IMG/VR virus record: IMGVR_UViG_3300013233_000093
Coordinates: 1 to 64,000 of that record
Strand: one strand, 5' to 3'
Length of the DNA: 64,000 nt
The translations under genes and the position numbers were made by a program. The notes under the pieces were generated by a model. It made no database searches and was not told the DNA's origin. It was given only the letters and a program-made list of their open reading frames with translations. Within the stretch, counting starts at the first letter, position 1; each line of letters starts with the position of its first letter. Positions 1-64,000 of this stretch are shown in pieces.

Positions 1-281
1 CCTGTGGGTGCCGGAGGCACCGGAGATGCTATCAGTGGCGACAGCGAAGCTGGGTCGCCCTGACGGATGTCAGATAACCCAACACGTGGACTCGCTGGCG
101 CTCCCCCACCTGTGGGTGGAGCCGCATCACCTGTGGGTGCCGGAGGCACCGGAGATGCTATCAGTGGCGACAGCGAAGCTGGGTCGCCCTGACGGATGTC
201 AGATAACCCAACACGTGGACTCGCTGGCGCTCCCCCACCTGTGGGTGGGGACACATCACCTGTGGGTGCCGGAGGCACCGG
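1..281. repeat. Tandem 129-bp (43-codon) Pro/Gly/Ala-rich repeat inside the tape-measure gene
   Basis: cctgtgggtgccggaggcaccgg recurs at 1, 130 and 259; first two units nearly identical. Confidence 0.95.
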
Positions 282-3200
282 GGGCGTGCCAGACGGTGTA
301 CCGGGAGGCGTTGGAGTTCTTCCTGGAACCGGAGGCGCTCCTTGTGCGCCACCAGCCAGCCATGCAATCATGTCCGTCTGCATGCGCCAAGCACCACCCA
401 CTATACCAGTTCCTCTACGCAAGACAGAAGAACTGTTCCCGCGCATAATACGACCTAAGGGATTTGTAAGACGCGTTCCTAAGCTGGCAGTTAACACCTT
501 CTTACCGTTTTTCTTTAGGAGTCCATCACGCACCTCCGCTGCGGTAAGGATTACATCGCCCTCACGGTTAAGAACCTCGCCGTCGATTTGCTTGTGCTTC
601 TTGATGGTCTTGCCTGTCCTACGACTTATATAGTCCCCACGTTTTAACCCACGCTTTGTCAGTCGCGGAGAATCTTCACCCGGAACATACACGTCGCCCC
701 GGTTAATAAATCCTTTCACAGATCTACCCACCATCTTAGCGATTGCCCATGCAGGTTTTAATAACAAGTGTTTTGCTATTTTACCCTGGAGTTTCCAAGA
801 GGCCTTGGTGAGTTTGATGAAGTTTCTAGCCACGTTCCGAAGCTTACCGGTACGGTTGCCAAACAGACCGGTTTGTAAATCCAATGCAGACACCACCTCC
901 TCACCTTTAGCGTCTATTACAGGGCCGTCAATGTCGCCGACCTTATGGATGACGTTACCAGTAGCTTTGTCGAAGTAACGACCTAAGCGCATGCCTCTCG
1001 CAGTCATCACAGGCGCCTTTTGCCGGGCAACGTAGATGTCTTGCGTGAAGAGATCTTTTACACCTCCACCAACTGCCTTACGAACGACGGATAGCGGATT
1101 ACGGATCAGTTTAGATAACCCGTTATCCTCGCCCAGGTATTGCCCGATGAAATCGGCTACCTTGTTAGCGCCCTGCTTTACAACGTTGTTGGTGTTCACT
1201 GCGTTATTAATGGTGTCGCCTACTGAGTTTGTGGTTTTGTTTCCACTTACTACATCGCCTGCTACGCGTGAAACCTTGTTGTAATACGAAGACACCATGT
1301 CAGCGGCATCGCCTGCACCAGACCGCATGCCACGTAAGACGCCAGATGAATCTCCAGTAATTGTACCAGACGCATCGCCTGCCTCCGCACCACTGGACTG
1401 TGATATGGATTGCAGTAAGACATGTTCTGTTGCAAAGTTACCGTCGATCGCTTTGACGACTTCTTCTAACCCCACGCGCATCGCCGATACAGCGGGGTCT
1501 TCTTCACCTGAAGTGATCTTAGCCTGACTTACATCGAGCGGTGCTTTGGACGTCGGTGCTAATACACCTGCGTTGTTCTGCATGTCGATTACAACCGGCG
1601 ATACCGCACCGAGTGTGTTTATGTCTGGCGTACCCGCGATGATCGTTTCAGTGGCTTGTAGGAGCGCAACTTTTAACGCCGACGCGGTACTTTGCTTGGT
1701 GGTTTCACTGGTGTTCTCCGTGACGGCATCGCTGGTGTTTTGTGATGGCCGCTCTGTGCCGTCCCAGGATATAGACGCTATCAGTGCGCTTAATGACTCT
1801 GGCAGATTGGTTACCTGACCATCTTCTTCCGGCTTGGTTGCAGCTGCTTCCTTAGGCTTAGGCAATTCACTTGTCTCACCTAACTGCACACCTTCTAACG
1901 CCGAAGCTAGGCCGTGACTGGTAGACGATGCATCGGTATACTTACTCACATCAGTATCGACTGTCTCTGTCCTAGACTCCACGAGGTTGATAATCGCATT
2001 TAGCGCATTATTAGCCACGTTGGCAGTCGAAGATTTGACACTCTTTACTGACTGGTCAAGTCCGATGGACTCACTGGCGTTACTCATCCCGTTTGTAAAT
2101 ACAGACTTTATGTCTGCGAAGGATACGGGACGTGAAGACATGTCACGGTACTTTGCATTAGTAACATCCACATTACTGAGTATGTCACTTCTTGCAGTGT
2201 CACCTGCAAACGCATAGTTAGCATACCCACCAACGGATTCTGATTTATCCGTTTCCTTAGACTTAAACACTTCTGACAATGTCGATACAGGGGACGAGTT
2301 AACGATTCCCTTAGATATGGCATTGTACCGATTAGTTATAGTCTCTCCTGGCGCTACCTGTAGTGCGATTAGCTCGTCGTTTACGGCTGACACAGTTGAC
2401 TCTACGTTACTTATCACAGAAGTAAGCGTTTCGTCCAGACGTTTACCCACCTTGGTATCCATCACTGTAGACGCTGCATCGCTGGTTGCGTACCTAGCAG
2501 TTTTAAGTGTGTCCTGCAAGGACGTCGAGGCTTTGGAATTCACAGCGCTGTTCACTAGGTCGTGTAGACTGCGTGATGTGGTGAGTGCCTTGTCTGTCTC
2601 GTTATGCACGGACGCCAGCGTTTCGTTTATGTTACTGTTGGAGGCGGAAGAATCGTCCGTACTTGTAGACGCACTCGCGTCGTCGGCAACACGTCCAATG
2701 GTATCGAAGATAGACGTTGTCTTATTCTCATCGGTGGACGATGTTAAATCGTTTACGACTGACGAAATAGACTTATACGCATCAGTGGACTTGGCCTTTG
2801 TCTGAAGCTTTGATACCGAGTTGCTAACGCTATCATACTTACGTGATACTGAGTCATGCAGGTCCGTAACCCGACTGCTGTTCATCACGTCGTTTAATAC
2901 GTTACCCACGCCGCGTTTTGTCGCGGGCGGTGTCTCTTCTCCTGCATGGTTGCCAGGTGGTTGGGTAGGGAGGTCTTCGGAGGCACCTGCGTTACCGTCA
3001 ACACTAGATATGTCTGCGTCTGTCTTGCCCGGTGTGCGAGTGAAGGTTTCGTCTATGGCAGTGGTTAACTCACTCCACGCCGTCGATAAATTGGCCTTGG
3101 CCTTTGTCCTGGCTTCTTCGATTACCAGCTTAGCATACGCCCGCGCCTCCGATTTACTTACATGCTCCAGATTTTCCTCCCCATATCGGACAGCGCTGGT

Positions 3201-6200
3201 GGATGTGCGGATGTCAGAACGGTTAGCTGCATGATCTTCTGTCGCTGCATCTGCGGCGTTGTCTATAGACTCCTGTACGGGCGTGACCACGTTGACTGCA
3301 TCGGCGCTTGTCGCTGACGGAGTGTTATAAATCTCGCGTATTGCCCTAACCAGAGTGGAGACCGTATGTCCGTCGAGCGAACTGTTTGTGTCTCCACCAT
3401 GGCCATCAACAACGACGGTCGTAGCGGGTTTCGGCGTGACCGCTGCCTTTGCGTTATCTGCTATGGTTCGAAGTGACAGGCTGGGCTTACCCACAGCGTC
3501 TTCCACAGTTGTGGCCTTTACCACAGCATCGCTAGCCGACTCTACTGCACCCTTTGCCTTAGTGGAAGAGAACTGTCGCTTGCCTTCTGTATCCACATCT
3601 GTCACGGCATCCAGAGCAGTCTCTTTAGCTGACTGCGCTAATGCAAGTCCTGTCTTGCCGACGGTAGTGGCAGATTTAAAACCGGCAGTCAGTCCGCTTG
3701 TCAGCTTACCTAACGCGGCATTGGCGGTTTTCTTACCAGCAGTAGTTGTGGCGTTTACGTCGATGCTACGTTTACCGTCTTCATCCACAACTGTAAAGTC
3801 ATTAAGCATGTCATTCTTAATGGATGATGCAGTTTTGCTAATCTCATCAAGCTTCGCATTTGCTTCCGTGGACAGATGTTTACGAGACTCGGTTACTGCA
3901 GTGGAGATGTTAGACTCCACAAAGCTAAGTGACTTATTAGCTACATCAGTGACCTTACTTGTCACAGTAGACGTAGCATCGCTTACTGTGGACTTGATCG
4001 TAGACGCAGTGGTCGTAAGTCTATCCACCAGGCTTTGGTTTGCAGCTAAGTTACCCGCTAACTGATCACTGATCGTGCTAAGGACCGATGCGATTGACGT
4101 ATCGCTTGATGCATTGGACGTGGTATCCGCACTGAGGTTAGAGGTTACCGTTATGCCCTTTGAGGTAACAACGACCGCATCTCTGATCTCGGTGAGCAGA
4201 TCTAGCTGATTTGACGTGGCCATCTCCATAGTGGATTGGCTTATCTCGTCGAGCAAGTCACGCAAGTCGGTGGTGTCGCAACAATCGTCACGATCTGCAG
4301 TGCTTGTTAAGATACGATCCGCTTCTTCTGCAGAAACGATTTTTGTATCACTGGTGGTCGTAGCCGTGCGTATGTATTCAGCCAGCTCGCTTTGTACCTC
4401 CATGGACAGTTCGGTAGCGGTGCTTATTTCGTGCAGTACGTCTACGACCGATGTGGAACTGGCTATGGTCTGCGTAGACGCGTTTATCTCGCCCAGTATA
4501 GCAGTCAGTTTGCCACAGCACTCGTCAAAGGATGCGCCGCCCGTGCCTGCCGGTGACGGTGTGCCTGGCGTGGGACTGTCTGGTGCACCTGCAGGAGGTG
4601 GTGTGGGTGGCTGTATTAACGGACCATTCAATAACGCGTTTGGCCCCTTCCTACCCAGCTTGAACTGCTCTAACGCCTCCATGTCGACCTGTGGGTTCCC
4701 AGAGGAATCCATGGTAATCAGACCCAATCGTTCTAGTGACTCTCGCTTACCGTTGAACATCAAGTTCTTGGTAATGTCGTTAAACTCAGACGAGCGTGTG
4801 TTAATACGACTAAACGAGTTTATCGCAGTGGACACCTTATCGTGATCACGTTCATTGTCGGCAGCCGCCATGACCTGCTCGATCTCAGTAGCCACATCGC
4901 TTGAACTGTAAAGCGTGTTTTTATCACTACTGGTATCCACGTAGTCTTTGGAAACAAATCCACCGCGTTTATCCCTCTGGGTGATAAAGCGCTCTATTAA
5001 CTCTTCCCTTGCTGTGGATGACAACGCGCCCACTGTGTCTATCGCATCTACCGCCTTACCTGCCTGTGTGCGAACTTGCATTTGTGCATCACGAGTGATG
5101 ACGGAATTAGCCACATCCATATCTTGCTGACTGTTCGTAATGAACTGCATCTTGTCCTGTGAATAAACAAGTCGCTCGTTCTTAGTACCAGTGGCAATGT
5201 TGGTTGTCTGTTCAAGGATGCGGGCGAGGTAACCTGGAATAGTAACGTTGATTGTGTTATGCGTTGTTGAATCGCTTAACGACGCACTTACGTTCTTCAT
5301 TTGACCAACTGTGTCACCTAGCGTGATACGATCGTTGAACACGGGGACTACCGACTTAAGCGCCTTTCCGGCCATATTAGCCGCAGACTCTACGCTAAAC
5401 GGCTTGGCTGCCTTTGCCATTGCAGCAAGTGCGTTGTTCTTCCAGCCGTAACCGTCGTTTGAATCAAACTCTTCATCCGACATCTTACCTTGCAACAAAC
5501 GCCTAGCTGCTCTTCGTGCCACGCCCTCGTCACGCTTATCAGAGTCCATCCTAGAACCATCGGCATTATAGTTAATAGTGCCATAGTTCTCTTCTCTGTA
5601 TCGCAGATCTGCCTTGCGTGCACGCTCTTCTTCGGCTAACGCACGCTCGTGTGCACGCCGCTGTCTGCTTAACTCTACTTCCGTCTGACGTGCATCAGCC
5701 TGTGTTTCACCGCCTAATTTGCCGGTGAGCGATACACTGGCATCTTCTATGGATTGCCTGGCGCCCTCTGCTACGTCTGAAATAGAGCTCGCTATACGTT
5801 TAAAGAACGTGGTGTCGGTAAGATCCTGATCACCTTCTGCGTACGCTGATGCCTCTGCTGCCGCGTTCTTCGTAAAATTACGACTGGCTCTGGCCATCGA
5901 CATCATCAATTTGTTATTTGATATCTTAAGCGCCAACGGAGCAGCTAACTTTTCAGCGCCCGCCTCTAGTCCCATCTCGGACGCCATGGCACCCATCATC
6001 TTTAAGCGGTCGGATCGACTCATCTCGCCAAAGCTGTCCCCGGACATGTCCGCGGTGCCCTGTGCCATACCCACAGCGTCCTTAACTACGGCGACACCTG
6101 CCATGGCTTTTTTCTGAATGGTGCCCTGTGCATTCTCTGTGTACTGGTCTGTAAAGTTCGTTACGGTATCTGCGATGGTTTCGTACATGCGCTCATCTAA

Positions 6201-6995
6201 CGTGGAACCCAGTCGTTCCGACATGCGACTCTTTACAATGTCCGGCAAGCCTGTATTCTTTTGTATGTTTTGAAGGAGCTTTGTAGCCCCATCAAAAAAC
6301 GGTTTGGACAATTCTACGAGTTCTTTAGTCGCAAAGAAAATACGATGTTGCAGTTCCAAGTGCTTACGCTGGTAGTCTATCAGCACGGTGTCTTGATAAC
6401 TAGCCAGTTTAGATACGGCAGACGCGATCTTTTGATTGACGTCTACGTTCTCTTCGTGCTGTGCGGTTGTACGTACGGCGTCTGCGTTGTTTACCGCGAC
6501 TTCGTAGTCCAGCTTGGCTGCGTCTGCCTTGGTCTCACGATCAAAGATGCCTGCCAAAGAAGTCTGAATCTGTGCTTCTTTTACGTCTACACGGTCAGGC
6601 GTTTGATAGCCCAGATCGTTAGCGAACTCCTTAACCGTGGAAGCCATGAATTCAGGTAAGAATTTATCCACCATGGCCTCGTTTTTAACGAGGAGTTTCT
6701 TTACTCCCAAAATGGCAGGTTCGAGTTCCTTCTCTGCCTTAGCTATGGTGTCTGAAACAAAGTCCATGCCACCGCCAATGGCGCTGTCAAGTTCTTGATA
6801 TTCAGTAGGCAATGCGTTACGGCGGATCGCATTACCGGCAACTTCGGATATTTTATCTTTAGTAATAGCGTCGAGTACGCCGGTCTTTATGGAATCAGCA
6901 GGCGAGCGATCGCCAGACGAATCCTCGTCCGCCTCCTCAAACCCGTCGAACTCATCCATATCGTCTAGAAAATCATCGTCGTCAAAATCTGACAT
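1..6995 (-). CDS. Tail tape-measure / tail-associated protein, phiKZ gp181-like (partial, >2330 aa, runs off left end)
   Basis: ATG at 6995 (MSDFDDDDFLDDMDEFDGF) with GAGGA RBS; absent from ORF track because no stop in window; + strand shadow ORFs at 196, 1036, 2317, 3355, 4216 and 6889 share one frame; motifs YQRKHLELQHR, TGLPDIVK, IPGYLARIL and two D(I/V)YV...IDGxV modules; divergent from vRNAP beta' as in phiKZ. Confidence 0.8.
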   Translation of the reverse strand, partial: MSDFDDDDFLDDMDEFDGFEEADEDSSGDRSPADSIKTGVLDAITKDKISEVAGNAIRRNALPTEYQELDSAIGGGMDFVSDTIAKAEKELEPAILGVKKLLVKNEAMVDKFLPEFMASTVKEFANDLGYQTPDRVDVKEAQIQTSLAGIFDRETKADAAKLDYEVAVNNADAVRTTAQHEENVDVNQKIASAVSKLASYQDTVLIDYQRKHLELQHRIFFATKELVELSKPFFDGATKLLQNIQKNTGLPDIVKSRMSERLGSTLDERMYETIADTVTNFTDQYTENAQGTIQKKAMAGVAVVKDAVGMAQGTADMSGDSFGEMSRSDRLKMMGAMASEMGLEAGAEKLAAPLALKISNNKLMMSMARASRNFTKNAAAEASAYAEGDQDLTDTTFFKRIASSISDVAEGARQSIEDASVSLTGKLGGETQADARQTEVELSRQRRAHERALAEEERARKADLRYREENYGTINYNADGSRMDSDKRDEGVARRAARRLLQGKMSDEEFDSNDGYGWKNNALAAMAKAAKPFSVESAANMAGKALKSVVPVFNDRITLGDTVGQMKNVSASLSDSTTHNTINVTIPGYLARILEQTTNIATGTKNERLVYSQDKMQFITNSQQDMDVANSVITRDAQMQVRTQAGKAVDAIDTVGALSSTAREELIERFITQRDKRGGFVSKDYVDTSSDKNTLYSSSDVATEIEQVMAAADNERDHDKVSTAINSFSRINTRSSEFNDITKNLMFNGKRESLERLGLITMDSSGNPQVDMEALEQFKLGRKGPNALLNGPLIQPPTPPPAGAPDSPTPGTPSPAGTGGASFDECCGKLTAILGEINASTQTIASSTSVVDVLHEISTATELSMEVQSELAEYIRTATTTSDTKIVSAEEADRILTSTADRDDCCDTTDLRDLLDEISQSTMEMATSNQLDLLTEIRDAVVVTSKGITVTSNLSADTTSNASSDTSIASVLSTISDQLAGNLAANQSLVDRLTTTASTIKSTVSDATSTVTSKVTDVANKSLSFVESNISTAVTESRKHLSTEANAKLDEISKTASSIKNDMLNDFTVVDEDGKRSIDVNATTTAGKKTANAALGKLTSGLTAGFKSATTVGKTGLALAQSAKETALDAVTDVDTEGKRQFSSTKAKGAVESASDAVVKATTVEDAVGKPSLSLRTIADNAKAAVTPKPATTVVVDGHGGDTNSSLDGHTVSTLVRAIREIYNTPSATSADAVNVVTPVQESIDNAADAATEDHAANRSDIRTSTSAVRYGEENLEHVSKSEARAYAKLVIEEARTKAKANLSTAWSELTTAIDETFTRTPGKTDADISSVDGNAGASEDLPTQPPGNHAGEETPPATKRGVGNVLNDVMNSSRVTDLHDSVSRKYDSVSNSVSKLQTKAKSTDAYKSISSVVNDLTSSTDENKTTSIFDTIGRVADDASASTSTDDSSASNSNINETLASVHNETDKALTTSRSLHDLVNSAVNSKASTSLQDTLKTARYATSDAASTVMDTKVGKRLDETLTSVISNVESTVSAVNDELIALQVAPGETITNRYNAISKGIVNSSPVSTLSEVFKSKETDKSESVGGYANYAFAGDTARSDILSNVDVTNAKYRDMSSRPVSFADIKSVFTNGMSNASESIGLDQSVKSVKSSTANVANNALNAIINLVESRTETVDTDVSKYTDASSTSHGLASALEGVQLGETSELPKPKEAAATKPEEDGQVTNLPESLSALIASISWDGTERPSQNTSDAVTENTSETTKQSTASALKVALLQATETIIAGTPDINTLGAVSPVVIDMQNNAGVLAPTSKAPLDVSQAKITSGEEDPAVSAMRVGLEEVVKAIDGNFATEHVLLQSISQSSGAEAGDASGTITGDSSGVLRGMRSGAGDAADMVSSYYNKVSRVAGDVVSGNKTTNSVGDTINNAVNTNNVVKQGANKVADFIGQYLGEDNGLSKLIRNPLSVVRKAVGGGVKDLFTQDIYVARQKAPVMTARGMRLGRYFDKATGNVIHKVGDIDGPVIDAKGEEVVSALDLQTGLFGNRTGKLRNVARNFIKLTKASWKLQGKIAKHLLLKPAWAIAKMVGRSVKGFINRGDVYVPGEDSPRLTKRGLKRGDYISRRTGKTIKKHKQIDGEVLNREGDVILTAAEVRDGLLKKNGKKVLTASLGTRLTNPLGRIMRGNSSSVLRRGTGIVGGAWRMQTDMIAWLAGGAQGAPPVPGRTPTPPGTPSGTPPVPPAPTGDVSPPTGGGAPASPRVGLSDIRQGDPASLSPLIASPVPPAPTGDAAPPTGGGAPASPRVGLSDIRQGDPASLSPLIASPVPPAPT

Positions 6996-7048
6996 GGTCT
7001 TATCCTCATTTAATACAAAGTATCCGCTTATAAAAGGCATGCCTCATT

Positions 7049-8689
7049 ATGAACAACAAAGACATCGCGTTTAACATTAAGATCATGAGTCCAGACAGAG
7101 AGTCGATACGCGGTATGTTGCCTGTATCTACTATGGACATGTACGACAATAACACGGGGGATTACCATCCACAAGGGCTGTACTCTAACGTCATCTTTGG
7201 TCGTGTGGGTACTGACTTACGGAACGAGTCTCACGGGTTTATTAACCTGCGGACGAGTATACTGCATCCTAAGTTGTTTGACGAGCTTATACGACTTAAA
7301 GGACTTTATCGAGCTGTGATGTCTGGCAGTGAGTTTGCAGTGTGGGATAAAAAGAAGCGTGACTTTATAAAGTCTGATATGCTTGACGGTGAAACTGGAT
7401 ATGCGTTTTTTAAGTCGCATTTTGAAGAGCTTAATCTGGTGAAGAACAAGTCGGTGCAGCGAGCTGCTCGCATCGATCTGTTAAACAAATACCGCAAGTC
7501 TGCTTATGCGGATTTCCAAGTCGTGGCACCCGCGGGTCTAAGGGATGCAAAAACTGACGAGACGGGAAGAACCATCGAGGTGGATGTCAACAAAACGTAT
7601 CGTCGTATTATGGCATTAGCCAGCACGATACCTGAAACACTGATCGACAGTGAAGACACCACGTTAGACCGTACTCGTTATAGTCTACAGTTGGCCATTA
7701 ACGAGTTGTGGAAATACCACGTTATGTTAATCGGTGGTAAGAACGGTTTTCTCGAAGCTAAGTTTGGCAGTCGTAAGGTGGAGTATGGCACGACGAACGT
7801 CATGTCTAGTATGGATCCTGCTAGTGCTGATATGAATGGCGCTACGGCCATGGACGTCACCAATACACAAATAGGCTTGCATCAGTTCCTGAAGTCCACC
7901 GAACCTATGGCGGTGGGTTACTACATCCCACACGGGATCGCTGAGGACGTGTACATCAATGCAGACGGAGACGTGGAACTTATCGAGCCTAAGACGCTTA
8001 CGCCTGTGTCTGTAAAGTTGAGCGAGAAGGAACGTACTCTGTGGGGAACCGAGGAAGGCTTGTCTACGTTGATAAACAACTTCGACGTGGTGGACATCCG
8101 GCACGAACCCGTGATGATCGCAGGCAAGTACCTTGCCATGATCTATCGAGATCGTAAGAACTTCAAAGTCATCCGGGATATGGAATCTGTGCCGGATCGT
8201 ATAAACCGTGCGTACATTAAACCGTTGACATGGGCTGAGTTCTTTTACATCACTGCGATGTCTTACGAGAATAAAGCACGGGCTTATGTGAACCGTTATC
8301 CTATTGTCGGGACGGGGTCGATCTACTTCAGTAAGATGTATTTGAAAACCACCATCAAAGGCGTGGTGTTGCGTGAGATGACCGATGACTTCTTAGAGAG
8401 TACGACGAATCCAGATTACCCTGAGTTTCCAGACACGGAGAATAAGGGTTCGTTCATGGACACCACTGCCCCGCATGTCAGCCAGCTGGCGAACCTTAAG
8501 GGCGATTACGATGGCGATAGGAGTTCTACGACTGCGGTAACATCCGACGAGGCAGTAAAGGAAGTGGACGACAAGATAAATGATCCTGCCACGCACCTAA
8601 CGCCTGACGGTGGTTTAGTGCAGCCGTCGGACAGTGACATCATTGACTGGGTATTTAAGAACTTCACGGGGTTTAAAGACTATGCTTAA
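7049..8689 (+). CDS. Virion RNA polymerase beta' subunit, catalytic part (phiKZ gp180-like)
   Basis: HPQGLYSNVIFG, catalytic GDYDGD (DxDGD) motif, NRYPI, APAGLRD; ~550 aa, upstream of large beta subunit. Confidence 0.92.
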   Translation: MNNKDIAFNIKIMSPDRESIRGMLPVSTMDMYDNNTGDYHPQGLYSNVIFGRVGTDLRNESHGFINLRTSILHPKLFDELIRLKGLYRAVMSGSEFAVWDKKKRDFIKSDMLDGETGYAFFKSHFEELNLVKNKSVQRAARIDLLNKYRKSAYADFQVVAPAGLRDAKTDETGRTIEVDVNKTYRRIMALASTIPETLIDSEDTTLDRTRYSLQLAINELWKYHVMLIGGKNGFLEAKFGSRKVEYGTTNVMSSMDPASADMNGATAMDVTNTQIGLHQFLKSTEPMAVGYYIPHGIAEDVYINADGDVELIEPKTLTPVSVKLSEKERTLWGTEEGLSTLINNFDVVDIRHEPVMIAGKYLAMIYRDRKNFKVIRDMESVPDRINRAYIKPLTWAEFFYITAMSYENKARAYVNRYPIVGTGSIYFSKMYLKTTIKGVVLREMTDDFLESTTNPDYPEFPDTENKGSFMDTTAPHVSQLANLKGDYDGDRSSTTAVTSDEAVKEVDDKINDPATHLTPDGGLVQPSDSDIIDWVFKNFTGFKDYA

Positions 8690-11600
8690 AATCGATCAGT
8701 ACATGGTAAAATGGGTAGCACGTAAGCGAGAGCAGATGGCAACCAAGCCATTACTCGCACACGGTGATTTGGACTTACCTGTATATACCACAATACACCA
8801 TGCGTCAGACGCAGCTAACGATTACGGCATTCGTAAATCGCATGTGCTCTTACAAGCCACTCTTCGTTACGTACGAGTCTACCATGAAATCCATGGGATG
8901 TCTGAGCACGGTAATCCCGCTAACCTAACCTACAACGTGGAGCGTACTAAATCGACGTTCTTTAAAGCACGGGGACGTACGTTTAAAAAGGTCACAGATG
9001 TCGCACGTGCCAGTAAGGACAAGAACGGGATCTTTGTGGCGGACTATTCGTTACTGCAAAACATGTTTCGTTATTCTGTTTCTAAGTATGCGGACTTGTA
9101 TGAAACGCGAAACGTCATGGATACGATATGGCGTAACGCTAATAAGTTCGGCGCACATCGCACACAGTTCATCACCTTTAAGATCCCCAAAGTCTTACCT
9201 GACTTTAACCGCATGCGCGTACTGTCAGAAGCCAAGGACGGTTTGATTGTAAGTGAAGTAAGTAAACCCATTACGTGGAACTTGATCGACTTATGGCGAC
9301 GTCTAAACGAGTTTGACTTGCCCGTATCACAAGAAGTGGCTGAGAACACCATCCTGGTCTTCCACAGCGAAGTGAAGATGGCACAGGTACGTCTGAGCGA
9401 TTTGTTTGAATGGATGGCTGACAGCGAGGCACAGACCTTAAAATCGTTTTATGCGATGTTGGTTAAAGTGCATGCTACGCGCGCGGTGACCGAAGTAGCG
9501 ACTGAAGAGGAAGACGACGATGACACGGTTACTGTGGATAAGGACCTTGATTACGAAGGAGGTAGTCAGATCTACAGCAAGGCATTAGAGATGGTGGAAG
9601 CCGGTAAGATGTCGGCTGCGCAAGCTGTGCGATTTAAGAAAATGGGCACGTCCTATAAGACCATTGAATCGTTTTCAGGCAACGGTACTCTGGAAGAAGA
9701 TCTGGATACCGATGTGGCGAGTATGGCGATGGGAAGTGATATTCCCATTATGAATAAAAAGCCCTTTATCCTAGATGACTCCATGCACTACTCGTCTATT
9801 GACGTTATGGATAAAGTCTATCGTGAGAACTACTTGCACAAACACGTGTCTCAGATGGTCGTCGGATTACAGACAGCGGGTGCTGTTGTAAAGGACATCA
9901 AGAAACAAGTACACGTAGACGCGATGAATCGTATCGAAAGATACACGGTTAAAATTGTGCCTGTGGTGGGTAAAGAATCCACACTGCACTTCCAACTGCC
10001 TGTGGTGGACGAAGACGGTGCGTTTTACGTCAGTGGAATAAAGCGCAGGTTAGATCCACAGAGAGTTGATTTGCCCATTCGTAAAGCGGGCTCAGATAAA
10101 GTCGCACTCACCTCTTATGCAGGCAAGGCCTTTGTTATTAGAAGTCCTAATGCTAATGCAAACGTAAGTCGCTGGATCACCAAGTTGATTGCTAACGATG
10201 CAATGAGTGGTCCTGGTAAGAAGATTACAAACTTGGTTATGAACAACAGTCAGTTGTCTCAGGCTAAGACACCGCGATTATACAGTGCGGTCGGAATGGG
10301 GGTTGGTTCCTTTACTGCAAACGGCGTGGACTTTAGTTTCCTCTATGACGAACGTGAAGCTGTGTATGGTAAGATCGGTAAGATAGAGCGCGACGGTCTG
10401 GTGGTGTGCGGTAAACGTAAATCTGACGGCGCTTTGGTTACAATGGACGAGGGTGGTTATCTTAACATAGGAGCTACGAAGCTTGGTATGTTGCCTCAGT
10501 TTATAAACTCCGACTGGCCTACCCCTCCTGTGGAATATGCCATGTTGCAAACGTATGGCAAGAAGGTACCTTTGGCACTAGCACTTGCGTCTAAAATGGG
10601 ACTCCGTAAACTGCTTAGACTGATTAAAGCGAAATCAAGATGGTTGGATCCAGGAGTACGTTTGGACTTACAACCCGGTGAGTTTCGTATTACATTTAAA
10701 GACTCCTCTTTGATCGTAGACGGCAGTGATCCAAAGGTACGACTTATCATGGGCGGCTTTACTGCCGTTAACCGTGTGACTAAGTTGTATCGTGCTAAGG
10801 AGTTCAACAAACCCGGTATCTATGGCACTGTGCTGGAAGACCTTAAGATCGGCAGACATGTGCTGGCTGAGATTACATTGATGTATGACATGTTCGTCGA
10901 TCCCATCACTCGCGATATCTTACGTGAGATGAAAGAACCTGAAGTATTCCAAGACCTGTTGCTGCGTAGTGCAGAACTGTTAATGGACGATCAATGGGTA
11001 GACGAGATGGACACACGGTTTATGCGATCACGTGGATACGAACGCTTCGCAGGATTTGTCTATAAGCGTCTTATGGATGCAGTTCGTGAACAGCGTAAGA
11101 ATCCACAGGCTGCTAACTCGGTGATCTCTATGCCGCATCAGGCAGTGATGTCGGACATTATTTCGGACGAGTCGGTAGTTCAAGTGGAGGAGTCCAATCC
11201 CATTCATGCGCTTAAGGAACGAGAAGCCATTACCTTTTCAGGTCAAGGTGGTCGTAGTGCTCAGACCATGGTACAGAAGAGCCGTGTGTTTCACGCTAAC
11301 GACGTTGGGTTCATTTCCGAGTCTGGTCCTGATTCGGCTAAAGTGGGCATCCGGTCTCATCGTGTACCTAATGCCAAGTACAATAGTATCTTTGGCACCA
11401 CGGATCGTTTCGACTATGATAAAGACGGGGTGTCTTCTGCGTTCTCCTCTGCAGCACTGATCTCTCCCGGGGCGTCACACAACGATCCAAAGCGTATTGC
11501 GCTTGGCGATATCCAGTGGTCGTCCATGGTTAGTGCTACCGGTGCTATTATTGTACCGTTGCGTACTGGGTATGAAATGGTAATCGCGGATCGTGTAGGT

Positions 11601-12974
11601 GATCTATTTGCGGTATCTGCTAGGGAAGACGGGGTTGTGTCTGCGGTAGAGAAAGACGCGGTTATGGTTCGGTATAAATCCATAGCTCAATTTGTACCCG
11701 GCGATGTCTATAAGTCAGGCGATGTTGTGCTTGATTGTAACGTCATACGTGGTGAGAAGTACGGCAAACAAGCCACCTTTATGCAGACCGATAAAATAAC
11801 TAAGTTACCTAAAGTCTCCAGTAAAGAGTTGATTGGCGTTAAGCCACAACACGCCGCCATTGTCATTGCAACCGATGACGGATATACAGTGATCTCTAAC
11901 GCCGCTGTAGTGGCCTTGGCAAAGCAAGAGAAGCGTTCTGTGTTCCCGGTGTTTATCCTAGCACCCGCGACCATAAAACGCTTAAACGGCAAGCGTGCTA
12001 AATCTGCTAAAGACGTGTTCGATGCAGAGGCACTCGCCGGAGTTGAGATTGGTTATGAGTTAGGCGTTCGCCACGGCAAAGCGGCTGGTGCGATCATCCC
12101 GCATTCTAAAGTAACGAATCTTAAGAAGGGCGATAAGTTTGTCAAGGGCGATATACTCGCCTGGAACGAAAACTACTTTGCACGGGATTACCTTAACCCT
12201 GGAGGCGTAACGCTTAAGATGGGTGTGCTGGAAAGAACACTTCTTATCGAGACCAAAGAGACCTACGAGGATAGTTCCGCTATCTCCAGGGATCTTGGAC
12301 ATGCGTTACGCACACCCACTGCCAAGGAGAAAACAATCTTTGTTAACTTCGATCAGGTGATTCATAACTTGTTGCCTATAGGTAGTGACGTAGAGCCCTC
12401 CACTATTTTATGCGCCATTGAGGAGTCTGCCACGGCGGACGTACTGGACGATGAGGAAGGTTTGTCTGGGTTAACACGGCTTGCGGCTAGTGTGCCTAAG
12501 GCAGGGTTTAAGGGTAAGATCATGTCAATAGACATGACCTACATGGGCGACATAGCGGACATGTCGCCTTCACTTGCAGGTATTGTCAAAGCAGATGCTA
12601 AGGCACGACGTCGTAAACGTTCTGTACTGAAGGACAGTTCCATCGCACAGACTGCTGAGATTAAAGAGTCCGTGTTCTTTGGCGGGCAGCGCGTTACTGA
12701 GAATACACTGTCTATTGTAATTACAATGGATGTTGAGAACATCGCTGAGTCGGGAGACAAGATTGTCTTTGATGCGTCTCTTAAGTCTATCATATCTGAG
12801 ATGATCGAGGGCAGTGACCATACTGAGGACGGCCAGCCCATTCACGCACGCACAAGTTATCGCGGCGTCGCGGCACGTACCGTGTTATCGCCTGAGTTAT
12901 CAGGCCCAACCAACACCGCATTGTTAGAAATCACTAAGCTTGCGGCTGACGTATATTTTAAAGGGAGTAAGTAA
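8682..12974 (+). CDS. Virion RNA polymerase beta subunit (phiKZ gp178-like)
   Basis: DLPIRK, VALTSYAGK, RGYERFAG, GFISESGPDSAKVG, TYEDSSAIS, GDKIVF; probable start MLKIDQY overlaps upstream stop. Confidence 0.92.
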   Translation: MLKIDQYMVKWVARKREQMATKPLLAHGDLDLPVYTTIHHASDAANDYGIRKSHVLLQATLRYVRVYHEIHGMSEHGNPANLTYNVERTKSTFFKARGRTFKKVTDVARASKDKNGIFVADYSLLQNMFRYSVSKYADLYETRNVMDTIWRNANKFGAHRTQFITFKIPKVLPDFNRMRVLSEAKDGLIVSEVSKPITWNLIDLWRRLNEFDLPVSQEVAENTILVFHSEVKMAQVRLSDLFEWMADSEAQTLKSFYAMLVKVHATRAVTEVATEEEDDDDTVTVDKDLDYEGGSQIYSKALEMVEAGKMSAAQAVRFKKMGTSYKTIESFSGNGTLEEDLDTDVASMAMGSDIPIMNKKPFILDDSMHYSSIDVMDKVYRENYLHKHVSQMVVGLQTAGAVVKDIKKQVHVDAMNRIERYTVKIVPVVGKESTLHFQLPVVDEDGAFYVSGIKRRLDPQRVDLPIRKAGSDKVALTSYAGKAFVIRSPNANANVSRWITKLIANDAMSGPGKKITNLVMNNSQLSQAKTPRLYSAVGMGVGSFTANGVDFSFLYDEREAVYGKIGKIERDGLVVCGKRKSDGALVTMDEGGYLNIGATKLGMLPQFINSDWPTPPVEYAMLQTYGKKVPLALALASKMGLRKLLRLIKAKSRWLDPGVRLDLQPGEFRITFKDSSLIVDGSDPKVRLIMGGFTAVNRVTKLYRAKEFNKPGIYGTVLEDLKIGRHVLAEITLMYDMFVDPITRDILREMKEPEVFQDLLLRSAELLMDDQWVDEMDTRFMRSRGYERFAGFVYKRLMDAVREQRKNPQAANSVISMPHQAVMSDIISDESVVQVEESNPIHALKEREAITFSGQGGRSAQTMVQKSRVFHANDVGFISESGPDSAKVGIRSHRVPNAKYNSIFGTTDRFDYDKDGVSSAFSSAALISPGASHNDPKRIALGDIQWSSMVSATGAIIVPLRTGYEMVIADRVGDLFAVSAREDGVVSAVEKDAVMVRYKSIAQFVPGDVYKSGDVVLDCNVIRGEKYGKQATFMQTDKITKLPKVSSKELIGVKPQHAAIVIATDDGYTVISNAAVVALAKQEKRSVFPVFILAPATIKRLNGKRAKSAKDVFDAEALAGVEIGYELGVRHGKAAGAIIPHSKVTNLKKGDKFVKGDILAWNENYFARDYLNPGGVTLKMGVLERTLLIETKETYEDSSAISRDLGHALRTPTAKEKTIFVNFDQVIHNLLPIGSDVEPSTILCAIEESATADVLDDEEGLSGLTRLAASVPKAGFKGKIMSIDMTYMGDIADMSPSLAGIVKADAKARRRKRSVLKDSSIAQTAEIKESVFFGGQRVTENTLSIVITMDVENIAESGDKIVFDASLKSIISEMIEGSDHTEDGQPIHARTSYRGVAARTVLSPELSGPTNTALLEITKLAADVYFKGSK

Positions 12975-13165
12975 TGATCGGATCTGACGATTTAGAATCA
13001 CATCGTACTGTTTCAAACGCGATTATGCTTGGCGATGCCATCATTCGCACACTGGGCTTGGACGACGGGGCGATCGGTAACGACACCATGACTGCCGAGT
13101 TGCTGGCGGACGAGTTGCATTACAAAGTAGAACGCGTCACCAGAGGCAAGCATCATGTTGAGTAA
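12974..13165 (+). CDS. Small hypothetical protein
   Basis: TAATG coupling to vRNAP beta stop; overlaps next start. Confidence 0.6.
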   Translation: MIGSDDLESHRTVSNAIMLGDAIIRTLGLDDGAIGNDTMTAELLADELHYKVERVTRGKHHVE

Positions 13166-14606
13166 AACACAAGCAGACAACTCCGTTAACGCCGCAGAGC
13201 GCGTGACGTATTCTGGTCTACTGGCTGAACCCAAGAGCACCACGCCTCTTGAGTTTATTCGAAACCAGACTGTGGTCATCCACGACGATGTGGATAGCCG
13301 TGATGAATTAGCAGGCATTCTCATTGCGGATACAAACCGCCCTCTGGCGCTGATCGACAAAGTGTCAGCCGACGGCATTAGCGTCTACCCACACGCCAAC
13401 GCGTTACGTGAGATGGCCGGCATACACGCAAAACGTCTGGGTAATTCCTTTGCGTATGCTAAAAACACCATCGCCCCTGTTTGTAAAGCCGTTGTGAAAC
13501 GATGTGAAGAAGAGATCAACGGCGGCGTCTGGAAAGACATTAACGTTGTAACCAATGAAATCCCAAAGGTCTATCGCAGCCCTTTGTTATCCACGCTGGC
13601 ACGCAGCATTTTACGTCCAGAGACTAACTCTTCTGACACAAGTCAGTTTAAAGACATCGAAGGACTGAATGCAGTTGTCGGTGATTTGACACTGAGCATG
13701 GTGCGCGATGTAATGCATCTCGGAGTAGCTGAGTTCGATGAGCAGTTAGACGCGTTACTGGCCGTACCTGATGTTGCGGAGATTGCAAAACACCCAAGCA
13801 ATTTATTGAACGGGTATTTCAAGGACGGTGTAGATGGCTGGAATCTGTTTCATTCACACGGTGCACTGTTATCCTATTTGTTCGCTACTGGATTACTAAA
13901 CGGCAACGGCGGGTTCTTTGATAACCAAGCTGCCACTCTAGATGAAGTGGGTTTGCTAAAGACCATCGCACGCAGAGCGGGTTGGGCTATCCAACAACGA
14001 CTGGCGGTTATTGCATCAAGCGATGAGCACGGTAAGATTATCCTTAAGCGGGATAACTACAATGTCTTCGTTAATGCAAGCGCGTATAACGCATGGCTTA
14101 AAGAAGGCGGCAGTGTTGAAGGGTTGCTGGGGTATTGTTTACAGCACAGCAGTGACATGTCTACTAGCAGTGCAGACATGGCGTTGAAAACGGCACCGGA
14201 TCACTGGACACGGGTGTATAAACAACATCGCATGCGCGAAAGTGCAGTAGAACAAGTCAAGCTTAATCGCGTCATTGACAAAGTTGTCTATCGCGGCATT
14301 GTAGACGCATTGCAAGAAGAGCATGGCGCGGAAAGCGCTGTCTGTCATATCGCCATCGACAAGGCAGCCAAGCAGCTTAAGGAAACGCGTTACTACTCAG
14401 CAATGGACTTAAACAATTACGTCCTGCAGTGCGTGTGCAAGATCATGTCAAATGACAAGAACGATTCCTACGAGATCTTAATGGGCATTCGCCAGTATCT
14501 GGATGAGAATCCTGAAGGTACTATGACACAGGCTAAACGCGTGGCTGCTACTAAGCTGGTCTGTAAATGGTTGGTAAGTCAAATCGACATCAGAAAACAA
14601 GGGTAA
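13155..14606 (+). CDS. Conserved phiKZ-family protein (gp177-like)
   Basis: 483-aa ORF; synteny between vRNAP beta and gp176/gp175-like genes. Confidence 0.65.
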   Translation: MLSKTQADNSVNAAERVTYSGLLAEPKSTTPLEFIRNQTVVIHDDVDSRDELAGILIADTNRPLALIDKVSADGISVYPHANALREMAGIHAKRLGNSFAYAKNTIAPVCKAVVKRCEEEINGGVWKDINVVTNEIPKVYRSPLLSTLARSILRPETNSSDTSQFKDIEGLNAVVGDLTLSMVRDVMHLGVAEFDEQLDALLAVPDVAEIAKHPSNLLNGYFKDGVDGWNLFHSHGALLSYLFATGLLNGNGGFFDNQAATLDEVGLLKTIARRAGWAIQQRLAVIASSDEHGKIILKRDNYNVFVNASAYNAWLKEGGSVEGLLGYCLQHSSDMSTSSADMALKTAPDHWTRVYKQHRMRESAVEQVKLNRVIDKVVYRGIVDALQEEHGAESAVCHIAIDKAAKQLKETRYYSAMDLNNYVLQCVCKIMSNDKNDSYEILMGIRQYLDENPEGTMTQAKRVAATKLVCKWLVSQIDIRKQG

Positions 14607-14612
14607 CTTATT

Positions 14613-15329
14613 ATGGACGTAGACGGTCTGGTACGTGATCCTGCCTATATACACAGCGCGTTAGTGGAAAACGGTGACTTGTTGCTGGCTAAGAAAGATT
14701 TGGTCATTCATATCCCAAAACACTGGACTGAAGGTGCGTTGGGCAGTATGGAAAGTAAGGTAAACGCCCTGGCCAACTACGGCATAATTGTGGACGGTAA
14801 GTACGCATGTAGTATCGCGTGTTGTATAATGACCTTTACCCCTGAAACCGTGAACACCATTACTGTGGACGAGTTACCTTATCTTGAGATGGTGTTTAGT
14901 GCAGGCACTCCTATACTAACGATTCCTGTTATTAAGACGGCGCCATTGCTATACGAGATCAACAACGAGTTTGATAACAAGGGTAAGAAACCTTGGTATA
15001 TGAACGAGTCCGATCTTGCACGGTTGTTTGATACAGCCGAGTATCATGCGGGCGCTGGTATTGGCGCAGATAGGGCGATCACTGAAATGATGGTGGCGTC
15101 TCGTATGCGTATGCCTGAAGATCGTGCTAAGTACTACAAGGAGGCGTATACTACTGAGAAGCAGTATGCAGAGAACCTGCCCGAGATCATTGCAGGGCGA
15201 TCTGTTGGGTACGGTGCGACTAACACAAGTGCGCGGCTATTGGGTTCTTATATGTCAGAAGGCATGACGTCTGCGTTGGTTAACCCGACTGAGAAGCTGG
15301 AGAAAGTAGAGGCCTTACTAATTAAATAG
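14613..15329 (+). CDS. Conserved phiKZ-family protein (gp176-like, possibly vRNAP-associated)
   Basis: RDPAYIH, GKKPWYM, YGATNT, SALVNPTEKLEKVEALL; immediately upstream of prohead protease. Confidence 0.7.
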   Translation: MDVDGLVRDPAYIHSALVENGDLLLAKKDLVIHIPKHWTEGALGSMESKVNALANYGIIVDGKYACSIACCIMTFTPETVNTITVDELPYLEMVFSAGTPILTIPVIKTAPLLYEINNEFDNKGKKPWYMNESDLARLFDTAEYHAGAGIGADRAITEMMVASRMRMPEDRAKYYKEAYTTEKQYAENLPEIIAGRSVGYGATNTSARLLGSYMSEGMTSALVNPTEKLEKVEALLIK

Positions 15330-15340
15330 GAGATGGTGGC

Positions 15341-16123
15341 GTGAATAACGTTGAGCCAGTGGTGTATAAATGCCTTGCTATCCACGACGATGCAAAGCAG
15401 GGTAAGCTTAAGAAAGACAGTAACGGTTATCGATCCATTGTGTTAGGTGCCTTTGACATCGGATCACGTGACGGTGAAGTGTATCGACTTAACAAAGTCG
15501 TGCGTGACGCATTTGAATCCAGTCACTCCATGCAACGGGCTATCAATAACGGTCAGCTGTATGGGGAGCAGGGACATCCTACTATGGAGCCTGGCATGAC
15601 CATGGAGGGTTTCCTAAGTCGTGTGGTGACCATCCGTGAATCCGAGCATGCGTTGAAGATAGCAGAAGCCAAGTTGGTGCCTGCTAAAGATGAAAACGGT
15701 AAGCCGTTTATCTTGACGATGGGTCGTGTCCGTGGTGCAGGTAAATACATGGAAGGCGTAGAAGCCGACTTTGATGACCCCGAAACCAACAGTGCGGTGA
15801 GTATCCGGACTTTGACTAAAATGCCACGGTATCGCGACGGTTACATGATGCGCGATGTGACTGAGTTGGTCACGTGGGATAAGGTCGGTGAACAAGCTGC
15901 AGTGCATGCTGATAAGTATCATAGTGTGGGCATGCAGTCTCTTGGTACTGATGTGGTGTTTGACCCTAATCAAATGTCCCGTGATAACTTTGAAGTGTTA
16001 AAGGTGGACGACGTTGTGGGCATGCAGTCTGGACATAGCGATGTTAGTCGTGTGCTTACTGAGTTAGGATGGGTGCACCTAGTCCGTCCAAAGGTTTTAT
16101 CTACGCAGCAGTTTGAGCTATAG
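15341..16123 (+). CDS. Prohead (head maturation) protease, phiKZ gp175-like
   Basis: LYGEQGHP (His), AVSIRT (Ser), VTWD (Asp) motifs; GTG start with AGGAG RBS. Confidence 0.88.
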   Translation: MNNVEPVVYKCLAIHDDAKQGKLKKDSNGYRSIVLGAFDIGSRDGEVYRLNKVVRDAFESSHSMQRAINNGQLYGEQGHPTMEPGMTMEGFLSRVVTIRESEHALKIAEAKLVPAKDENGKPFILTMGRVRGAGKYMEGVEADFDDPETNSAVSIRTLTKMPRYRDGYMMRDVTELVTWDKVGEQAAVHADKYHSVGMQSLGTDVVFDPNQMSRDNFEVLKVDDVVGMQSGHSDVSRVLTELGWVHLVRPKVLSTQQFEL

Positions 16124-16130
16124 TGCATAA

Positions 16131-16166
16131 GACATACAAGTCCGATTGGACTTGTATGTCACTTTG
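16131..16166 (+). terminator. Hairpin after protease operon
   Basis: GACATACAAGTCC-GATT-GGACTTGTATGTC, 13-bp perfect stem. Confidence 0.7.
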
Positions 16167-16189
16167 CTGTGTTCGCCGTTTATTACTGT

Positions 16190-16272
16190 CTATATTACTT
16201 TAGTGATACTTAGGTAATAATACTTAGGTACGTTTGTTATAAACTATTAGATCTCTAATATGAGATCAAAGG
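16190..16272 (+). promoter_or_regulatory. Early promoter variant (TATATTAC) with two-hairpin leader
   Basis: CTATATTAC matches phiKZ early motif; leader shared with copy at 34634. Confidence 0.7.
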
Positions 16273-16281
16273 ATAAAGATT

Positions 16282-16512
16282 ATGCTTAAAATGATTTCAC
16301 TGTTTATTCACATCCTGCTTCGTTCGAGTGCACTGGTGGTTGCCAGGGCGGAAAAGAACTCTCTATGGTATCTCTACGTACCCGTCTTATGGACATTGAA
16401 TTTGTCCTGTATGCCCCTGACAGTCATGCTGTTCATGGTAGCGGATTACACATTCAAGCGCCACGGAGAAGACTTCTCCTCCTTCACAAAGGAGCATTAT
16501 CCTAACCTCTAA
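16282..16512 (+). CDS. Small hydrophobic, probably membrane, protein
   Basis: AAAGGA RBS; hydrophobic segments. Confidence 0.6.
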   Translation: MLKMISLFIHILLRSSALVVARAEKNSLWYLYVPVLWTLNLSCMPLTVMLFMVADYTFKRHGEDFSSFTKEHYPNL

Positions 16513-16519
16513 ACATATT

Positions 16520-16574
16520 CTCTATCACACAAGCATAAGCTTGTGTGATAGAGCTTACTTATTTTTTATTTTTT
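16520..16574 (+). terminator. Rho-independent terminator
   Basis: 15-bp stem CTCTATCACACAAGC/GCTTGTGTGATAGAG followed by T-tract. Confidence 0.8.
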
Positions 16575-16617
16575 ACCCAAGCTACGATTACATAGACCAA
16601 CTAACGGAAGCACGATT

Positions 16618-19110
16618 ATGATCATCGAGCGTATACAACTGAAGTACTTTGTGAAGATGACCTTAGGTGATATAACGGAACTAGACTATGCGATGGTAGA
16701 ACCACTCCAACTCATTATCGGAGCAAACGGTTGCGGCAAGACATCCTTACTGGGTGTGACAAACCCCATGCCCGGTGTGCCTGCGGATTACAGGGACGGT
16801 GGTTATAAGAAGGTATGGTTGTCACATAACGGCAATCGCTTCTATCTTGAATCCACCAAGCTTGGTAAGTCCATGAAGCATAAGTTTTGCATCTTTCCAG
16901 AAGACCATAACTTTCTGGATGACGAACCAGAAAACCTGAATCGGGGTGGTACTGTAGGTGTGCAAAAAGAGCTTGTGGAGAAGCACATCGGCTATACTCC
17001 TGAGTTGCATAAGTTACTCAGTGGCAAGTTTAGCTTTACAGGGGTCACAGCTGCCGCTAGAGAGGACATCTTTACAAAACTGTCAGGTACATCGACTACG
17101 TACGCCATCGCCCTGTACAAGAAGATCAAGGGACTGCACAGAGATTGCACTGGCGCGATCAAACATCTGGATAATAAACACGAGGAACTCATTGCTACAT
17201 TAGAAGCATCCGGTAATCCGAAAGATCTCACTGTAAGAATCAATGCAGGTAAAGAGATACTTAAAGAACTTACCCCGCTTACGCTTAATAGAGATGCCGG
17301 TGTCATGGCTAAGCGACTGGCACTTAATAACGCCATGTCCATGCTCACCGGACATATAGACTCTTGCATGAAGCGTTACAGTACGCGCATGCCCGTACAC
17401 GGTTTAACCTCTGAAAGCGATGCACAAACCAAGTTACGTACTGAACAAGATAAGCTTGCAGCCATGTTGGCGCTTATCGATAAAAACGTAACGGAGTTGG
17501 ACGGGCTGACTAAGATACAAAAACGATCGGAAGGCAGCGACGTTTCTACCGACGAGTTAAAGAAACAAATAACCAAGCTTAAGTCAGTAGCTACCACGCC
17601 TGTTACAGAAGGTGTGGATTATTCCTCAAGCGAACAAGAAGTGCTTGAAGAGTTAAACGCGGTTAAGTATACGCTGTTTCAAGAGTCCAGTGTATATGAA
17701 TCTGTAAAGGCGGGTGTGTGTACTAAGGACGAGTATGGCAGTATGAAGTCTGCGTTGGCTGTAATAGACAAAGACCTGAATCAGTGCGGCGCTAACATAT
17801 CCAGACTGGAGAACGAAATAGCCAGTGCGGAACGTGGGCTATCACAAGCGCTGGATTGCAACAAGTGTGGTAACAAGGTCACTGCAGATCCAAAGCTCAC
17901 ACAGACGTATATAGATACCTTACGTGCCACACTGGTCACACATCAAGACAAACGCACTAACATAGAAACACATCGTAAAGAACAGATGTCCAAAGGCGAG
18001 CAGATGCACTCTTATGTGGAATATTACAACCGCATACTGAAGATGCTAAAAGACGCATTTAGACTGCATCCGTTTTGGGGTTCTATTGACGGTGGTGTGC
18101 AATGGTGCGTGACGCATCCAAGTGAACTTAACGCGTTGATGACCAAAGAAGTACTGCGGTTAGAGACGCTTATTAAGACTAAAGATGCTAGTACACGTTT
18201 AAAGGACTGTGAGGACATGCTGGCGATGAGAAGTCTCGCGGTAGATGTCGATGTAGCTGGTAAAATGCGGACGCTTAGAGACGATCTGGACACTCTGTAT
18301 AAAGATCGTGATCTCACCGCTAAAAAGATCAGTACGTTAGAACATCTTATCAAAGATTACCGAAACATGGTTACTGCTATGGATGGGTTGATTGAGATGC
18401 ATGACAATGTGATTGATAAGCTTGGAGATCACAGCGAAGCTCACATTTACGAGAGCATCGGAGAGATCGTTACCAAGGAACAACATTCACTGGGCGTCCT
18501 CATGGATCAGTTACATAAACACGATATCCTTAAAGGTACAATTGCTTCTTTAAAGGCGGATCGGGAAGAGCTGGAAAAGAAACGCCGTGGCTTCGGCAAC
18601 CTTATAAAGTCATTGTCGCCTAAGACAGGCATTATTGGCGAAACCATGTCTGCGTTTGTGAACGAGTTTCTTGATAAGATGAACGACATTATCGGAGAGT
18701 TATGGGAATATGAAATGCGCATACAGCCTTGCGCTATGGAAGAAAGCGGTATGGACTACAAGTTCCCTTTACAAGTGAAAGAGGAAACCACGCCTAACTT
18801 TGCAGACGCATCTAAAGGTCAACGAGAAGTTATCGACTTTGCATTTGTGCAAGTACTGATGGCGTACAGCGGACTGGGCGAGTACCCGTTGTATCTAGAT
18901 GAGGTGGGCGGCGGCTTTGATCATGCCCATAAGAGCCGGTTTGTTTCCTTTATAAACCTGCTGATCGAATCGGGTAATTGTTCGCAGATGTTTATGGTGA
19001 ATCATTACAGTGCGGAACACGGTGGGTTAAACCACATGGAGGCAGTAGTGCTTAATACAAATAACGTATTACTGCCAGACGAATACAACAATCACGTTTC
19101 AATGAAGTAA
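16618..19110 (+). CDS. SbcC/Rad50-like SMC ATPase (phiKZ gp165-like)
   Basis: Walker A GANGCGKTS, coiled coils, Zn-hook CNKC, signature ASKGQ, Walker B LYLDE, H-loop MVNH. Confidence 0.9.
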   Translation: MIIERIQLKYFVKMTLGDITELDYAMVEPLQLIIGANGCGKTSLLGVTNPMPGVPADYRDGGYKKVWLSHNGNRFYLESTKLGKSMKHKFCIFPEDHNFLDDEPENLNRGGTVGVQKELVEKHIGYTPELHKLLSGKFSFTGVTAAAREDIFTKLSGTSTTYAIALYKKIKGLHRDCTGAIKHLDNKHEELIATLEASGNPKDLTVRINAGKEILKELTPLTLNRDAGVMAKRLALNNAMSMLTGHIDSCMKRYSTRMPVHGLTSESDAQTKLRTEQDKLAAMLALIDKNVTELDGLTKIQKRSEGSDVSTDELKKQITKLKSVATTPVTEGVDYSSSEQEVLEELNAVKYTLFQESSVYESVKAGVCTKDEYGSMKSALAVIDKDLNQCGANISRLENEIASAERGLSQALDCNKCGNKVTADPKLTQTYIDTLRATLVTHQDKRTNIETHRKEQMSKGEQMHSYVEYYNRILKMLKDAFRLHPFWGSIDGGVQWCVTHPSELNALMTKEVLRLETLIKTKDASTRLKDCEDMLAMRSLAVDVDVAGKMRTLRDDLDTLYKDRDLTAKKISTLEHLIKDYRNMVTAMDGLIEMHDNVIDKLGDHSEAHIYESIGEIVTKEQHSLGVLMDQLHKHDILKGTIASLKADREELEKKRRGFGNLIKSLSPKTGIIGETMSAFVNEFLDKMNDIIGELWEYEMRIQPCAMEESGMDYKFPLQVKEETTPNFADASKGQREVIDFAFVQVLMAYSGLGEYPLYLDEVGGGFDHAHKSRFVSFINLLIESGNCSQMFMVNHYSAEHGGLNHMEAVVLNTNNVLLPDEYNNHVSMK

Positions 19111-19123
19111 GAGGAACAGTTAG

Positions 19124-19618
19124 ATGAACATAGATGATTTGTTTTACGCGATGGACTTTACTACGGCTACTGGGATAGTGGGACTGGCTATGCTGGCTGG
19201 TTGGTTTGTGGCTTGGCTGAAGTATGATAAGTCCGCGCATAAGTTCAGTAGACCAAAGACACTCGTCGCTGCCTTTGGGCATTTGATGTTGATATACGCT
19301 GCGTTGTTTTACGTGCCTGGGATGCTGTATCCCATTCCGTTAATCGCGTATGCGTTAAGTGTCTTTATAATGCCGTATCACATTGTGACGACAGACAACG
19401 CCACTGTACGCGATACCACTCGAATGCGTGCGCTCTACATTAAAGCCTCGTTAGGACTGTTGTGTGTCGTTACGTTTGGGTTGTTGTTTGTGCCCTATGT
19501 CGGGATGCAATGGCTGAGTCCTGCATTGCTTGTGATTACCACTGCGTGGGACATTACTAAAGAACGCAACGGCATGGGGTTTACATCCGTTTATCACCGT
19601 GTTATCCGAAAACGATAA
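19124..19618 (+). CDS. Multi-pass membrane protein
   Basis: 4-5 hydrophobic helices; GAGG RBS. Confidence 0.7.
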   Translation: MNIDDLFYAMDFTTATGIVGLAMLAGWFVAWLKYDKSAHKFSRPKTLVAAFGHLMLIYAALFYVPGMLYPIPLIAYALSVFIMPYHIVTTDNATVRDTTRMRALYIKASLGLLCVVTFGLLFVPYVGMQWLSPALLVITTAWDITKERNGMGFTSVYHRVIRKR

Positions 19619-19633
19619 CTGTGTCCACGAGAT

Positions 19634-19675
19634 ATTCAAAACTATATCACTATTATGATAACGTACTTTGTTATC
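19634..19675 (+). promoter_or_regulatory. Early promoter + stem-loop cassette
   Basis: ATTCAAAACTATATCACTATTATG followed by GATAAC-gtacttt-GTTATC. Confidence 0.85.
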
Positions 19676-19706
19676 TAACTTTAAACCAACCAAAGAGATT
19701 ATTAAC

Positions 19707-20066
19707 ATGAGTAACGAAATCGCTAAAGCTATTGTGGATGGAATGTCAATGGCAAATGATGCAATCACGACTGGGAACGAGTTATTCTTCAGCACCACCG
19801 AGGTGACGCCTGAGATGGTTGAGAAGGTAGACAGCGCGCGTAATGATTTCATCGCGGCTGCGTACACCGCTACGGCGGAGCAGCATTCAGGCCAAGCTAC
19901 ATTTGGAGGCGAGTTTGCCCTGGGCGGTGATGTGATACTGACCGTTGACATCAACGACGTCGATAGTTTGGACGATCGTGTTGTTGGTCATGTGGAGTAT
20001 CCGATGACGGATGCGTTGACCGAAGCCCGTAAGTGGGCGCTCGATAACCTCGAGTTTGATACCTAG
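19707..20066 (+). CDS. Acidic early hypothetical protein
   Basis: Start MSNEIAK downstream of promoter cassette. Confidence 0.75.
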   Translation: MSNEIAKAIVDGMSMANDAITTGNELFFSTTEVTPEMVEKVDSARNDFIAAAYTATAEQHSGQATFGGEFALGGDVILTVDINDVDSLDDRVVGHVEYPMTDALTEARKWALDNLEFDT

Positions 20067-20127
20067 AGTAATCCCACGGTACCGGTAATACTACCGGTGC
20101 CACTTCATACTAAAGAGAGTAAAGAAA

Positions 20128-20232
20128 ATGGATACAGAACAAGATGCGTATTGGGACGAGGTAGAAGACCTTATTGATGATTACAACGAACGCGACGAGC
20201 GTTCTTATGAAGGAGAATGTGAAGATGAGTAA
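20128..20232 (+). CDS. 34-aa highly acidic peptide (not in ORF track)
   Basis: MDTEQDAYWDEVEDLIDDYNERDERSYEGECEDE; stop overlaps next ATG. Confidence 0.6.
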   Translation: MDTEQDAYWDEVEDLIDDYNERDERSYEGECEDE

Positions 20233-21214
20233 AAACTGCATGGCGTTAATAGATGTGATTCACCCTGCTGTATTGGCTATGTTTGATAAGCCTAGTGAGG
20301 CGATTAACGATAGTGTGTTATTATCGCCAAACTTAGCCGTGACTTGTTTGGATGGTGAGCGCTGGGTGTTATCTGCACGGAACGGCTTCGGTAAGGGTTT
20401 ACTACACACCCCTAAAAGCTTTGAGATGACGGACGCGATGCTAGTCATCGTACAAGACGTTAAAGATGGATGGGGTCTTCACGCCAGGACAGACGTCCAC
20501 ATGGCCTGTCATTCAGATGGCTGTGACATTACATTTAAGAGCGATGGGGCGTATCCAATAACCATGCACCTGCGGAATTCGGGCGATGACTTGGAGTTTA
20601 TTAGTACAGATAGAACTTGCACGACTCTCGAGCTAAGTCCTAATATACACCCCATCGCGTGCATTCGGAAGGCGGTTGCGCTCGAATCTCTTTGCCGTAT
20701 ACGCACGTCAAGCATCGGCAAGTATCATATGCTTGCCGTGATTATGACGACGTTAAAGACACCCATCGGCTTCAATGACGAATGGTTTTACATTGACGAG
20801 GATACATTAGCGGCAATTGAATCCGTCTTGGTGACTGCGCGCGATCCCTATAACTTCGTCTTGTGGCATGAAGGATGCCTGAGGGTTCACACAGATACCC
20901 CGTGTAATAACTTTGTGCCTAACCGGTTTGACGTAGAACGCACGGCGTTCTCCGGAGTCGTATCCGTTAACTATGTAGAGGGACTGGTTTACGCCAACGG
21001 TTACGTGTACGACGCTGTAACTGGATATAAGTACAAGGTGCCGTTGTCGCGTACGGCGAAGTCCGTGGCTAAGCTGCTTAACATGCAGCGCTTCGACGGT
21101 GCTGATTTCGATATCTCCTACGAAGTACGTGGCACGAGACATGCACCCATAGAAGTGGTGCAAAACAATACACACCACCGCATTACATGGACAGATCGCG
21201 TGATTGATTTCTAG
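20225..21214 (+). CDS. Hypothetical protein
   Basis: AAGGAG RBS before ATG 20225 (MSKNCMAL). Confidence 0.75.
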   Translation: MSKNCMALIDVIHPAVLAMFDKPSEAINDSVLLSPNLAVTCLDGERWVLSARNGFGKGLLHTPKSFEMTDAMLVIVQDVKDGWGLHARTDVHMACHSDGCDITFKSDGAYPITMHLRNSGDDLEFISTDRTCTTLELSPNIHPIACIRKAVALESLCRIRTSSIGKYHMLAVIMTTLKTPIGFNDEWFYIDEDTLAAIESVLVTARDPYNFVLWHEGCLRVHTDTPCNNFVPNRFDVERTAFSGVVSVNYVEGLVYANGYVYDAVTGYKYKVPLSRTAKSVAKLLNMQRFDGADFDISYEVRGTRHAPIEVVQNNTHHRITWTDRVIDF

Positions 21215-21232
21215 ACGTTACTAGACGGCATA

Positions 21233-21281
21233 CACCCAGGAGCTATATAGCTCCTGGGTGCGTGTCTCTTTTTTTCTTTTT
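21233..21281. terminator. Terminator between convergent genes
   Basis: Perfect 28-bp palindrome CACCCAGGAGCTATATAGCTCCTGGGTG with T-tract. Confidence 0.85.
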
Positions 21282-21292
21282 ACATCAAGCGC

Positions 21293-22216
21293 TTATACCG
21301 CTGGATCTGGAGAAGTCCAAACTGCTGGAGCGTGTGCGCCAACTTCATTCAGTACTTTCTCGTAATCACCAGTGGTGCCGCCGCCTTTGACGCCTGCTTC
21401 GATCACGTCGTAAGACGCTGCGAGGCTAGCAGAGCGATAGCTCTGTTTGGTCAAGGTGTTGATGTAGTTCTGAGCGAACGCCAAGATATGGTCACCGATT
21501 TGAGTGGTGGCCGTATACTCGATGGTGTGCTCTACTACTTCGTTGGCATCTTGAATGACGCGTGAACCAGTCATAGCCCCAGATGTTTTAGGGATCATGT
21601 TGGTACACATCCATGCTGCAGTTACACGAGCCAGATCAACACTGGGTTCGATGAACAACATGGTCATTGCGATAGCATCAGGCAGGAACTCAGGATAACC
21701 TACTGCACGGTAAGCAGCCTTTGTGACCAGACCAGGATGAGTGGTCTCTGGATCGGCGATCAGCTCGATGATCCAATCCTGATGGAAGTTGTAGATAAAC
21801 ATCCCGTACTTTTCAGGGTACACGAATGCTGGCACGGTGCGTGCACGGCCGACCTTAATCGGAGTCTCGTGCATTTCACCTGCGTTGCTGACTTTGTGCT
21901 CAGCAAACTCAACGGTCAGTGTGGAATCGAAACCGGTGATTGAAGTGGCCATGGTCTCGACCATAGCTTTCAACAACTGTACACGATCCACGCCGTCGTC
22001 CATCAACAACATGTGACGAGGTGCTTCGACCAGTACTGGGATGATTTTCTGACGCACGTGAGTGGCAGATGACATCCAGTGACGTGGATCACTCATAGCA
22101 CCTTGCTGTCCACCGAACTTAGCGTTCAGTGCAGTAGTGCGACCTTTCGTAATCGAATGGTCTACGTTGATTAGCGGGTCATTGACGCGACCTGCGTATT
22201 TACGGTTTACGTTCAT
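21293..22216 (-). CDS. Tail tube protein (phiKZ gp30-like)
   Basis: GGQQG, EKYG, DPET, TMLFIEP, AWMCTNMIPK; directly downstream of sheath. Confidence 0.8.
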   Translation of the reverse strand: MNVNRKYAGRVNDPLINVDHSITKGRTTALNAKFGGQQGAMSDPRHWMSSATHVRQKIIPVLVEAPRHMLLMDDGVDRVQLLKAMVETMATSITGFDSTLTVEFAEHKVSNAGEMHETPIKVGRARTVPAFVYPEKYGMFIYNFHQDWIIELIADPETTHPGLVTKAAYRAVGYPEFLPDAIAMTMLFIEPSVDLARVTAAWMCTNMIPKTSGAMTGSRVIQDANEVVEHTIEYTATTQIGDHILAFAQNYINTLTKQSYRSASLAASYDVIEAGVKGGGTTGDYEKVLNEVGAHAPAVWTSPDPAV

Positions 22217-22230
22217 GTTAAGCTCCTAGA

Positions 22231-24261
22231 TCAAAGATCGCTTTTGCGGTGGACACTGACGTTCATGGTACCAACAGTACGCATGCTGTTAGCGTAAACT
22301 TCGGTGTTCATCACCCATGAATAACCACGAGCTTCATCTGCCTTAGTGAACGATGCATTCGGACGTACAACAACACGATCGTCGTAAATACCGTCGGTCA
22401 GTTCCAACATCAAGTTATCGCAAGTGGTGAGGAACTGGCTGTCACTCATGGTGCCATTACCAGTGACCATGCGCCACACTTGATCGGACTTCTTAACCAC
22501 GTCAACCGCGATCAACATAACGATGTCGCTGTTCAACACAGAAGTGTCGTTGTCGTAGATGGTCTGCATAGCAGGGAAGAACAAGGTGTTCATGTCCATG
22601 TACTGCACTGCATTCAAACCGATGTCCCAATCCGCAGAACGAACTGCACGAGGCTTCCATGCGTTAGCCACATCAACGATGTCTTTAAGCTGGTTAGCTG
22701 GAGCAACGTCGTATGCAAATGCGTTTTTGAACTTGCCGTTTCCTGCACCCATGTAACGTGCGCGTTTAACGATCAGGTCAACCACAACCGGGATGGCTTT
22801 GCCATACTTGTTATACAGTTTACGACCGGCACCGCCAACGATCACTGCACGGCAGGTAGGTGTGCCATGAATCACTGATTCAGGAACCAAACGACCAGTG
22901 GCACGCAAAGAGGTGGCAATGGAGGTTTCAGCAGAGATGGTGTTAACCGCTTGCAACACATCTTGAGGAGTCACTGCGACAGAGATGTCTGCACGGAACG
23001 CCATCAAGCCCAGAATGGCTTTCTTGGTGTCAATTGCAAAACCGGTGTCATACACGACAGAGAAAGGATACTTAGCGCGATCAACCAAAGGATCAGCCAC
23101 GTCTTCCCAACCATAGGAGCAAGCATCGAAAACCAAGGTGTTCAATTCTGCTTCAGAAACAGTACCGTCAGATCCACCTTTCAGGTAATGTGTGGTGGCA
23201 GCATTCAAGCTCAAGCCACCGTCAATACGTGCGGTAAACAGATCGTTACCCAGGCTGTCCAGGGTGTTGAACAAGTTGATGAAATCAGAACCGGTCACAG
23301 CAGTGTTCTGCAGGACTTCTTCGGCTTGGATCAAGTCAACGATGGTTTGGACGTTGTTGTCGTACACATACATTTCGTCAACAGGACCGAATGTAGGGGG
23401 TGTGCCATCAGCAGGTGTATTGGCATAGCTGCTCAATACACGATCGATGCTCAGGTCTTCACCGGTTTTGGTGTTCACTGCGCCTGCTTTCAAGCAGAAG
23501 TCGATGCTGGTAGACGCATCGATAGCGGCCAGGGTACGAGGAGTGCTCAGTGCGTCGTTACGTTCCATCCATGATGCACGGTACAGTGCAGCCATCTGGT
23601 CGTCCATGATGTCCATGTCAGCAGGAGTAGCTGTGTTTGGACCAGGGAAGCTCAGTTTGATGCCGACGTTATTGATGTAATCACCAACTCCACCTTTAAA
23701 GGCAAAGATAGGATACACGGTAGATGCTTGAGCCACACCGCCGACTGTGCCGGTCATGGTGCCAGCGAGTGCTGCTTCGCCACGCAAGTTAGCCAGATCA
23801 CTTAAAGGCTTGGTAGCCCATTTCAGGCGATAACCAGTTGTGCTGGTGGTTGCGAAGGTTTTCAAGCCACTTGCATCAAGTGTCACAGAACCGTCAGTGT
23901 TACGGACGTAATCCAAGATGTCATCTTTGACGACTTCCAGGGTAAATACCAAACTGCCGGCCGAAGAATCAGCAGGAACCAGTCGTTTCACGAAACACAT
24001 GTTGCCCGCGCCGATGGCCGCGGTCAAACCCATGGTAGCATGAGAGTAGTATTTAGAACGTTCGTCAAACGATTTGACGCCGTAAGTTTGTGCCAAGCCT
24101 TGGCCAATAGCTTGTGCGGTTAGGGGGCCGCGTTCAGCTTGGATGTAAAACAATGGGCAATGCTGCGGTACCGATAGGGGTTCTACTACTTCAGCGCGAG
24201 TTGAAGCGTCTCTGATCCCCTGTAGGCGAGATTCCGGCATTGCGTTTTTGATAGCGCTCAT
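22231..24261 (-). CDS. Contractile tail sheath protein (phiKZ gp29-like)
   Basis: LQGIRD, PQHCP, YLKGGSDGT, YDTGF, PESVIHGTPTCRA, FFPAMQTIYDNDTSVLNS; AAGGA RBS before ATG 24261. Confidence 0.9.
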   Translation of the reverse strand: MSAIKNAMPESRLQGIRDASTRAEVVEPLSVPQHCPLFYIQAERGPLTAQAIGQGLAQTYGVKSFDERSKYYSHATMGLTAAIGAGNMCFVKRLVPADSSAGSLVFTLEVVKDDILDYVRNTDGSVTLDASGLKTFATTSTTGYRLKWATKPLSDLANLRGEAALAGTMTGTVGGVAQASTVYPIFAFKGGVGDYINNVGIKLSFPGPNTATPADMDIMDDQMAALYRASWMERNDALSTPRTLAAIDASTSIDFCLKAGAVNTKTGEDLSIDRVLSSYANTPADGTPPTFGPVDEMYVYDNNVQTIVDLIQAEEVLQNTAVTGSDFINLFNTLDSLGNDLFTARIDGGLSLNAATTHYLKGGSDGTVSEAELNTLVFDACSYGWEDVADPLVDRAKYPFSVVYDTGFAIDTKKAILGLMAFRADISVAVTPQDVLQAVNTISAETSIATSLRATGRLVPESVIHGTPTCRAVIVGGAGRKLYNKYGKAIPVVVDLIVKRARYMGAGNGKFKNAFAYDVAPANQLKDIVDVANAWKPRAVRSADWDIGLNAVQYMDMNTLFFPAMQTIYDNDTSVLNSDIVMLIAVDVVKKSDQVWRMVTGNGTMSDSQFLTTCDNLMLELTDGIYDDRVVVRPNASFTKADEARGYSWVMNTEVYANSMRTVGTMNVSVHRKSDL

Positions 24262-24436
24262 TAAGATATCCTTAATCTGTATACAGGTCGAGGCGGGTGT
24301 TGTCAAACAGGCCCTTCTACCCACCACGATTGGATGAATTTATAGTAGCGATCTTATGCCGGTTAAAGGCATGTACGCCACTGCATAGTATAAATACTAA
24401 TGCACCCTAATTATTAATGAACGAGACGGACAGGCT

Positions 24437-25396
24437 ATGGATATCTACAGCGCTTTTATAAATAAGAAACAAGGTGGCGTGGCAAGCGTCGCTGTAAAGG
24501 TTATCGAAGAACAGTTAACCCTGGGCGGTTCGGATCGTTATACAGCAGTCACTGATGACAAACGTGTTTTGTTTTCAGGTGTGGATAATGACAAGCTTCC
24601 CCACTTTGGACATCCGGTTATCTACCATGAAAAGTGCTATGCTGATGCTCGTCCGTACCTGAAGGCAAACGGTGGCGTTAGAAACTCACTGGATTATGGC
24701 TTTCTGCGTAAGCGTGCAATTGTAACGTTATCGCAGTTCGAGAATCCTGATTTGTTTGAACACGTCATCATTCCACTGTGTGCGGTGTTTGGAGAATGGA
24801 TTAGCAGTACATTAGTCCAGCGCTTCGGCGGTAGTGTGGGTGACGGCGTCAAGTACAACGTGATTGCGGCTTCTTACTATGCTAAGTTAATCCTTGAGCA
24901 TACTGCACAATCGCAGGAATACAAGAAGTTGTGTTTGCAGAGTTCTCACGGCTATGTCGAATATCCTCCTGTTAAACGTTTGGAGATGGGGCATGACGCA
25001 TTAGCGGGATTGATCTTAAAGGTAACGGGTACTCGTGGAATCGGCGTTCCTGCAAGCTTTACGAACACATTGCTAGACGACGGTCTGCTGGAAGGTCTGG
25101 CAAAATCTGACGGCGATGTTCTTGGACTGGCCGATCTGATCAAAGCGTATTCAGAAACCGATCTCGGTGAGTTTACACACGCTACTCTAATGCGCGTCAC
25201 AAGTGGCGGAACGTGGATGGGTACGGATGCCGCTTCTTTAAGTGTGGCTGCGCTGGAATCGCCAATCGTGCTGTCTGCCATGATTGCACATGCCATGGAA
25301 ACCCCCAGCTATAAAAACAAAACCCGCATTGGCCGCGTCTGTAACAGTCTGTCACGTAAAGTGGATCTGGATACGGTCATTGCTATCACACGGTAG
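24437..25396 (+). CDS. Virion structural protein (phiKZ gp28-like)
   Basis: PHFGHP, DARPY, ALESP; divergent from sheath as in phiKZ. Confidence 0.65.
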   Translation: MDIYSAFINKKQGGVASVAVKVIEEQLTLGGSDRYTAVTDDKRVLFSGVDNDKLPHFGHPVIYHEKCYADARPYLKANGGVRNSLDYGFLRKRAIVTLSQFENPDLFEHVIIPLCAVFGEWISSTLVQRFGGSVGDGVKYNVIAASYYAKLILEHTAQSQEYKKLCLQSSHGYVEYPPVKRLEMGHDALAGLILKVTGTRGIGVPASFTNTLLDDGLLEGLAKSDGDVLGLADLIKAYSETDLGEFTHATLMRVTSGGTWMGTDAASLSVAALESPIVLSAMIAHAMETPSYKNKTRIGRVCNSLSRKVDLDTVIAITR

Positions 25397-25405
25397 GTAT
25401 ACACC

Positions 25406-27895
25406 ATGCAAAACGTAACGCAATTCATAATGGATGAGGCCACGAGCAAGCTCTGGTTTAATCCGCATAACGACAAGCACGTCACTATAAAACCGATACG
25501 CGTTACCAGTCAGCTAGGTGTGGCGGGGACGTTAACGCTACGACACGTCAGCATACCGCTGCCGAACACAACCGCTCGATGGGCAGTCTATGAGCTTGGC
25601 AATCTAAACCCATCACGGATGGGCATAGAGGGCATTAACGTTATCTGGAGACCACTCCCCAAGATGGTCACCGATTACGATGTCTTGGCGATGGTGTACT
25701 TTAACTCCATACAAGTGCCATTATCACAGGTTTACATACGGCGTGGTTATGACGGTAACATATTGTTAGCCGTAAATCCTAACATGATCGGAGAGGGCGA
25801 GTTGTATTTTCGTCTTTACAGTAACTTGTGGAACTACGTGGGTGATAACGCCCGGGCAGATCCCATACGTACGTACGACGCGGTTATATCCGATAACGCT
25901 GCGCTTACGGCTGCCGTAAACTCGATACAGATTCCTTCGGTGGGCACACGATGGCTTTACCATAATGGTTATTACGTGGATCGGATCACATCCGCTGATG
26001 TGGAGATGGGTGATACAATCGGGTACATCGAAGATCGGTATGGTCGTGGCTACATAGACGTGCCTTTGTCTGAAGCTAAGTCGTTTAATTCTACTTTAGA
26101 CGGTCGTGGTAAATACATGATTTCCATGCCTGTGGAATCCAACGCCATGGCTGTAGAGCCAGGCGATGAATTGGAGATCTACATATGCACTGTGGAGGAC
26201 GCTGCTGTAACGAAACGCACCCGTGGTGTTTTTTACGGCGTGCATAAACTTGAAGACTTACGCATGATCACCCACCGTGACATTGCACTGGACGCTAGAC
26301 GTGTAGACTTATACTCGCACAATCATCCATGGTTGAGAAAAGGCAGTGAGATTTTTCTTCGTGTCTTCTACCGCTTTCACGAGAATCCAGATAGGACATT
26401 GCTGGACGGTGCGTACCTCATGGATCTGTTTCGTGTGGACAAGTCTTATCGTGACGCGATGATTACCGGTTCTGGTGGTGTAACGGGCTGGCGTGCTAAC
26501 GAGTTAGAAGAAAGCATGGCGGTTCTATGGCAGACCAGACCCAGTATGGATCTCAGCGCCATTAATGTACACGGTGTACTGAGCAAGCCCTCGTTGGGCG
26601 AGCTATTATCGGTAGGTACTCTATACCAAGACTCTTTAGACCTTCCCTACTCTATGAACTTGGGCGGTAAGGTATTGTGCTTTAATATAGAAGGTCATCT
26701 CAGTAACGTCGTGAATGTACGAACGAACGCGGGCGGTTCACGTATTGCACTGCCACCTGCCACGTTTGATGTGGAATGCATTCCCGGCAAGTTTATCACA
26801 GACGGCGATGTTATTGACGAGCCGCTGTATGGCGGTGAGGTACTGAATTGGTATAACGAGGTATTCTATTACCAAGAAGCGGAAGGTACTGGATGGATTC
26901 GTGCTGTGGTGGAAGCCGATTACAAGGTCGATCCAGATACCAGTAAAGTCTACTGGACGACCAAGCATCTCGGACATGGTAAAATGCGACGCGGGTGTCA
27001 CCATGCCAGTCATAACAGACTGACAGTGGACATCTCGACTGTCTATTACGGTATACCGTTGTTTAAGGATAACAATCCCGTAACGAAAGTGCAGTTCGAT
27101 CGGTGCGATGTGTTTGTTAATAACAAACCCATTGTCCGTGGCATTGATTACACCGTTACGAACAACAATGTATACTTGACTTACAAAGGGTATATGTTTG
27201 ATGATCCTACTGCCACGACGATTCTGGTCGATGTGTTTTCATACGGAGTCGGCGAACTGCCAAGTGAGCGTATTGTGTCCGGATACGTGGAAGGGCGGAA
27301 AGCTAAAGCCAGCGAACCTGGGATGTTTATAAGCAATCGCAATCGTACGTGCGTCGTAGACGGCCGTAAGATGTCTGTGACGGACATTGGTCCATATGAA
27401 GATCCAAACCTACTGGCCTCTGATACAGTCCGTGAAGGGGCTCCCTGGGCGTGCGAGACACGGCCGTGTGTATTAAGTCTGCCTGAACAACAGAAGTACA
27501 TCTCTGACATGGATTACCCTGAAGTTGTATCTAGGGCAATGTGGCAGCATATGCCGTTACCGGATGAATCAAAACCCGTGGTGATACCAAAACGACACGT
27601 TATCTTTTCTCCCTTCATAAAGAAATTGATTGTACGTATCGCAGCCGGTCTGGTAAACGTAAGTAACATTGGCACATCGTCTGCTGCTGTATCGTTGTAC
27701 ATGGAAAGTCTAATGGACGAGCTTGTGCAAGACATCGCGTATTTAAACGTGGATAACTGGATGGTGGACATACATCCTGTAGGTGACCTTACAGCCACCA
27801 CGCTCACTGTAGAAGAATTTGCTTTCTTACGTGAGGTCAATCGCCTGTTCTTTAAAGAACGTATTACCTTTAACACGTACATTACAGTGACGTAG
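25406..27895 (+). CDS. Virion structural / baseplate protein (phiKZ gp27-like)
   Basis: FNSTLDGRGKY, RMITHRD, WRANELEES, HVIFSPF; synteny. Confidence 0.7.
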   Translation: MQNVTQFIMDEATSKLWFNPHNDKHVTIKPIRVTSQLGVAGTLTLRHVSIPLPNTTARWAVYELGNLNPSRMGIEGINVIWRPLPKMVTDYDVLAMVYFNSIQVPLSQVYIRRGYDGNILLAVNPNMIGEGELYFRLYSNLWNYVGDNARADPIRTYDAVISDNAALTAAVNSIQIPSVGTRWLYHNGYYVDRITSADVEMGDTIGYIEDRYGRGYIDVPLSEAKSFNSTLDGRGKYMISMPVESNAMAVEPGDELEIYICTVEDAAVTKRTRGVFYGVHKLEDLRMITHRDIALDARRVDLYSHNHPWLRKGSEIFLRVFYRFHENPDRTLLDGAYLMDLFRVDKSYRDAMITGSGGVTGWRANELEESMAVLWQTRPSMDLSAINVHGVLSKPSLGELLSVGTLYQDSLDLPYSMNLGGKVLCFNIEGHLSNVVNVRTNAGGSRIALPPATFDVECIPGKFITDGDVIDEPLYGGEVLNWYNEVFYYQEAEGTGWIRAVVEADYKVDPDTSKVYWTTKHLGHGKMRRGCHHASHNRLTVDISTVYYGIPLFKDNNPVTKVQFDRCDVFVNNKPIVRGIDYTVTNNNVYLTYKGYMFDDPTATTILVDVFSYGVGELPSERIVSGYVEGRKAKASEPGMFISNRNRTCVVDGRKMSVTDIGPYEDPNLLASDTVREGAPWACETRPCVLSLPEQQKYISDMDYPEVVSRAMWQHMPLPDESKPVVIPKRHVIFSPFIKKLIVRIAAGLVNVSNIGTSSAAVSLYMESLMDELVQDIAYLNVDNWMVDIHPVGDLTATTLTVEEFAFLREVNRLFFKERITFNTYITVT

Positions 27896-27908
27896 AGGAA
27901 GTTAAAAA

Positions 27909-29570
27909 ATGAACGTATTGTGGGATCAAGACCAAAAGGGTCGTATCTGGCATTCAGATGAAATCTATTTCGGCGTCGCTGGTACTGAGAACGCCGGGCT
28001 TCGTGTGCCTAACGTGGGCGATGGTGTATTCAAAAACGGCGTCGTAATGACGGTGGTGTCCGTGGACAGTGAAACGTACATCCCTACCTTGGAAGATGCA
28101 CTGGCGGTTGTGAACGAAAGTAAATCAAACTCCCTACTGCAAATCTTAGATCGCGGACTAAGTGTCACCGCTAAAAACATTCTGACCCGTTGTTATGTCG
28201 ATACGCATACAGAGCCATACACCATCTCCTTTGACGCACGGTTTCGTATTTGGGACAGCACCGCCACCAGCATGAAGCTTGTATTAGGCGACGGCAGTGA
28301 TCCAAGTGCTCCTGTGGTGAGTCATACGTTGGATACCAACGGAAACATTCTAAGCGAGCTTGTGGGAATGAAGGAAGTCAATCCCAACGGTGGTGAGGGT
28401 CTGCGTCCCGGTGAAACATACACGACTACCGATCTTAAACACGGCGACCACGTCACCGGCATTTTTTACAAAGCCAATGGTCGTGTAACAGATGAAGTAG
28501 TGTTCTCTGTTGTGATGGCGGATCTTGTATCTGGGCCGAATCTAAACAACGTTTACATTCAAGACATCACGCTTGAATCACCATTGCTTTCGGCTACAAA
28601 TCCGTTATTGTTCGAGAACCCTGCAGGGCACAGTTTCAACACCAGTCTGGTTAAGGCGATCGTGCATTATAATAATGGCATGAAACTGGATTTACCTGTA
28701 GACGGCAATCGTGTTATCCTGCACGGCATCCGTAACTTTGATACATCTCAACGTGGTAAGATCACAGACATTGTAGCTTCTTATTACCCAGATGCCGATG
28801 AACCTGCCATTAACCTGAACGGCGAGATTAAGAAGAGCATCTCTAAGGTGTACAACTTAATCAACGTAGACGTCCCCGGTGAGTTCCCGTTACGCGTTTA
28901 CGTTATACCTACTTATCAGAATGGTGGTTGGGTGTTAAACTATCGCATCACGTCCTTGGCTTACGACGTGGACATTGACGTCACTGCGTACGCCACTGCA
29001 TTAGACGGCAATGGTCGTGCGTTTAACCCAAACAACTTAAACGTGTTCCAGCGATTGCATTTGACTGTGGATCTGGGTGCCATGAACTCTGTGGACTATC
29101 CAGGATACAAGCACGTACAGAAACTGGATCTTAAACTGCCTGATTACTCCACTATCGATACGGTAAGTTGGATGATGGATTATGGCTGTGATGGGATTAC
29201 TGTGTTTGGCGATGGTACTTACGCTAAGGTAAGTCAGGTGGGCGATAAACCCTTTACCATTAAATGCGGTCAGACGTCTCTGGACGATTGGTTGCGGGTG
29301 GTGTATTACGGAGTAGATCCTTCGTTTGATGCACTGACGCTACCTAAGGCGCCTACGCCTACGCACTTTAGACTGGAGCACGCTGGTACAAACGGACAAG
29401 GCGCCATTGGCACTTATTCTGTTACTGAATGGAACTCTGTGTTGTATCTGGGTCCTCTGGTAACTTGGGACGCGGGTTGGCCTCTAAACTTAGTATGGCT
29501 AAACGACGACGGCTCGCGTGTACAAACACTGGCTGTTACCGCACTTCCCGTGAAGTTCCTTTACGTATAA
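27909..29570 (+). CDS. Virion structural / baseplate protein (phiKZ gp26-like)
   Basis: RIWHSDEIY, VPNVGD, LPVDG, APTPTHF; upstream of terminase. Confidence 0.7.
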   Translation: MNVLWDQDQKGRIWHSDEIYFGVAGTENAGLRVPNVGDGVFKNGVVMTVVSVDSETYIPTLEDALAVVNESKSNSLLQILDRGLSVTAKNILTRCYVDTHTEPYTISFDARFRIWDSTATSMKLVLGDGSDPSAPVVSHTLDTNGNILSELVGMKEVNPNGGEGLRPGETYTTTDLKHGDHVTGIFYKANGRVTDEVVFSVVMADLVSGPNLNNVYIQDITLESPLLSATNPLLFENPAGHSFNTSLVKAIVHYNNGMKLDLPVDGNRVILHGIRNFDTSQRGKITDIVASYYPDADEPAINLNGEIKKSISKVYNLINVDVPGEFPLRVYVIPTYQNGGWVLNYRITSLAYDVDIDVTAYATALDGNGRAFNPNNLNVFQRLHLTVDLGAMNSVDYPGYKHVQKLDLKLPDYSTIDTVSWMMDYGCDGITVFGDGTYAKVSQVGDKPFTIKCGQTSLDDWLRVVYYGVDPSFDALTLPKAPTPTHFRLEHAGTNGQGAIGTYSVTEWNSVLYLGPLVTWDAGWPLNLVWLNDDGSRVQTLAVTALPVKFLYV

Positions 29571-29572
29571 CC

Positions 29573-29600
29573 ATACTGCACGCCATATGGCGTGCAGTAT
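29573..29600. promoter_or_regulatory. Perfect 28-bp palindrome just upstream of terminase RBS
   Basis: ATACTGCACGCCATATGGCGTGCAGTAT; no T-tract. Confidence 0.6.
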
Positions 29601-29614
29601 ATGCTGGAGAGGTA

Positions 29615-31747
29615 ATGATACTATTTTCAGAAGACTGGGCTGCGTACCCTAACGCCATCCCCCACGTCACTACAAAAAATGAATCGTTCTTAAGACTTGC
29701 CAAAGTGTTTAAATCCACGGGTGTGGTTAACCATGCGTTTCATTTAGCACTGCACGATCCTGTATTACTCCACATCGATCCGTTCTCTGAGTCACTTACA
29801 CAGGAAGAAATGTGGCGAGTGGCCAGAGAATGCGAGGTCAATCCTTGGTATGCGATGCGTGAGGTCATACGTCTGCCCGAACAAGGCAGTCCGGAACCCA
29901 TTGCATATCGAGCTAACCGTGCTAACATTTCACTGACATGGTCGTATTTTAACCACATCGACTACATGCTCATACAACCCAGACAAACCGGTAAGTCCAG
30001 GTCGACTGATGTGATCTGGATCATACTCATGTACCTGATGGGGCATAATTTAAAGATCCAGTTGTTTACCGAGAAGAACAAACTGCGTAAAGAAAACGTG
30101 GTTTACTTGAAGGCCATTAGGGATAACTTACCTAAGTACTTAAACCCCACCAATCACCTTGACTCCGATAACCATGAAGGTCTGACATGCGTGGTACGTG
30201 GGAACAGTTATTTGACATCTGTTGGTCGTCCCAGTAAAGAAGGCGCGGAGTCCATTGGCCGTGGTATATCTTCCAGTAACTTCCAGTGCGACGAAGTACC
30301 CTATGTACCTAACGTGGATATCAGCTTACCCGTGGCATTGGCTTCTGGTACAAACGCCCGTATGGCCGCTAAGAGAGCCGGTGCTCCGTATGGTAACATC
30401 TTCACCACTACGGCGGGAAATCGTGACACGCGTGGCGGTAAGTACGCGTACGGTATTCTAAGCAGCAGTGCTCCATGGAGTGACAAGTTCTACGACGCCA
30501 CACACTTAAAAGACCTTGAAGAGATTGTGTTAAAGCGTGGTACATACACGGTACCCAGCATTAACGGTACGTTCAGTCATCGTCAGTTGGGTCTTACAGA
30601 TCAATGGTGTAAAGACGCGATTGCCAATGCACGCGGTAGCGTGGATTCAGCTAAGAAGGATTTTCTTAACTATTGGTTTAATGGCACACTGTCGAGTCCG
30701 TTAGCGACTAAGGTGCTTGAAGCAATAGCTAACAGCGAGCGCGACCCGTCTTATATAGAGAAGACGCGTGACAATTACTTAATGGATTGGTATATTCCGT
30801 TAAGTGAAATAGACGTTCGCATGGCTAAGCATCATCATTTGATCACGCTTGATTCAGCGCAGATGGTGGGGAAGGATAGTAATGCGTTAATCATCAGTGA
30901 CATTCGCGACATGGGGGTGGTTGGGGTATGCGATGTTAACGAGGCCAACTTACTGAAGTACGGTTTATGGCTAGCCGAGTTAATGCTGCGGTTCCCTAAG
31001 ACCACACTGATTATCGAAAGTGCTTCTTCTGCACAGGGACTGATTGACATTGTTATGGTTAAGATGTATACTGCAGGCATTGATCCATTTCGCAGGATCT
31101 TTAACCGCGTGGTGGATATGGCAGAGACCCGTCCTAGTGATTTTGAGAAGCTTAGCCTGTCCATGCGTAAGCGTGATGAGCATTTCTATAACTCGCTTAA
31201 AGGGTACTTTGGGTTTAAGACAAATGCAGCGAGTCGTTATCACCTATACGACACGGTGTTACAACAAGCAGCACGAACCACCGCGCATAGAGTGCACGAT
31301 AGTAAACTGTCACACCAGATACGCGGACTGGTCACCAAGAACGATCGGGTGGATCATGATGTTGGTGGACACGATGATTTGGTTATCAGTTGGTTACTAG
31401 GGCATTGGTTTATCACTAACGCTAAGAACATCGAGTACTACGGTATCAAACGCGGCGAGTGCCTATCGTTGGTGACGGAGGATGGTGCCACACTGAGTCT
31501 CAAACAGTCCGCCATCCGCGATGAACAGGTATCCCGCAGGCTGCGTCTGGAAAGGCTTAAAGACATGCTTGCTAACGAATCGCGTGTGGCGCATCGAATG
31601 CAGCTAGAGCATCAGATAAAGACGCTGGCTAGGGAGACTGAAATAGACGGCGGCGAAGTGGTTAACATAGACAACGCGCTAACGGAAGCCAGAGAAAAGG
31701 GCAAGAAGCGTGTCAGTTTACGACACGCATTACGCAGGCATCTATAA
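29615..31747 (+). CDS. terL: Terminase large subunit (phiKZ gp25-like)
   Basis: Walker A PRQTGKS, Walker B FQCDE, TTTAG, nuclease LDSAQMVGKD and GHDDLVISWLL; GGAGAGG RBS before MILFSEDW. Confidence 0.93.
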   Translation: MILFSEDWAAYPNAIPHVTTKNESFLRLAKVFKSTGVVNHAFHLALHDPVLLHIDPFSESLTQEEMWRVARECEVNPWYAMREVIRLPEQGSPEPIAYRANRANISLTWSYFNHIDYMLIQPRQTGKSRSTDVIWIILMYLMGHNLKIQLFTEKNKLRKENVVYLKAIRDNLPKYLNPTNHLDSDNHEGLTCVVRGNSYLTSVGRPSKEGAESIGRGISSSNFQCDEVPYVPNVDISLPVALASGTNARMAAKRAGAPYGNIFTTTAGNRDTRGGKYAYGILSSSAPWSDKFYDATHLKDLEEIVLKRGTYTVPSINGTFSHRQLGLTDQWCKDAIANARGSVDSAKKDFLNYWFNGTLSSPLATKVLEAIANSERDPSYIEKTRDNYLMDWYIPLSEIDVRMAKHHHLITLDSAQMVGKDSNALIISDIRDMGVVGVCDVNEANLLKYGLWLAELMLRFPKTTLIIESASSAQGLIDIVMVKMYTAGIDPFRRIFNRVVDMAETRPSDFEKLSLSMRKRDEHFYNSLKGYFGFKTNAASRYHLYDTVLQQAARTTAHRVHDSKLSHQIRGLVTKNDRVDHDVGGHDDLVISWLLGHWFITNAKNIEYYGIKRGECLSLVTEDGATLSLKQSAIRDEQVSRRLRLERLKDMLANESRVAHRMQLEHQIKTLARETEIDGGEVVNIDNALTEAREKGKKRVSLRHALRRHL

Positions 31748-31826
31748 CGTCTTGTAATTTTATGTTGCGACATCCATGTGGTTTGGAGTATGGAGTGGTA
31801 GTTTAATCCTTTATCGGAGCTAAATT

Positions 31827-31940
31827 ATGACTAATCCTATTTACCCATATGTAATGAGTTTGTTGGTTAACACCGCCTGTTTGGTATTTGGTATCCGGTG
31901 GGTACTGCAGACTGCTCGGGAGTACGAAGCCAATGAATGA
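31827..31940 (+). CDS. 37-aa single-TM peptide
   Basis: GGAG RBS; MTNPIYPYVMSLLVNTACLVFGIRWVLQTAREYEANE; overlaps next ATG. Confidence 0.5.
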   Translation: MTNPIYPYVMSLLVNTACLVFGIRWVLQTAREYEANE

Positions 31941-32175
31941 GTTTACCTACACTGAAATACTCATTGCCCTTATCTTAAGTATCTTTCTCACACTGTGGAT
32001 AAGGGACTTGTTTAACGATGAGGTGGAGTTGGTTGATGTTGTGGTGCAGGGCGTAGAACACGTCTGGTGGGAAGAAAGCAAGTACAACGATGTAGAGGCG
32101 ACAGTAGATACGTTGAGTGACGAAGCGGTGCGGCGACTTAATACTCGCGGAGCCATCGACTATGTTATTCCATGA
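31933..32175 (+). CDS. Small membrane-anchored protein
   Basis: N-terminal ILIALILSIFLTLWI; GGGAG RBS. Confidence 0.6.
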   Translation: MNEFTYTEILIALILSIFLTLWIRDLFNDEVELVDVVVQGVEHVWWEESKYNDVEATVDTLSDEAVRRLNTRGAIDYVIP

Positions 32176-32269
32176 TATTATTTTTTACGGGTTTATTGGA
32201 ACAATTTCTTTGATCTGTGTTAGCGTACTTAGTATTTTATACGACATGCTAGGACGGACGGAGCAATGA
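32162..32269 (+). CDS. 35-aa single-TM peptide
   Basis: GGAG RBS; MLFHDIIFYGFIGTISLICVSVLSILYDMLGRTEQ. Confidence 0.5.
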   Translation: MLFHDIIFYGFIGTISLICVSVLSILYDMLGRTEQ

Positions 32270-32307
32270 TCTAATGACTTGTATCATCTACTACGAAGGA
32301 GGTTGCC

Positions 32308-32682
32308 ATGTTTGATTCATTCATACTGGGATCCTCGGAAGGAATTCGCCTTCTGTTTGTCGCGTGCGGTATTGGGGTAACGACTATTGTACTCTACCTC
32401 AAATACAAACGTAACGTGTATCGTACCGGGACAGACAGACTTAGGGAACTTGGAATCATACCCGTGCATGTTCCTGGATATATAAATGGCATTATCGACA
32501 TGCGGGTCGAGATCGCGTGGGCGCGTTTAAGTGCGAAGGGTCGTAAGAAGACCGGTCACGCTTTAGCTCATGCGATCAGTATACGTTTGGTTGATGAACT
32601 AAAAGACTTATCTAACGCTGAGCTGGAACAGGAATACTCTAATGCGAAGCGGGATTATAAGCTTTTAACTCAACCGTACTGA
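32308..32682 (+). CDS. Membrane-anchored hypothetical protein
   Basis: AAGGAGG RBS; N-terminal TM followed by basic residues. Confidence 0.7.
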   Translation: MFDSFILGSSEGIRLLFVACGIGVTTIVLYLKYKRNVYRTGTDRLRELGIIPVHVPGYINGIIDMRVEIAWARLSAKGRKKTGHALAHAISIRLVDELKDLSNAELEQEYSNAKRDYKLLTQPY

Positions 32683-32784
32683 CGGTGATTCACACCCTGT
32701 CTTGGCTAACGCCAGGGCGGGGTATTATGCCGTGTGTATTTTTACCAAAGTACCTTTGTTATGTGATTAACTAGGAGTAATGAA

Positions 32785-33264
32785 ATGAAGTACGACGATT
32801 TCTATAACGAAGTGACTGCTTTAGATAACGTGGCTGTCTTGGAAGTATGTCTTGACAGTGGCGATCTCTGTGCACGCACAAAGACGGGGGTAATCTATTA
32901 CTCCGGATTACCAGGTTATCACAAGTATGAATGGCATTACGACATCATTAACTGTGAACGTCATATACTGCACGTACGCGTTTTAAACAGTAACACGGTG
33001 CACTGCCTTACATTTGATAAAGGGGTTGTTACAATAGACCTACACGTGGACTGGGATACACATGAATGGTCGACGGCGTGTCCGGACATGAACGTTATCT
33101 GTTTACTAAAGGAATTTCGTGTGCTTGGGTATTCGCATCCTGTAAAAACCGCAGCTGCTATATTAGAGTGTCTTGATAAGGAGACCCGAGGGCAAGTATC
33201 GCTTTCAATTTACTCGGACGTTGCGATGTGTGCATTAGTGGCTCAACTGTTAGCACATGCTTAA
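32785..33264 (+). CDS. Hypothetical protein
   Basis: AGGAG RBS, 159 aa. Confidence 0.7.
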   Translation: MKYDDFYNEVTALDNVAVLEVCLDSGDLCARTKTGVIYYSGLPGYHKYEWHYDIINCERHILHVRVLNSNTVHCLTFDKGVVTIDLHVDWDTHEWSTACPDMNVICLLKEFRVLGYSHPVKTAAAILECLDKETRGQVSLSIYSDVAMCALVAQLLAHA

Positions 33265-33300
33265 CAAACGATTCATCAAACTAAAAAAGGTACAGGTACT

Positions 33301-33879
33301 ATGAATAAATTAGATTACGGTGCTATTGTAGAGAACGCTGGATACAGTCGCGCGGGCGCATCGTCCATGGTTATCTCTGACATTAACGAGTACGTCGACA
33401 TCGCAGTGGCGCGAGGAGGTGACCTAAGTTGCTTTCCAGTTGAAATGCGTACAGCAGAAGTGTGTTTAAAGATGATAAAAATAAACCACAATGCGTTTTT
33501 TGAAGTTCCTGTGGATCTAGTCACGCGTGATTTTTGCATGACCGTCGTGGAAGTAAATGCCTTTGTATTTCGACATATTCCGGATGAGTTAAAGGACGAT
33601 GCCATGTGCACGGCTGCTGTGGAAACGTACGTAGAGTTACTGGACTCGGTTCCTGTGCGCTTGCTGACCAGAAAACTGTGCTTGACCGCACTGTCTACGG
33701 CAGGGGGAATGTTAATAAATATACCCGTCCACATGCAGACACACGCCATGCATCTCACCGCCGTAACTAATTACGGCGATGCGTTACGGTTGGTGCCGGT
33801 AGAACACCGTACTACGGACGTCTGCATAGCTGCTGTGTTGGACGATGCGGGTGCACTTGCGTACGTACCCGGCATTTAG
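33301..33879 (+). CDS. DUF4116-like helical repeat protein
   Basis: ~25-aa repeats of type (L/F)xx(V/I)PxxxxTxxxCxxAV. Confidence 0.75.
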   Translation: MNKLDYGAIVENAGYSRAGASSMVISDINEYVDIAVARGGDLSCFPVEMRTAEVCLKMIKINHNAFFEVPVDLVTRDFCMTVVEVNAFVFRHIPDELKDDAMCTAAVETYVELLDSVPVRLLTRKLCLTALSTAGGMLINIPVHMQTHAMHLTAVTNYGDALRLVPVEHRTTDVCIAAVLDDAGALAYVPGI

Positions 33880-33900
33880 CTTGAATAACGATCGGTATAT

Positions 33901-33944
33901 ATTCAAAACTATATCACTATTATGATGGACAACGTGTTGTTGTC
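33901..33944 (+). promoter_or_regulatory. Early promoter + stem-loop cassette
   Basis: Consensus followed by GACAAC-gtgtt-GTTGTC. Confidence 0.85.
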
Positions 33945-33965
33945 TTTAGACTAAGGAATAGAAAT

Positions 33966-34562
33966 ATGGCTAACATAATTGAGAATATAATCACCATTGA
34001 AGGGTCAAGCGAAGACCTGGCTGCAATGTTAAAAGACCGGTCTGTGAAAGACTTGTTTAATTTTAACTACCTGCTACCCATGCCAATCGAACTGCTTATT
34101 GATGATTCTTCCTCTGGATGGTGCAGCGCGTTACGGCTGTGCGGTAAGGATTGTAAAGGCGGTATCGCCGGTCGTGGCAAAGAGTTAGGTGTGAAATACA
34201 TCCGTAACATAGCGTTGTATGGAGCTGCTACGTGGTACGACTGGCGTGTAGATCACTGGGGTGTGAAATGGCATGCGTCTGGTATCAAAAAACTTGTTAC
34301 AGAACGCAAGTGTGTGGTGGCGTTTGAGACCGCATGGGGATATCCAGACGGTATTGCTATTCGCGTGCATGAGCTGTTTGCTAAAGAATATCCTGGACTG
34401 ACACTGTCCTGGAAATGGGCAGATGAGTTTGATCCTGAGAACTACTTAGCGGTAGACTTTGCTAAATTGCATGCACGGGAGAGAATCGTTATCGGCGGTC
34501 AATCTGCGGAGCTTGCGGCCTTACCCGGGTTCGCGGATGCAGTGAAGAAGCTATCTGAATAA
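33966..34562 (+). CDS. YubB/DUF1281-like ferredoxin-fold protein
   Basis: FNFNYLLPMP, WYDWRVDHWGVKW, FETAWGYP. Confidence 0.8.
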   Translation: MANIIENIITIEGSSEDLAAMLKDRSVKDLFNFNYLLPMPIELLIDDSSSGWCSALRLCGKDCKGGIAGRGKELGVKYIRNIALYGAATWYDWRVDHWGVKWHASGIKKLVTERKCVVAFETAWGYPDGIAIRVHELFAKEYPGLTLSWKWADEFDPENYLAVDFAKLHARERIVIGGQSAELAALPGFADAVKKLSE

Positions 34563-34566
34563 GTAA

Positions 34567-34620
34567 TATACTACAGTGCCATACGGCACTGTAGTATAGA
34601 CTTTCTTTATTTCTTTTTCT
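34567..34620 (+). terminator. Rho-independent terminator
   Basis: TATACTACAGTGCC-ATAC-GGCACTGTAGTATA followed by T-rich tail. Confidence 0.8.
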
Positions 34621-34633
34621 ATGCTTGCCAAAT

Positions 34634-34710
34634 ATTCAAAACTATATCACTATTATGATACTTAGGTAATAATACTTAAGTCGTTATTAGATCTCTTAGA
34701 GATCAAAGGA
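34634..34710 (+). promoter_or_regulatory. Early promoter with two-hairpin leader
   Basis: Consensus, then ACTTAGGTA-ataa-TACTTAAGT and GATCTC-tta-GAGATC. Confidence 0.85.
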
Positions 34711-34718
34711 AATTGATT

Positions 34719-35081
34719 ATGGATAAGTTTACATTTTTCAATGCCGGTCATAATGCAAATATAGTAATTACCGCCCAGTACAACGAAGTACTATGCACAA
34801 ACATTCTTAACGACAACGGACTCTCCAGAGGTACATGTCTTCCTGACAGCTACATTACGAACTACGCGCTCACTGACCACGGTGTGTCTTTTATGCACAA
34901 TGATGGATATTTCTCAAGCATCACGTATGTAGGTGGATGGTGCGTGACGCACACGCACTACAAAACCGCCGCCGAACTTAACTGGGTTCCCGCGCCCGGC
35001 GATGAAGATCCACGTCTTATAATCTGGGTAGACAAAGACGGTGTTTCTACACGAGTAGTTCACAACTGCATCTCCCCTTAG
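34719..35081 (+). CDS. Hypothetical early protein
   Basis: AAAGGA RBS, ATG at 34719. Confidence 0.7.
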   Translation: MDKFTFFNAGHNANIVITAQYNEVLCTNILNDNGLSRGTCLPDSYITNYALTDHGVSFMHNDGYFSSITYVGGWCVTHTHYKTAAELNWVPAPGDEDPRLIIWVDKDGVSTRVVHNCISP

Positions 35082-35147
35082 CCGGGGAGGCTTTCTTTTT
35101 TTTTGCATTTACAGCATATAAGCCTTGCTCTAAGAGCAAGGCTTATA
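35073..35147. terminator. Two terminator hairpins between convergent genes
   Basis: CTCCCC/GGGGAG with T-tract; TATAAGCCTTGCTC-TAA-GAGCAAGGCTTATA. Confidence 0.7.
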
Positions 35148-35197
35148 CACCGCAGTCTAGGGAAACTACAAGGATGACTTGTGAGCAAGTCTTACCG

Positions 35198-36763
35198 TCA
35201 TTGGTAATGGCCAAATGTTATTATCCGTAAAGACAAATAGACCAAAGCGGATACGCGAGCTGGCGCGGTAATCGATTTCGATTTTGTACGCAAGGGGGAT
35301 TTCTCGACGATCCTTTCCATTTCATTCTTCACCAGTGTGATGTCTGGATTAGATAACTGAGACGATCTGAATAAGTTCCGTAACGTCGCAGTAAGTTGTA
35401 TCATAGTATTACCATTTTTACCGTTCTTGGCATAGTAGTCTACAACGAACCTAACGAGTGTATTGGACAACTCACGCACATCAAAGTCTTTCTTCTCATC
35501 TACGTTCTCTGAAATGAAATGCATCAGCGATAAGAAGTGTCGTTCTTCTGCAGTCGCTACGATACGCATGGTCTGTTCCACCAACGCTTCTTTGATTAAC
35601 GCTCTTGGGTTACGGATGACTTGTGTCATCTGCTCGCCGAGTGCTTTTGCGTTGTTGATGGATTCTCGTATAACCCGTTCACCTTCCACAGTGATCATAG
35701 AGGACTCTAGAAGCACGCGTGCGTCACGTTCTGCGAAGTCGTAATAAAGTATGTTCAGCTTTACCACGACCTTACGTATGCGTGTCTGTACGTCTGAGAT
35801 GCAGTACACAAGACCTTCATCATCTTTGAACTCATTGACTGACTTATAGTGGATGGACTCAGGAGAAGCAAGTACATCCGCTCTGTGGTTAATTAGTCCA
35901 CCCCAAGTGCCGTACTTCTTAAGTGACGACTTCTTAGAGAGCGATTCATACACAGCCATAGCGATGGCTTCTTGTGCAGGATAACGCCATGATCTCCAGA
36001 TAATAGATGTGATAAACTTAAGGTTTAACATCTTCCATAAAGACGTAATACCCACGATCTTCTCTTTATCTGTCAAAGGTGAATTGTGTATCCGATGGAC
36101 TAGGTAAAGATATGATGCGTTTACCGCATTAGAGGTTACTGCAAATGCCGGGTTGATTTCTTCTTGGTCTTTATAGTCGACCTGTAAGTCTTCCCAATCA
36201 TCCAGCAGTAATACTTCCTCGATCCATTTCACCTCATCAATGGTATCCGCATAGCGGATACGGTGTACTCCGATTAAGTTAGAACCTAAGAATCCAATGT
36301 GTTCTTCGTTCTTTGTCTCGAACGCACGCACGTAGTAGATGATCCGTTTTACCAGATCTCGATCCACCTTTACATTCGCGTCGCTGAAATACCAATCGAA
36401 GACTTCCTTCATGGAGTTAAACCTGCCCTTTGGTTTCTTCTTCCAGGCCGCTTTCTTCGAGTCGTTATGATACTCATCTCGAGTCTGTCCATCGAGCACG
36501 TCCCTCGATTGTACACCAGCGACAACGTCTTTTTTTATTGCAGGTAACTGAATGGCAGTGGCTCCGTAGCCCGTGACAAACTCTACCTCGTGGTCTTTTG
36601 TTTCAAACGGGATCTTTACCACATGTAGTGTGTCCTCGCCTTGCGTACGTGGTAAGGTGTCTATAACGTCTCCTGCGACGTCTATGGTCATTTTAGTACC
36701 TAAGGGCACTGTGGTCACCGGAGATCCGCTTAGGTACACGTATGCCCTTTTGTACTTAAACAT
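35198..36763 (-). CDS. Conserved virion/head protein (phiKZ gp32-like)
   Basis: KNEEHIGFLGSNLIGVHRIRY, LSKKSSLKKYGTW, ISDVQTRIR; probable start MFKYKR with AAAGGA RBS. Confidence 0.75.
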   Translation of the reverse strand: MFKYKRAYVYLSGSPVTTVPLGTKMTIDVAGDVIDTLPRTQGEDTLHVVKIPFETKDHEVEFVTGYGATAIQLPAIKKDVVAGVQSRDVLDGQTRDEYHNDSKKAAWKKKPKGRFNSMKEVFDWYFSDANVKVDRDLVKRIIYYVRAFETKNEEHIGFLGSNLIGVHRIRYADTIDEVKWIEEVLLLDDWEDLQVDYKDQEEINPAFAVTSNAVNASYLYLVHRIHNSPLTDKEKIVGITSLWKMLNLKFITSIIWRSWRYPAQEAIAMAVYESLSKKSSLKKYGTWGGLINHRADVLASPESIHYKSVNEFKDDEGLVYCISDVQTRIRKVVVKLNILYYDFAERDARVLLESSMITVEGERVIRESINNAKALGEQMTQVIRNPRALIKEALVEQTMRIVATAEERHFLSLMHFISENVDEKKDFDVRELSNTLVRFVVDYYAKNGKNGNTMIQLTATLRNLFRSSQLSNPDITLVKNEMERIVEKSPLRTKSKSITAPARVSALVYLSLRIITFGHYQ

Positions 36764-36764
36764 A

Positions 36765-38366
36765 TTACTTCCTTTGTTCTGACGCACTGACCGCTCTTAC
36801 TATACCCGCCGCCAGACTAATATACGCGGTGGACGCTGTAAGATACTCCTTCAAAATAATACTTACAAACTTTAACGCCTTGGACATGTTTTTATACTCG
36901 TTGCCCATAGACGCCACAATAGAATTAATATATTTCGAATGAGGCTCGTCACGGTACTTTCCAGTGATACCGTCAAACGTCTTTAATCCGTCCTTTATGT
37001 CCTGAAGCTTCGCTCTTTGCGCCGGTCTAAACAGCTTAGCGGTGTCGGCTGCGCGCATGTGCATTTCATACATAGCCTTAGTGGCTGTGTTAAAGTCTAC
37101 AATGTCTATATACTCTAACACGGTTGGCTGTGATGGTTTGGTGACCGACAACGTAAAACTGGGCATGCCGAGATCGTCGGTACTTATTGTAATCTCAAAA
37201 ACCCGCCCGCCGCCTGTGTCTGGAGATATTAAACTTCCAGATGCGTCATCTGGATCAAGATCGGTAATGCCGTCGTATAACCCAAGCATCGCCTGTAAGT
37301 ACCCATGAGGCATATTAAAGATTTCGTACACCCACTCAGCGTTATTCAGTAACGCGCGTACCAACCGGCGCCTATCACGCATTGCGTGTGAGTCCTCGTC
37401 GTGTAGACCCGGTAAACTCGTGTTCATTGTCTCGAACAATTCCAAGATTTCGTCGATGGACACGGGCTCTATTTTCTTTATGGCGGTGTTTATATTATCA
37501 ATAACATCGCTCATTTTAGACCGATCCATGCCACCGCTGATGATGATTGCATGGTCCTCTATCATATCGACGTCTTCCACGTAGGCTTTGCGGATGTCAT
37601 TGGTGATCTTTATACGAGTGAACCCACTACGTTGCTTACGCAGTTCTTTAATCCTTGCCTCGTCCCTTGCAGCAGCCTGCGCTGCTGCTTCCTTATCGGC
37701 CGCTGCGATGCGCGCGGCTTCCTTTTTATTAGCGGCTTCTTGCTCGACGGTTGCGTTAAACCTTGCTGCGGCGGCGTCTAACCTTTCGCGTTCGCGCTTG
37801 TTGAATTCCTCCGCTTCTTCGACGTCCTTCTTTATTTTAGATAGCCGTGCATCATCTCGAGTATTATTCTCAAGACGCGCTGCTTCTAACATCTCAGGAG
37901 TGACTTCGCTTACTGCCTTTTCTATATCCACGCCTTTCTCTTCTAGCTCTGCTACGGCTAAAGCAGTCTCTACGGTGGCCTTATCTTCCTTGGCCATTTC
38001 CTTACCGATCACGCCTCCCACAGGAGTGGGTGTATCCTGATAAGTAGCGCCAGGAGTATCAGGGTTAGTACTACCCTTACCTCCGGTAAGCCACTCCCAT
38101 AGCTTTTTAAGACCGCTTACCACCGCCATGACTGCACGGACGATCAAACGCCAAACAGCTTTAAAAGCACGTCCTATAAACTGCATACCAGCTACAGTGT
38201 CTGCGCCTATGGAGTCGCCAGACACCCACTCCACTCTATCACCACACATACCCATCATACCAGCAATAGTATCAGACTCCTCATAGATCTTAATAACACG
38301 ACCACTAAGCACCCCATCCAACACCAACTCAGCATACTCCAACTCACTCACCACACGACTATCCAT
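36765..38366 (-). CDS. Putative internal head (ejection) protein with propeptide and coiled coil
   Basis: Acidic N-terminus, then amphipathic AFKAVWRLIVRAV...KKLWEWL typical of phiKZ-family inner head proteins; A/E/K/R-rich coiled coil. Confidence 0.6.
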   Translation of the reverse strand: MDSRVVSELEYAELVLDGVLSGRVIKIYEESDTIAGMMGMCGDRVEWVSGDSIGADTVAGMQFIGRAFKAVWRLIVRAVMAVVSGLKKLWEWLTGGKGSTNPDTPGATYQDTPTPVGGVIGKEMAKEDKATVETALAVAELEEKGVDIEKAVSEVTPEMLEAARLENNTRDDARLSKIKKDVEEAEEFNKRERERLDAAAARFNATVEQEAANKKEAARIAAADKEAAAQAAARDEARIKELRKQRSGFTRIKITNDIRKAYVEDVDMIEDHAIIISGGMDRSKMSDVIDNINTAIKKIEPVSIDEILELFETMNTSLPGLHDEDSHAMRDRRRLVRALLNNAEWVYEIFNMPHGYLQAMLGLYDGITDLDPDDASGSLISPDTGGGRVFEITISTDDLGMPSFTLSVTKPSQPTVLEYIDIVDFNTATKAMYEMHMRAADTAKLFRPAQRAKLQDIKDGLKTFDGITGKYRDEPHSKYINSIVASMGNEYKNMSKALKFVSIILKEYLTASTAYISLAAGIVRAVSASEQRK

Positions 38367-38383
38367 TACTGTTCTCCAGGTTT

Positions 38384-38420
38384 ATTCAAAACTATATCAC
38401 TATTATGCACAATATTGATG
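38384..38420 (+). promoter_or_regulatory. Early promoter
   Basis: ATTCAAAACTATATCACTATTATG. Confidence 0.8.
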
Positions 38421-38443
38421 CTACTAATTTAGGAGTTTTAACC

Positions 38444-38863
38444 ATGAGTAAACCTTACGTTCGCATTACCGATGAAGTGTCTGTACACGGCATGTATCAA
38501 ATGGCACTGCGCGACCATAATGTTTCTCCTTACACCGAGTTTGCCAGTGATATGGCGCTGTCGCCGGCCCATGATCACACTTGGCTTATCTACAGCAAGA
38601 AGAAGTGCCTGCATGCACGACATCTGCCCACAGGCGTAGAGACGAATCTAAAGGCATGTTTCGATAATAAGAACGATGTCCAAATGGCGATTGTTGCGAC
38701 AAATGTTTTGCACGTTTGGATTGGTCGAGTTAAAGCAGTTTACACATTCCGCGCTGGTGATTTGCGTCATGTAAGTGTGGGACCGGATCTTACCATGTCG
38801 CATGACAACATGCGTGCGGTACCTGCTGCGTCTAAACTCGCAGCGGGTATAAAGATCACCTAA
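38444..38863 (+). CDS. Hypothetical early protein
   Basis: AGGAG RBS before MSKPYVR. Confidence 0.7.
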   Translation: MSKPYVRITDEVSVHGMYQMALRDHNVSPYTEFASDMALSPAHDHTWLIYSKKKCLHARHLPTGVETNLKACFDNKNDVQMAIVATNVLHVWIGRVKAVYTFRAGDLRHVSVGPDLTMSHDNMRAVPAASKLAAGIKIT

Positions 38864-38874
38864 GCGGCATAATA

Positions 38875-38897
38875 CCCATCCGTAAAATACGGATGGG
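38875..38897 (+). terminator. Hairpin
   Basis: CCCATCCGTA-AAA-TACGGATGGG. Confidence 0.55.
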
Positions 38898-39047
38898 AGG
38901 TGTATGCCAATAAGGCAACTCTTATTCACCATACACTTTAATGTTAGGTGTGTGGAACGTAGCCGGTTGTGCTTATTGTCCCGAAGACGTTGCAACGTAA
39001 TGGCTTGTTCCACATACTATACATAACCTTTTATGCACGGCATAAAA

Positions 39048-39073
39048 CCATACACCGTCTAGACGGTGTATGG
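39048..39073 (-). terminator. Terminator after nrdB
   Basis: Perfect 26-bp palindrome CCATACACCGTCTAGACGGTGTATGG; TTTT follows on minus strand. Confidence 0.7.
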
Positions 39074-39092
39074 GTAACTATGCAGTCAACGG

Positions 39093-40991
39093 TTAATCGT
39101 CATCATCGTCCCATTCCAAACCAGCGTTGGATTGGTATTCAGTCACACGGGTTTCAAAGAAATTTTTTTCTTTCTTTAAAAGTGCCTGTTCGTCTAACCA
39201 TTCACATGCATTCGTTGCACCAGGAAAGGGTTCTTCCAAATGCAATGCACGTGCTCTTCGATTGGCCATGTAGTGGAACTGTGCAATGTGTTGATCCTTG
39301 GTGTAACCCAACATCGGTTTCTTAAGGATGTACCCAGCGTAATCACGTTCTACTTGTTCTGCCTCATCCCACATATCGCGGACTTCCTGTGGATCTAGAA
39401 CCACACCTTCTTCTTTGATGATCTGGTTTGCTACACGGATACCGAACGAAGCATGCATGACTTCATCCCGCATAATGTATTGCAACTGCTCACCAGTACC
39501 TTTCATAAGACCTCTACGCTGCAATGCGAAGATCGGAGTGAAACCGTTATAGAACCAACATCCCTCGAAGATGGCTGCGAAGAAGATGTACGACATGACA
39601 AACTCACGCAGGTGATCTGGATTGGTTAAGTCCAGTGTTTTAGACATGGAAGCTGCAAGTCGTTTTTCTGCCATCCGGATCTTAGCGTTGATCTCAGGCA
39701 CCACCAGATAACGATTATAGATCTCATCCTGATCTAACCCAATGGTCTCAATGCAATGTTGGTACGTCCATGTGTTACCGGACACAACCACTTTGCCGTC
39801 AAGACGAGTGATGATCACTCGGGAAGGTACACCTACGCTGTAGACATTACCATTGTACGCTTCTAGTGATTTCTGCAGCCGCAAGCCATTCACGCACGTG
39901 CGATGTTCAAAATGCACAGACGTGCCGTTCGGACGATCGTCTACATGCATGACAGTACCACACAGTGGTGCTAACGCACTGAAGGTTTCCTGCACACGTT
40001 TAAAGTCCCCGTACAGCACCCGACCCCAAGTCGTTAGTTCAGATAAAAGCTCCGTGCACTGACTGTAGTTTAAGGCAGGCAGGTACGCGCGCTCCAGCGA
40101 TTCCAACACGCATTGTAAAATCGTTGCGAAGTTTACAATTTTAAACCATGCACTGTTGGCATCGTCGCAGCCCATCTCATATTCGATATCACTCGTCTTA
40201 CAAAGCCACACCAATCTACTGATGGATCTTGGTTCGTGAAGAATCACATCGTGACCTTCAATGCTGGTGACGTGCGCTAGCGTGGCCACGGTCAGTCTCG
40301 TTTCGTTGTCGAGACTTACCCTGCGATTGTTGTTAAACGTTCTGGCACTGACGGGGAACCCGTGCTTTCCAAGCTCCAACTCGCCCGCTTTAGCAAGCGT
40401 CAGTTCAGTATCGTCAAAGTCGAAGTACGCACAGTTATGATTCGGAGTGACCTTAGTGAGATAATTGTCACCCGTGATGACTACAAGATTGCCCTCGTAG
40501 TGATCTTTGGTGACACCAAGATGGTTCACAAACGTGACTTTCCCGTTAGCATTAAAGTCCGCTACGGTATCAGTATCCGCAAGGTCTCTAAAGTCCACCC
40601 AACCACGACCGGTCAAGACTTCTGTGCCTTCCACGTAACAATGCAATGCTTCTTCGAACACCTGACGTGCTTGGTAAAGTTGCAGCTCCGGTGCAGTCAT
40701 GCGCTCCATGACGGCTAAACCGATGTTACGCATTGCCATAATGTCAGATGTAGTGAGGTACGCTAAGACGTTTTCGTACACATGACGCTCATTGTCGCTC
40801 AGTTTATGCCGAAAGTCATGCACGTCCTGCGTCATGTTCACGTCTAACGGCACCCAGTGGTTCTTATTGGCGTTGGTAAAATACGTAAACGCCCATGGAT
40901 ACTTGAAGGGCGCTAACTGGTTTATATTACCCTTGCCGTTTACAACTCTCTTGTCGGATGCACGTACACCCGATTTCTTTTCTTCGCTCAT
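39093..40991 (-). CDS. nrdB: Ribonucleotide reductase class I beta subunit (intein-containing)
   Basis: PFKYPWA, NHWVP, EEALH, EGCWFYNGF, YIMRDEVMH, KEKNFFETRVTEYQ; 343 aa after removing intein. Confidence 0.95.
   Translation of the reverse strand: MSEEKKSGVRASDKRVVNGKGNINQLAPFKYPWAFTYFTNANKNHWVPLDVNMTQDVHDFRHKLSDNERHVYENVLAYLTTSDIMAMRNIGLAVMERMTAPELQLYQARQVFEEALHCYVEGTEVLTGRGWVDFRDLADTDTVADFNANGKVTFVNHLGVTKDHYEGNLVVITGDNYLTKVTPNHNCAYFDFDDTELTLAKAGELELGKHGFPVSARTFNNNRRVSLDNETRLTVATLAHVTSIEGHDVILHEPRSISRLVWLCKTSDIEYEMGCDDANSAWFKIVNFATILQCVLESLERAYLPALNYSQCTELLSELTTWGRVLYGDFKRVQETFSALAPLCGTVMHVDDRPNGTSVHFEHRTCVNGLRLQKSLEAYNGNVYSVGVPSRVIITRLDGKVVVSGNTWTYQHCIETIGLDQDEIYNRYLVVPEINAKIRMAEKRLAASMSKTLDLTNPDHLREFVMSYIFFAAIFEGCWFYNGFTPIFALQRRGLMKGTGEQLQYIMRDEVMHASFGIRVANQIIKEEGVVLDPQEVRDMWDEAEQVERDYAGYILKKPMLGYTKDQHIAQFHYMANRRARALHLEEPFPGATNACEWLDEQALLKKEKNFFETRVTEYQSNAGLEWDDDDD
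39774..40640 (-). mobile_element. Intein (289 aa) in nrdB
   Basis: Begins CYVEGTEVLT...GW, has VTPNH block B, ends VYSVGVPS...VVVSGN before +1 Thr; interrupts EEALH|TWTY. Confidence 0.92.
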
Positions 40992-41001
40992 GGTATCTCC
41001 G

Positions 41002-43641
41002 TTACTGACATGCTTCGCAGTCAGGGTCTAAAATAGAACACACCTTAGGTGCAGTCTCTGTTGGTTCTTCCGCGTCCCTAGCACCAGTAGCTGCCAGTGT
41101 ACGCAGGTAGTACGTTGTCTTCAGCCCATGGTTCCAAGCTGCTGTGTACAACCGCTCCACTGACGGGCCTGTGGGTGACGCCAAGTACAGATTTAACGAC
41201 CCGCCTTGATCAATCCATCGCTGCCGGCGAGCCATTGCCTTGATCAACCACATACTGTCGATTTGAAATGCGGTTTTATACAGGTCTTTCATCTCGGGTG
41301 GGATAAGTGGATGTTTACTTATGTCCCCGTCATGCGCTGCTAGGTAATCGGACATTTGCTTATCCCAAATACCCAGCTCTGTGAGATCGTCTACCAAGTA
41401 TTGGTTTACCACAGTAAACTCACCAGACAGGTTTGACTTCACATACATGTTCTGGTAAGTAGGCTCGATTGACTGACTCACACCGCAGATGTTTGAAATC
41501 GTAGCTGTGGGTGCGATGGCTCTCAGCAAAGAGTTACGCATGCCTGTTTTTACCATGCGCTCAAAACCATGTGCCCTCCAGTTGAACTTCGGCTTGTCGG
41601 TGATCTTAAACTCTGCAGGGCGGCGTTGCATAAGTTCTTCATACGTATCGATTGGTAATACACCACCACTCCAATCACTACCCACGAAGCTTTCATACTG
41701 ACCCAGTACATCTGCAAGTTCCGCGGAGGCGACTGTGGCGTAATACGAGATGGCCTCGCTTATATCCGATGCCAACTCCATGGCACGTTCGCTCTCGTAA
41801 GGAGTACGTGTCTTATGCAGTACATCCTGGAATCCCATTTCACCAAGACCTACTGGACGATGCCGTAGATTAGAGTTCTCGGCTTGTTTAATGGGATACA
41901 TGTTTACATCAATTACTGCGTCTAGCATTAGCATTGCCAGGGCAACCGTGTCTTTTAACTTGACGTGATCGATCTCGCCAGCAGCATTCACATGCGGAAG
42001 CAGGTTAACGGAAGCCAGGTTACAGACAGCCACCTCATCCACAGATGTGTTTTCCATGATCTCTGTGCAGAGATTACTGCTGTGCACCACACCCGCGTGT
42101 TTTTGAGGAGATCTGATGTTACATGGATCTTTGAATGTAAACCAGGGATGTCCGGTTTCCACTAACATGACGAGCATCTTACGCATGAACTTACGGGCAC
42201 CGACTACTTGGAAGTTTTCGATTTCTCCATTACGGGCTTGTTCTTCACGTAGCTCATACGCCACCTTAAACTCTTCCCCGTACAGGTCGTGTAGCTCTGG
42301 TACATCGGTGGGAGAGAATAACGTCCATGTCGCTTCTTTGGTCTGTGCGCGTTCCATAAACAAGTCAGGGATCCAGTTAGCCACGTTTATGTCATGTGCC
42401 CTACGACGTTCGTCGCCAGTGACCTTGCGCAACTCAATGAAGTCCGCAATGTCGAGATGCCATGTTTCGAGATACACGCATGCGGCTCCGCGTCGCTTAC
42501 CGCCCTGATTAACCGCTACTGCAGTATCGTTAATCACTTTGATAAAGGGGATCACGCCCTGTGATTGTCCACCTGTACCTTCGATGAAAGAACCTAATGC
42601 ACGGACTGGTGTCATATCGTTACCCAAGCCACCTGCGAACTTAGACAACATCGCATCGTCTTTAATGGCGTCATAGATGCCCTCTAAGTCATCGGGGAAC
42701 GTACTTAGGTAACACGAGCTCATTTGTGAGTTTAACGTCCCTGAGTTAAACAGGGTGGGTGTGGAAGGCATTAGTACACGATCTGTCATAGCCCAGAATG
42801 CAGACAGTGCAAACGTACGGTGATACGACGTGCGATACAAGATGCCCATCGCTACTCTGGCAAGAAACATTTTGGGTGTTTCAATGCACACACCATTTAC
42901 CCTTACGAAGTAGCGGTCGATTAGTGTACTGATGCCAAGATAGGTATAACGTTCTTTCGATACGTATTCGTCCATGCCAGCAAACAACTCGTCCGTGTTG
43001 TCATAAGCGGCCAATACCTTAGGATCGTAACGTTTGTTATCGATGCCTAGCTGCCATGCCTGGTTGTAGTAATCCACGCCACTGCCAGTTAGTCCATGGG
43101 CACGCTGCATTCTAATTTCATTTACCTTAAGAAGCATCCGTGCTGCCATTTCGTCGTATGCACGACCCAGTTTGATAAACGCGGTGCAGGTGAGTACGCA
43201 TGACTCCAAGATCTCATCGTCAGTCATGCCCGGCAGAGTGTTCTTAGCGTGCTCGTTCATCATCATCACCACGTCAATGCCTTCACGTCCTGTGATGACT
43301 TCGATGAGCGGAAGATAATTACGTTCCTTATCCGGACTGACGTTACTGACGTCATCACCGCGCTTAATGGCATGGGTGATGCGATGGTACACGTAAGCAC
43401 TCACTGTCTTTACTAATCCCATTCTCATGAGCTGTCTTACAACCACATCCTGTATTTCTTCTACTGTGTAGGTGTGGTGGTCTGTAACGTCTAGCCGTAA
43501 TTGCTTTTCTATTTCAGATACGCAGTAGTCGATGCCCTTAGTGTCGTCCTCGCACCAAGCTGCTGTAACCGCTCTTCTGATAAATGACATGTCAAATGCG
43601 ACACGTTGTCCACTACGTTTGATAACACTTAATTCCAACAT
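41002..43641 (-). CDS. nrdA: Ribonucleotide reductase class I alpha subunit with ATP cone
   Basis: VIKRSG ATP cone, STPTLFN, SSCYL, NLCTEI, VCNLAS, LKTTYYLR, C-terminal CEACQ. Confidence 0.96.
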   Translation of the reverse strand: MLELSVIKRSGQRVAFDMSFIRRAVTAAWCEDDTKGIDYCVSEIEKQLRLDVTDHHTYTVEEIQDVVVRQLMRMGLVKTVSAYVYHRITHAIKRGDDVSNVSPDKERNYLPLIEVITGREGIDVVMMMNEHAKNTLPGMTDDEILESCVLTCTAFIKLGRAYDEMAARMLLKVNEIRMQRAHGLTGSGVDYYNQAWQLGIDNKRYDPKVLAAYDNTDELFAGMDEYVSKERYTYLGISTLIDRYFVRVNGVCIETPKMFLARVAMGILYRTSYHRTFALSAFWAMTDRVLMPSTPTLFNSGTLNSQMSSCYLSTFPDDLEGIYDAIKDDAMLSKFAGGLGNDMTPVRALGSFIEGTGGQSQGVIPFIKVINDTAVAVNQGGKRRGAACVYLETWHLDIADFIELRKVTGDERRRAHDINVANWIPDLFMERAQTKEATWTLFSPTDVPELHDLYGEEFKVAYELREEQARNGEIENFQVVGARKFMRKMLVMLVETGHPWFTFKDPCNIRSPQKHAGVVHSSNLCTEIMENTSVDEVAVCNLASVNLLPHVNAAGEIDHVKLKDTVALAMLMLDAVIDVNMYPIKQAENSNLRHRPVGLGEMGFQDVLHKTRTPYESERAMELASDISEAISYYATVASAELADVLGQYESFVGSDWSGGVLPIDTYEELMQRRPAEFKITDKPKFNWRAHGFERMVKTGMRNSLLRAIAPTATISNICGVSQSIEPTYQNMYVKSNLSGEFTVVNQYLVDDLTELGIWDKQMSDYLAAHDGDISKHPLIPPEMKDLYKTAFQIDSMWLIKAMARRQRWIDQGGSLNLYLASPTGPSVERLYTAAWNHGLKTTYYLRTLAATGARDAEEPTETAPKVCSILDPDCEACQ

Positions 43642-43711
43642 TGTAATTTCCTTTGCTTAGGTACATGATTCTAACCAGTGCAAAATTACAGGAATGGAGA
43701 AGTAAACAAGC

Positions 43712-43745
43712 CTATATCACTATTATGATAACGTACTTTGTTATC
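43712..43745 (+). promoter_or_regulatory. Early promoter + stem-loop cassette
   Basis: CTATATCACTATTATGATAACGTACTTTGTTATC, identical to the 19634 copy from the core onward. Confidence 0.8.
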
Positions 43746-43766
43746 TAACTTTAACTATGAGGAACC

Positions 43767-44096
43767 GTGTATATGGAAACAGTAAATGATTTTATCCCTA
43801 AACTACTGAACGCTCGTAGGCTGGTAGATCAGTTGATCAAGGGAGATACATCTGGTCGCCTGTCGCTTGACGCAGTGCATTACTTCGAGGACAGTCCTCA
43901 TGTGTACTACCTTGGCACTGGTACTAACCATGTGGACTGGTACATCGCACCGGCCACTCTGGCACTGGACGCTATGGATATCGTAACTTACGGCATCCAA
44001 CATAACGGGCGTATTGCCACAGCAACCGCCAGTCCCATCGGACTGATTATCTTTACTCGTCTGTGTGACGAGTTAATCTCTACCGAAGATTTATAG
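43767..44096 (+). CDS. Hypothetical early protein
   Basis: GAGG RBS after promoter cassette. Confidence 0.65.
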   Translation: MYMETVNDFIPKLLNARRLVDQLIKGDTSGRLSLDAVHYFEDSPHVYYLGTGTNHVDWYIAPATLALDAMDIVTYGIQHNGRIATATASPIGLIIFTRLCDELISTEDL

Positions 44097-44104
44097 GATC
44101 CGTA

Positions 44105-44437
44105 ATGACCAGCAACATTGTGCAAGTAGTAGAGCGCACGTTCCGACACATCCCAGACGAGGGGGTTTGTCTAGGCGGTGTACCCGATCTATCCACGTAC
44201 ATCGTAGGACGGATTCTGGAGCGATTTGAGAAGAGTTCTTCTGAGGATGTTAAATCGGTAAGGGTCATCGTAGATCACGTCGCTAATGGATGGCTACGGA
44301 CTCGTGTGGGTGAATCGTGTACGTTACTTGGATCCATGTGCGATTGCAGTACGCATAACTGGAAGGAGGAGTTCCTGACATTACACAACCCAGAGCAAGT
44401 AAGTCTAGAGGGGTACTTAAACAGTGTCTTAACTTAA
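44105..44437 (+). CDS. Hypothetical protein
   Basis: AGGA RBS, contiguous with upstream gene. Confidence 0.65.
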   Translation: MTSNIVQVVERTFRHIPDEGVCLGGVPDLSTYIVGRILERFEKSSSEDVKSVRVIVDHVANGWLRTRVGESCTLLGSMCDCSTHNWKEEFLTLHNPEQVSLEGYLNSVLT

Positions 44438-44900
44438 AGCACTTATTTAAGTGTTTAAAGAGCTCTATATCTTAATATGTTTTTATAAGTTATATAAAAA
44501 ATTAAGATGTATAGCAATTAGTTGTTACAAAGCCAACCTGTCCCAATCACTCCGGTGGTTGGGTAGGGAGGAGAGAGCCTGGAAAAAGCCGGAGGGTTTT
44601 TACAGATAAACAACAGTAGTGACTTACGTAGTAAGTCACTACTCCTTCACTACCACTGTACCTTAAGACTTGCTAGAGGAGTTTAGATACACTACGTTAG
44701 GCTTTACTTGATTGGACATTGTCAAGTAAGAATTAGGTAAGTGTGTCTTTAGTCTCTTACACTACTTATCTTTCTATCTTGCTTTATTAAGATTAGATAG
44801 ATTAAGTGAGTGAGCGATCGGAAAAGGCTGTGGTGTGAAATGTACGTAAAACCACCGGTAGGTATTCTGCTCATCGGTGTAACCTTAAACCTGGAGTAAT
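44434..44900. other. Long non-coding region with many stem-loops (candidate origin or structured RNA)
   Basis: No ORF of 60 aa or more; hairpins at 44434-58, 44465-514, 44542-63, 44615-43, 44685-748, 44853-79. Confidence 0.55.
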
Positions 44901-44906
44901 ACGAAG

Positions 44907-45347
44907 ATGAAAGAAAGTAAACTGGCTGACTGCGGTATCATGGACAGCATGCTGTGTGTGATTGACGGGTCTGTGGAACTTAAAGAGTTCTTAGTGACGT
45001 TGATCGAGTCTGATGCGGATACTGTCAATGTAGATCATGATTTGTACATGCTCATGAATGCATGTAACGTGAAAGTGTTTGTATCGTCGAGTAAAGAATG
45101 GTACGACGTCGACGTCGTGCACGGTGCCGACTGTACACGAGACGAGGAAGATTACGAGCAGATCGCATGGGTGGATCGTTACGGCGTGGTGCGTCGTGGT
45201 GAAGACGAGGTGCGTCGGCCGGTCTGTCTTGTGTACGTGCGTGAGGTGGCCGGGAATGCCTCAGATACACCTGAGGTAGAGTCTGTGGTAGAAACGCCGT
45301 CACAGGGCATTGTAGGACGTCTGGTGGGCTGGTTTAAAAACCTGTAA
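44907..45347 (+). CDS. Hypothetical protein
   Basis: GGAG RBS behind leader hairpin. Confidence 0.7.
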   Translation: MKESKLADCGIMDSMLCVIDGSVELKEFLVTLIESDADTVNVDHDLYMLMNACNVKVFVSSSKEWYDVDVVHGADCTRDEEDYEQIAWVDRYGVVRRGEDEVRRPVCLVYVREVAGNASDTPEVESVVETPSQGIVGRLVGWFKNL

Positions 45348-45424
45348 GCTTTTAACATCTTTATCACGGGTAGGTATCCTACTTATCCGTGTACTTAAAC
45401 TGTAAACCTGGAGTAAATAGAAAA

Positions 45425-46030
45425 ATGAGTGGTCTTAGTAAATTAGCTGTATTACGCGGTGATCTCCGTATTATGGAGCGCTTCCTGCACGGTTTGGATT
45501 TGGATGTATACACTGCTGTGTGTGGCGATGCGCTGAAGTGGGTGCATGGTGAAGGTCATAGTGCCAGTGTGGGCGTGCCCAGTGCCATGCATGCGCTGGC
45601 CTTGGATGTATGCGTAGAGGGTGGGTACGTGACTGTGAAGGGCTGGCATGGCATGGTGCATGAGATGTACGTGTCTGTGGTCGGATATGTACGCTTCGAT
45701 GGTGGTATGGATGCAATGAAAGACGAAGCGGTGCGTTACGCATTCACTGTATACCGTCGTGATGTGAATGAGATCCACTATGTGGTTAAGCAATGGCTAC
45801 GTGTCAAGGCGATGGGTCACACATTGCAGGGACCGTTAAATCACTATGCCGTGCATGAGATGTACGGTCGTGGCTTGCAGGCGATCGCGCATGCTGACGG
45901 CAAGCTTGATCTTGTCATGGCAGAAGAGACGGGCGGGATGTCGGTCAGTGCTCGTGTGAGTATGGATGGGTTTGTGATCGAGGATGGCGCGGTGGACGAT
46001 GTGGCGTTTTACATCTACTGTCCCTCCTAA
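45425..46030 (+). CDS. Hypothetical protein
   Basis: GGAG RBS before MSGLSK; same leader type as 44907. Confidence 0.7.
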   Translation: MSGLSKLAVLRGDLRIMERFLHGLDLDVYTAVCGDALKWVHGEGHSASVGVPSAMHALALDVCVEGGYVTVKGWHGMVHEMYVSVVGYVRFDGGMDAMKDEAVRYAFTVYRRDVNEIHYVVKQWLRVKAMGHTLQGPLNHYAVHEMYGRGLQAIAHADGKLDLVMAEETGGMSVSARVSMDGFVIEDGAVDDVAFYIYCPS

Positions 46031-46070
46031 GGGTCTTTATGCATCGTAGAGATGCGATGTAATGTATATA

Positions 46071-46119
46071 GCCATAGAGCCTCTTAGAGAGGCTCTATGG
46101 CAGCTTAAAACTCTTTTTT
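46071..46119 (+). terminator. Hairpin terminator
   Basis: GCCATAGAGCCTCT-TAG-AGAGGCTCTATGGC. Confidence 0.7.
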
Positions 46120-46135
46120 ACCGAGGATTAGAAAT

Positions 46136-46570
46136 ATGAACAGTCTACGCGTATCGAGTACCTGTGAAGCAACCATTACAGAGGGCATTGATAAAAGGCT
46201 TGTTGGCGTTAACGAATCCGTGCACGCGGTTCCATCCGGTGAGGATGTGAATGTATTTTACAAAGACGGACGGCTTTGGATAAAAACATTGTCCTGTGAT
46301 GTCATGCAGTGGTCGGCACCTGCCAGTGAGTTACACGTGGCAAGCGTCAGTCCGGACGGGACATTGTTTATCCGCACTATAGACAATCAAGGCGGTACCA
46401 CGTACAAAGTCCAGTATGTCCAGCGTGGTGTACATCAATGCGTTACCATCACCAAGGTGGATGACAGGCCAACTGATGTGGCGTGTCGTATACAGCTCAA
46501 TAACGATACGCGTATCGTTTTTAGTAACACAAAGAGCGTACCGTCTGTAATGGTATTCACTCGTACGTAA
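46136..46570 (+). CDS. Hypothetical beta-rich protein
   Basis: GAGGA RBS. Confidence 0.7.
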   Translation: MNSLRVSSTCEATITEGIDKRLVGVNESVHAVPSGEDVNVFYKDGRLWIKTLSCDVMQWSAPASELHVASVSPDGTLFIRTIDNQGGTTYKVQYVQRGVHQCVTITKVDDRPTDVACRIQLNNDTRIVFSNTKSVPSVMVFTRT

Positions 46571-46661
46571 CTGAGAAAGTTATCGCTGGTCTAAGTTATC
46601 AGTGTAGGTAATATACTAAGCAGGCGGTTCTGTCTGCTTAGAAACATACGGAGAAATAGAA

Positions 46662-47345
46662 ATGAAGATTATGAACAGAGATTACGGCGTAGAGTTAACC
46701 GTTGTATCAGAACAAACCGCCCTTGGCCAAACATTGTATAACACGTACTGCAGTGACGCGTTTAAGCTAGGCAACGGTCATTATGCGGTGATCATGGTGG
46801 ATCTAAAGCATCACGACTTCGAAGCGATTGTTACGATCTTTGGTCAGGACTTTACCGCTACGTACAGTGTCTGGGGTGCTGGTCCAGTAAACAGCATCTC
46901 TTATAACGTAGATACCGAGCACGCAGACACATACTTGTTGTCATGTGAGGACGGCGACATCTGGTTTACACTGGACACGGATCACGAGGTGTGTAGCGTA
47001 ACGTGTAACTTCGTAAACAGCGTCATGGTGGTGGATGGTGGTAGTGTAGAGCCGGCGGGTATGCCAGCCTGGTATACATTTGGACCTGTGAAAGCGCTTA
47101 TTGCTTATGAAGCGGGTTATGTATCTGTAAAGGTACACGCCGTGTCAGATAGTCAATTGTTATACACAGACGTCATAGAGCTTAAGCACTTTGGCGATGT
47201 ACGCGGCGTCCAATTACACGAAACACACGTTGCTGTGTGTAACGACCTGTATGAAGTAGATATACCGATCAGCTCTACCAAGGGCGAGTTTTTCCAACGC
47301 GGCGTATCGGTCGCGCAACGTATACAACGAGGTAAGCGGAAATGA
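46662..47345 (+). CDS. Hypothetical beta-rich protein (paralog of next gene)
   Basis: GGAG RBS; C-terminal DVRGV...IPIS...GEF. Confidence 0.7.
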   Translation: MKIMNRDYGVELTVVSEQTALGQTLYNTYCSDAFKLGNGHYAVIMVDLKHHDFEAIVTIFGQDFTATYSVWGAGPVNSISYNVDTEHADTYLLSCEDGDIWFTLDTDHEVCSVTCNFVNSVMVVDGGSVEPAGMPAWYTFGPVKALIAYEAGYVSVKVHAVSDSQLLYTDVIELKHFGDVRGVQLHETHVAVCNDLYEVDIPISSTKGEFFQRGVSVAQRIQRGKRK

Positions 47346-48067
47346 GTAAACCAACTGTGGTAATCAATCCAATGCCAATGGATCGTTTAATCAAACTTGT
47401 GACTGATTCCAACGCATCTGGTTTTACGATATTAACGTGTGATCGTCAATGTGTTGTAATGACAGACGAAAGCGACTTGATACAGTTACACTTTGACGGC
47501 TTCGTGATTGGCATTCATGCGGGCGTAAGAAGGCACGTTGATCCGTTCACGATTACGGTTGAAAATGACATCGTTACAATTTACGACGATGGCGAACTAC
47601 GTCTTGCAGTTAGCATTAACCTGGCCCTACAGGAGGGGGACGATGTCTTCATGCAGTATATGACCTTGCCGGTGGTCTACGATGTTACTAAACGTCGGAG
47701 AGGGGATGAAGGTTTCCTGGACGTAATAGAAATGCAGCACAAGTGCATGAACGAGCCCATGGGTGACGCAACTCTAATACACCAGGCCATCGACGACCTG
47801 CAAATAGCGGTAATGAACATGTATGACATCGTACCATATACAGTGCCATGCGTGGCAATGCGGTTAGGTAGAAGCATTACCCTGTACCTAAAGGATTGCG
47901 AGCACAAGTTTTCATTCCCGGGCTGGTCTGATTGCCGGTCCGTAAAGATCGTAGACAATGTAATCGAGTTTGAGTTTAGTCATAAATCCGTGTTTATACC
48001 AATTTCGTATGTACAGGGTGAGTTTACTGTTCGTCCTGGCGTGCACGTGGAGAACTCAACACAATAA
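47342..48067 (+). CDS. Hypothetical beta-rich protein (paralog of previous gene)
   Basis: ATGA overlap; C-terminal DCRSV...IPIS...GEF. Confidence 0.7.
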   Translation: MSKPTVVINPMPMDRLIKLVTDSNASGFTILTCDRQCVVMTDESDLIQLHFDGFVIGIHAGVRRHVDPFTITVENDIVTIYDDGELRLAVSINLALQEGDDVFMQYMTLPVVYDVTKRRRGDEGFLDVIEMQHKCMNEPMGDATLIHQAIDDLQIAVMNMYDIVPYTVPCVAMRLGRSITLYLKDCEHKFSFPGWSDCRSVKIVDNVIEFEFSHKSVFIPISYVQGEFTVRPGVHVENSTQ

Positions 48068-48121
48068 CCCATCACAGCACGGACTTACGTCCGTGCTGAT
48101 TACCACAAGGTATTTTTTTGT

Positions 48122-48394
48122 ATGACTTTATATCACGGCACTAATTGCATTGACGATATTCTAAATAACGATTTACGTATTGGGACATGGCTGTCTGCCG
48201 ATCTGTCACATGCCTTTAGATTAGCATGTCGGCGAGAGCGACAACGTGGCGGTGATGCCCGGGTAGTCGAGTTAGAGATACCGGCTGAATGTGTGTATCG
48301 AGTGAAAGGCAGGTCACTGCCAACCTATAAATACACAGGAGGTTCCTGCTTGGTAATCGCAGTGCACCAGATGTCACGCACGCAGATCCAGTGA
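48122..48394 (+). CDS. Putative small ADP-ribosyltransferase-fold protein
   Basis: LYHGT...GTWLSADLSHA...ARVVELEIP pattern. Confidence 0.5.
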   Translation: MTLYHGTNCIDDILNNDLRIGTWLSADLSHAFRLACRRERQRGGDARVVELEIPAECVYRVKGRSLPTYKYTGGSCLVIAVHQMSRTQIQ

Positions 48395-48413
48395 ATTACA
48401 GGAGACTTGTATA

Positions 48414-48632
48414 ATGGCCAGAACCCGACATCACCGACATCAAAACAGGGCACACGTCGCCCACGATTACGGCGCTAGGTATAAATGTAATAAGTGTTAT
48501 TCCGCGGGTTACGGTGTGTATTCAATAGACTTAGCGGATACAGAGCGTCGAGTTAACGATAATAACCATTGCCAATCTGGCATTTACGACTACGATGAGG
48601 ATTACGAAGATGAGTTTAAGTTTAATTTATAG
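48414..48632 (+). CDS. Small protein, His/Arg-rich N-terminus and acidic C-terminus
   Basis: AGGAG RBS. Confidence 0.6.
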   Translation: MARTRHHRHQNRAHVAHDYGARYKCNKCYSAGYGVYSIDLADTERRVNDNNHCQSGIYDYDEDYEDEFKFNL

Positions 48633-48888
48633 TGACGGTGACGTCCTAGTGGAAGAACTAGACGTGAGGTTTCGCATCGGCCGATTACAGGATGTTGAGT
48701 ATACGCATATGTCCGTAACGTACATAGGCACCGAGGGCGCCGTGCACATGTCGCACTCTAACGCCACATCCAGACTGGGTGCATTTTCAGTGAAGGAAGG
48801 CGAGTACGCCGCTGCATATGCTTCAATTCCGCAACAGGGCGAGTTTGCGGATGTATGTCTAATTACATCGAACGTTAAGCCATATTAA
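48595..48888 (+). CDS. Hypothetical protein
   Basis: ORF ends just before promoter cassette; start may be 48610. Confidence 0.55.
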   Translation: MRITKMSLSLIYSDGDVLVEELDVRFRIGRLQDVEYTHMSVTYIGTEGAVHMSHSNATSRLGAFSVKEGEYAAAYASIPQQGEFADVCLITSNVKPY

Positions 48889-48900
48889 CGATCGTTAGAT

Positions 48901-48944
48901 ATTCAAAACTATATCACTATTATGATGGACAACGTGTTGTTGTC
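48901..48944 (+). promoter_or_regulatory. Early promoter + stem-loop cassette
   Basis: Consensus followed by GACAAC/GTTGTC hairpin. Confidence 0.85.
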
Positions 48945-48969
48945 TTTTAACTGATTAGGGAATAGAACC

Positions 48970-49266
48970 TTGCGCACTATGCTAGAAGATGTAACCGTAA
49001 CCGTTGAATTTCGGGAGCTGTTTAGTCGCGGCAATGTAAATTTCAGACCACCGGAGCAGCTATTTGATCCTGCATACGTTTCATCTTTGCTGTACGCCAG
49101 TCATAAGGTTTATGTACGTGCCCGCCTCACCATGGGAGATTGTTACATAACCACGGCGACGGCGAGCAACGATTATGGACTGCCGCAGGTTATCGATGTC
49201 GATGCGTACGGTGTTCCGTGCGACGCATCTAACGCCGCGTGGGCGGTTTACGCAGCACCCGAGTAA
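48970..49266 (+). CDS. Hypothetical early protein
   Basis: AGGGA RBS after promoter. Confidence 0.6.
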   Translation: MRTMLEDVTVTVEFRELFSRGNVNFRPPEQLFDPAYVSSLLYASHKVYVRARLTMGDCYITTATASNDYGLPQVIDVDAYGVPCDASNAAWAVYAAPE

Positions 49267-49322
49267 CCCTAACAAGCCGCTTGGTTTCTCAAGCGGCCTC
49301 TATGCAGTAATAAGGAAGAAAT

Positions 49323-50390
49323 ATGAATAAGTTAGACACCACAAGTTTCGCATTAACCGTATTGGATCACGGATACAATTTGTTTCCTGCTTCTATGGAA
49401 GGCGGTTACCGGCCGTTCGGCGCAATGTTTAACCCAGCTCTTCTGCCCACCGAGAAATTAGTGGACGGCGGTGTAATCTTTGTGCCGGATAAAAACTGGT
49501 ACATTGCTAAAGCAGGTACAGATCTTAGCGCGCTGCAAAATGAAAATACCTCGCTTTACCCAATAAACAGCGACGGGATGGTTGACTTTGACTCACAATT
49601 CCCACATACGGTGTTATGGCAGATTGTGGTTGTTCGTCCGCCACAGACCATGTCGCCTATATCTACATTGCGTAAAGCCATGGACGATTGGTCAGTCAGT
49701 AAAGATATCCCGCACGGGACTGCTTCTCGTGAGACAGAGACTCATTTTGCCACAGGCACACCGGCGCGTAACATCTCTTCAAGCCTCGTTGATGCATTAA
49801 AAGCATTGATTAATGATTACGGTACGTTCGGTGTTGAACAATCGTGCATTGTGTATCGCATGACCACTGCACCTGTTTACAACATGACCGAAGCAAGCAT
49901 TGCGTTTGGCTGGGATCACCGTGGTAAGGTTACCTTCAAAACGGCGGACATGCTCGTCGTAGTCCACATTGACGTGCCGACCATGCCGCGTACGCGATGC
50001 GGCAGGGCATCGATGTTAATTGACGGCAACCCGGTTATCTTCGGCACATCAACGATAGATTGCGAACGACAGATATCCAGGATTGCAGAGTTACACAACG
50101 AGGGTAGATCTTATTACGATCTGGCCGAAAAACCAGGAGCGTACATTTCACACCTCACCGATATGGGTAAAACGTTCTCGTTGTTTGTGTATACAGACAC
50201 GGGTATTACTGTACTTTACTCTCCAGGCGATGAAACCTATAACGGTAGTGGTGTTGACAGATGCATCGATAGGTCTGGTTATTCAGCCAACGTTCGAGAT
50301 GTTAAACAAGAATACGTGCTGGCGCGGGTTCGTAAATTGCCGTATGACATAAGTCCGGACATCAGGCGTGCTAGTCGCTGGCACGCATAA
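49323..50390 (+). CDS. Hypothetical protein
   Basis: AAGGA RBS, 355 aa. Confidence 0.75.
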   Translation: MNKLDTTSFALTVLDHGYNLFPASMEGGYRPFGAMFNPALLPTEKLVDGGVIFVPDKNWYIAKAGTDLSALQNENTSLYPINSDGMVDFDSQFPHTVLWQIVVVRPPQTMSPISTLRKAMDDWSVSKDIPHGTASRETETHFATGTPARNISSSLVDALKALINDYGTFGVEQSCIVYRMTTAPVYNMTEASIAFGWDHRGKVTFKTADMLVVVHIDVPTMPRTRCGRASMLIDGNPVIFGTSTIDCERQISRIAELHNEGRSYYDLAEKPGAYISHLTDMGKTFSLFVYTDTGITVLYSPGDETYNGSGVDRCIDRSGYSANVRDVKQEYVLARVRKLPYDISPDIRRASRWHA

Positions 50391-50425
50391 TCCATTAACC
50401 ACTTTAATACTTCTGAGGATTGGAA

Positions 50426-50821
50426 ATGAATGGTGATGACTATCAAGCACATGCCAGCAAGGTTAAGAAGGATGGCAATTTGCTTAAAGAAGTACCACAC
50501 ACGTTGATAGACTACAAAATGTGTATCGATGCAGTGACAAACTTCGAGTATGCGATTAAGCATGTTCCAGACGAGATCGCTGACCATGCTCTCTGCGAAA
50601 TCGCCGTTAGGAAAAGTGGCAACGTTTTTATGCACACGCCCATGCGATTTAGATCGCCTGATATGTGTAAAATAGCAGTAAGCGATTTTGGCTTTATGCT
50701 GTCGGAAGTACCTGTGATACATCGTACGCCAGAGCTGTGTGCAATCGCGGTAGCTGGAAACCCTAGAGCGCGGGAATTCTTTCCGTGTAACTTAACAGAA
50801 GAGGAAAGTTGTAATGACTAA
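50426..50821 (+). CDS. DUF4116-like helical repeat protein
   Basis: LKEVP...MCIDAV, IKHVP...LCEIAV, LSEVP...TPELCAIAV repeats. Confidence 0.75.
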   Translation: MNGDDYQAHASKVKKDGNLLKEVPHTLIDYKMCIDAVTNFEYAIKHVPDEIADHALCEIAVRKSGNVFMHTPMRFRSPDMCKIAVSDFGFMLSEVPVIHRTPELCAIAVAGNPRAREFFPCNLTEEESCND

Positions 50822-51221
50822 ACTAACTGAGAATAACATCCGTGTGATCGTGGATAAGTCTAACGGTATTATTTCCACAAGTAAAACCGATGAAGGTTTG
50901 GCTGGATGGGAGTTCGTCGTTAACGAAAAAGAGTTTGCCGCGTTAGACCCTGGCAATTACATAATCATCTCTTCGTGCATGACGGTTGTATTGGTAACAG
51001 AGACTGCGTTAGATCTATTCATGGAGCTGAAGTTTTTCGATACGACAGCGCTATACGCCGTACCGCAGCTCCACCAGATAGCCGCCCGCGTGCCTAACGT
51101 AGATGCATACCGCTCGCTATGTGAGGCAATGGATGTCGCAGTAGAAGAAGATTATTGCGCGTACTGTGAAAAGTTTAACGATCGTGAGACCGGAGACATT
51201 ATCTTAAAGGTAATGACCTAA
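50814..51221 (+). CDS. Hypothetical protein
   Basis: GAGGA RBS; overlaps upstream stop. Confidence 0.7.
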   Translation: MTKLTENNIRVIVDKSNGIISTSKTDEGLAGWEFVVNEKEFAALDPGNYIIISSCMTVVLVTETALDLFMELKFFDTTALYAVPQLHQIAARVPNVDAYRSLCEAMDVAVEEDYCAYCEKFNDRETGDIILKVMT

Positions 51222-51227
51222 CTTAAC

Positions 51228-51275
51228 TATATCACCCACGCTTAAGCGTGGGTGATATAACCATTTTTTATTTTT
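51228..51275 (+). terminator. Terminator (perfect 32-bp palindrome)
   Basis: TATATCACCCACGCTTAAGCGTGGGTGATATA with T-tract. Confidence 0.8.
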
Positions 51276-51283
51276 CACCGTTT

Positions 51284-51324
51284 ATTCAAAACTATATCAC
51301 TATTATGATAACGATCGTGTTATC
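51284..51324 (+). promoter_or_regulatory. Early promoter + stem-loop cassette
   Basis: Consensus followed by GATAAC-gatcgt-GTTATC. Confidence 0.85.
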
Positions 51325-51357
51325 TAACCTTTAAACTAACCAAAGAGTGATTGAATT

Positions 51358-52131
51358 ATGTGCATGATTGATTTCGTAGAAACACGCTTCTTTGACACCA
51401 TCGATGCTCGTCGCGCGCAATGTGATGGGTACGCAGTACGCCGCAAGGTAGATATCGATGTAGATAAAGATGGTCGGGTACGCAATGAATGGTCTGAGCT
51501 GGTAGGCAGTTACATTAACAACCCGGATGCGATAACTGCTAAATGTTATTATATTCCGAAGGGTTTGAACCGTATGGACAGTGACGGCGCGGTGCGCCGC
51601 GTGGCGTGTATCGACCATAACGGCGCTTTGAGTGTACTTTCAGAAGTCGTAATTCACGCTCCGGTACACCGTACAGTGCACGCAGGGTTACCAAAACACT
51701 TGGCGGATTTCTCCACGACAGAATCAAACGGTTTTCGCACTGTCACCCTGCCCTCGTCACCCTCACTGACGGCGAAAGACGTGGCGTTCATGACCGATTT
51801 GTTCCAGGCAGATTACGTAGTATCACGCTTTAAGTGTTACACCGTATACGTGACCCTGTCGTCAAAAGTGACTGGTGTCGTAGGTCATATTGAAGACGAC
51901 GCTCATGGTACAGTTTATGTATGGGATAAGTACATGAACGAAGAACCCTGTACAGAAGAGGTCTCTGAATTAGCAGGTTACGCAACACCAGACAAACCCG
52001 CCGAATACGAGACTGTGTTTCAAGATGTATTCGAGGCATTATTTAATAAAGGTAAAATTAATGCCAGAGGCAAGGTTAAGGCGATTGCGCTTAAAGCCAT
52101 TGACGACATCTTCGACGCACTGGAAAAGTAA
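51358..52131 (+). CDS. Hypothetical early protein
   Basis: 257-aa ORF after promoter. Confidence 0.7.
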   Translation: MCMIDFVETRFFDTIDARRAQCDGYAVRRKVDIDVDKDGRVRNEWSELVGSYINNPDAITAKCYYIPKGLNRMDSDGAVRRVACIDHNGALSVLSEVVIHAPVHRTVHAGLPKHLADFSTTESNGFRTVTLPSSPSLTAKDVAFMTDLFQADYVVSRFKCYTVYVTLSSKVTGVVGHIEDDAHGTVYVWDKYMNEEPCTEEVSELAGYATPDKPAEYETVFQDVFEALFNKGKINARGKVKAIALKAIDDIFDALEK

Positions 52132-52139
52132 GTACTATG

Positions 52140-52184
52140 CCACACCAGGCCGTGAAGCCTGGTGTGGTGCACTTTCTTTTTTTC
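52140..52184 (+). terminator. Rho-independent terminator
   Basis: CCACACCAGGC/GCCTGGTGTGG with T-tract. Confidence 0.8.
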
Positions 52185-52233
52185 TAAAAGGCGCGGTATT
52201 AACTGTATCCAGAATAAATAATCGAGAATTATT

Positions 52234-52686
52234 ATGCTTAATGAAACGAAACCAGTAACAACCGTAATTGATGAAGACGCGGGAAGTGCGTTAATGCAGT
52301 TTCCAGGACAGGCACCTAACTTTATCTTTTCGTGCGATGCCACTGCAGGGTTTTTATCCCTAGCCACGGACGAACCTATTTTGTTATACGTCACTGCACG
52401 AGACAATCTAAACGTAACGAAGAAAATTCGTTTCGACATAAACGAGACAGAGGAGCCTGGGTATTTTCTAAAGTACACACCGCCACTGCCTTACGTTGCA
52501 GTGCACCAGATAAACGGTAGTCTTTTAGTGACATGCTTAGACGGGACAGGAATTCACTTAGTGCCGAAATTGTCGTTACGTGAATCTGGCGGATACGTGT
52601 TGCGTGTAAGGGAAGAAGCGGTGTCCGAACGACTGTGCTCATTATTTGTAGCTAACGCTACGCTACAGGCATTACGGAACTTATAA
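52234..52686 (+). CDS. Hypothetical protein
   Basis: 150-aa ORF in co-oriented run. Confidence 0.65.
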   Translation: MLNETKPVTTVIDEDAGSALMQFPGQAPNFIFSCDATAGFLSLATDEPILLYVTARDNLNVTKKIRFDINETEEPGYFLKYTPPLPYVAVHQINGSLLVTCLDGTGIHLVPKLSLRESGGYVLRVREEAVSERLCSLFVANATLQALRNL

Positions 52687-52697
52687 CGGAGATTATT

Positions 52698-53036
52698 ATG
52701 GCAGTCTTGGTAAAGTCACCGGTCCCTGTAGAGGCAGAGGCTAATGTAATCGACGGGATTGTAGAGGAACACGACGAAGCAATTGCGCGTCTACGTGCAG
52801 TGTTTAAAGTGGAACCGTATAAGCTATTAACAATAGCTAAACTGTACGCACTGGTGGATAAACTGGACGGGCTTCCGTCCAACGATCCGTTGATACTGGA
52901 TGTGTTTGGGGAACCTAAGGTCGGATACGATCTTGTAATCCTTATTAACAGGCGTGGTAAAAAGCAGTACCTCACCGCGCAGCTACTGTCACAAACACCA
53001 CCACCGACATTTGTACAAAGGATGTTTGGACAATGA
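52698..53036 (+). CDS. Hypothetical protein
   Basis: GGAG RBS. Confidence 0.65.
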   Translation: MAVLVKSPVPVEAEANVIDGIVEEHDEAIARLRAVFKVEPYKLLTIAKLYALVDKLDGLPSNDPLILDVFGEPKVGYDLVILINRRGKKQYLTAQLLSQTPPPTFVQRMFGQ

Positions 53037-53566
53037 TAAACGATACAGATAGTTATACGGATGCAGAATTGACCGCCCGGGTATCAGACGATACACTTTT
53101 CAGGGTAATCCATCAATGGACGGAGTCCGGTGACCCCGACAATACAAGCATTGGATTAAGCCTTGTGTCCATACGTCCGATTGTGGACGCTCCTAGGATT
53201 ACAATTGAATTAGAGTATGATTGGGATTCCACTGATTGGGTGGTTGCATGGCTCACAGGTAAACATTTCGACGACAAACGTCTTGTGATGACGGACGACG
53301 GCAGGGTGCGTGATACGTTTCACATGACAGTCCCAAGCATGGGATATGTGAGAATGGTGCATAATTTCGATGAACCATATGCCCTAATGAGTATGCAAGA
53401 TGATAGTGGTGTGGAGGTGGGCATTACATCTAAAATGTCATCAGACCGTATGTGCATGACTATAAAGCTAAACGTAGAGCGATATGACGGTGATTCATTT
53501 CGCACGCGGTTGTTGCAAGAGCAACTACGTGAAACCAGCAAAATAAAAACCCTTTTAACCAAGTAA
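53033..53566 (+). CDS. Hypothetical protein
   Basis: ATGA overlap with upstream gene. Confidence 0.65.
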   Translation: MINDTDSYTDAELTARVSDDTLFRVIHQWTESGDPDNTSIGLSLVSIRPIVDAPRITIELEYDWDSTDWVVAWLTGKHFDDKRLVMTDDGRVRDTFHMTVPSMGYVRMVHNFDEPYALMSMQDDSGVEVGITSKMSSDRMCMTIKLNVERYDGDSFRTRLLQEQLRETSKIKTLLTK

Positions 53567-53584
53567 CCCAATTAAGGATATATC

Positions 53585-53944
53585 GTGGACATAAAAACAT
53601 TAGAAACTCCGATCCCACAGGGAGATTATTTAACCCTGTACGCGGACGACTTATGGTTGCTGTCGGTGCCAAATAAGGTACTTACTTGCTATGAACTGGC
53701 CAGGTCTGATTTTAAGTTAGTGGTTTCCACCAACGACGTCGACCGCGTAACGGTTTACACCGACACCGCGACAGTCCATTGCGTGAATCGTAATCAACCA
53801 TCTCAAACGCATTACATCAATCGCCACATACCAAGCGATGTCAGCAAACCAGTGCATATAAGCATGTCTGATATACGAGATAACACCTGCACTCGATTTA
53901 CAAGCCGTAAGGTTTGCGGTTACACACTACTAGGACCATTGTAA
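53585..53944 (+). CDS. Hypothetical protein
   Basis: AAGGA RBS; TAATG coupling to thyA. Confidence 0.6.
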
Positions 53945-54738
53945 TGAAAGCGTATTTAGATCTGTTAGGGGACGTGCTGTTAACCGGACAGTCACGCGAC
54001 GACCGTACAAGCACAGGTACCATTTCTGTATTTGGCAGACAGGCGCGGTATAACCTAGAAAATGAATTCCCGTTGGTGACCACGAAGAAGGTCAACCTGC
54101 ACGCCATCATTCACGAGCTATTGTGGTTCTTGAAAGGTGACACCAATGTCAAATACCTGCAGGATAACAATGTCCGGATTTGGAATGAATGGGCAGCTGA
54201 AAATGGCGATCTAGGTCCCGTGTATGGAAAGCAGTGGCGATCGTGGACAGATAGCGAAGGCTGGAGTGTCGATCAGATCGGGGAAGTCATCGAATCCATT
54301 AAAACAAATCCTTTGTCCCGCAGGCATATTGTAACTGCCTGGAACCCGTCTGACCTAAATGACATGGCCTTGCCGCCATGTCATTTACTGTTTCAGTTTT
54401 ATGTCCGTGGGGACTATCTTGATTGCCAACTCTATCAGAGATCCGCTGACATGTTCTTAGGTGTACCGTTTAACATCGCGTCGTATGCGTTGTTAACTAT
54501 GATGATTGCACAAGTCACGGGGTTAAAGGCAGGTGAGTTTGTTCATACCTTGGGCGATGCACACATTTACACCAACCATACGGCACAGGTAAATACACAG
54601 CTACGTAGGTTGCCATGCAAGCCACCCCGCATGTTGTTAAATCCTTCTGTTACTAACATTGACGACTTTACATACGACGACTTTAAACTGACCGGTTATG
54701 AACCGTTCCCAGCATTGCGCGGAAAGGTAGCTGTGTGA
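53944..54738 (+). CDS. thyA: Thymidylate synthase
   Basis: [55 protein letters not shown]. Confidence 0.97.
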
Positions 54739-55232
54739 CCATAATACATGCGATAGTGGCGTTGGATTTAAACGACGTCATAGGAGATACCAGAACCAAC
54801 GATCTGCCCTGGCGTTCGCCGGGAGACCTTAAGAACTTCAAGCGCATAACGGACGGTGAGGTCATCGTCATGGGCAGGCGGACATTCGAGTCTTTGCCTA
54901 ACGGACCACTGCCAAATAGGCGTAACGTTGTAGTCTCTCGAACAATGACGAATATCCCAGGAGTAACGGTTATTCCTTCGATGAAAGGCTTTGGTAAACG
55001 GAGTGAACATAAACGCATCTTCATCATAGGAGGTGCAGGACTTTTTGCCGCAGCGTGGCATCGGATAGACTATCTGCACATGACCAGAATAGGCTTTCAT
55101 TCTCCAGGCGATTTGAGGTTTCCTATAACTAACCCTGAAAGTTATTTTACCAAAATAACAGAAGATGTTAATCTGGAACCTTACGGACACGTACCGGCGA
55201 TCTATTCGGTTTTCGAAAGGCGTGATCGTTAG
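54735..55232 (+). CDS. folA: Dihydrofolate reductase
   Basis: LPW...[37 protein letters not shown]; GTGA overlap with thyA. Confidence 0.93.
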
Positions 55233-55235
55233 ATT

Positions 55236-55278
55236 TTCAAAACTATATCACTATTATGATGGACAACGTGTTGTTGTC
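55236..55278 (+). promoter_or_regulatory. Early promoter + stem-loop cassette
   Basis: Consensus; 55227-55287 identical to 58489-58549. Confidence 0.85.
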
Positions 55279-55300
55279 TTTTAACTAGAGAGATTTTATT

Positions 55301-56152
55301 ATGGAACCGACACTAGAAGAACTTAAAGACATTCTCGTCACGATGTGCGAGGGACGCGGCACCCGATTAACTATCGTCCACGATCATCTGACGAAATGCA
55401 ACCGTTATCATAAAACGCGGTTTTGTAACGTCGGAAATGACCGCATGTTCGTAACGATCACTGCATCAGACGTACGCGTTGGCAAGCATGAACTGTGCAC
55501 ACTCGCCACCGTGCACGTGTATTTTGTAAACGAAAACGCCCGTGTTAATCCAAACTGGGATAAGGTGCGTGAATACGAACTGGTTCTCACCGAGCCATAC
55601 ATCGTCCCGTTGGACGCGCAGCTGGTGCTAGACTGGCCAGTCGTCACACATACTAACGGCGCTCTGACGTATAAGATAAACCCTTCAACATACCTCGCAG
55701 TTGAAGACACTACCTGGTTAAAGCACGGTCGTTGGAATGGCGGTCATGTTGAGGTAACTGATACGTCAACTGAACCGCACAAGATGGCTGTAGATGTGGC
55801 TGCCTTATTAAAGACTTATAGTGCGCCAGAAGGTAACTTCGATGACTATGTCACCGGCGTTTCAAAACTGGCGTTTAACAATAAGATTACTGCCATATGT
55901 ACCCCACAGATTACCTTTATACGCGAATCGACATCGGAGACATTTCACGATTATGACGTCTACGCAGTCATTGCCTCCGACGAATACATCGTAATACCGG
56001 TAATTTCTCCATGCCCTAAGTTAGATACCCCACCGGTTATAGTGGATAACGGCACTAGAATCATGTTTGGAGATGGTAGTTTTTGGTCGTTAGCCACATT
56101 CTTATTGGCAATGACTATCGAACCCGTAAATAAGGCACTGCCTGACGATTAG
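55301..56152 (+). CDS. Hypothetical early protein
   Basis: 283-aa ORF after promoter. Confidence 0.7.
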   Translation: MEPTLEELKDILVTMCEGRGTRLTIVHDHLTKCNRYHKTRFCNVGNDRMFVTITASDVRVGKHELCTLATVHVYFVNENARVNPNWDKVREYELVLTEPYIVPLDAQLVLDWPVVTHTNGALTYKINPSTYLAVEDTTWLKHGRWNGGHVEVTDTSTEPHKMAVDVAALLKTYSAPEGNFDDYVTGVSKLAFNNKITAICTPQITFIRESTSETFHDYDVYAVIASDEYIVIPVISPCPKLDTPPVIVDNGTRIMFGDGSFWSLATFLLAMTIEPVNKALPDD

Positions 56153-56214
56153 AAATACAAGAAGCAAAAAACCAATAACGGGAATTAGCCCGTTATAAAC
56201 AGGAGAAGATTAAA

Positions 56215-56346
56215 ATGCAATACATTAATTGGTTATTGATGGTAATCCCGGCACTACTGACTCCACTGGCTGCTATAGCTGGTGTATGGATCGCGGTGGT
56301 TTGTCCAATCAGAGTGAGTAAAGATTGCCTACGTAAGGAGGGTTAA
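56215..56346 (+). CDS. 43-aa single-TM peptide
   Basis: AGGAG RBS; MQYINWLLMVIPALLTPLAAIAGVWIAVVCPIRVSKDCLRKEG. Confidence 0.55.
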   Translation: MQYINWLLMVIPALLTPLAAIAGVWIAVVCPIRVSKDCLRKEG

Positions 56347-56348
56347 TT

Positions 56349-56540
56349 GTGATATTTTATCACTACGCAAGTGAGCAGTATCCAGAGTTATTATCCAAGC
56401 AGGCACAGGGCGGCCCGACGAACGCAGATTTAAAAGAGTAAATTCGAATGTCTGTGTTTAGAGGTTATCCCGCATCGTATGAGAAACACATATCCCTGTT
56501 TATAGAACCACCTCCCTTTAAAGAGTTACCGAGTATATAA
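56349..56540 (+). pseudogene. Probable pseudogene with in-frame TAA
   Basis: AAGGAGG RBS; MIFYHYASEQYPELLSKQAQG...LKE*IRMSVFRGYPASYEKHISLFIEPPP...; stop at 56439. Confidence 0.55.
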
Positions 56541-56620
56541 TGACTTACCCTAAAAACGGTAAGATCAAAGTAAGTAAAACAAGACGCATTGTCTTATAAC
56601 CCAAAAGAAGGATTAGAATT

Positions 56621-57136
56621 ATGACAGCCATAATCGCGTCGTACAAAGATGGTTATTACCATCTCACAGCCGACACTTGTGTTTCCATGACCGGGTATGT
56701 TAGTACTTGGACAAAGGTATTTAGTACGCAGTACGCCGCAGTAGCGATCTCTGGTAGTGCAGGGATTTGCACACGCGTTGCAACGCGCGCACTGGCCGCG
56801 CACGACGGTTCTGATATCGAGGCACTGCTTGCGGACTTACAGAAACGCGCCGGTATATACCATGACAGCAAAACGGAGGTTTACCTCACAGTCATCCACG
56901 CTACCGGGATTTACGCAATAAGTACGTCAGATACCCGCGCTTACGGCGACATAACGTTCACCGCCGGAAGCGGTGCGGATGCAGTTCTTGTAGCGTTAAC
57001 CGCAGCTAGTCGTCTTGGCAAGTTCAAAACGGAATTAGAGCGCCACGCGTTTGCAATGAAGCAGGCTGCACGCTGGGAACCCAGCGTTAATGCTAAAGTA
57101 GATCAGGTATCCATCAAAGCAGGAGACGCAGTATGA
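56621..57136 (+). CDS. Proteasome-beta/HslV-like Ntn hydrolase (N-terminal Thr)
   Basis: M-T start, LTADT, TKVF, AISGSAG, AGSGA: canonical Thr1/Asp17/Lys33/GSG pattern. Confidence 0.75.
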   Translation: MTAIIASYKDGYYHLTADTCVSMTGYVSTWTKVFSTQYAAVAISGSAGICTRVATRALAAHDGSDIEALLADLQKRAGIYHDSKTEVYLTVIHATGIYAISTSDTRAYGDITFTAGSGADAVLVALTAASRLGKFKTELERHAFAMKQAARWEPSVNAKVDQVSIKAGDAV

Positions 57137-57651
57137 TTTTCACTCACAACGACGGCAAATCTTTGTTGGTCTACGCGAATGAATATAATTCCGTGGAGCT
57201 TATTGAGCCAGATGACTACTCGATCCACGAGGCAGATAATGCGTCGATTACGTCGGGCTACACTAACTCATTTACGGCGTTGGTAAAACGTCATATGACG
57301 GATAAATACGCCAGCCAGCCATGCGCATACACAGCAGCCATGGTGTTCAAAGATGAGTTAATTGCAATAGCCAAGCACTATGAATTAGACATTACCAAGA
57401 TGTCACACTTCGTAGTTAGATTGGGTAATGAGATGGTGCAGATTGCAGACACCGACATTTACATTGACGACTCAGAAGTCAGCACGTTGAACTGTTCAAC
57501 TGCATTGGTGTATCTTACATCGATCAAAGATCTTATCCCTGGTATAACAAAGGCACGTACGCGTAAGCTTATGCTGGAGCATCTTGAAAACGATCTCCCG
57601 CAGACAAACCCGCCGTTCATAAAGGTGTTTAAGTTTAAGAAAGGCAGGTAA
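57133..57651 (+). CDS. Hypothetical protein, probable inactive Ntn-fold paralog
   Basis: ATGA overlap; same length and collinear similarity to upstream gene; lacks Thr1. Confidence 0.55.
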   Translation: MIFTHNDGKSLLVYANEYNSVELIEPDDYSIHEADNASITSGYTNSFTALVKRHMTDKYASQPCAYTAAMVFKDELIAIAKHYELDITKMSHFVVRLGNEMVQIADTDIYIDDSEVSTLNCSTALVYLTSIKDLIPGITKARTRKLMLEHLENDLPQTNPPFIKVFKFKKGR

Positions 57652-57655
57652 GCGC

Positions 57656-57704
57656 ATATCACCTAGGCCATACGGCCTAGGTGATATATGTGGTCTTTTC
57701 TTTT
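57656..57704. terminator. Terminator between convergent genes
   Basis: ATATCACCTAGGCC-ATAC-GGCCTAGGTGATAT with T-rich tail. Confidence 0.8.
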
Positions 57705-58447
57705 TATCTGGAAATCCGTAATCCGGTTAGAGCGTAATGCTGATCTTTATTAGCCATGATGGTGATCTTTCTCCATCGTTTTAAATGAGTCGTCCGTAGC
57801 AACTCAAAGGAGTCTGAGTAAGAATCTATAATCTCCCGCTTTTTGCCAGAACTCGCCCCGCCGTTCATGTACATGTACGTACTGTTTAGACTGAGTTCTT
57901 TATGAATAAACCCTTTCTCCGCTAACACGGCCATATCACCATAAAGTAACTTAGTGGAGTTTGCCATATTACGCATCTCGGCGTCATTCTCCATGCGACA
58001 TCTTAACCCGATGTGGATATAAGGTATACGCTTTGGACTGGCAATGGTGTTCGGTACCGGCATATACACTGCAGTAGAGCCTTGGTAGTTAGGACTGCCG
58101 CTGACCATACCACCTGTGTTTCCACCGTACTCAGAGGAGTAACCATACTCCAGTGTAAAGACTTCGGTAATGTCTCTGCCCTGTCTAATACGAGGTGGTA
58201 TGAAGATAGCAGTCCCCGTTTGAAACTCTCGTCTAGGTAGTCCTGTAATGTCCAGCGTTTCCACATCGCCAGAAGCGATGTTTAAATCCGGTGTAAGGAT
58301 GCCGTTAATCGTATCTCGGATAATACGACTTTCCAGACTGCTGTAGTCAAACCCTGTGCCTTCAGATGCAGTATGTGCATCCGCTAACAGTTCCTTTGGT
58401 ATCTCTTGATAAATTCGATTAAGTGCATAGTCAATATGAGTGCCCAT
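57704..58447 (-). CDS. Conserved phiKZ-family protein usually found near phuZ
   Basis: IDYALNRIYQEIPKELL...SLESRI...DLNIASG, LRCRMEND, REIIDSYSD. Confidence 0.65.
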   Translation of the reverse strand: MGTHIDYALNRIYQEIPKELLADAHTASEGTGFDYSSLESRIIRDTINGILTPDLNIASGDVETLDITGLPRREFQTGTAIFIPPRIRQGRDITEVFTLEYGYSSEYGGNTGGMVSGSPNYQGSTAVYMPVPNTIASPKRIPYIHIGLRCRMENDAEMRNMANSTKLLYGDMAVLAEKGFIHKELSLNSTYMYMNGGASSGKKREIIDSYSDSFELLRTTHLKRWRKITIMANKDQHYALTGLRISR

Positions 58448-58497
58448 AATACATACCCCATTGTAAATTCATATGATCGTCCTGTGTCCGTTAGATT

Positions 58498-58540
58498 TTC
58501 AAAACTATATCACTATTATGATGGACAACGTGTTGTTGTC
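58498..58540 (+). promoter_or_regulatory. Early promoter + stem-loop cassette
   Basis: Consensus followed by GACAAC/GTTGTC hairpin. Confidence 0.85.
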
Positions 58541-58563
58541 TTTTAACTATAGGTTTATGTGAT

Positions 58564-59250
58564 ATGAACGAAGTTAGTAGTGTAGCAGAAGCTTTGGTAT
58601 TAATAAGGATGGATGAATGTAAGTTAAGTTCGATCCCTGTAGATTATCGTACACACACCGTCTGTCTCGCCGCGGTTACGAAAGATGCGTCTTGCCTCGC
58701 CAGCGTCCCAGAAGAGGTCATGTGCAAGTCCATTATAATGGCAAGTGGTGCGTGGACGCGTGCCGTAAACGGCACAACGGAGCTTATTTTAACAGTAAGC
58801 AGCGATGACATATCCAGGAATGTCTTACAGGCAATGTGTGAAGTTATGGAAGCGGTCGTTATTTTAAGCCAATGCGCACCCGGCGACCCAGCTGCGCCGG
58901 GACCACGCACCGTATTTCCACTAGAAAATAAACCATTAGATGATTTGTTGAACGCAGCAGATAATGATTTTCTAGACGATACGCAGGCAGGCAGTGAACT
59001 GGATGAATTGTTTGACTGCAGCGGTGACACCACCGCAATGTTATTTCCAAAGCTCACACCGTCCAAGATCCGCTGCATGAGTTTCTATGGTGACATAAAC
59101 AAGCCGTCAAACACAGCATTGCCCGTCAACGCAGATGCAAGCCGTGCGGTAAATGCAATACTTGATTCGGTTAGTACGATAAAGCATATCAGTGACACCG
59201 TGCGACTTAGCGATGCAACGCTGGATCGTATATCCAAGATGCTTAAGTAG
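58564..59250 (+). CDS. Protein with N-terminal DUF4116-like repeats
   Basis: LSSIPVDYRTHTVCLAAV...LASVPEE. Confidence 0.65.
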   Translation: MNEVSSVAEALVLIRMDECKLSSIPVDYRTHTVCLAAVTKDASCLASVPEEVMCKSIIMASGAWTRAVNGTTELILTVSSDDISRNVLQAMCEVMEAVVILSQCAPGDPAAPGPRTVFPLENKPLDDLLNAADNDFLDDTQAGSELDELFDCSGDTTAMLFPKLTPSKIRCMSFYGDINKPSNTALPVNADASRAVNAILDSVSTIKHISDTVRLSDATLDRISKMLK

Positions 59251-59266
59251 TCATAACTAATATAGC

Positions 59267-59306
59267 GTGTAGTGACGTCAGTCACTGCATGTTATTTTTT
59301 ATTTTT
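59267..59306 (+). terminator. Rho-independent terminator
   Basis: GTGTAGTGAC-GTCA-GTCACTGCAT with T-tract. Confidence 0.7.
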
Positions 59307-59314
59307 CACCGTTT

Positions 59315-59360
59315 ATTCAAAACTATATCACTATTATGATGGACAACGTGTTGTCATCAT
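59315..59360 (+). promoter_or_regulatory. Early promoter + stem-loop upstream of phuZ
   Basis: Consensus followed by ATGATGGACAAC-gt-GTTGTCATCAT. Confidence 0.85.
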
Positions 59361-59444
59361 ACACAAGGCGGTAACGCCTATAATTTAACCATTTACAGTA
59401 TGGGATGTGAACAATCACACCTACAGTAAACAAAGGAAATAAAT

Positions 59445-60494
59445 ATGAGCAAGAAACAAAATCTGGCATCCGTGTACTTCTTTGGCGGCACTGGTACTAA
59501 CCTGGCAATCTCTTCAAACGTCCCCACGTTTGAAGAATCCGACGGTGCATTTGCCAACTTCAACAAGGTGATTGTGGACACCTCCCGTGCCAACATCCAA
59601 GGGCATGAGGAAGAGTTGGAGCAACGAGGCGTAGCGGTTCACGTTATTCCTGGTCTGGACGGATGTGGTAAAAGTCATAAGACTGCTGCGCAGCACACTG
59701 CCCCGCACATCAAGGGTATCTTGAATGATTACAAGCCAAGTGAGGTTAACATCTTAGTGGCGAGTGCAGCAGGCGCGTCTGGACCAGTGCTACTGCGACA
59801 GGTCGTGGGTGAAATCGCAAGTCGTGGTAAAGCTCTGGCCGTTATCCTGGTAGCCAACGTCACCAGTTCACTGGAAGCGGCAAACACAATGTCCACGATT
59901 CAAGGCATTCAACGCACCGCAGAGAAGTACGGCTGCACCATTCCCATCAGCTATTGGCAGAACGCAGCGGCAGCTGATGCAGATAAACCATGGCTGGGTA
60001 CTTTCACCTCAAACAACACCAACATCGACAAGGCATTACGGGCGATGGCGGTGTTTACTTCAGGCACAGTTGCCCATATGGATAGCGAGGATGTTATCAA
60101 CACCTTGGATATCCGTCGGACTAATAAGCGCATTACCGCTCAGGCAGTGGAGCTTATCATCCGACCCTCTAAAGACGAGGCGTTGGACGCGTATATTGGT
60201 AAAACACTTACCTCTGCATCATGCATGCGGAACGTGGATGACCTGCAACCTGCGCTGCGCGCACTGTACGAGTCCGTGGGTTACTATGCTAAAGGTATTC
60301 ACTTCAACTCAGACGAAGCGGATGAGGGCATGCCTGACTTAACCATGATTACCACGCCAGCTAACCTGCCTGTGATCATGGCGGATTTGGAAGAGGAGCG
60401 CAAGATCTTCAAGGGCATCGAGGAATCGCTATCCGGCAATGGAGCGATTACCACTTCTCTGGATGATGACGATGACGATCTCGGCATCGATTAA
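59445..60494 (+). CDS. phuZ: Tubulin-like spindle protein PhuZ
   Basis: FGGTGTNL, VDTSRAN, LDGCGK, SAAGASG, HMDSED, acidic C-terminal tail DDDDDDLGID. Confidence 0.9.
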   Translation: MSKKQNLASVYFFGGTGTNLAISSNVPTFEESDGAFANFNKVIVDTSRANIQGHEEELEQRGVAVHVIPGLDGCGKSHKTAAQHTAPHIKGILNDYKPSEVNILVASAAGASGPVLLRQVVGEIASRGKALAVILVANVTSSLEAANTMSTIQGIQRTAEKYGCTIPISYWQNAAAADADKPWLGTFTSNNTNIDKALRAMAVFTSGTVAHMDSEDVINTLDIRRTNKRITAQAVELIIRPSKDEALDAYIGKTLTSASCMRNVDDLQPALRALYESVGYYAKGIHFNSDEADEGMPDLTMITTPANLPVIMADLEEERKIFKGIEESLSGNGAITTSLDDDDDDLGID

Positions 60495-60505
60495 CCGTTA
60501 ACACG

Positions 60506-60533
60506 AGAGCACGGATTCACCGTGCTCTTTTTT
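60506..60533 (+). terminator. Rho-independent terminator
   Basis: AGAGCACGG-ATTCA-CCGTGCTCT followed by T run. Confidence 0.8.
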
Positions 60534-60549
60534 CTTAGGTAAAAATAAA

Positions 60550-60987
60550 ATGAACTATTTTGTTGTAGCGGGTATCGGAGGTGAGAGAAGCCTATCCATC
60601 CTTACAAGACTGTACGCTTTGCTATTAGGCAATAACCCAAATAGCTTGACGTGTATGTCCGAGGTATCTTGGTATTTTGGTTACTACCTATCTCATATTT
60701 TTTCAGAACACACCGGAATTATTAATGTCAAACCGTGCACACTGATTGATACGGATCTGCTACAAGCCATTGTAGATGAGTTGGCTTCAGACAGAGCAAT
60801 TTGCTTAGACATTATGATCGCGGCAACATCGCTGTATAACCATGAGGGATTCGCTGGAGTGGACGTAGGGCATAGAAGTAACGCAAGTCTTCTCATAGGA
60901 CTGATAAACGATTTAACCGGCTACACGGGACTGCCTGGCGGTGACGTAATACCACACACAGTGAAACAGTTGGCAGGGATAAACTAA
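60550..60987 (+). CDS. Hypothetical protein
   Basis: First of coupled run after phuZ. Confidence 0.6.
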   Translation: MNYFVVAGIGGERSLSILTRLYALLLGNNPNSLTCMSEVSWYFGYYLSHIFSEHTGIINVKPCTLIDTDLLQAIVDELASDRAICLDIMIAATSLYNHEGFAGVDVGHRSNASLLIGLINDLTGYTGLPGGDVIPHTVKQLAGIN

Positions 60988-61607
60988 TGGGCAAGATACT
61001 GAAGTCAGTCACAATCACACGTGTGCCGTTCGCCACTATGATAGAAGAGTTCTTAGTGGGTGTGGATAAGTTCGTTCACCCGATATGCGATCCGCATAGA
61101 CTGGCCACCAGCCTAGTGAACTGCATGTTGGAAAAACACATTACTCGCAAGCTAAGTGCGTTTGGCATCAATGCAACAAGTCCGCTTGACTTTTTAGTCG
61201 CCTATCTAATCGTAGGAGAACATGTCAGTAACGGCGCGCCAATGCCAAATAACCATCATGGTGATTTTTGCCTGGAGTTATTAGACAGCAACGGCATGCA
61301 TTTGCCGGGTGGTCGAAGACGTCTAGACAAAGAAACATTAGACGTGATGAGATTGTGGGATTGGGACTTAGATGCATCTGACAACCTTGACCAGATAGAA
61401 GACCAGGCAGCTGCGATCTTATCCAGCAACGAGGTCGATGCATTTGCAATGTACCTCGATGAGCTTGTGCCTGTAAAAGGTTTTGATTATTGGGACAGTT
61501 ACTACGACGTAGGCAGAACTGTGCTGTCGTATTACGGCGATTACCGCCTACACAAATTTGACGAGATCTTTCTCGGTAAAGACGGGAAATACATACTAGG
61601 AGAATGA
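60987..61607 (+). CDS. Conserved phiKZ-family protein downstream of phuZ
   Basis: C-terminal YGDYRL motif; TAATG coupling. Confidence 0.65.
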   Translation: MGKILKSVTITRVPFATMIEEFLVGVDKFVHPICDPHRLATSLVNCMLEKHITRKLSAFGINATSPLDFLVAYLIVGEHVSNGAPMPNNHHGDFCLELLDSNGMHLPGGRRRLDKETLDVMRLWDWDLDASDNLDQIEDQAAAILSSNEVDAFAMYLDELVPVKGFDYWDSYYDVGRTVLSYYGDYRLHKFDEIFLGKDGKYILGE

Positions 61608-61611
61608 TGAA

Positions 61612-62052
61612 ATGCAGAAATACGCAGGATGTAGATTTGACACGGGAGGGTTTTTACAACGGTTGCAACAACTGCTGGAGCAGACCGGAAGGCGTAACTC
61701 TTACATGCCGTTAGATGAGGCGATACACCACACTATCGACCAGGTTACCGACCCGGAAGGCGGTTATGTAGACTCTACGTATGACCCATACGACCAGCTA
61801 TTTGTTTCATACGACGTACCAGAGCAACACCATCATTCCATAAAGGCGGCGATGGCGGATCTGATATCGGGTAGGATAAACGCGGTCAGATATCAGTATC
61901 CACAGGGCGCCGCAGGTGCACGACTATCCATACTTTGGCATGGCGAGGGGACGTTTGACGTTGTCCCGGTAGACGATGGAACACTGGATGACGATTATCC
62001 AAATGAGGAACAATCGTTTGATTCTGGTTATGACCCGGACTATGAACTGTGA
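61612..62052 (+). CDS. Hypothetical protein with acidic C-terminus
   Basis: AGGAG RBS. Confidence 0.65.
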   Translation: MQKYAGCRFDTGGFLQRLQQLLEQTGRRNSYMPLDEAIHHTIDQVTDPEGGYVDSTYDPYDQLFVSYDVPEQHHHSIKAAMADLISGRINAVRYQYPQGAAGARLSILWHGEGTFDVVPVDDGTLDDDYPNEEQSFDSGYDPDYEL

Positions 62053-62432
62053 TCCCGCACGGATGGAGCAATCTATCCGGCATTGTCTTATCGGAGAGTT
62101 CGGTATGGCATTTACAGGACATACTAGACGACAGTGAGTACGCACCGTTTGCAGAGTGGTTGTATCATGGGTTGTTCTCAGGGCTAGTGGGGTCAAGTGT
62201 GGACGAGATGTATACGTACACCGCAGTAAACACACAGCCCGAAGAACTGGCAGAAATAATGGAGGACGAGAACATCTTATCGGTGATCTCTACCATCTCC
62301 ACTAGGTTTGTCGCGTCTAGATCATTGCCGTGGACCACCACGGAGTTTGCACTTTATGGCCAGGTCACTGTACGCCTGCCAGGCAGCTTACTGCTAGAGT
62401 GCGAATTACAACAAGCACACACGAGGTTTTAG
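62049..62432 (+). CDS. Hypothetical protein
   Basis: GTGA overlap. Confidence 0.6.
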   Translation: MIPHGWSNLSGIVLSESSVWHLQDILDDSEYAPFAEWLYHGLFSGLVGSSVDEMYTYTAVNTQPEELAEIMEDENILSVISTISTRFVASRSLPWTTTEFALYGQVTVRLPGSLLLECELQQAHTRF

Positions 62433-62434
62433 TC

Positions 62435-62911
62435 ATGATGCCACCGGCTGGTGTTGTAGTAGAGCACAGGGGTGTACGAGAGGCCGTGACGTACATAAAC
62501 AGCGTTATCTCACATGTCTCTAATGACTTTGAGGTGGACGAAGATGGAAACCGTACAGAGACCGTATGGACGTACAGCGGAGAAAGCTTACTGGTGGATA
62601 TGTATAACCAGTTTATCGATCTACGTAGAATACCGCAAGTAGAAGAACTTGCTGATTTCATATACAGTAAGTCAGCATTACTACAGTCTCTTGAGCACCA
62701 TGAAAGGATTGTAAGCAACACGGGCATGACTGTTCCTATGCTACCAGAGTCGAATCAATACGATGCGATCTTCTGGTTCTCGCAGTTCTTTCTAAACACC
62801 TTTAACCCACGCATGCCTATCCTGGATGTATTCAGAAGACATGGCTTACGCTTAACAGATGTATTACTGCATGGCAATCATTCTATTGCATGCAGTCTAA
62901 AGAGGATATGA
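62435..62911 (+). CDS. Hypothetical protein
   Basis: GAGG RBS before ATG 62435. Confidence 0.65.
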   Translation: MMPPAGVVVEHRGVREAVTYINSVISHVSNDFEVDEDGNRTETVWTYSGESLLVDMYNQFIDLRRIPQVEELADFIYSKSALLQSLEHHERIVSNTGMTVPMLPESNQYDAIFWFSQFFLNTFNPRMPILDVFRRHGLRLTDVLLHGNHSIACSLKRI

Positions 62912-62915
62912 TAAA

Positions 62916-63335
62916 ATGAGCACGAAAGATTTAGTACCCGGCGATACAGTAAACTTCGTAACCTATGCACCCATCGGCGGTAGAACGTCTATAAGTGGCA
63001 TTGTCCAAGGCGTTACGCTACCGGGTGGATTGCCACCTAATAACACAGCAGCAGCGGATCACGTTAATGTGTACCGTGAGTTACCTGAAGTAGTGACGTC
63101 TGTCACACGCGATGCGTTTGATTCGTACAGCTATCTGGTCGTGGCCACATCTGCGGGAGAGATCTTGCATATTGGCTTACCATGGATAGTGGAGGCGACC
63201 TTGCAGGTTAATGTGCAACGGACTGCCACCATCACAATACAGCCGCTGTTGGAACACACCGAAGAGGATCTTAGAAAGATCCTTACTTTAAACGGCATTA
63301 CTGAAGGCGTGCATATCGCCATTCAAGAAGGATGA
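62916..63335 (+). CDS. Conserved phiKZ-family core protein (gp49-like)
   Basis: GDTVNF, HVNVYRELP, SYSYLVV...IGLPWI; GAGGA RBS. Confidence 0.65.
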   Translation: MSTKDLVPGDTVNFVTYAPIGGRTSISGIVQGVTLPGGLPPNNTAAADHVNVYRELPEVVTSVTRDAFDSYSYLVVATSAGEILHIGLPWIVEATLQVNVQRTATITIQPLLEHTEEDLRKILTLNGITEGVHIAIQEG

Positions 63336-63339
63336 TGAA

Positions 63340-64000
63340 ATGAGAAAGTTACGTTTTGAAGAGACCCGTCATCGGGAGATCGGCGCATACATGCCATACA
63401 CTGATGCAATCATCGTGTTTGGTCGCATCGGATGTACCCTGAAACTCACCGAGGATTTAGAATACGGTGAAAGTGAACTGACCATCATATCAGAGCACGG
63501 CTTAGCGTCTACCAGACGATTCAACCCAGAACGTTGTCCAGAGGGTTATGTACCATCGTCTAACTTCACGGATGATGGCAAGTTTATGTTATCGTTCTCA
63601 GACAGCGGTAATTCCATAAGCCTACATCGTGTAAAGGTATCACAACCAGAGACATTGCATTTTAGCGAGTGTCTGGCCAGATACTACATTAAGGATATGG
63701 GAGATCCATTGACTTGGGATATGTGCGAAGACTTCGCTAATATCGTATACGACGCAATCCATCGTAACACACAGGCATCGGATGTCGTGGATATGTTTTC
63801 CGTGCCAGTAGACAAGCGTCGTAACGTAGATGCTTATCGCATAGACTGTCGGGTAAACAATCGCACAGAACGCGTGCAGCATGTGTTGTTCTATGATAAC
63901 AAGTTTATCTGGAGCACCGATGCAAACAGCGAGATAACTCGTCGCTATGCCATCCATGATAACACTGTGGTTTCTACGATCATTCCGCCAGTGGGTAATC
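63340..64000 (+). CDS. Hypothetical protein (partial, runs off right end)
   Basis: AAGGA RBS, MRKLRFEETRH..., open to window end. Confidence 0.65.
   Translation, partial: MRKLRFEETRHREIGAYMPYTDAIIVFGRIGCTLKLTEDLEYGESELTIISEHGLASTRRFNPERCPEGYVPSSNFTDDGKFMLSFSDSGNSISLHRVKVSQPETLHFSECLARYYIKDMGDPLTWDMCEDFANIVYDAIHRNTQASDVVDMFSVPVDKRRNVDAYRIDCRVNNRTERVQHVLFYDNKFIWSTDANSEITRRYAIHDNTVVSTIIPPVGN

What the first reader, a model, noticed from the sequence alone, without database searches (positions are those of the whole stretch)
44434..44900. ~470-nt non-coding region packed with stem-loops: origin, packaging site or ncRNA
Seen: the largest ORF-free gap in the window. It has an AT-rich block (44430-44530) forming two hairpins, CCCAATCAC/GTGGTTGGG, a perfect 13-bp stem AGTAGTGACTTAC-GTA-GTAAGTCACTACT, and nested AGATACACT...TTACTTGA...TCAAGTAA...AGTGTGTCT. 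G-U-compatible pairs suggest a + strand RNA; the AT-rich block and adjacent skew suggest an origin. Origins in this phage family are poorly defined.
Basis: partly seen in the sequence, partly recalled or inferred. Interest (0 to 1): 0.6.

Follow-up and report, generated by a model that had tools for sequence, protein, structure and literature searches.

The report
Hairpin-rich non-coding spacer, jumbo-phage early operon
A 469-base gene-free stretch in an orphan phiKZ-like giant phage really is packed with seven strong hairpins and holds the most AT-rich spot of the genome. It looks like an RNA-level spacer and leader inside an early operon, not a demonstrated replication origin or a known RNA family.

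Summary
Window 44438-44906 is the largest truly ORF-free gap. It holds seven local hairpins, each individually significant, and folds far better than shuffles (z -6.6 on the + strand, -5.4 on the - strand). Bases 44430-44529 are the most AT-rich 100 nt of the whole 222.9-kb genome.

The excess structure is entirely local. Pairs spanning more than 70 nt add no more energy than in shuffles (z -0.3), so there is no evidence for one large folded RNA.

Three hairpins (H3, H5, H7) fold significantly only on the + strand, the transcribed strand. The gap lies about 700 nt downstream of one of 31 early-type promoters, all on the + strand. No hairpin-plus-T-run terminator occurs before 46.1 kb.

GC skew simply follows gene orientation. 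There are no iterons, no Rfam match and no homologue in any collection, so covariation cannot be tested.

Best reading (about 0.45): a non-coding intercistronic spacer and leader that acts as RNA, in processing, stability or translational control. It includes a diverged early-promoter-like core and a leader duplicated before the next gene. An origin remains possible (about 0.1). Interest is moderate to low.

The parts
43695..43735 (+). Early-type (class A) promoter that most likely drives transcription through the gap. It is the weakest member of the family.
   Evidence: Pattern and nhmmer profile hit, 29.5 bits. The core CTATATCACTATTATGAT is followed by a leader hairpin.
43767..44437 (+). 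Two orphan early ORFs upstream of the gap (43767-44096, 109 aa; 44105-44437, 110 aa).
   Evidence: ORF list. No PHROG or Pfam family. No relatives. One search gave only one weak hit (E 1.8e-5) to a repeat of a 1894-aa protein.
44437..44456 (+). H1: an 8-bp hairpin that starts at the stop codon of the upstream ORF.
   Evidence: z -3.3; pair probability 0.90.
44462..44515 (.). H2: a 22-bp AT-rich hairpin that folds equally on both strands. It is the core of the most AT-rich 100 nt of the genome. Its 5' arm carries a diverged early-promoter-like core (CTATATC, then 4 bases, then TATG, 44465-44479), followed at once by the inner hairpin.
   Evidence: z -4.7 on both strands. (GC 0.20, rank 1); the relaxed promoter pattern hits 24 promoters plus only 4 other sites, this being one. 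The profile search does not report it.
44537..44567 (+). H3: a 13-bp GC-rich hairpin that is + strand specific.
   Evidence: z -3.7 on +, -1.05 on -; pair probability 0.97-1.00.
44564..44605 (+). Purine-rich, Shine-Dalgarno-like tract ending in a run of five T. Bases 44554-44571 repeat exactly at 2956-2973.
   Evidence: Sequence. 18-nt exact repeat. Empirical frequency of such matches is about 5-10%.
44615..44643 (.). H4: a perfect 13-bp stem with a 3-nt loop, built like the genome's terminator hairpins. It has no T-run on the + strand; a T-rich tail lies on the - strand side.
   Evidence: z -6.3. The terminator scan flags it on the - strand only. Comparison with the roughly 45 hairpins of stem 11 bp or more.
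44685..44748 (+). H5: a nested imperfect hairpin of about 25 bp, favoured on the + strand and long enough to be an RNase III substrate.
   Evidence: z -3.8 on +, -2.3 on -.
44760..44812 (.). H6: an imperfect AU-rich hairpin of about 21 bp.
   Evidence: z -3.3 on +, -3.9 on -.
44852..44906 (+). H7 plus leader of gene 44907: a hairpin, then TTAAACCTGGAGTAA with the Shine-Dalgarno GGAG, then ATG.
   Evidence: z -3.4 on +, -0.9 on -. The leader is duplicated at 45365-45424 with one compensatory stem change, CACCG/CGGTG versus CACGG/CCGTG.
44907..46030 (+). Two orphan ORFs downstream (44907-45347, 146 aa; 45425-46030, 201 aa). Each is preceded by a copy of the same leader.
   Evidence: Only self-hits in the 5.8-billion-protein search.
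46071..46125 (+). First canonical terminator downstream: a 14-bp perfect hairpin followed by a T-run. It is the likely end of the transcription unit.
   Evidence: 7 T in the best 8-nt window downstream.

Best explanation
The gap is a genuine non-coding spacer inside a + strand early transcription unit of an orphan phiKZ-like (nucleus-forming type) jumbo phage. That unit runs from a promoter near 43.71 kb to a terminator near 46.1 kb. The 'structure' in the gap is a string of seven independent local hairpins, not one large folded RNA.

I propose that it works as RNA.
- H1 and H2 close the upstream two-gene block. They act as 3'-end or pause hairpins.
- H2 may also re-initiate transcription from its diverged early-promoter-like core.
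- The three long imperfect hairpins (H2, H5, H6, 21-25 bp) and the clamp-like H4 serve as intercistronic processing and stability elements. This is the way RNase III sites split and stabilise the T7 early polycistronic mRNA.
- H7 plus its Shine-Dalgarno box is the translational leader of gene 44907. The same leader is reused before gene 45425.

Shown here: the non-coding status, the seven significant hairpins, the + strand bias, the position within an early unit, and the leader duplication.

Inferred: that the gap is transcribed, any cleavage or stabilisation, and any promoter activity in H2.
For: - Each hairpin beats its shuffles, and H3, H5 and H7 do so only on the + strand.
- The whole region gives z -6.6 on + and -5.4 on -.
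- G-U pairs add about 32 kcal/mol on the + strand and about 8 on the - strand.
- All excess stability is local: z -5.7 with pair span of 70 nt or less, and z -0.3 for the long-range gain.
- All 31 early-type promoters lie on the + strand, one at 43709.
- There is no hairpin-plus-T-run terminator on the + strand before 46071-46125.
- Windows within 1 kb downstream of early promoters are over-folded genome-wide (11% with z below -2, against about 2% elsewhere; p 2e-8).
- The H7 leader is duplicated before the next gene with a compensatory stem change.
- There is no credible ORF and no coding remnant.
- Related giant phages are reported to produce 5'UTR-derived and intergenic small RNAs (PMC11512511).
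Against:
- No homologue exists anywhere, so no covariation test is possible beyond the one internal duplicate.
- H2, H4 and H6 fold equally on both strands, so a DNA-level role is not excluded for them.
- The gap is far longer than the leaders I see after this phage's early promoters, roughly 40-100 nt. phiKZ 5'UTRs are mostly 31-40 nt (PMC8244752).
- The host and its RNases are unknown.
Confidence: 0.45

Rival explanations
1. The gap encodes an independent non-coding RNA (or a very long leader). It would be started by the diverged early-promoter-like core in the 5' arm of H2, with a start near 44480, and would run through H3-H6.
For: - The relaxed promoter pattern (TATAT[CT], 4-7 bases, TATG) hits the 24 class A promoters and only four other sites in both strands of 223 kb. 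One of those is 44466 on the + strand, in an intergenic position.
- As in real promoters, a hairpin begins right after TATG, and GTTTA sits at the usual upstream distance.
- H3 and H5 are + strand specific.
Against: - The AC of TATAT[CT]AC, invariant in all 31 promoters, is missing, and the spacing is one base short.
- The nhmmer promoter profiles do not report the site even at E 100.
- No terminator follows, so the RNA would run into gene 44907.
- There is no Rfam match and no significant long-range architecture.
Confidence: 0.2
2. The gap is a non-functional relic. It would be fused remains of intergenic cassettes (a fossil promoter, a terminator-type hairpin that lost its T-run, a leader) left after loss of small early genes.
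For: - Intergenic regions of this genome are built from the same kinds of pieces: long perfect hairpins, promoters and leader hairpins.
- H4 has terminator architecture without a T-run.
- H2 carries a degraded promoter core.
- The leader-specific 8-mers TTAGGTAA and GTCTTTAG both occur at 44732-44750.
- No homologues exist to show conservation.
Against: - Seven hairpins all remain intact and individually significant.
- H3, H5 and H6 resemble no other element of the genome.
- No coding remnant is detectable.
- The genome is about 92% covered by called ORFs, with very few long gaps.
Confidence: 0.2
3. The gap is a replication origin. The AT-rich, cruciform-capable H1-H2 block would be the unwinding element, opened or primed by transcription from the upstream early promoter, as at the T7 primary origin or T4 oriF/oriG.
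For: - 44430-44529 is the single most AT-rich 100-nt window of the genome, and every other top window is an early promoter.
- H2 is palindromic at the DNA level, with equal z on both strands.
- An early promoter lies upstream and a promoter-like core lies inside.
- Two searches of the paper library turned up no mapped origin for this family.
Against: - GC skew changes sign only with gene orientation. Plus-strand gene blocks on both sides of the site (8-35 kb and 45-64 kb) have the same positive skew.
- There are no iterons or tandem repeats.
- The flanking proteins show no initiator, helicase or primase signature.
- The canonical promoter is 700 nt away, not adjacent.
Confidence: 0.1
4. The gap is the packaging (pac) site.
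For: Only that it is a conspicuous non-coding region with palindromes.
Against: - It lies 13 kb from the terminase gene (29429-31747).
- It has no repeated short motifs.
- The contig begins inside a giant ORF, so the assembly gives no hint of a fixed end here.
Confidence: 0.03

Closest known systems
RNase III processing hairpins between cistrons of the phage T7 early polycistronic mRNA (from my own knowledge of the T7 literature)
   Same: Imperfect hairpins of 20 bp or more lie between short early cistrons of one promoter-driven unit. The proposed role is separation and 3'-end stabilisation of the cistron RNAs.
   Different: There is no sequence similarity. Cleavage is untested and the host RNase III is unknown. 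Here seven hairpins are clustered in one 469-nt gap, rather than one per junction. Transcription is presumably by a phage multisubunit RNA polymerase.
5'UTR-derived and intergenic small RNAs of giant phages 201phi2-1 and phiKZ (PMC11512511; PMC8244752)
   Same: They are non-coding structured RNA segments in phiKZ-like genomes, found downstream of phage promoters and upstream of genes.
   Different: Those RNAs are under 250 nt and were defined by mapped starts and ends. One is conserved upstream of a tail gene. The present element has no mapped ends, no homologue, and sits among orphan early genes.
Transcription-primed phage origins (T7 primary origin; T4 oriF/oriG) (from my own knowledge)
   Same: An extreme AT-rich block lies downstream of a phage promoter.
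   Different: The canonical promoter is 700 nt upstream. There is no skew or coverage evidence and no known initiator nearby.
This genome's own early promoter-leader cassettes and hairpin-plus-T-run terminators
   Same: H2 contains CTATATC, then 4 bases, then TATG, followed by a hairpin. H4 has the long perfect stem and short loop of the terminators. Bases 44732-44750 carry two leader-specific 8-mers.
   Different: The invariant AC of the promoter core and the terminator T-run are missing. The promoter profiles do not score the site.

Membership tests
Any curated RNA family (Rfam 15: group I/II introns, riboswitches, ribozymes, tmRNA, 6S, GOLLD/ROOL/HEARO and others) | Covariance-model score at or above the family's gathering threshold | tested here: not met
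   The best match is Yfr19 at 22.6 bits against a gathering score of 70 (E 0.5). Nothing else has E below 1. No tRNA or tmRNA was found.
Large structured non-coding RNA (one global fold) | Long-range helices more stable than expected from composition | tested here: not met
   The energy gain from pairs spanning more than 70 nt is -17.4 kcal/mol, against -16.0 +/- 4.7 in shuffles (z -0.3). The local-only fold gives z -5.7.
Large structured non-coding RNA (one global fold) | Covariation in homologues | not testable with these tools
   No homologue was found in the phage, IMG/VR, metagenome, E. coli or plasmid collections.
Phage replication origin (AT-rich unwinding element type) | Exceptionally AT-rich, easily melted block | tested here: met
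   GC is 0.20 over 44430-44529, rank 1 of all 100-nt windows of the genome.
Phage replication origin (AT-rich unwinding element type) | Strand-composition (skew) inflection independent of gene orientation | tested here: not met
   The sign of the skew tracks the gene strand on both sides. The local minimum coincides with the strand switch at 43.64-43.77 kb.
Phage replication origin (AT-rich unwinding element type) | Iterons or initiator-binding repeats, or an adjacent initiator gene | tested here: not met
   Only short imperfect two-copy repeats are present and there are no tandem repeats. The flanking proteins have no family.
Phage replication origin (AT-rich unwinding element type) | Coverage peak or initiation intermediates | not testable with these tools
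Early (virion-RNA-polymerase-type) promoters of this phage | Invariant core TATAT[CT]AC at fixed spacing to TATG or TAGTGA, and a profile match | tested here: not met
   The site at 44465-44479 has CTATATC followed by TT in place of AC, and is one base short. nhmmer reports no hit in the gap at E 100.
Intrinsic terminators of this genome | Long perfect GC-containing hairpin followed by a T-run on the transcribed strand | tested here: not met
   H4 has the stem, but at most 4 T in any 8-nt window within 30 nt downstream on the + strand. It is flagged only on the - strand.
Intercistronic RNase III-type processing sites | Imperfect double-stranded stem of about two helical turns between cistrons of one transcript | tested here: met
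   H2 has 22 bp, H5 about 25 bp and H6 about 21 bp. All lie between ORFs of one predicted unit.
Intercistronic RNase III-type processing sites | Cleavage in vivo or in vitro | not testable with these tools
   This needs RNA end mapping or an enzyme assay.

The most novel reading that the evidence does not exclude
The H1-H2 block, the most AT-rich and cruciform-capable 100 bp of the genome, is the replication origin of this nucleus-forming-type jumbo phage. It would be fired by early transcription. Alternatively, the gap yields a roughly 400-nt early non-coding RNA of a new family, started from a hairpin-embedded variant promoter.
Probability: 0.12. Interest if true: 0.65.

Novelty: new member of a known kind. 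Interest (0 to 1): 0.3.

Why it matters
The transcription units, RNA processing and origins of phiKZ-like jumbo phages are poorly mapped. This phage is an orphan lineage: its closest RNA-polymerase subunit in the phage collection is only 41% identical.

The region gives a concrete, testable set of cis-elements:
- seven hairpins;
- a variant promoter core;
- a duplicated leader;
- the AT-richest site of the genome.

It also points to a genome-wide pattern of over-folded early transcripts. If the origin reading were right, it would give a first candidate origin for this family. As it stands, the finding is a well-defined but ordinary-looking regulatory spacer.

Tried and rejected
- **Known RNA families.** Rfam was run twice with permissive thresholds and ARAGORN once. 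Nothing was found. A group I or II intron splitting one gene is rejected: there is no model hit, the upstream ORF has its own stop, and the downstream ORF has its own Shine-Dalgarno box and ATG.
- **Hidden small gene.** Only GTG-initiated ORFs of 52 and 29 aa occur on the + strand, without ribosome-binding sites. tblastx against the phage's own genome shows no coding remnant.
- **Homologues for covariation.** I tried blastn and tblastn against the phage collection. I tried IMG/VR with the flanking proteins, the promoter motif, the H4 palindrome and an RNA-polymerase subunit. The metagenome scan with the promoter 19-mer gave 14 single chance hits with no tblastx similarity. The 5.8-billion-protein search returned self only for both downstream ORFs. 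The exhaustive HMMER search of the upstream ORF gave only a weak repeat match. E. coli genomes and plasmids gave nothing.
- **Flanking protein function.** PHROGs, Pfam and the ESM Atlas gave nothing usable.
- **Paralogy of the two downstream ORFs.** There is none.
- **The 18-nt exact repeat with 2956-2973 as an antisense seed.** Matches of 18 nt or more occur for about 5-10% of random 473-nt segments, so it is not significant.
- **Identifying the phage from the literature by genome length.** This failed.

Full report
**Context.** The window is the first 64 kb of a single 222,906-bp contig. It encodes the following:
- split multisubunit RNA-polymerase beta-type subunits (7049-8689 and 8634-12974);
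- a tail sheath and a large terminase;
- an SbcC-like protein;
- class I ribonucleotide reductase genes on the minus strand (39093-43641).

This is a phiKZ-like jumbo phage. The best match to its RNA-polymerase subunit in 50,697 phage records is only 41.5% identical (Vibrio phage BONAISHI). IMG/VR holds no close relative.

**The observation.** The stretch 44438-44906 lies between two orphan + strand ORFs, 44105-44437 and 44907-45347.
- No ATG-initiated + strand ORF of 20 aa or more occurs in the gap.
- The only gap of equal size in the window (56153-56620) contains a 43-aa ORF with a good ribosome-binding site.
- The 473-nt segment folds to -156.3 kcal/mol on the + strand against -111.9 +/- 6.7 for shuffles (z -6.6). 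On the - strand it folds to -123.5 against -94.3 +/- 5.4 (z -5.4).
- In a regression over 1,856 windows of 240 nt across the genome, the windows starting at 44401 and 44521 rank 12th and 18th for excess folding.

**What the structure really is.** The minimum-energy fold draws a 305-nt multi-branched domain closed by long-range helices. I refolded the region with pairs limited to a 70-nt span.
- The real sequence still stands out (z -5.7).
- The extra energy from longer-range pairs (-17.4 kcal/mol) equals that of shuffles (-16.0 +/- 4.7, z -0.3).

The signal is therefore seven separate local hairpins:

| Hairpin | Coordinates | Description | z (+ strand) | z (- strand) |
|---|---|---|---|---|
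| H1 | 44437-44456 | 8 bp, starts at the upstream stop codon | -3.3 | not run |
| H2 | 44462-44515 | 22 bp, AT-rich | -4.7 | -4.7 |
| H3 | 44537-44567 | 13 bp, GC-rich | -3.7 | -1.05 |
| H4 | 44615-44643 | perfect 13 bp | -6.3 | not run |
| H5 | 44685-44748 | about 25 bp, nested | -3.8 | -2.3 |
| H6 | 44760-44812 | about 21 bp | -3.3 | -3.9 |
| H7 | 44852-44878 | leader hairpin | -3.4 | -0.9 |

The + strand fold uses 16 G-U pairs of 167, against 6 of 149 on the - strand. Forbidding G-U costs 32 kcal/mol on the + strand and 8 on the - strand. H3, H5 and H7 therefore point to a + strand RNA. H2, H4 and H6 are equally good as DNA palindromes.

**Transcriptional setting.** K-mer enrichment in intergenic DNA revealed a strongly conserved promoter-like family.
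- It has 24 copies of a class A motif with the core CTATATCACTATTATGAT.
- It has 7 copies of a class B motif with CTATATTACTTTAGTGA.
- Each copy is followed by conserved leader hairpins, and all 31 lie on the + strand.
- The core resembles the AT-rich early-promoter element described for phiKZ. That description rests on my own knowledge of Ceyssens et al. 2014. [quoted passage not shown]

One copy, the weakest-scoring, sits at 43695-43735 just upstream of ORF 43767.

Canonical terminators in this genome are long perfect hairpins followed by T-runs. None occurs on the + strand between that promoter and 46071-46125. The gap is thus most simply an internal part of a roughly 2.4-kb early unit carrying four small orphan genes.

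Windows within 1 kb downstream of the 31 promoters are over-folded genome-wide. Their mean regression z is about -0.45, and 10-12% have z below -2, against 1-3% elsewhere (Mann-Whitney p 2e-8). Terminator and leader hairpins contribute to this.

**Elements inside the gap.**
1. **Leader duplication.** The last 55 nt (H7, then TTAAACCTGGAGTAA with the Shine-Dalgarno box, then ATG) recur at 45365-45424 before the next gene. The stem shows one compensatory exchange, CACCG/CGGTG versus CACGG/CCGTG. This is the only internal covariation available. It marks H7 as a real leader element. The two proteins are not paralogues.
2. **Promoter-like core in H2.** The 5' arm of H2 reads CTATATC, then 4 bases, then TATG, followed at once by the inner hairpin. 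A relaxed pattern (TATAT[CT], 4-7 bases, TATG) finds the 24 class A promoters and only four other sites on both strands of the genome. This is one of them. However, the AC that is invariant in all 31 promoters is replaced, the spacing is one base short, and the promoter profiles do not report the site. It is either a variant or a fossil promoter.
3. **H4.** It has the build of the genome's terminator hairpins but no T-run on the + strand. The T-rich tract lies on its other side.
4. **Leader-specific 8-mers.** Bases 44732-44750 contain two 8-mers, TTAGGTAA and GTCTTTAG, that are otherwise found almost only in intergenic DNA, where they occur in the early-leader sequences.

**Origin and packaging readings.**
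- The one strong fact for an origin is that 44430-44529 is the most AT-rich 100-nt window of the entire genome (GC 0.20). All the next windows are early promoters.
- The skew argument does not hold. Skew is negative over minus-strand gene blocks (1-7 kb and 35-43.6 kb). It is positive over plus-strand blocks on both sides of the site (8-35 kb and 45-64 kb). The inflection is therefore the gene-strand switch at 43.64-43.77 kb, and the genome-wide cumulative curve rises throughout.
- There are no iterons or tandem repeats.
- The flanking proteins give no hint of an initiator.
- Nothing supports a packaging site.

**Comparison with known systems.** No Rfam family matches.
- In function, the nearest analogues are the RNase III hairpins between cistrons of the T7 early mRNA (my own knowledge).
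- Also close are the 5'UTR-derived and intergenic small RNAs mapped in 201phi2-1 and phiKZ (PMC11512511; PMC8244752).
- Membership of any defined family could not be shown.
- The origin family fails two of the three features I could test.

**Verdict.** The region is a real, statistically solid cluster of hairpins in a true non-coding gap.
- The best-supported reading (about 0.45) is an RNA-level intercistronic spacer and leader of an early operon.
- The rivals are an independent RNA from the variant promoter (0.2), a relic of fused control elements (0.2), an origin (0.1) and a packaging site (0.03).
- Without relatives or reads the choice cannot be settled computationally.
- Interest is moderate to low for the finding itself.

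**Elsewhere in the genome.** The most striking thing I met lies outside the window. An 810-nt open reading frame at 175,633-176,442 is packed with perfect hairpins and has a fold z of -17. It deserves its own look.

Noticed in passing
L001:1634-2443 (G000:C1:175633-176442, outside the window): An open 269-codon ORF is packed with a dozen or more short perfect hairpins. Its RNA fold is -390.7 kcal/mol against -279.3 +/- 6.5 for shuffles (z -17), the most over-folded part of the genome. It follows a class B early-type promoter and has no PHROG family. Hairpin arms encode both sides of what look like beta-turn segments. The purpose is unknown.
   Followed up: partly
whole genome; in the window at 16191, 19639, 33906, 34639, 38389, 43709, 48906, 51289, 55240, 58502, 59320: There are 31 highly conserved early-type promoters (24 class A, 7 class B) with conserved leader hairpins. 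All lie on the + strand. Transcripts within 1 kb downstream are significantly over-folded.
   Followed up: partly
window 44853-44899 and 45365-45416; also 46604: A leader of about 50 nt (hairpin plus TTAAACCTGGAGTAA) is duplicated before two adjacent non-paralogous genes. GTAGGTA occurs 49-58 nt upstream of the ATG of three consecutive genes. It could be a local promoter or an operator for an RNA-binding regulator.
   Followed up: partly
window 44554-44571 and 2956-2973: An 18-nt exact + strand repeat. The second copy lies inside the giant minus-strand ORF 3..7040, so a + strand RNA from the gap would be antisense to that mRNA. Matches of this length occur for about 5-10% of random segments.
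   Followed up: yes
window 39093-40991 (-): The ribonucleotide reductase small-subunit ORF is 632 aa. The Pfam domain matches in two stretches, which suggests a large insertion or an N-terminal fusion. There is also a weak thymidylate-synthase PHROG hit at residues 108-187.
   Followed up: no
window 44105-44437 (+): Residues 5-55 of this orphan protein weakly match (E 1.8e-5) a motif repeated many times in a 1894-aa protein. That protein scores for SAM (sterile alpha motif) domains. The ORF itself shows no direct Pfam SAM hit.
   Followed up: partly
window 3-7040 (-) and the contig start: A giant ORF of more than 2346 aa, with a tail-fibre-like PHROG segment, runs off the start of the contig. 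The record therefore starts inside a gene, so it is circularly permuted or arbitrarily opened.
   Followed up: no
many intergenic regions, e.g. window 46071-46104 and 49267-49322; G000:C1 66868-66910, 91441-91480, 145801-145835: Terminator-type hairpins often end in, or are directly followed by, TATG. In three cases the following sequence is TATGTCGTATATTAC. This may mark combined terminator and middle or late promoter modules.
   Followed up: no
window 45001-46000: This window has the highest GC skew of the 64 kb (+0.30) and GC 0.51, over the two orphan genes just downstream of the gap.
   Followed up: no

What the first reader, a model, noticed from the sequence alone, without database searches (positions are those of the whole stretch)
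56621..57651. Coupled active + dead proteasome/HslV-fold gene pair: possible phage hetero-oligomeric protease
Seen: 56621 (171 aa) has the Ntn-protease pattern (Thr after Met, AD, K, SG, GSG). The next ORF overlaps it by ATGA, is 172 aa and looks collinear by eye: SYKDGYYHLTAD vs THNDGKSLLVYAN; AVAISGS vs ASITSGY; YLTVIHATGIYAISTSD vs HFVVRLGNEMVQIADTD; AMKQAARWEPSVNAKV vs MLEHLENDLPQTNPPF. It lacks Thr1 and GSG. Known: 20S proteasomes pair active beta with inactive alpha paralogs, while HslV, Anbu and BPH are homo-oligomers. Inference: an early two-subunit proteasome-like machine, with no HslU partner in this window, possibly degrading host defence proteins.
Basis: partly seen in the sequence, partly recalled or inferred. 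Interest (0 to 1): 0.8.

Follow-up and report, generated by a model that had tools for sequence, protein, structure and literature searches.

The report
Phage HslV-like protease plus orphan neighbour
A giant nucleus-forming phage from a microbial mat encodes a very divergent but apparently active relative of the bacterial HslV/proteasome protease. The gene coupled to it is an orphan of unknown fold, so the proposed active-plus-dead two-subunit phage proteasome is not shown.

Summary
Both ORFs exist as described: 56621-57136 (171 aa) and 57133-57651 (172 aa), overlapping in ATGA. Both score as coding, and they share a transcription unit that ends in a strong hairpin.

ORF1 is a proteasome/HslV-fold protein.
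- The ESM Atlas holds a confident model (pTM 0.87) that superposes on an HslV cluster over 168 residues (TM 0.80).
- Thr, Asp, Lys and Gly-Ser-Gly align with HslV Thr1, Asp17, Lys33 and GSG.
- A collinear alignment test places it with four other HslV-like proteins, above all 50 decoys.
- No HMMER method finds a relative: Pfam, NCBIfam, and phmmer against 1.84 billion representatives.

ORF2 is a complete orphan. It shows no proteasome signal in Pfam, PHROGs, NCBIfam, BLASTP, hhalign, ESM features (best score 0.46) or the ESM model (pTM 0.21). It has no collinear similarity to the four other HslV-like proteins. Its similarity to ORF1 is marginal: z 2.3-3.2, reached by 2-3 of 97 decoys, and gone with PAM250.

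Phage proteasome homologues are already known (PPH, AAH, jumbo-phage "HslV family" genes). In Machinavirus and Derbicusvirus such a gene is also followed at once by a conserved ~182-aa partner. That partner is not detectably related to ORF2.

Verdict: ORF1 is a new member of a known kind. The hetero-oligomer idea is unproven (about 0.15).

The parts
56621..57136 (+). ORF1, 171 aa: divergent HslV/proteasome-beta-like Ntn threonine peptidase. It has no propeptide; Met-Thr gives Thr1 once the initiator Met is removed.
   Evidence: ORF and sequence. ESM Atlas: model pTM 0.87, TM 0.80 over 168 residues to an HslV cluster, and feature score 0.96 to viral clusters that carry PF00227. Collinear global-alignment sum z of 12.0 against four HslV-like references, with decoy maximum 6.8. 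Ranks first of 232 sequences with an E. coli HslV + pSal ORF1 HMM, E 0.047. Coding score 0.16 in its own frame.
56624..56626 (+). Codon for Thr2, the predicted Thr1 nucleophile after Met removal.
   Evidence: Aligned with Thr1 of E. coli HslV and of four phage HslV-like proteins.
56672..56674 (+). Codon for Asp18, equivalent to proteasome/HslV Asp17.
   Evidence: The Asp column is invariant in the alignments. The catalytic triad is as defined in PMC8665760.
56714..56716 (+). Codon for Lys32, equivalent to Lys33. The S2-S3 segment is two residues shorter than in HslV.
   Evidence: In the six-sequence alignment it shares a column with the Lys of E. coli HslV, pSal ORF1 and Derbicus gp123. Pairwise MAFFT places it a few residues off, so the equivalence is inferred.
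56966..56974 (+). Codons for Gly116-Ser117-Gly118, the conserved GSG loop of proteasome-like proteins.
   Evidence: Aligned with GSG of E. coli HslV, pSal ORF1 and pSal ORF116, and with GTG of Derbicus gp123.
57121..57125 (+). Shine-Dalgarno AGGAG for ORF2, inside the end of ORF1 and 7 nt before the ATG.
   Evidence: Read directly from the sequence.
57133..57651 (+). ORF2, 172 aa: an orphan protein of unknown fold, translationally coupled to ORF1 through the ATGA overlap. It has no Thr1 and no GSG.
   Evidence: ORF. Coding score 0.24 in its own frame. No significant family hit. Only itself found among 5.8 billion proteins. ESM model pTM 0.21 and best feature score 0.46. The identical protein occurs in a second sample.
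57656..57687 (.). 14-bp perfect hairpin followed by a T-rich run. It is a likely bidirectional terminator between ORF2 and the convergent DUF7484 gene (57704-58447, - strand).
   Evidence: RNA fold of -27.6 kcal/mol, z -5.5, with 0 of 200 shuffles as stable.
55239..55258 (+). Nearest upstream copy of a phage-specific promoter-like motif. It is the probable start of the unit: 283-aa ORF, three micro-ORFs, ORF1, ORF2.
   Evidence: Ten copies in the window where 0 are expected, all on the + strand and all upstream of genes. None lies between 55301 and 56621. That this is one transcription unit is inferred, not shown.

Best explanation
ORF1 is a highly divergent phage member of the proteasome-like (HslV/20S-beta) Ntn-hydrolase family.

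Proposed mechanism for ORF1 (inferred from the family):
- Removal of the initiator Met exposes Thr1, which acts as nucleophile together with Asp17, Lys31/33 and the GSG loop.
- Like HslV, the protein most likely assembles into stacked homo-oligomeric rings that enclose the active sites. It would cleave unfolded polypeptides.
- The substrates would be delivered by an unfoldase that is not encoded next to it. This could be the host's HslU or a phage ATPase in the unexamined part of the genome.

ORF2 is a real, co-transcribed and translationally coupled gene. Its product is an orphan of unknown fold and is not demonstrably related to ORF1. The most likely reading is a non-catalytic accessory protein made in step with the protease, such as a regulator, adaptor, cap or inhibitor. 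This is by analogy with the conserved ~182-aa gene that directly follows the HslV-like gene in Machinavirus and Derbicusvirus jumbo phages.

Shown: the gene structure, the coupling signals, the predicted ORF1 fold and its conserved catalytic residues.
Inferred: activity, oligomeric state, dependence on an unfoldase, and any ORF1-ORF2 contact.
For: ORF1 fold and residues:
- ESM Atlas model pTM 0.87, TM 0.80 over 168 of 171 residues to an HslV cluster. 59 of the 100 best feature hits carry PF00227, with scores of 0.96.
- Thr, Asp, Lys and GSG align with HslV.
- Strict global-alignment z of 3.8, 4.1, 1.9 and 2.2 against E. coli HslV, pSal ORF1, Derbicus gp123 and pSal ORF116. The sum is 12.0, against a decoy mean of 1.2, sd 2.5 and maximum 6.8.
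- Top rank in a small HMM search.

Gene pair:
- ATGA overlap and AGGAG 7 nt upstream of ORF2.
- Both ORFs score as coding, and a strong terminator follows ORF2.

Analogy in other jumbo phages:
- pSal-SNUABM-04 ORF116/117 overlap by 4 bp. Phobos and Derbicus gp123/124 are 2 nt apart.
- The partners are homologous across the two genera at about 20% identity: BLASTP E 7.6e-5 and global z 10.5.

Published context: phage proteasome homologues PPH and AAH (PMC8665760), and HslV-like ORFs in a jumbo phage (PMC7823757).
Against: - No HMM recognises ORF1: Pfam PF00227 and NCBIfam gave no hit even at E 10. phmmer against PDB gave only an off-register HslV hit at E 0.11.
- The fold call rests on one language-model prediction plus weak alignment statistics. 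AlphaFold2 on the single sequence failed (pLDDT 35).
- No unfoldase gene was found in the window or in 65 kb more of the genome.
- Nothing shows that ORF1 and ORF2 interact. Tight spacing and 4-bp overlaps are common between unrelated phage genes.
- ORF2 is not related to the Machinavirus/Derbicusvirus partner family.
- No transcript data exist.
Confidence: 0.55

Rival explanations
1. ORF2 is a degenerate, catalytically dead tandem duplicate of ORF1 with the same proteasome fold. The two assemble into a hetero-oligomeric particle, either alpha/beta-like stacked rings or mixed rings.
For: - Nearly equal lengths (171 and 172 aa), ATGA coupling and a strong ribosome-binding site.
- ORF1-ORF2 global alignment z of 2.9 (BLOSUM62) and 3.2 (BLOSUM45). 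This is higher than ORF1 scores against two genuine phage HslV-like proteins (1.8-2.2), and only 2-3 of 97 decoys reach it.
- The low-confidence AlphaFold2 model of ORF2 has the element order strand-strand-strand, helix-helix, strand-strand-strand, helix. That order is compatible with the fold.
- Its N-terminus reads as a beta-hairpin with a DG turn, like HslV strands S1-S2.
Against: - The ESM Atlas folds the equally orphan ORF1 confidently but not ORF2 (pTM 0.21, pLDDT 0.32). The best feature score is 0.46, and no proteasome family appears among 100 hits.
- Collinear z against four other HslV-like proteins is 0.16-0.82. The sum of 1.67 is reached by 19 of 50 decoys.
- hhalign probabilities are 0.1-0.4, and the HMM ranks are unremarkable.
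- The ORF1-ORF2 signal disappears with PAM250 and needs two long gaps.
- An end-gap-free test gave a high summed score, but the underlying alignments are in mutually inconsistent registers.
- The analogous partner family in other jumbo phages shows no proteasome features.
Confidence: 0.15
2. ORF2 has nothing to do with the protease. It is one more fast-evolving accessory gene that happens to share an operon and a 4-bp overlap with ORF1.
For: - The region between DHFR and PhuZ is filled with orphan ORFs that match no family: the 283-aa ORF, the micro-ORFs and the 228-aa ORF.
- The syntenic regions of the nearest phages, BONAISHI and pPa_SNUABM_DT01, hold different small ORFs and no HslV-like gene. 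So this is a variable accessory region.
- ORF2 has no relatives and therefore no co-occurrence record.
Against: The coupling with its own strong ribosome-binding site suggests co-ordinated synthesis. A dedicated downstream partner is conserved with the HslV-like gene across two other jumbo-phage genera despite about 80% sequence divergence.
Confidence: 0.25
3. ORF1 has the proteasome-like fold but is not a compartmentalised protease. It would act as a monomeric or small-oligomer enzyme with another Ntn chemistry, for example a specific ligase or transpeptidase like archaeal connectase, or a processing peptidase for one phage or host protein.
For: The family includes non-protease and non-ring members (PMC8665760). 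No unfoldase was found near ORF1.
Against: ORF1 keeps all four flanking-helix regions and HslV's length. It superposes on HslV over 168 residues, whereas connectase lacks H1-H2.
Confidence: 0.05

Closest known systems
Bacterial HslV (ClpQ), the peptidase of the HslVU protease
   Same: - Predicted fold: TM 0.80 over 168 residues.
- Length: 171 against 176 aa.
- Met-Thr start with no propeptide.
- Thr1, Asp17, Lys33 and GSG in the aligned positions.
   Different: - No HMMER-level similarity: PF00227 and the NCBIfam models gave no hit.
- About 23% identity to E. coli HslV in the MAFFT alignment.
- The segment between Asp17 and the Lys is two residues shorter.
- No adjacent hslU.
- It is encoded by a phage.
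Phage proteasome homologues PPH, AAH and CPH (Fuchs, Alva and Lupas 2021, PMC8665760)
   Same: These are group I proteasome-like proteins encoded by tailed phages, with the conserved Thr/Asp/Lys centre.
   Different: PPH is about 140 residues and lacks helix H2, whereas ORF1 is HslV-sized. I held no sequences of these families, so assignment to one of them was not tested.
HslV-like genes of Erwinia/Salmonella jumbo phages: Machinavirus pSal-SNUABM-04 ORF116 and ORF1, and Derbicusvirus gp123 'peptidase HslV family'
   Same: - They occur in jumbo phages, have a Met-Thr-Thr start, and conserve Asp, Lys and G(S/T)G.
- They are 157-175 aa.
- They are followed at once by a ~182-aa gene of unknown function: a 4-bp overlap in Machinavirus and 2 nt apart in Derbicusvirus.
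   Different: - No BLAST-level similarity to ORF1. Global z is only 1.9-2.2 for ORF116 and gp123, and 4.1 for pSal ORF1.
- Their partner family is unrelated to ORF2.
- Those phages carry an HslU/Clp-type AAA_2 ATPase gene about 2 kb downstream. None was found here.
20S proteasome alpha/beta pair (archaea, actinobacteria)
   Same: It has an active beta-type subunit plus a second subunit without Thr1.
   Different: Alpha subunits are recognisable homologues with an N-terminal helix extension. ORF2 shows no recognisable homology or fold. No heteromer has been shown.
BPH and Anbu (bacterial homo-oligomeric proteasome homologues)
   Same: They are single-gene proteasome-like proteins that work without an adjacent AAA+ partner gene (PMC8665760).
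   Different: The best structural match of ORF1 is to HslV, not to these. Membership was not tested.

Membership tests
Proteasome-like family (Ntn clan; HslV, 20S beta, BPH, PPH ...) - ORF1 | Alpha-beta-beta-alpha sandwich with the S1-S11 core and flanking helices H1-H4 | tested here: met
   The ESM Atlas model has pTM 0.87 and TM 0.80/0.79 to an HslV cluster over 168 residues. This is a prediction only. The AlphaFold2 single-sequence model failed.
Proteasome-like family - ORF1 | N-terminal nucleophile Thr1 (or Ser1) exposed in the mature protein | tested here: met
   The sequence starts Met-Thr. Removal of Met before Thr follows the known specificity of methionine aminopeptidase (general knowledge).
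Proteasome-like family - ORF1 | Asp17 and Lys33 of the catalytic triad | tested here: met
   Asp18 (precursor numbering) lies in an invariant column. Lys32 shares the Lys column in the six-sequence alignment. The Lys equivalence needs a 2-residue deletion and is inferred.
Proteasome-like family - ORF1 | Oxyanion-hole Gly47 (Gly45 in HslV) | tested here: inconclusive
   The segment Ser44-Gly45-Ser46-Ala47-Gly48 lies where HslV has Ala-Gly-Phe-Ala-Gly-Gly. The exact equivalent residue cannot be fixed without a structural alignment.
Proteasome-like family - ORF1 | Match to the family's sequence models (Pfam PF00227, NCBIfam HslV) | tested here: not met
   No hit even at E 10. phmmer against PDB gave HslV at E 0.11, off register. 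Annotated phage HslV-like proteins also fail this test, so it is not decisive.
HslVU system - ORF1 | Partner HslU AAA+ unfoldase encoded alongside | tested here: not met
   None of the 16 window ORFs of 300 aa or more that were scanned (the other, PhuZ, was identified through PHROGs) has an AAA_2 or Clp-type domain. No Walker-A unfoldase candidate appears in 65 kb more of the same genome. About 94 kb of the genome was not examined.
HslVU system - ORF1 | Dodecamer of two hexameric rings, activated by HslU C-termini | not testable with these tools
   No multimer prediction was available.
Proteasome-like family - ORF2 | Proteasome/Ntn fold | tested here: inconclusive
   ESM model pTM 0.21 and no structural match above TM 0.35. 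AlphaFold2 pLDDT 38, and Foldseek found nothing. The same AlphaFold2 and Foldseek route also failed for ORF1, so that part has no power.
Proteasome-like family - ORF2 | Detectable homology to ORF1 or to other family members | tested here: not met
   - BLASTP E 0.074; hhalign probability 0.4 or less.
- No family hits.
- ESM features 0.46.
- Sum z of 1.67 against four references, at decoy level.
- Only a marginal z of 2.3-3.2 to ORF1.
Two-subunit (alpha/beta-type) proteasome | The two genes co-occur across genomes | not testable with these tools
   Neither protein has any relative in 5.8 billion clusters, 1.84 billion representatives, IMG/VR or GenBank phages. The only other occurrence is the same phage in a second sample.
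Two-subunit (alpha/beta-type) proteasome | The two subunits assemble into one particle | not testable with these tools
   This needs multimer modelling or experiment.

The most novel reading that the evidence does not exclude
ORF2 is a tandem duplicate of ORF1 that has degenerated beyond recognition and lost Thr1. The two form a hetero-oligomeric phage proteasome-like particle that works without a dedicated AAA+ partner. This would be an independent, viral re-invention of the active/inactive subunit pairing otherwise known only from 20S proteasomes.
Probability: 0.12. Interest if true: 0.8.

Novelty: new member of a known kind. Interest (0 to 1): 0.35.

Why it matters
Phage-encoded proteasome homologues are known from sequence surveys, but none of the papers I found and read reports biochemical characterisation of one.

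ORF1 is an extreme case. It keeps the fold and the catalytic residues while losing all HMM-detectable similarity. It sits in a deep-branching nucleus-forming jumbo phage, and no unfoldase gene was found in the 58% of the genome examined.

Two results would be worth having:
- If ORF1 is active, it would show how far the family can drift. It would also offer a small, propeptide-free Thr protease for study.
- If ORF2, or the conserved partner in Machinavirus and Derbicusvirus, binds the protease, that would define a new class of accessory factor for HslV-like enzymes.

The more exciting claim of an alpha/beta-like two-subunit phage proteasome would bear on how hetero-oligomeric proteasomes arise. 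The present evidence does not support it beyond a marginal alignment score.

Tried and rejected
Searches that found nothing or were uninformative:
1. DNA and tblastn searches of GenBank phages with both ORFs found nothing, even at E 10, apart from noise for ORF2.
2. The word-index search of 5.8 billion proteins returned only the proteins themselves.
3. Exhaustive phmmer of ORF1 returned two NHL-repeat proteins, which are spurious hits.
4. IMG/VR scans with ORF1 and with the DUF7484 neighbour returned only the window's own contig.
5. NCBIfam and PADLOC gave no significant hit for ORF1, ORF2 or their neighbours.

Structure prediction:
6. AlphaFold2 on single sequences gave pLDDT 38 for ORF2 and 35 for ORF1. 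Foldseek on both models gave noise. Because the positive control failed, this route says nothing about ORF2.

Comparisons with other phages:
7. Synteny with the nearest phages, BONAISHI and pPa_SNUABM_DT01, shows different small ORFs and no HslV-like gene at the equivalent place.
8. RAY gp116, cited as 'HslVU family', is an HslU-like ATPase. The two 179-aa ORFs after it resemble nothing here.
A Derbicus-type member of the same partner family, returned by the third protein search, gave no proteasome features.

Local statistics:
10. hhalign and small HMMs built from the few available sequences had too little power. Even the phage HslV-like family against E. coli HslV scored a probability of only 1.5.
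11. An end-gap-free alignment test ranked ORF2 above all 104 decoys. I reject it as evidence because the alignments behind it are in inconsistent registers: the ORF2 N-terminus aligns with the HslV C-terminal half. The strict global test removed the signal.
12. Hydropathy-profile correlation did not even separate true family members from decoys.

Other leads:
13. The 20-mer promoter motif also hit five other IMG/VR contigs. These are one unrelated 30%-GC locus seen five times, not relatives.
14. No RNA run was listed as holding the locus, and laying reads gave only small DNA contigs.
Full report
**What is in the sequence.** ORF2's ATG overlaps ORF1's TGA, giving ATGA. An AGGAG lies 7 nt upstream of that ATG, and GAAGGA precedes ORF1.

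Both ORFs score as coding. A codon-usage model was trained on eleven family-identified genes of the window. Each ORF scores positive only in its own frame (0.16 and 0.24 per codon, against -0.3 to -0.4 in the other sense frames).

A perfect 14-bp hairpin follows ORF2 at 57656-57687 (-27.6 kcal/mol, z -5.5), with a T-rich run after it. It sits between ORF2 and the convergent DUF7484 gene.

Upstream, the 468 bases after the 283-aa ORF hold three micro-ORFs (43, 30 and 30 aa). The nearest copy of a phage-specific promoter-like motif is at 55239. The pair is therefore probably the end of a longer transcription unit. That is an inference.

**The genome.** The window belongs to a 222,906-bp contig (IMGVR_UViG_3300013233_000093) from a microbial-mat metagenome.

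It is a phiKZ-like, nucleus-forming jumbo phage. It carries:
- PhuZ tubulin at 59445-60494;
- phiKZ-type sheath, tube and vertex proteins;
- ribonucleotide reductase, thymidylate synthase and DHFR.

It is far from any isolate. PhuZ is 24-28% identical to its best matches, and the DUF7484 protein is at most 33% identical to its best match.

**ORF1.** No sequence method finds a relative.
- Pfam, PHROGs, NCBIfam and PADLOC give no hit for ORF1 beyond an insignificant MCM_C match at E 0.23.
- tblastn against 50,697 phage records gives nothing, even at E 10.
- The 5.8-billion-cluster search returns only the protein itself.
- Exhaustive phmmer against 1.84 billion representatives returns only itself plus two spurious NHL-repeat proteins.

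Even so, the ESM Atlas holds a confident model of this exact protein (pTM 0.87). It superposes on a bacterial HslV cluster with TM 0.80 over 168 residues. 59 of its 100 nearest clusters by language-model features carry PF00227. The top ones are viral, with scores of 0.96.

The catalytic residues sit where they should when ORF1 is aligned with E. coli HslV and four phage HslV-like proteins. The family's defining residues are taken from PMC8665760.
- Met-Thr at the start.
- Asp18.
- Lys32, which needs a two-residue deletion to match Lys33.
- Gly116-Ser117-Gly118.

I added an independent check, a strict full-length global alignment with shuffle z-scores. ORF1 scores 3.8, 4.1, 1.9 and 2.2 against E. 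coli HslV, pSal-SNUABM-04 ORF1, Derbicus gp123 and pSal ORF116. The sum is 12.0. Fifty unrelated phage ORFs of 150-200 aa average 1.2 (sd 2.5, maximum 6.8).

An HMM built from E. coli HslV plus pSal ORF1 also ranks ORF1 first of 232 sequences (E 0.047).

I therefore accept ORF1 as a proteasome/HslV-fold protein with an intact active site. It is probably an active threonine peptidase. Activity and ring assembly are inferred from the family.

**ORF2.** It is also an orphan. The identical protein occurs on a 1-kb contig from a second sample. That contig differs from the window by one base, which lies in ORF1. It is the same phage and gives no evolutionary information.

Every test for a proteasome relationship was negative or powerless:
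- Pfam, PHROGs and NCBIfam gave only insignificant unrelated hits.
- BLASTP against ORF1 gave E 0.074 for an off-register stretch.
- hhalign probabilities were 0.4 or lower.
- The ESM model has pTM 0.21, no structural match exceeds TM 0.35, and the best feature score is 0.46 with no proteasome family.
- Strict global z against the four other HslV-like proteins is 0.16-0.82. The sum of 1.67 is reached by 19 of 50 decoys.

The single positive sign is the ORF1-ORF2 global alignment.
- z is 2.9 with BLOSUM62 and 3.2 or 2.3 with BLOSUM45. That is reached by 2-3 of 97 decoys.
- z is 0.7 with PAM250.

A looser test with free end gaps looked striking: ORF2 ranked above all 104 decoys. Its alignments are mutually inconsistent in register, so I discount it.

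AlphaFold2 without an alignment failed for ORF2 (pLDDT 38). It also failed for ORF1 (pLDDT 35), and Foldseek found nothing for either model. That failure therefore carries no weight. The secondary-structure order in the weak ORF2 model is compatible with the fold but is not diagnostic.

The asymmetry in ESM is real evidence against paralogy, but it is not conclusive. ESM folds the equally orphan ORF1 confidently and does not fold ORF2.

**Comparison with other jumbo phages.** Phage proteasome homologues are already described.
- PPH, AAH and CPH are reported in PMC8665760.
- HslV-like ORFs are reported in Salmonella phage pSal-SNUABM-04 (PMC7823757).
- Derbicusvirus records annotate a 'peptidase HslV family' gene.

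- In Machinavirus, the HslV-like gene (175 aa) overlaps by 4 bp a 182-188-aa gene of unknown function.
- In Derbicusvirus, the HslV-like gene (167 aa) is followed after 2 nt by a 182-aa gene.
- The HslV-like genes of the two genera are homologous (BLASTP E about 1e-10, z 16).
- So are the downstream partners, at about 20% identity (E 7.6e-5, z 10.5).
- A profile search found only nine clusters of this partner family, none with a Pfam domain.

A dedicated partner gene therefore travels with the HslV-like gene in that lineage. This makes a functional link between ORF1 and ORF2 more plausible by analogy.

The analogy has limits.
- The partner family is not related to ORF2.
- It is not detectably similar to its own HslV-like neighbour.
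- It shows no proteasome features in the ESM Atlas. The best score is 0.78, to periplasmic-binding-protein-like clusters, and recognition is low.
- Those phages also carry an HslU/Clp-type AAA_2 ATPase about 2 kb downstream.

Here I found no such ATPase among the window's large ORFs. I also found none in a further 65 kb of the same genome, recovered through the promoter motif. About 94 kb remain unseen.

**Most likely mechanism.** ORF1 loses its initiator Met and exposes Thr1. It assembles like HslV into stacked rings and cleaves unfolded polypeptides. An unfoldase encoded elsewhere, either host HslU or a phage ATPase, would supply the substrates. Alternatively it may act as a low-activity, ungated peptidase.

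ORF2 is made in step with ORF1 through translational coupling. It most likely acts as a non-catalytic accessory or regulator. The steps shown are the gene structure, the coupling signals, the predicted fold and the catalytic residues. Everything about assembly, activity, partners and substrates is inferred.

The rivals are:
- ORF2 as a mere neighbour (about 0.25);
- a non-protease Ntn function for ORF1 (about 0.05).

**Novelty and score.** ORF1 is a new and unusually divergent member of a known kind, the phage-encoded proteasome/HslV homologues. The claim that would make this exciting is an alpha/beta-style two-subunit phage proteasome. It is neither excluded nor supported beyond a roughly 1-in-40 alignment score. 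Interest 0.35. If the hetero-oligomer were true, 0.8, at a probability of about 0.12.

Noticed in passing
window 19638, 33905, 34638, 38388, 43708, 48905, 51288, 55239, 58501, 59319 (+ strand); also L025-L043: A 25-30-nt motif (core AAAACTATATCACTATTATG, usually preceded by ATTC) occurs 10 times in the window where 0 are expected, nine of them exact. There are 24 exact copies across the 222,906-bp genome. All copies are on the + strand in intergenic gaps, typically 40-110 nt before a start codon. Most are followed at once by a short conserved hairpin (GGACAACGTGTTGTTGTC or ATAACG...GTTAT). It looks like a phage-specific promoter with a 5'-leader stem-loop.
   Followed up: partly
L010:18181-19253, L012/L013:2650-3704, L017:5477-10186: In Machinavirus and Derbicusvirus jumbo phages the HslV-like gene is always followed at once by a conserved ~182-aa gene of unknown function. 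The partners are homologous between the two genera at about 20% identity. An AAA_2 (HslU/Clp-type) ATPase gene lies about 2 kb downstream. The pSal-SNUABM-04 paper says no HslU is present, but ORF121, annotated as 'DnaA', corresponds by position and size to the 581-aa PF07724 (AAA_2) protein of Huxley.
   Followed up: partly
L002:6353-9164 (Erwinia phage RAY gp116-gp118): RAY gp116, reported as nuclear-localised and of the 'HslVU family', is an HslU-like AAA+ ATPase. It is followed by two adjacent 179-aa ORFs with no family hit and no detectable similarity to HslV-like proteins or to each other.
   Followed up: partly
window 56215-56540: The apparent 468-bp gap before ORF1 holds three small + strand ORFs in series. 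One is a 43-aa hydrophobic, probably membrane, peptide (56215-56346) preceded by AGGAG. The other two are 30-aa ORFs (56349-56441, preceded by AAGGAGG, and 56448-56540).
   Followed up: no
window 39093-40991 (- strand): The ribonucleotide reductase small-subunit ORF is 632 aa, about twice the usual length. Pfam Ribonuc_red_sm matches it in two stretches, the best covering residues 409-591. This suggests an insertion such as an intein, or a fused N-terminal domain.
   Followed up: no
window 37590-38381 vs L031:905-1681 and L034:6423-6802: Part of the 533-aa ORF at 36765-38366 (- strand) has 85-86% identical DNA copies elsewhere in the same genome. This points to a multi-copy paralogue family. 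The neighbouring 529-aa ORF may be a further member.
   Followed up: no
L040:9630-9868 vs window 1-239: A stretch from elsewhere on the same contig ends in 239 bases identical to the start of the window. Window coordinates equal contig coordinates. This is consistent with terminal redundancy, meaning a circularly assembled and probably complete genome.
   Followed up: no
L024, L029, L032, L039, L042: Five other IMG/VR contigs, up to 253,879 bp and about 30% GC, contain the exact 20-mer of the promoter motif. All five share one identical local context and have no protein similarity to this phage. They are one unrelated locus seen five times, not relatives.
   Followed up: yes
L004 (JGI sample 3300023313) vs window 56893-57957: The same phage occurs in a second metagenome sample. 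There is one difference in 1,065 bases, C to A, which changes Leu to Ile at residue 132 of ORF1. ORF2 is identical.
   Followed up: yes
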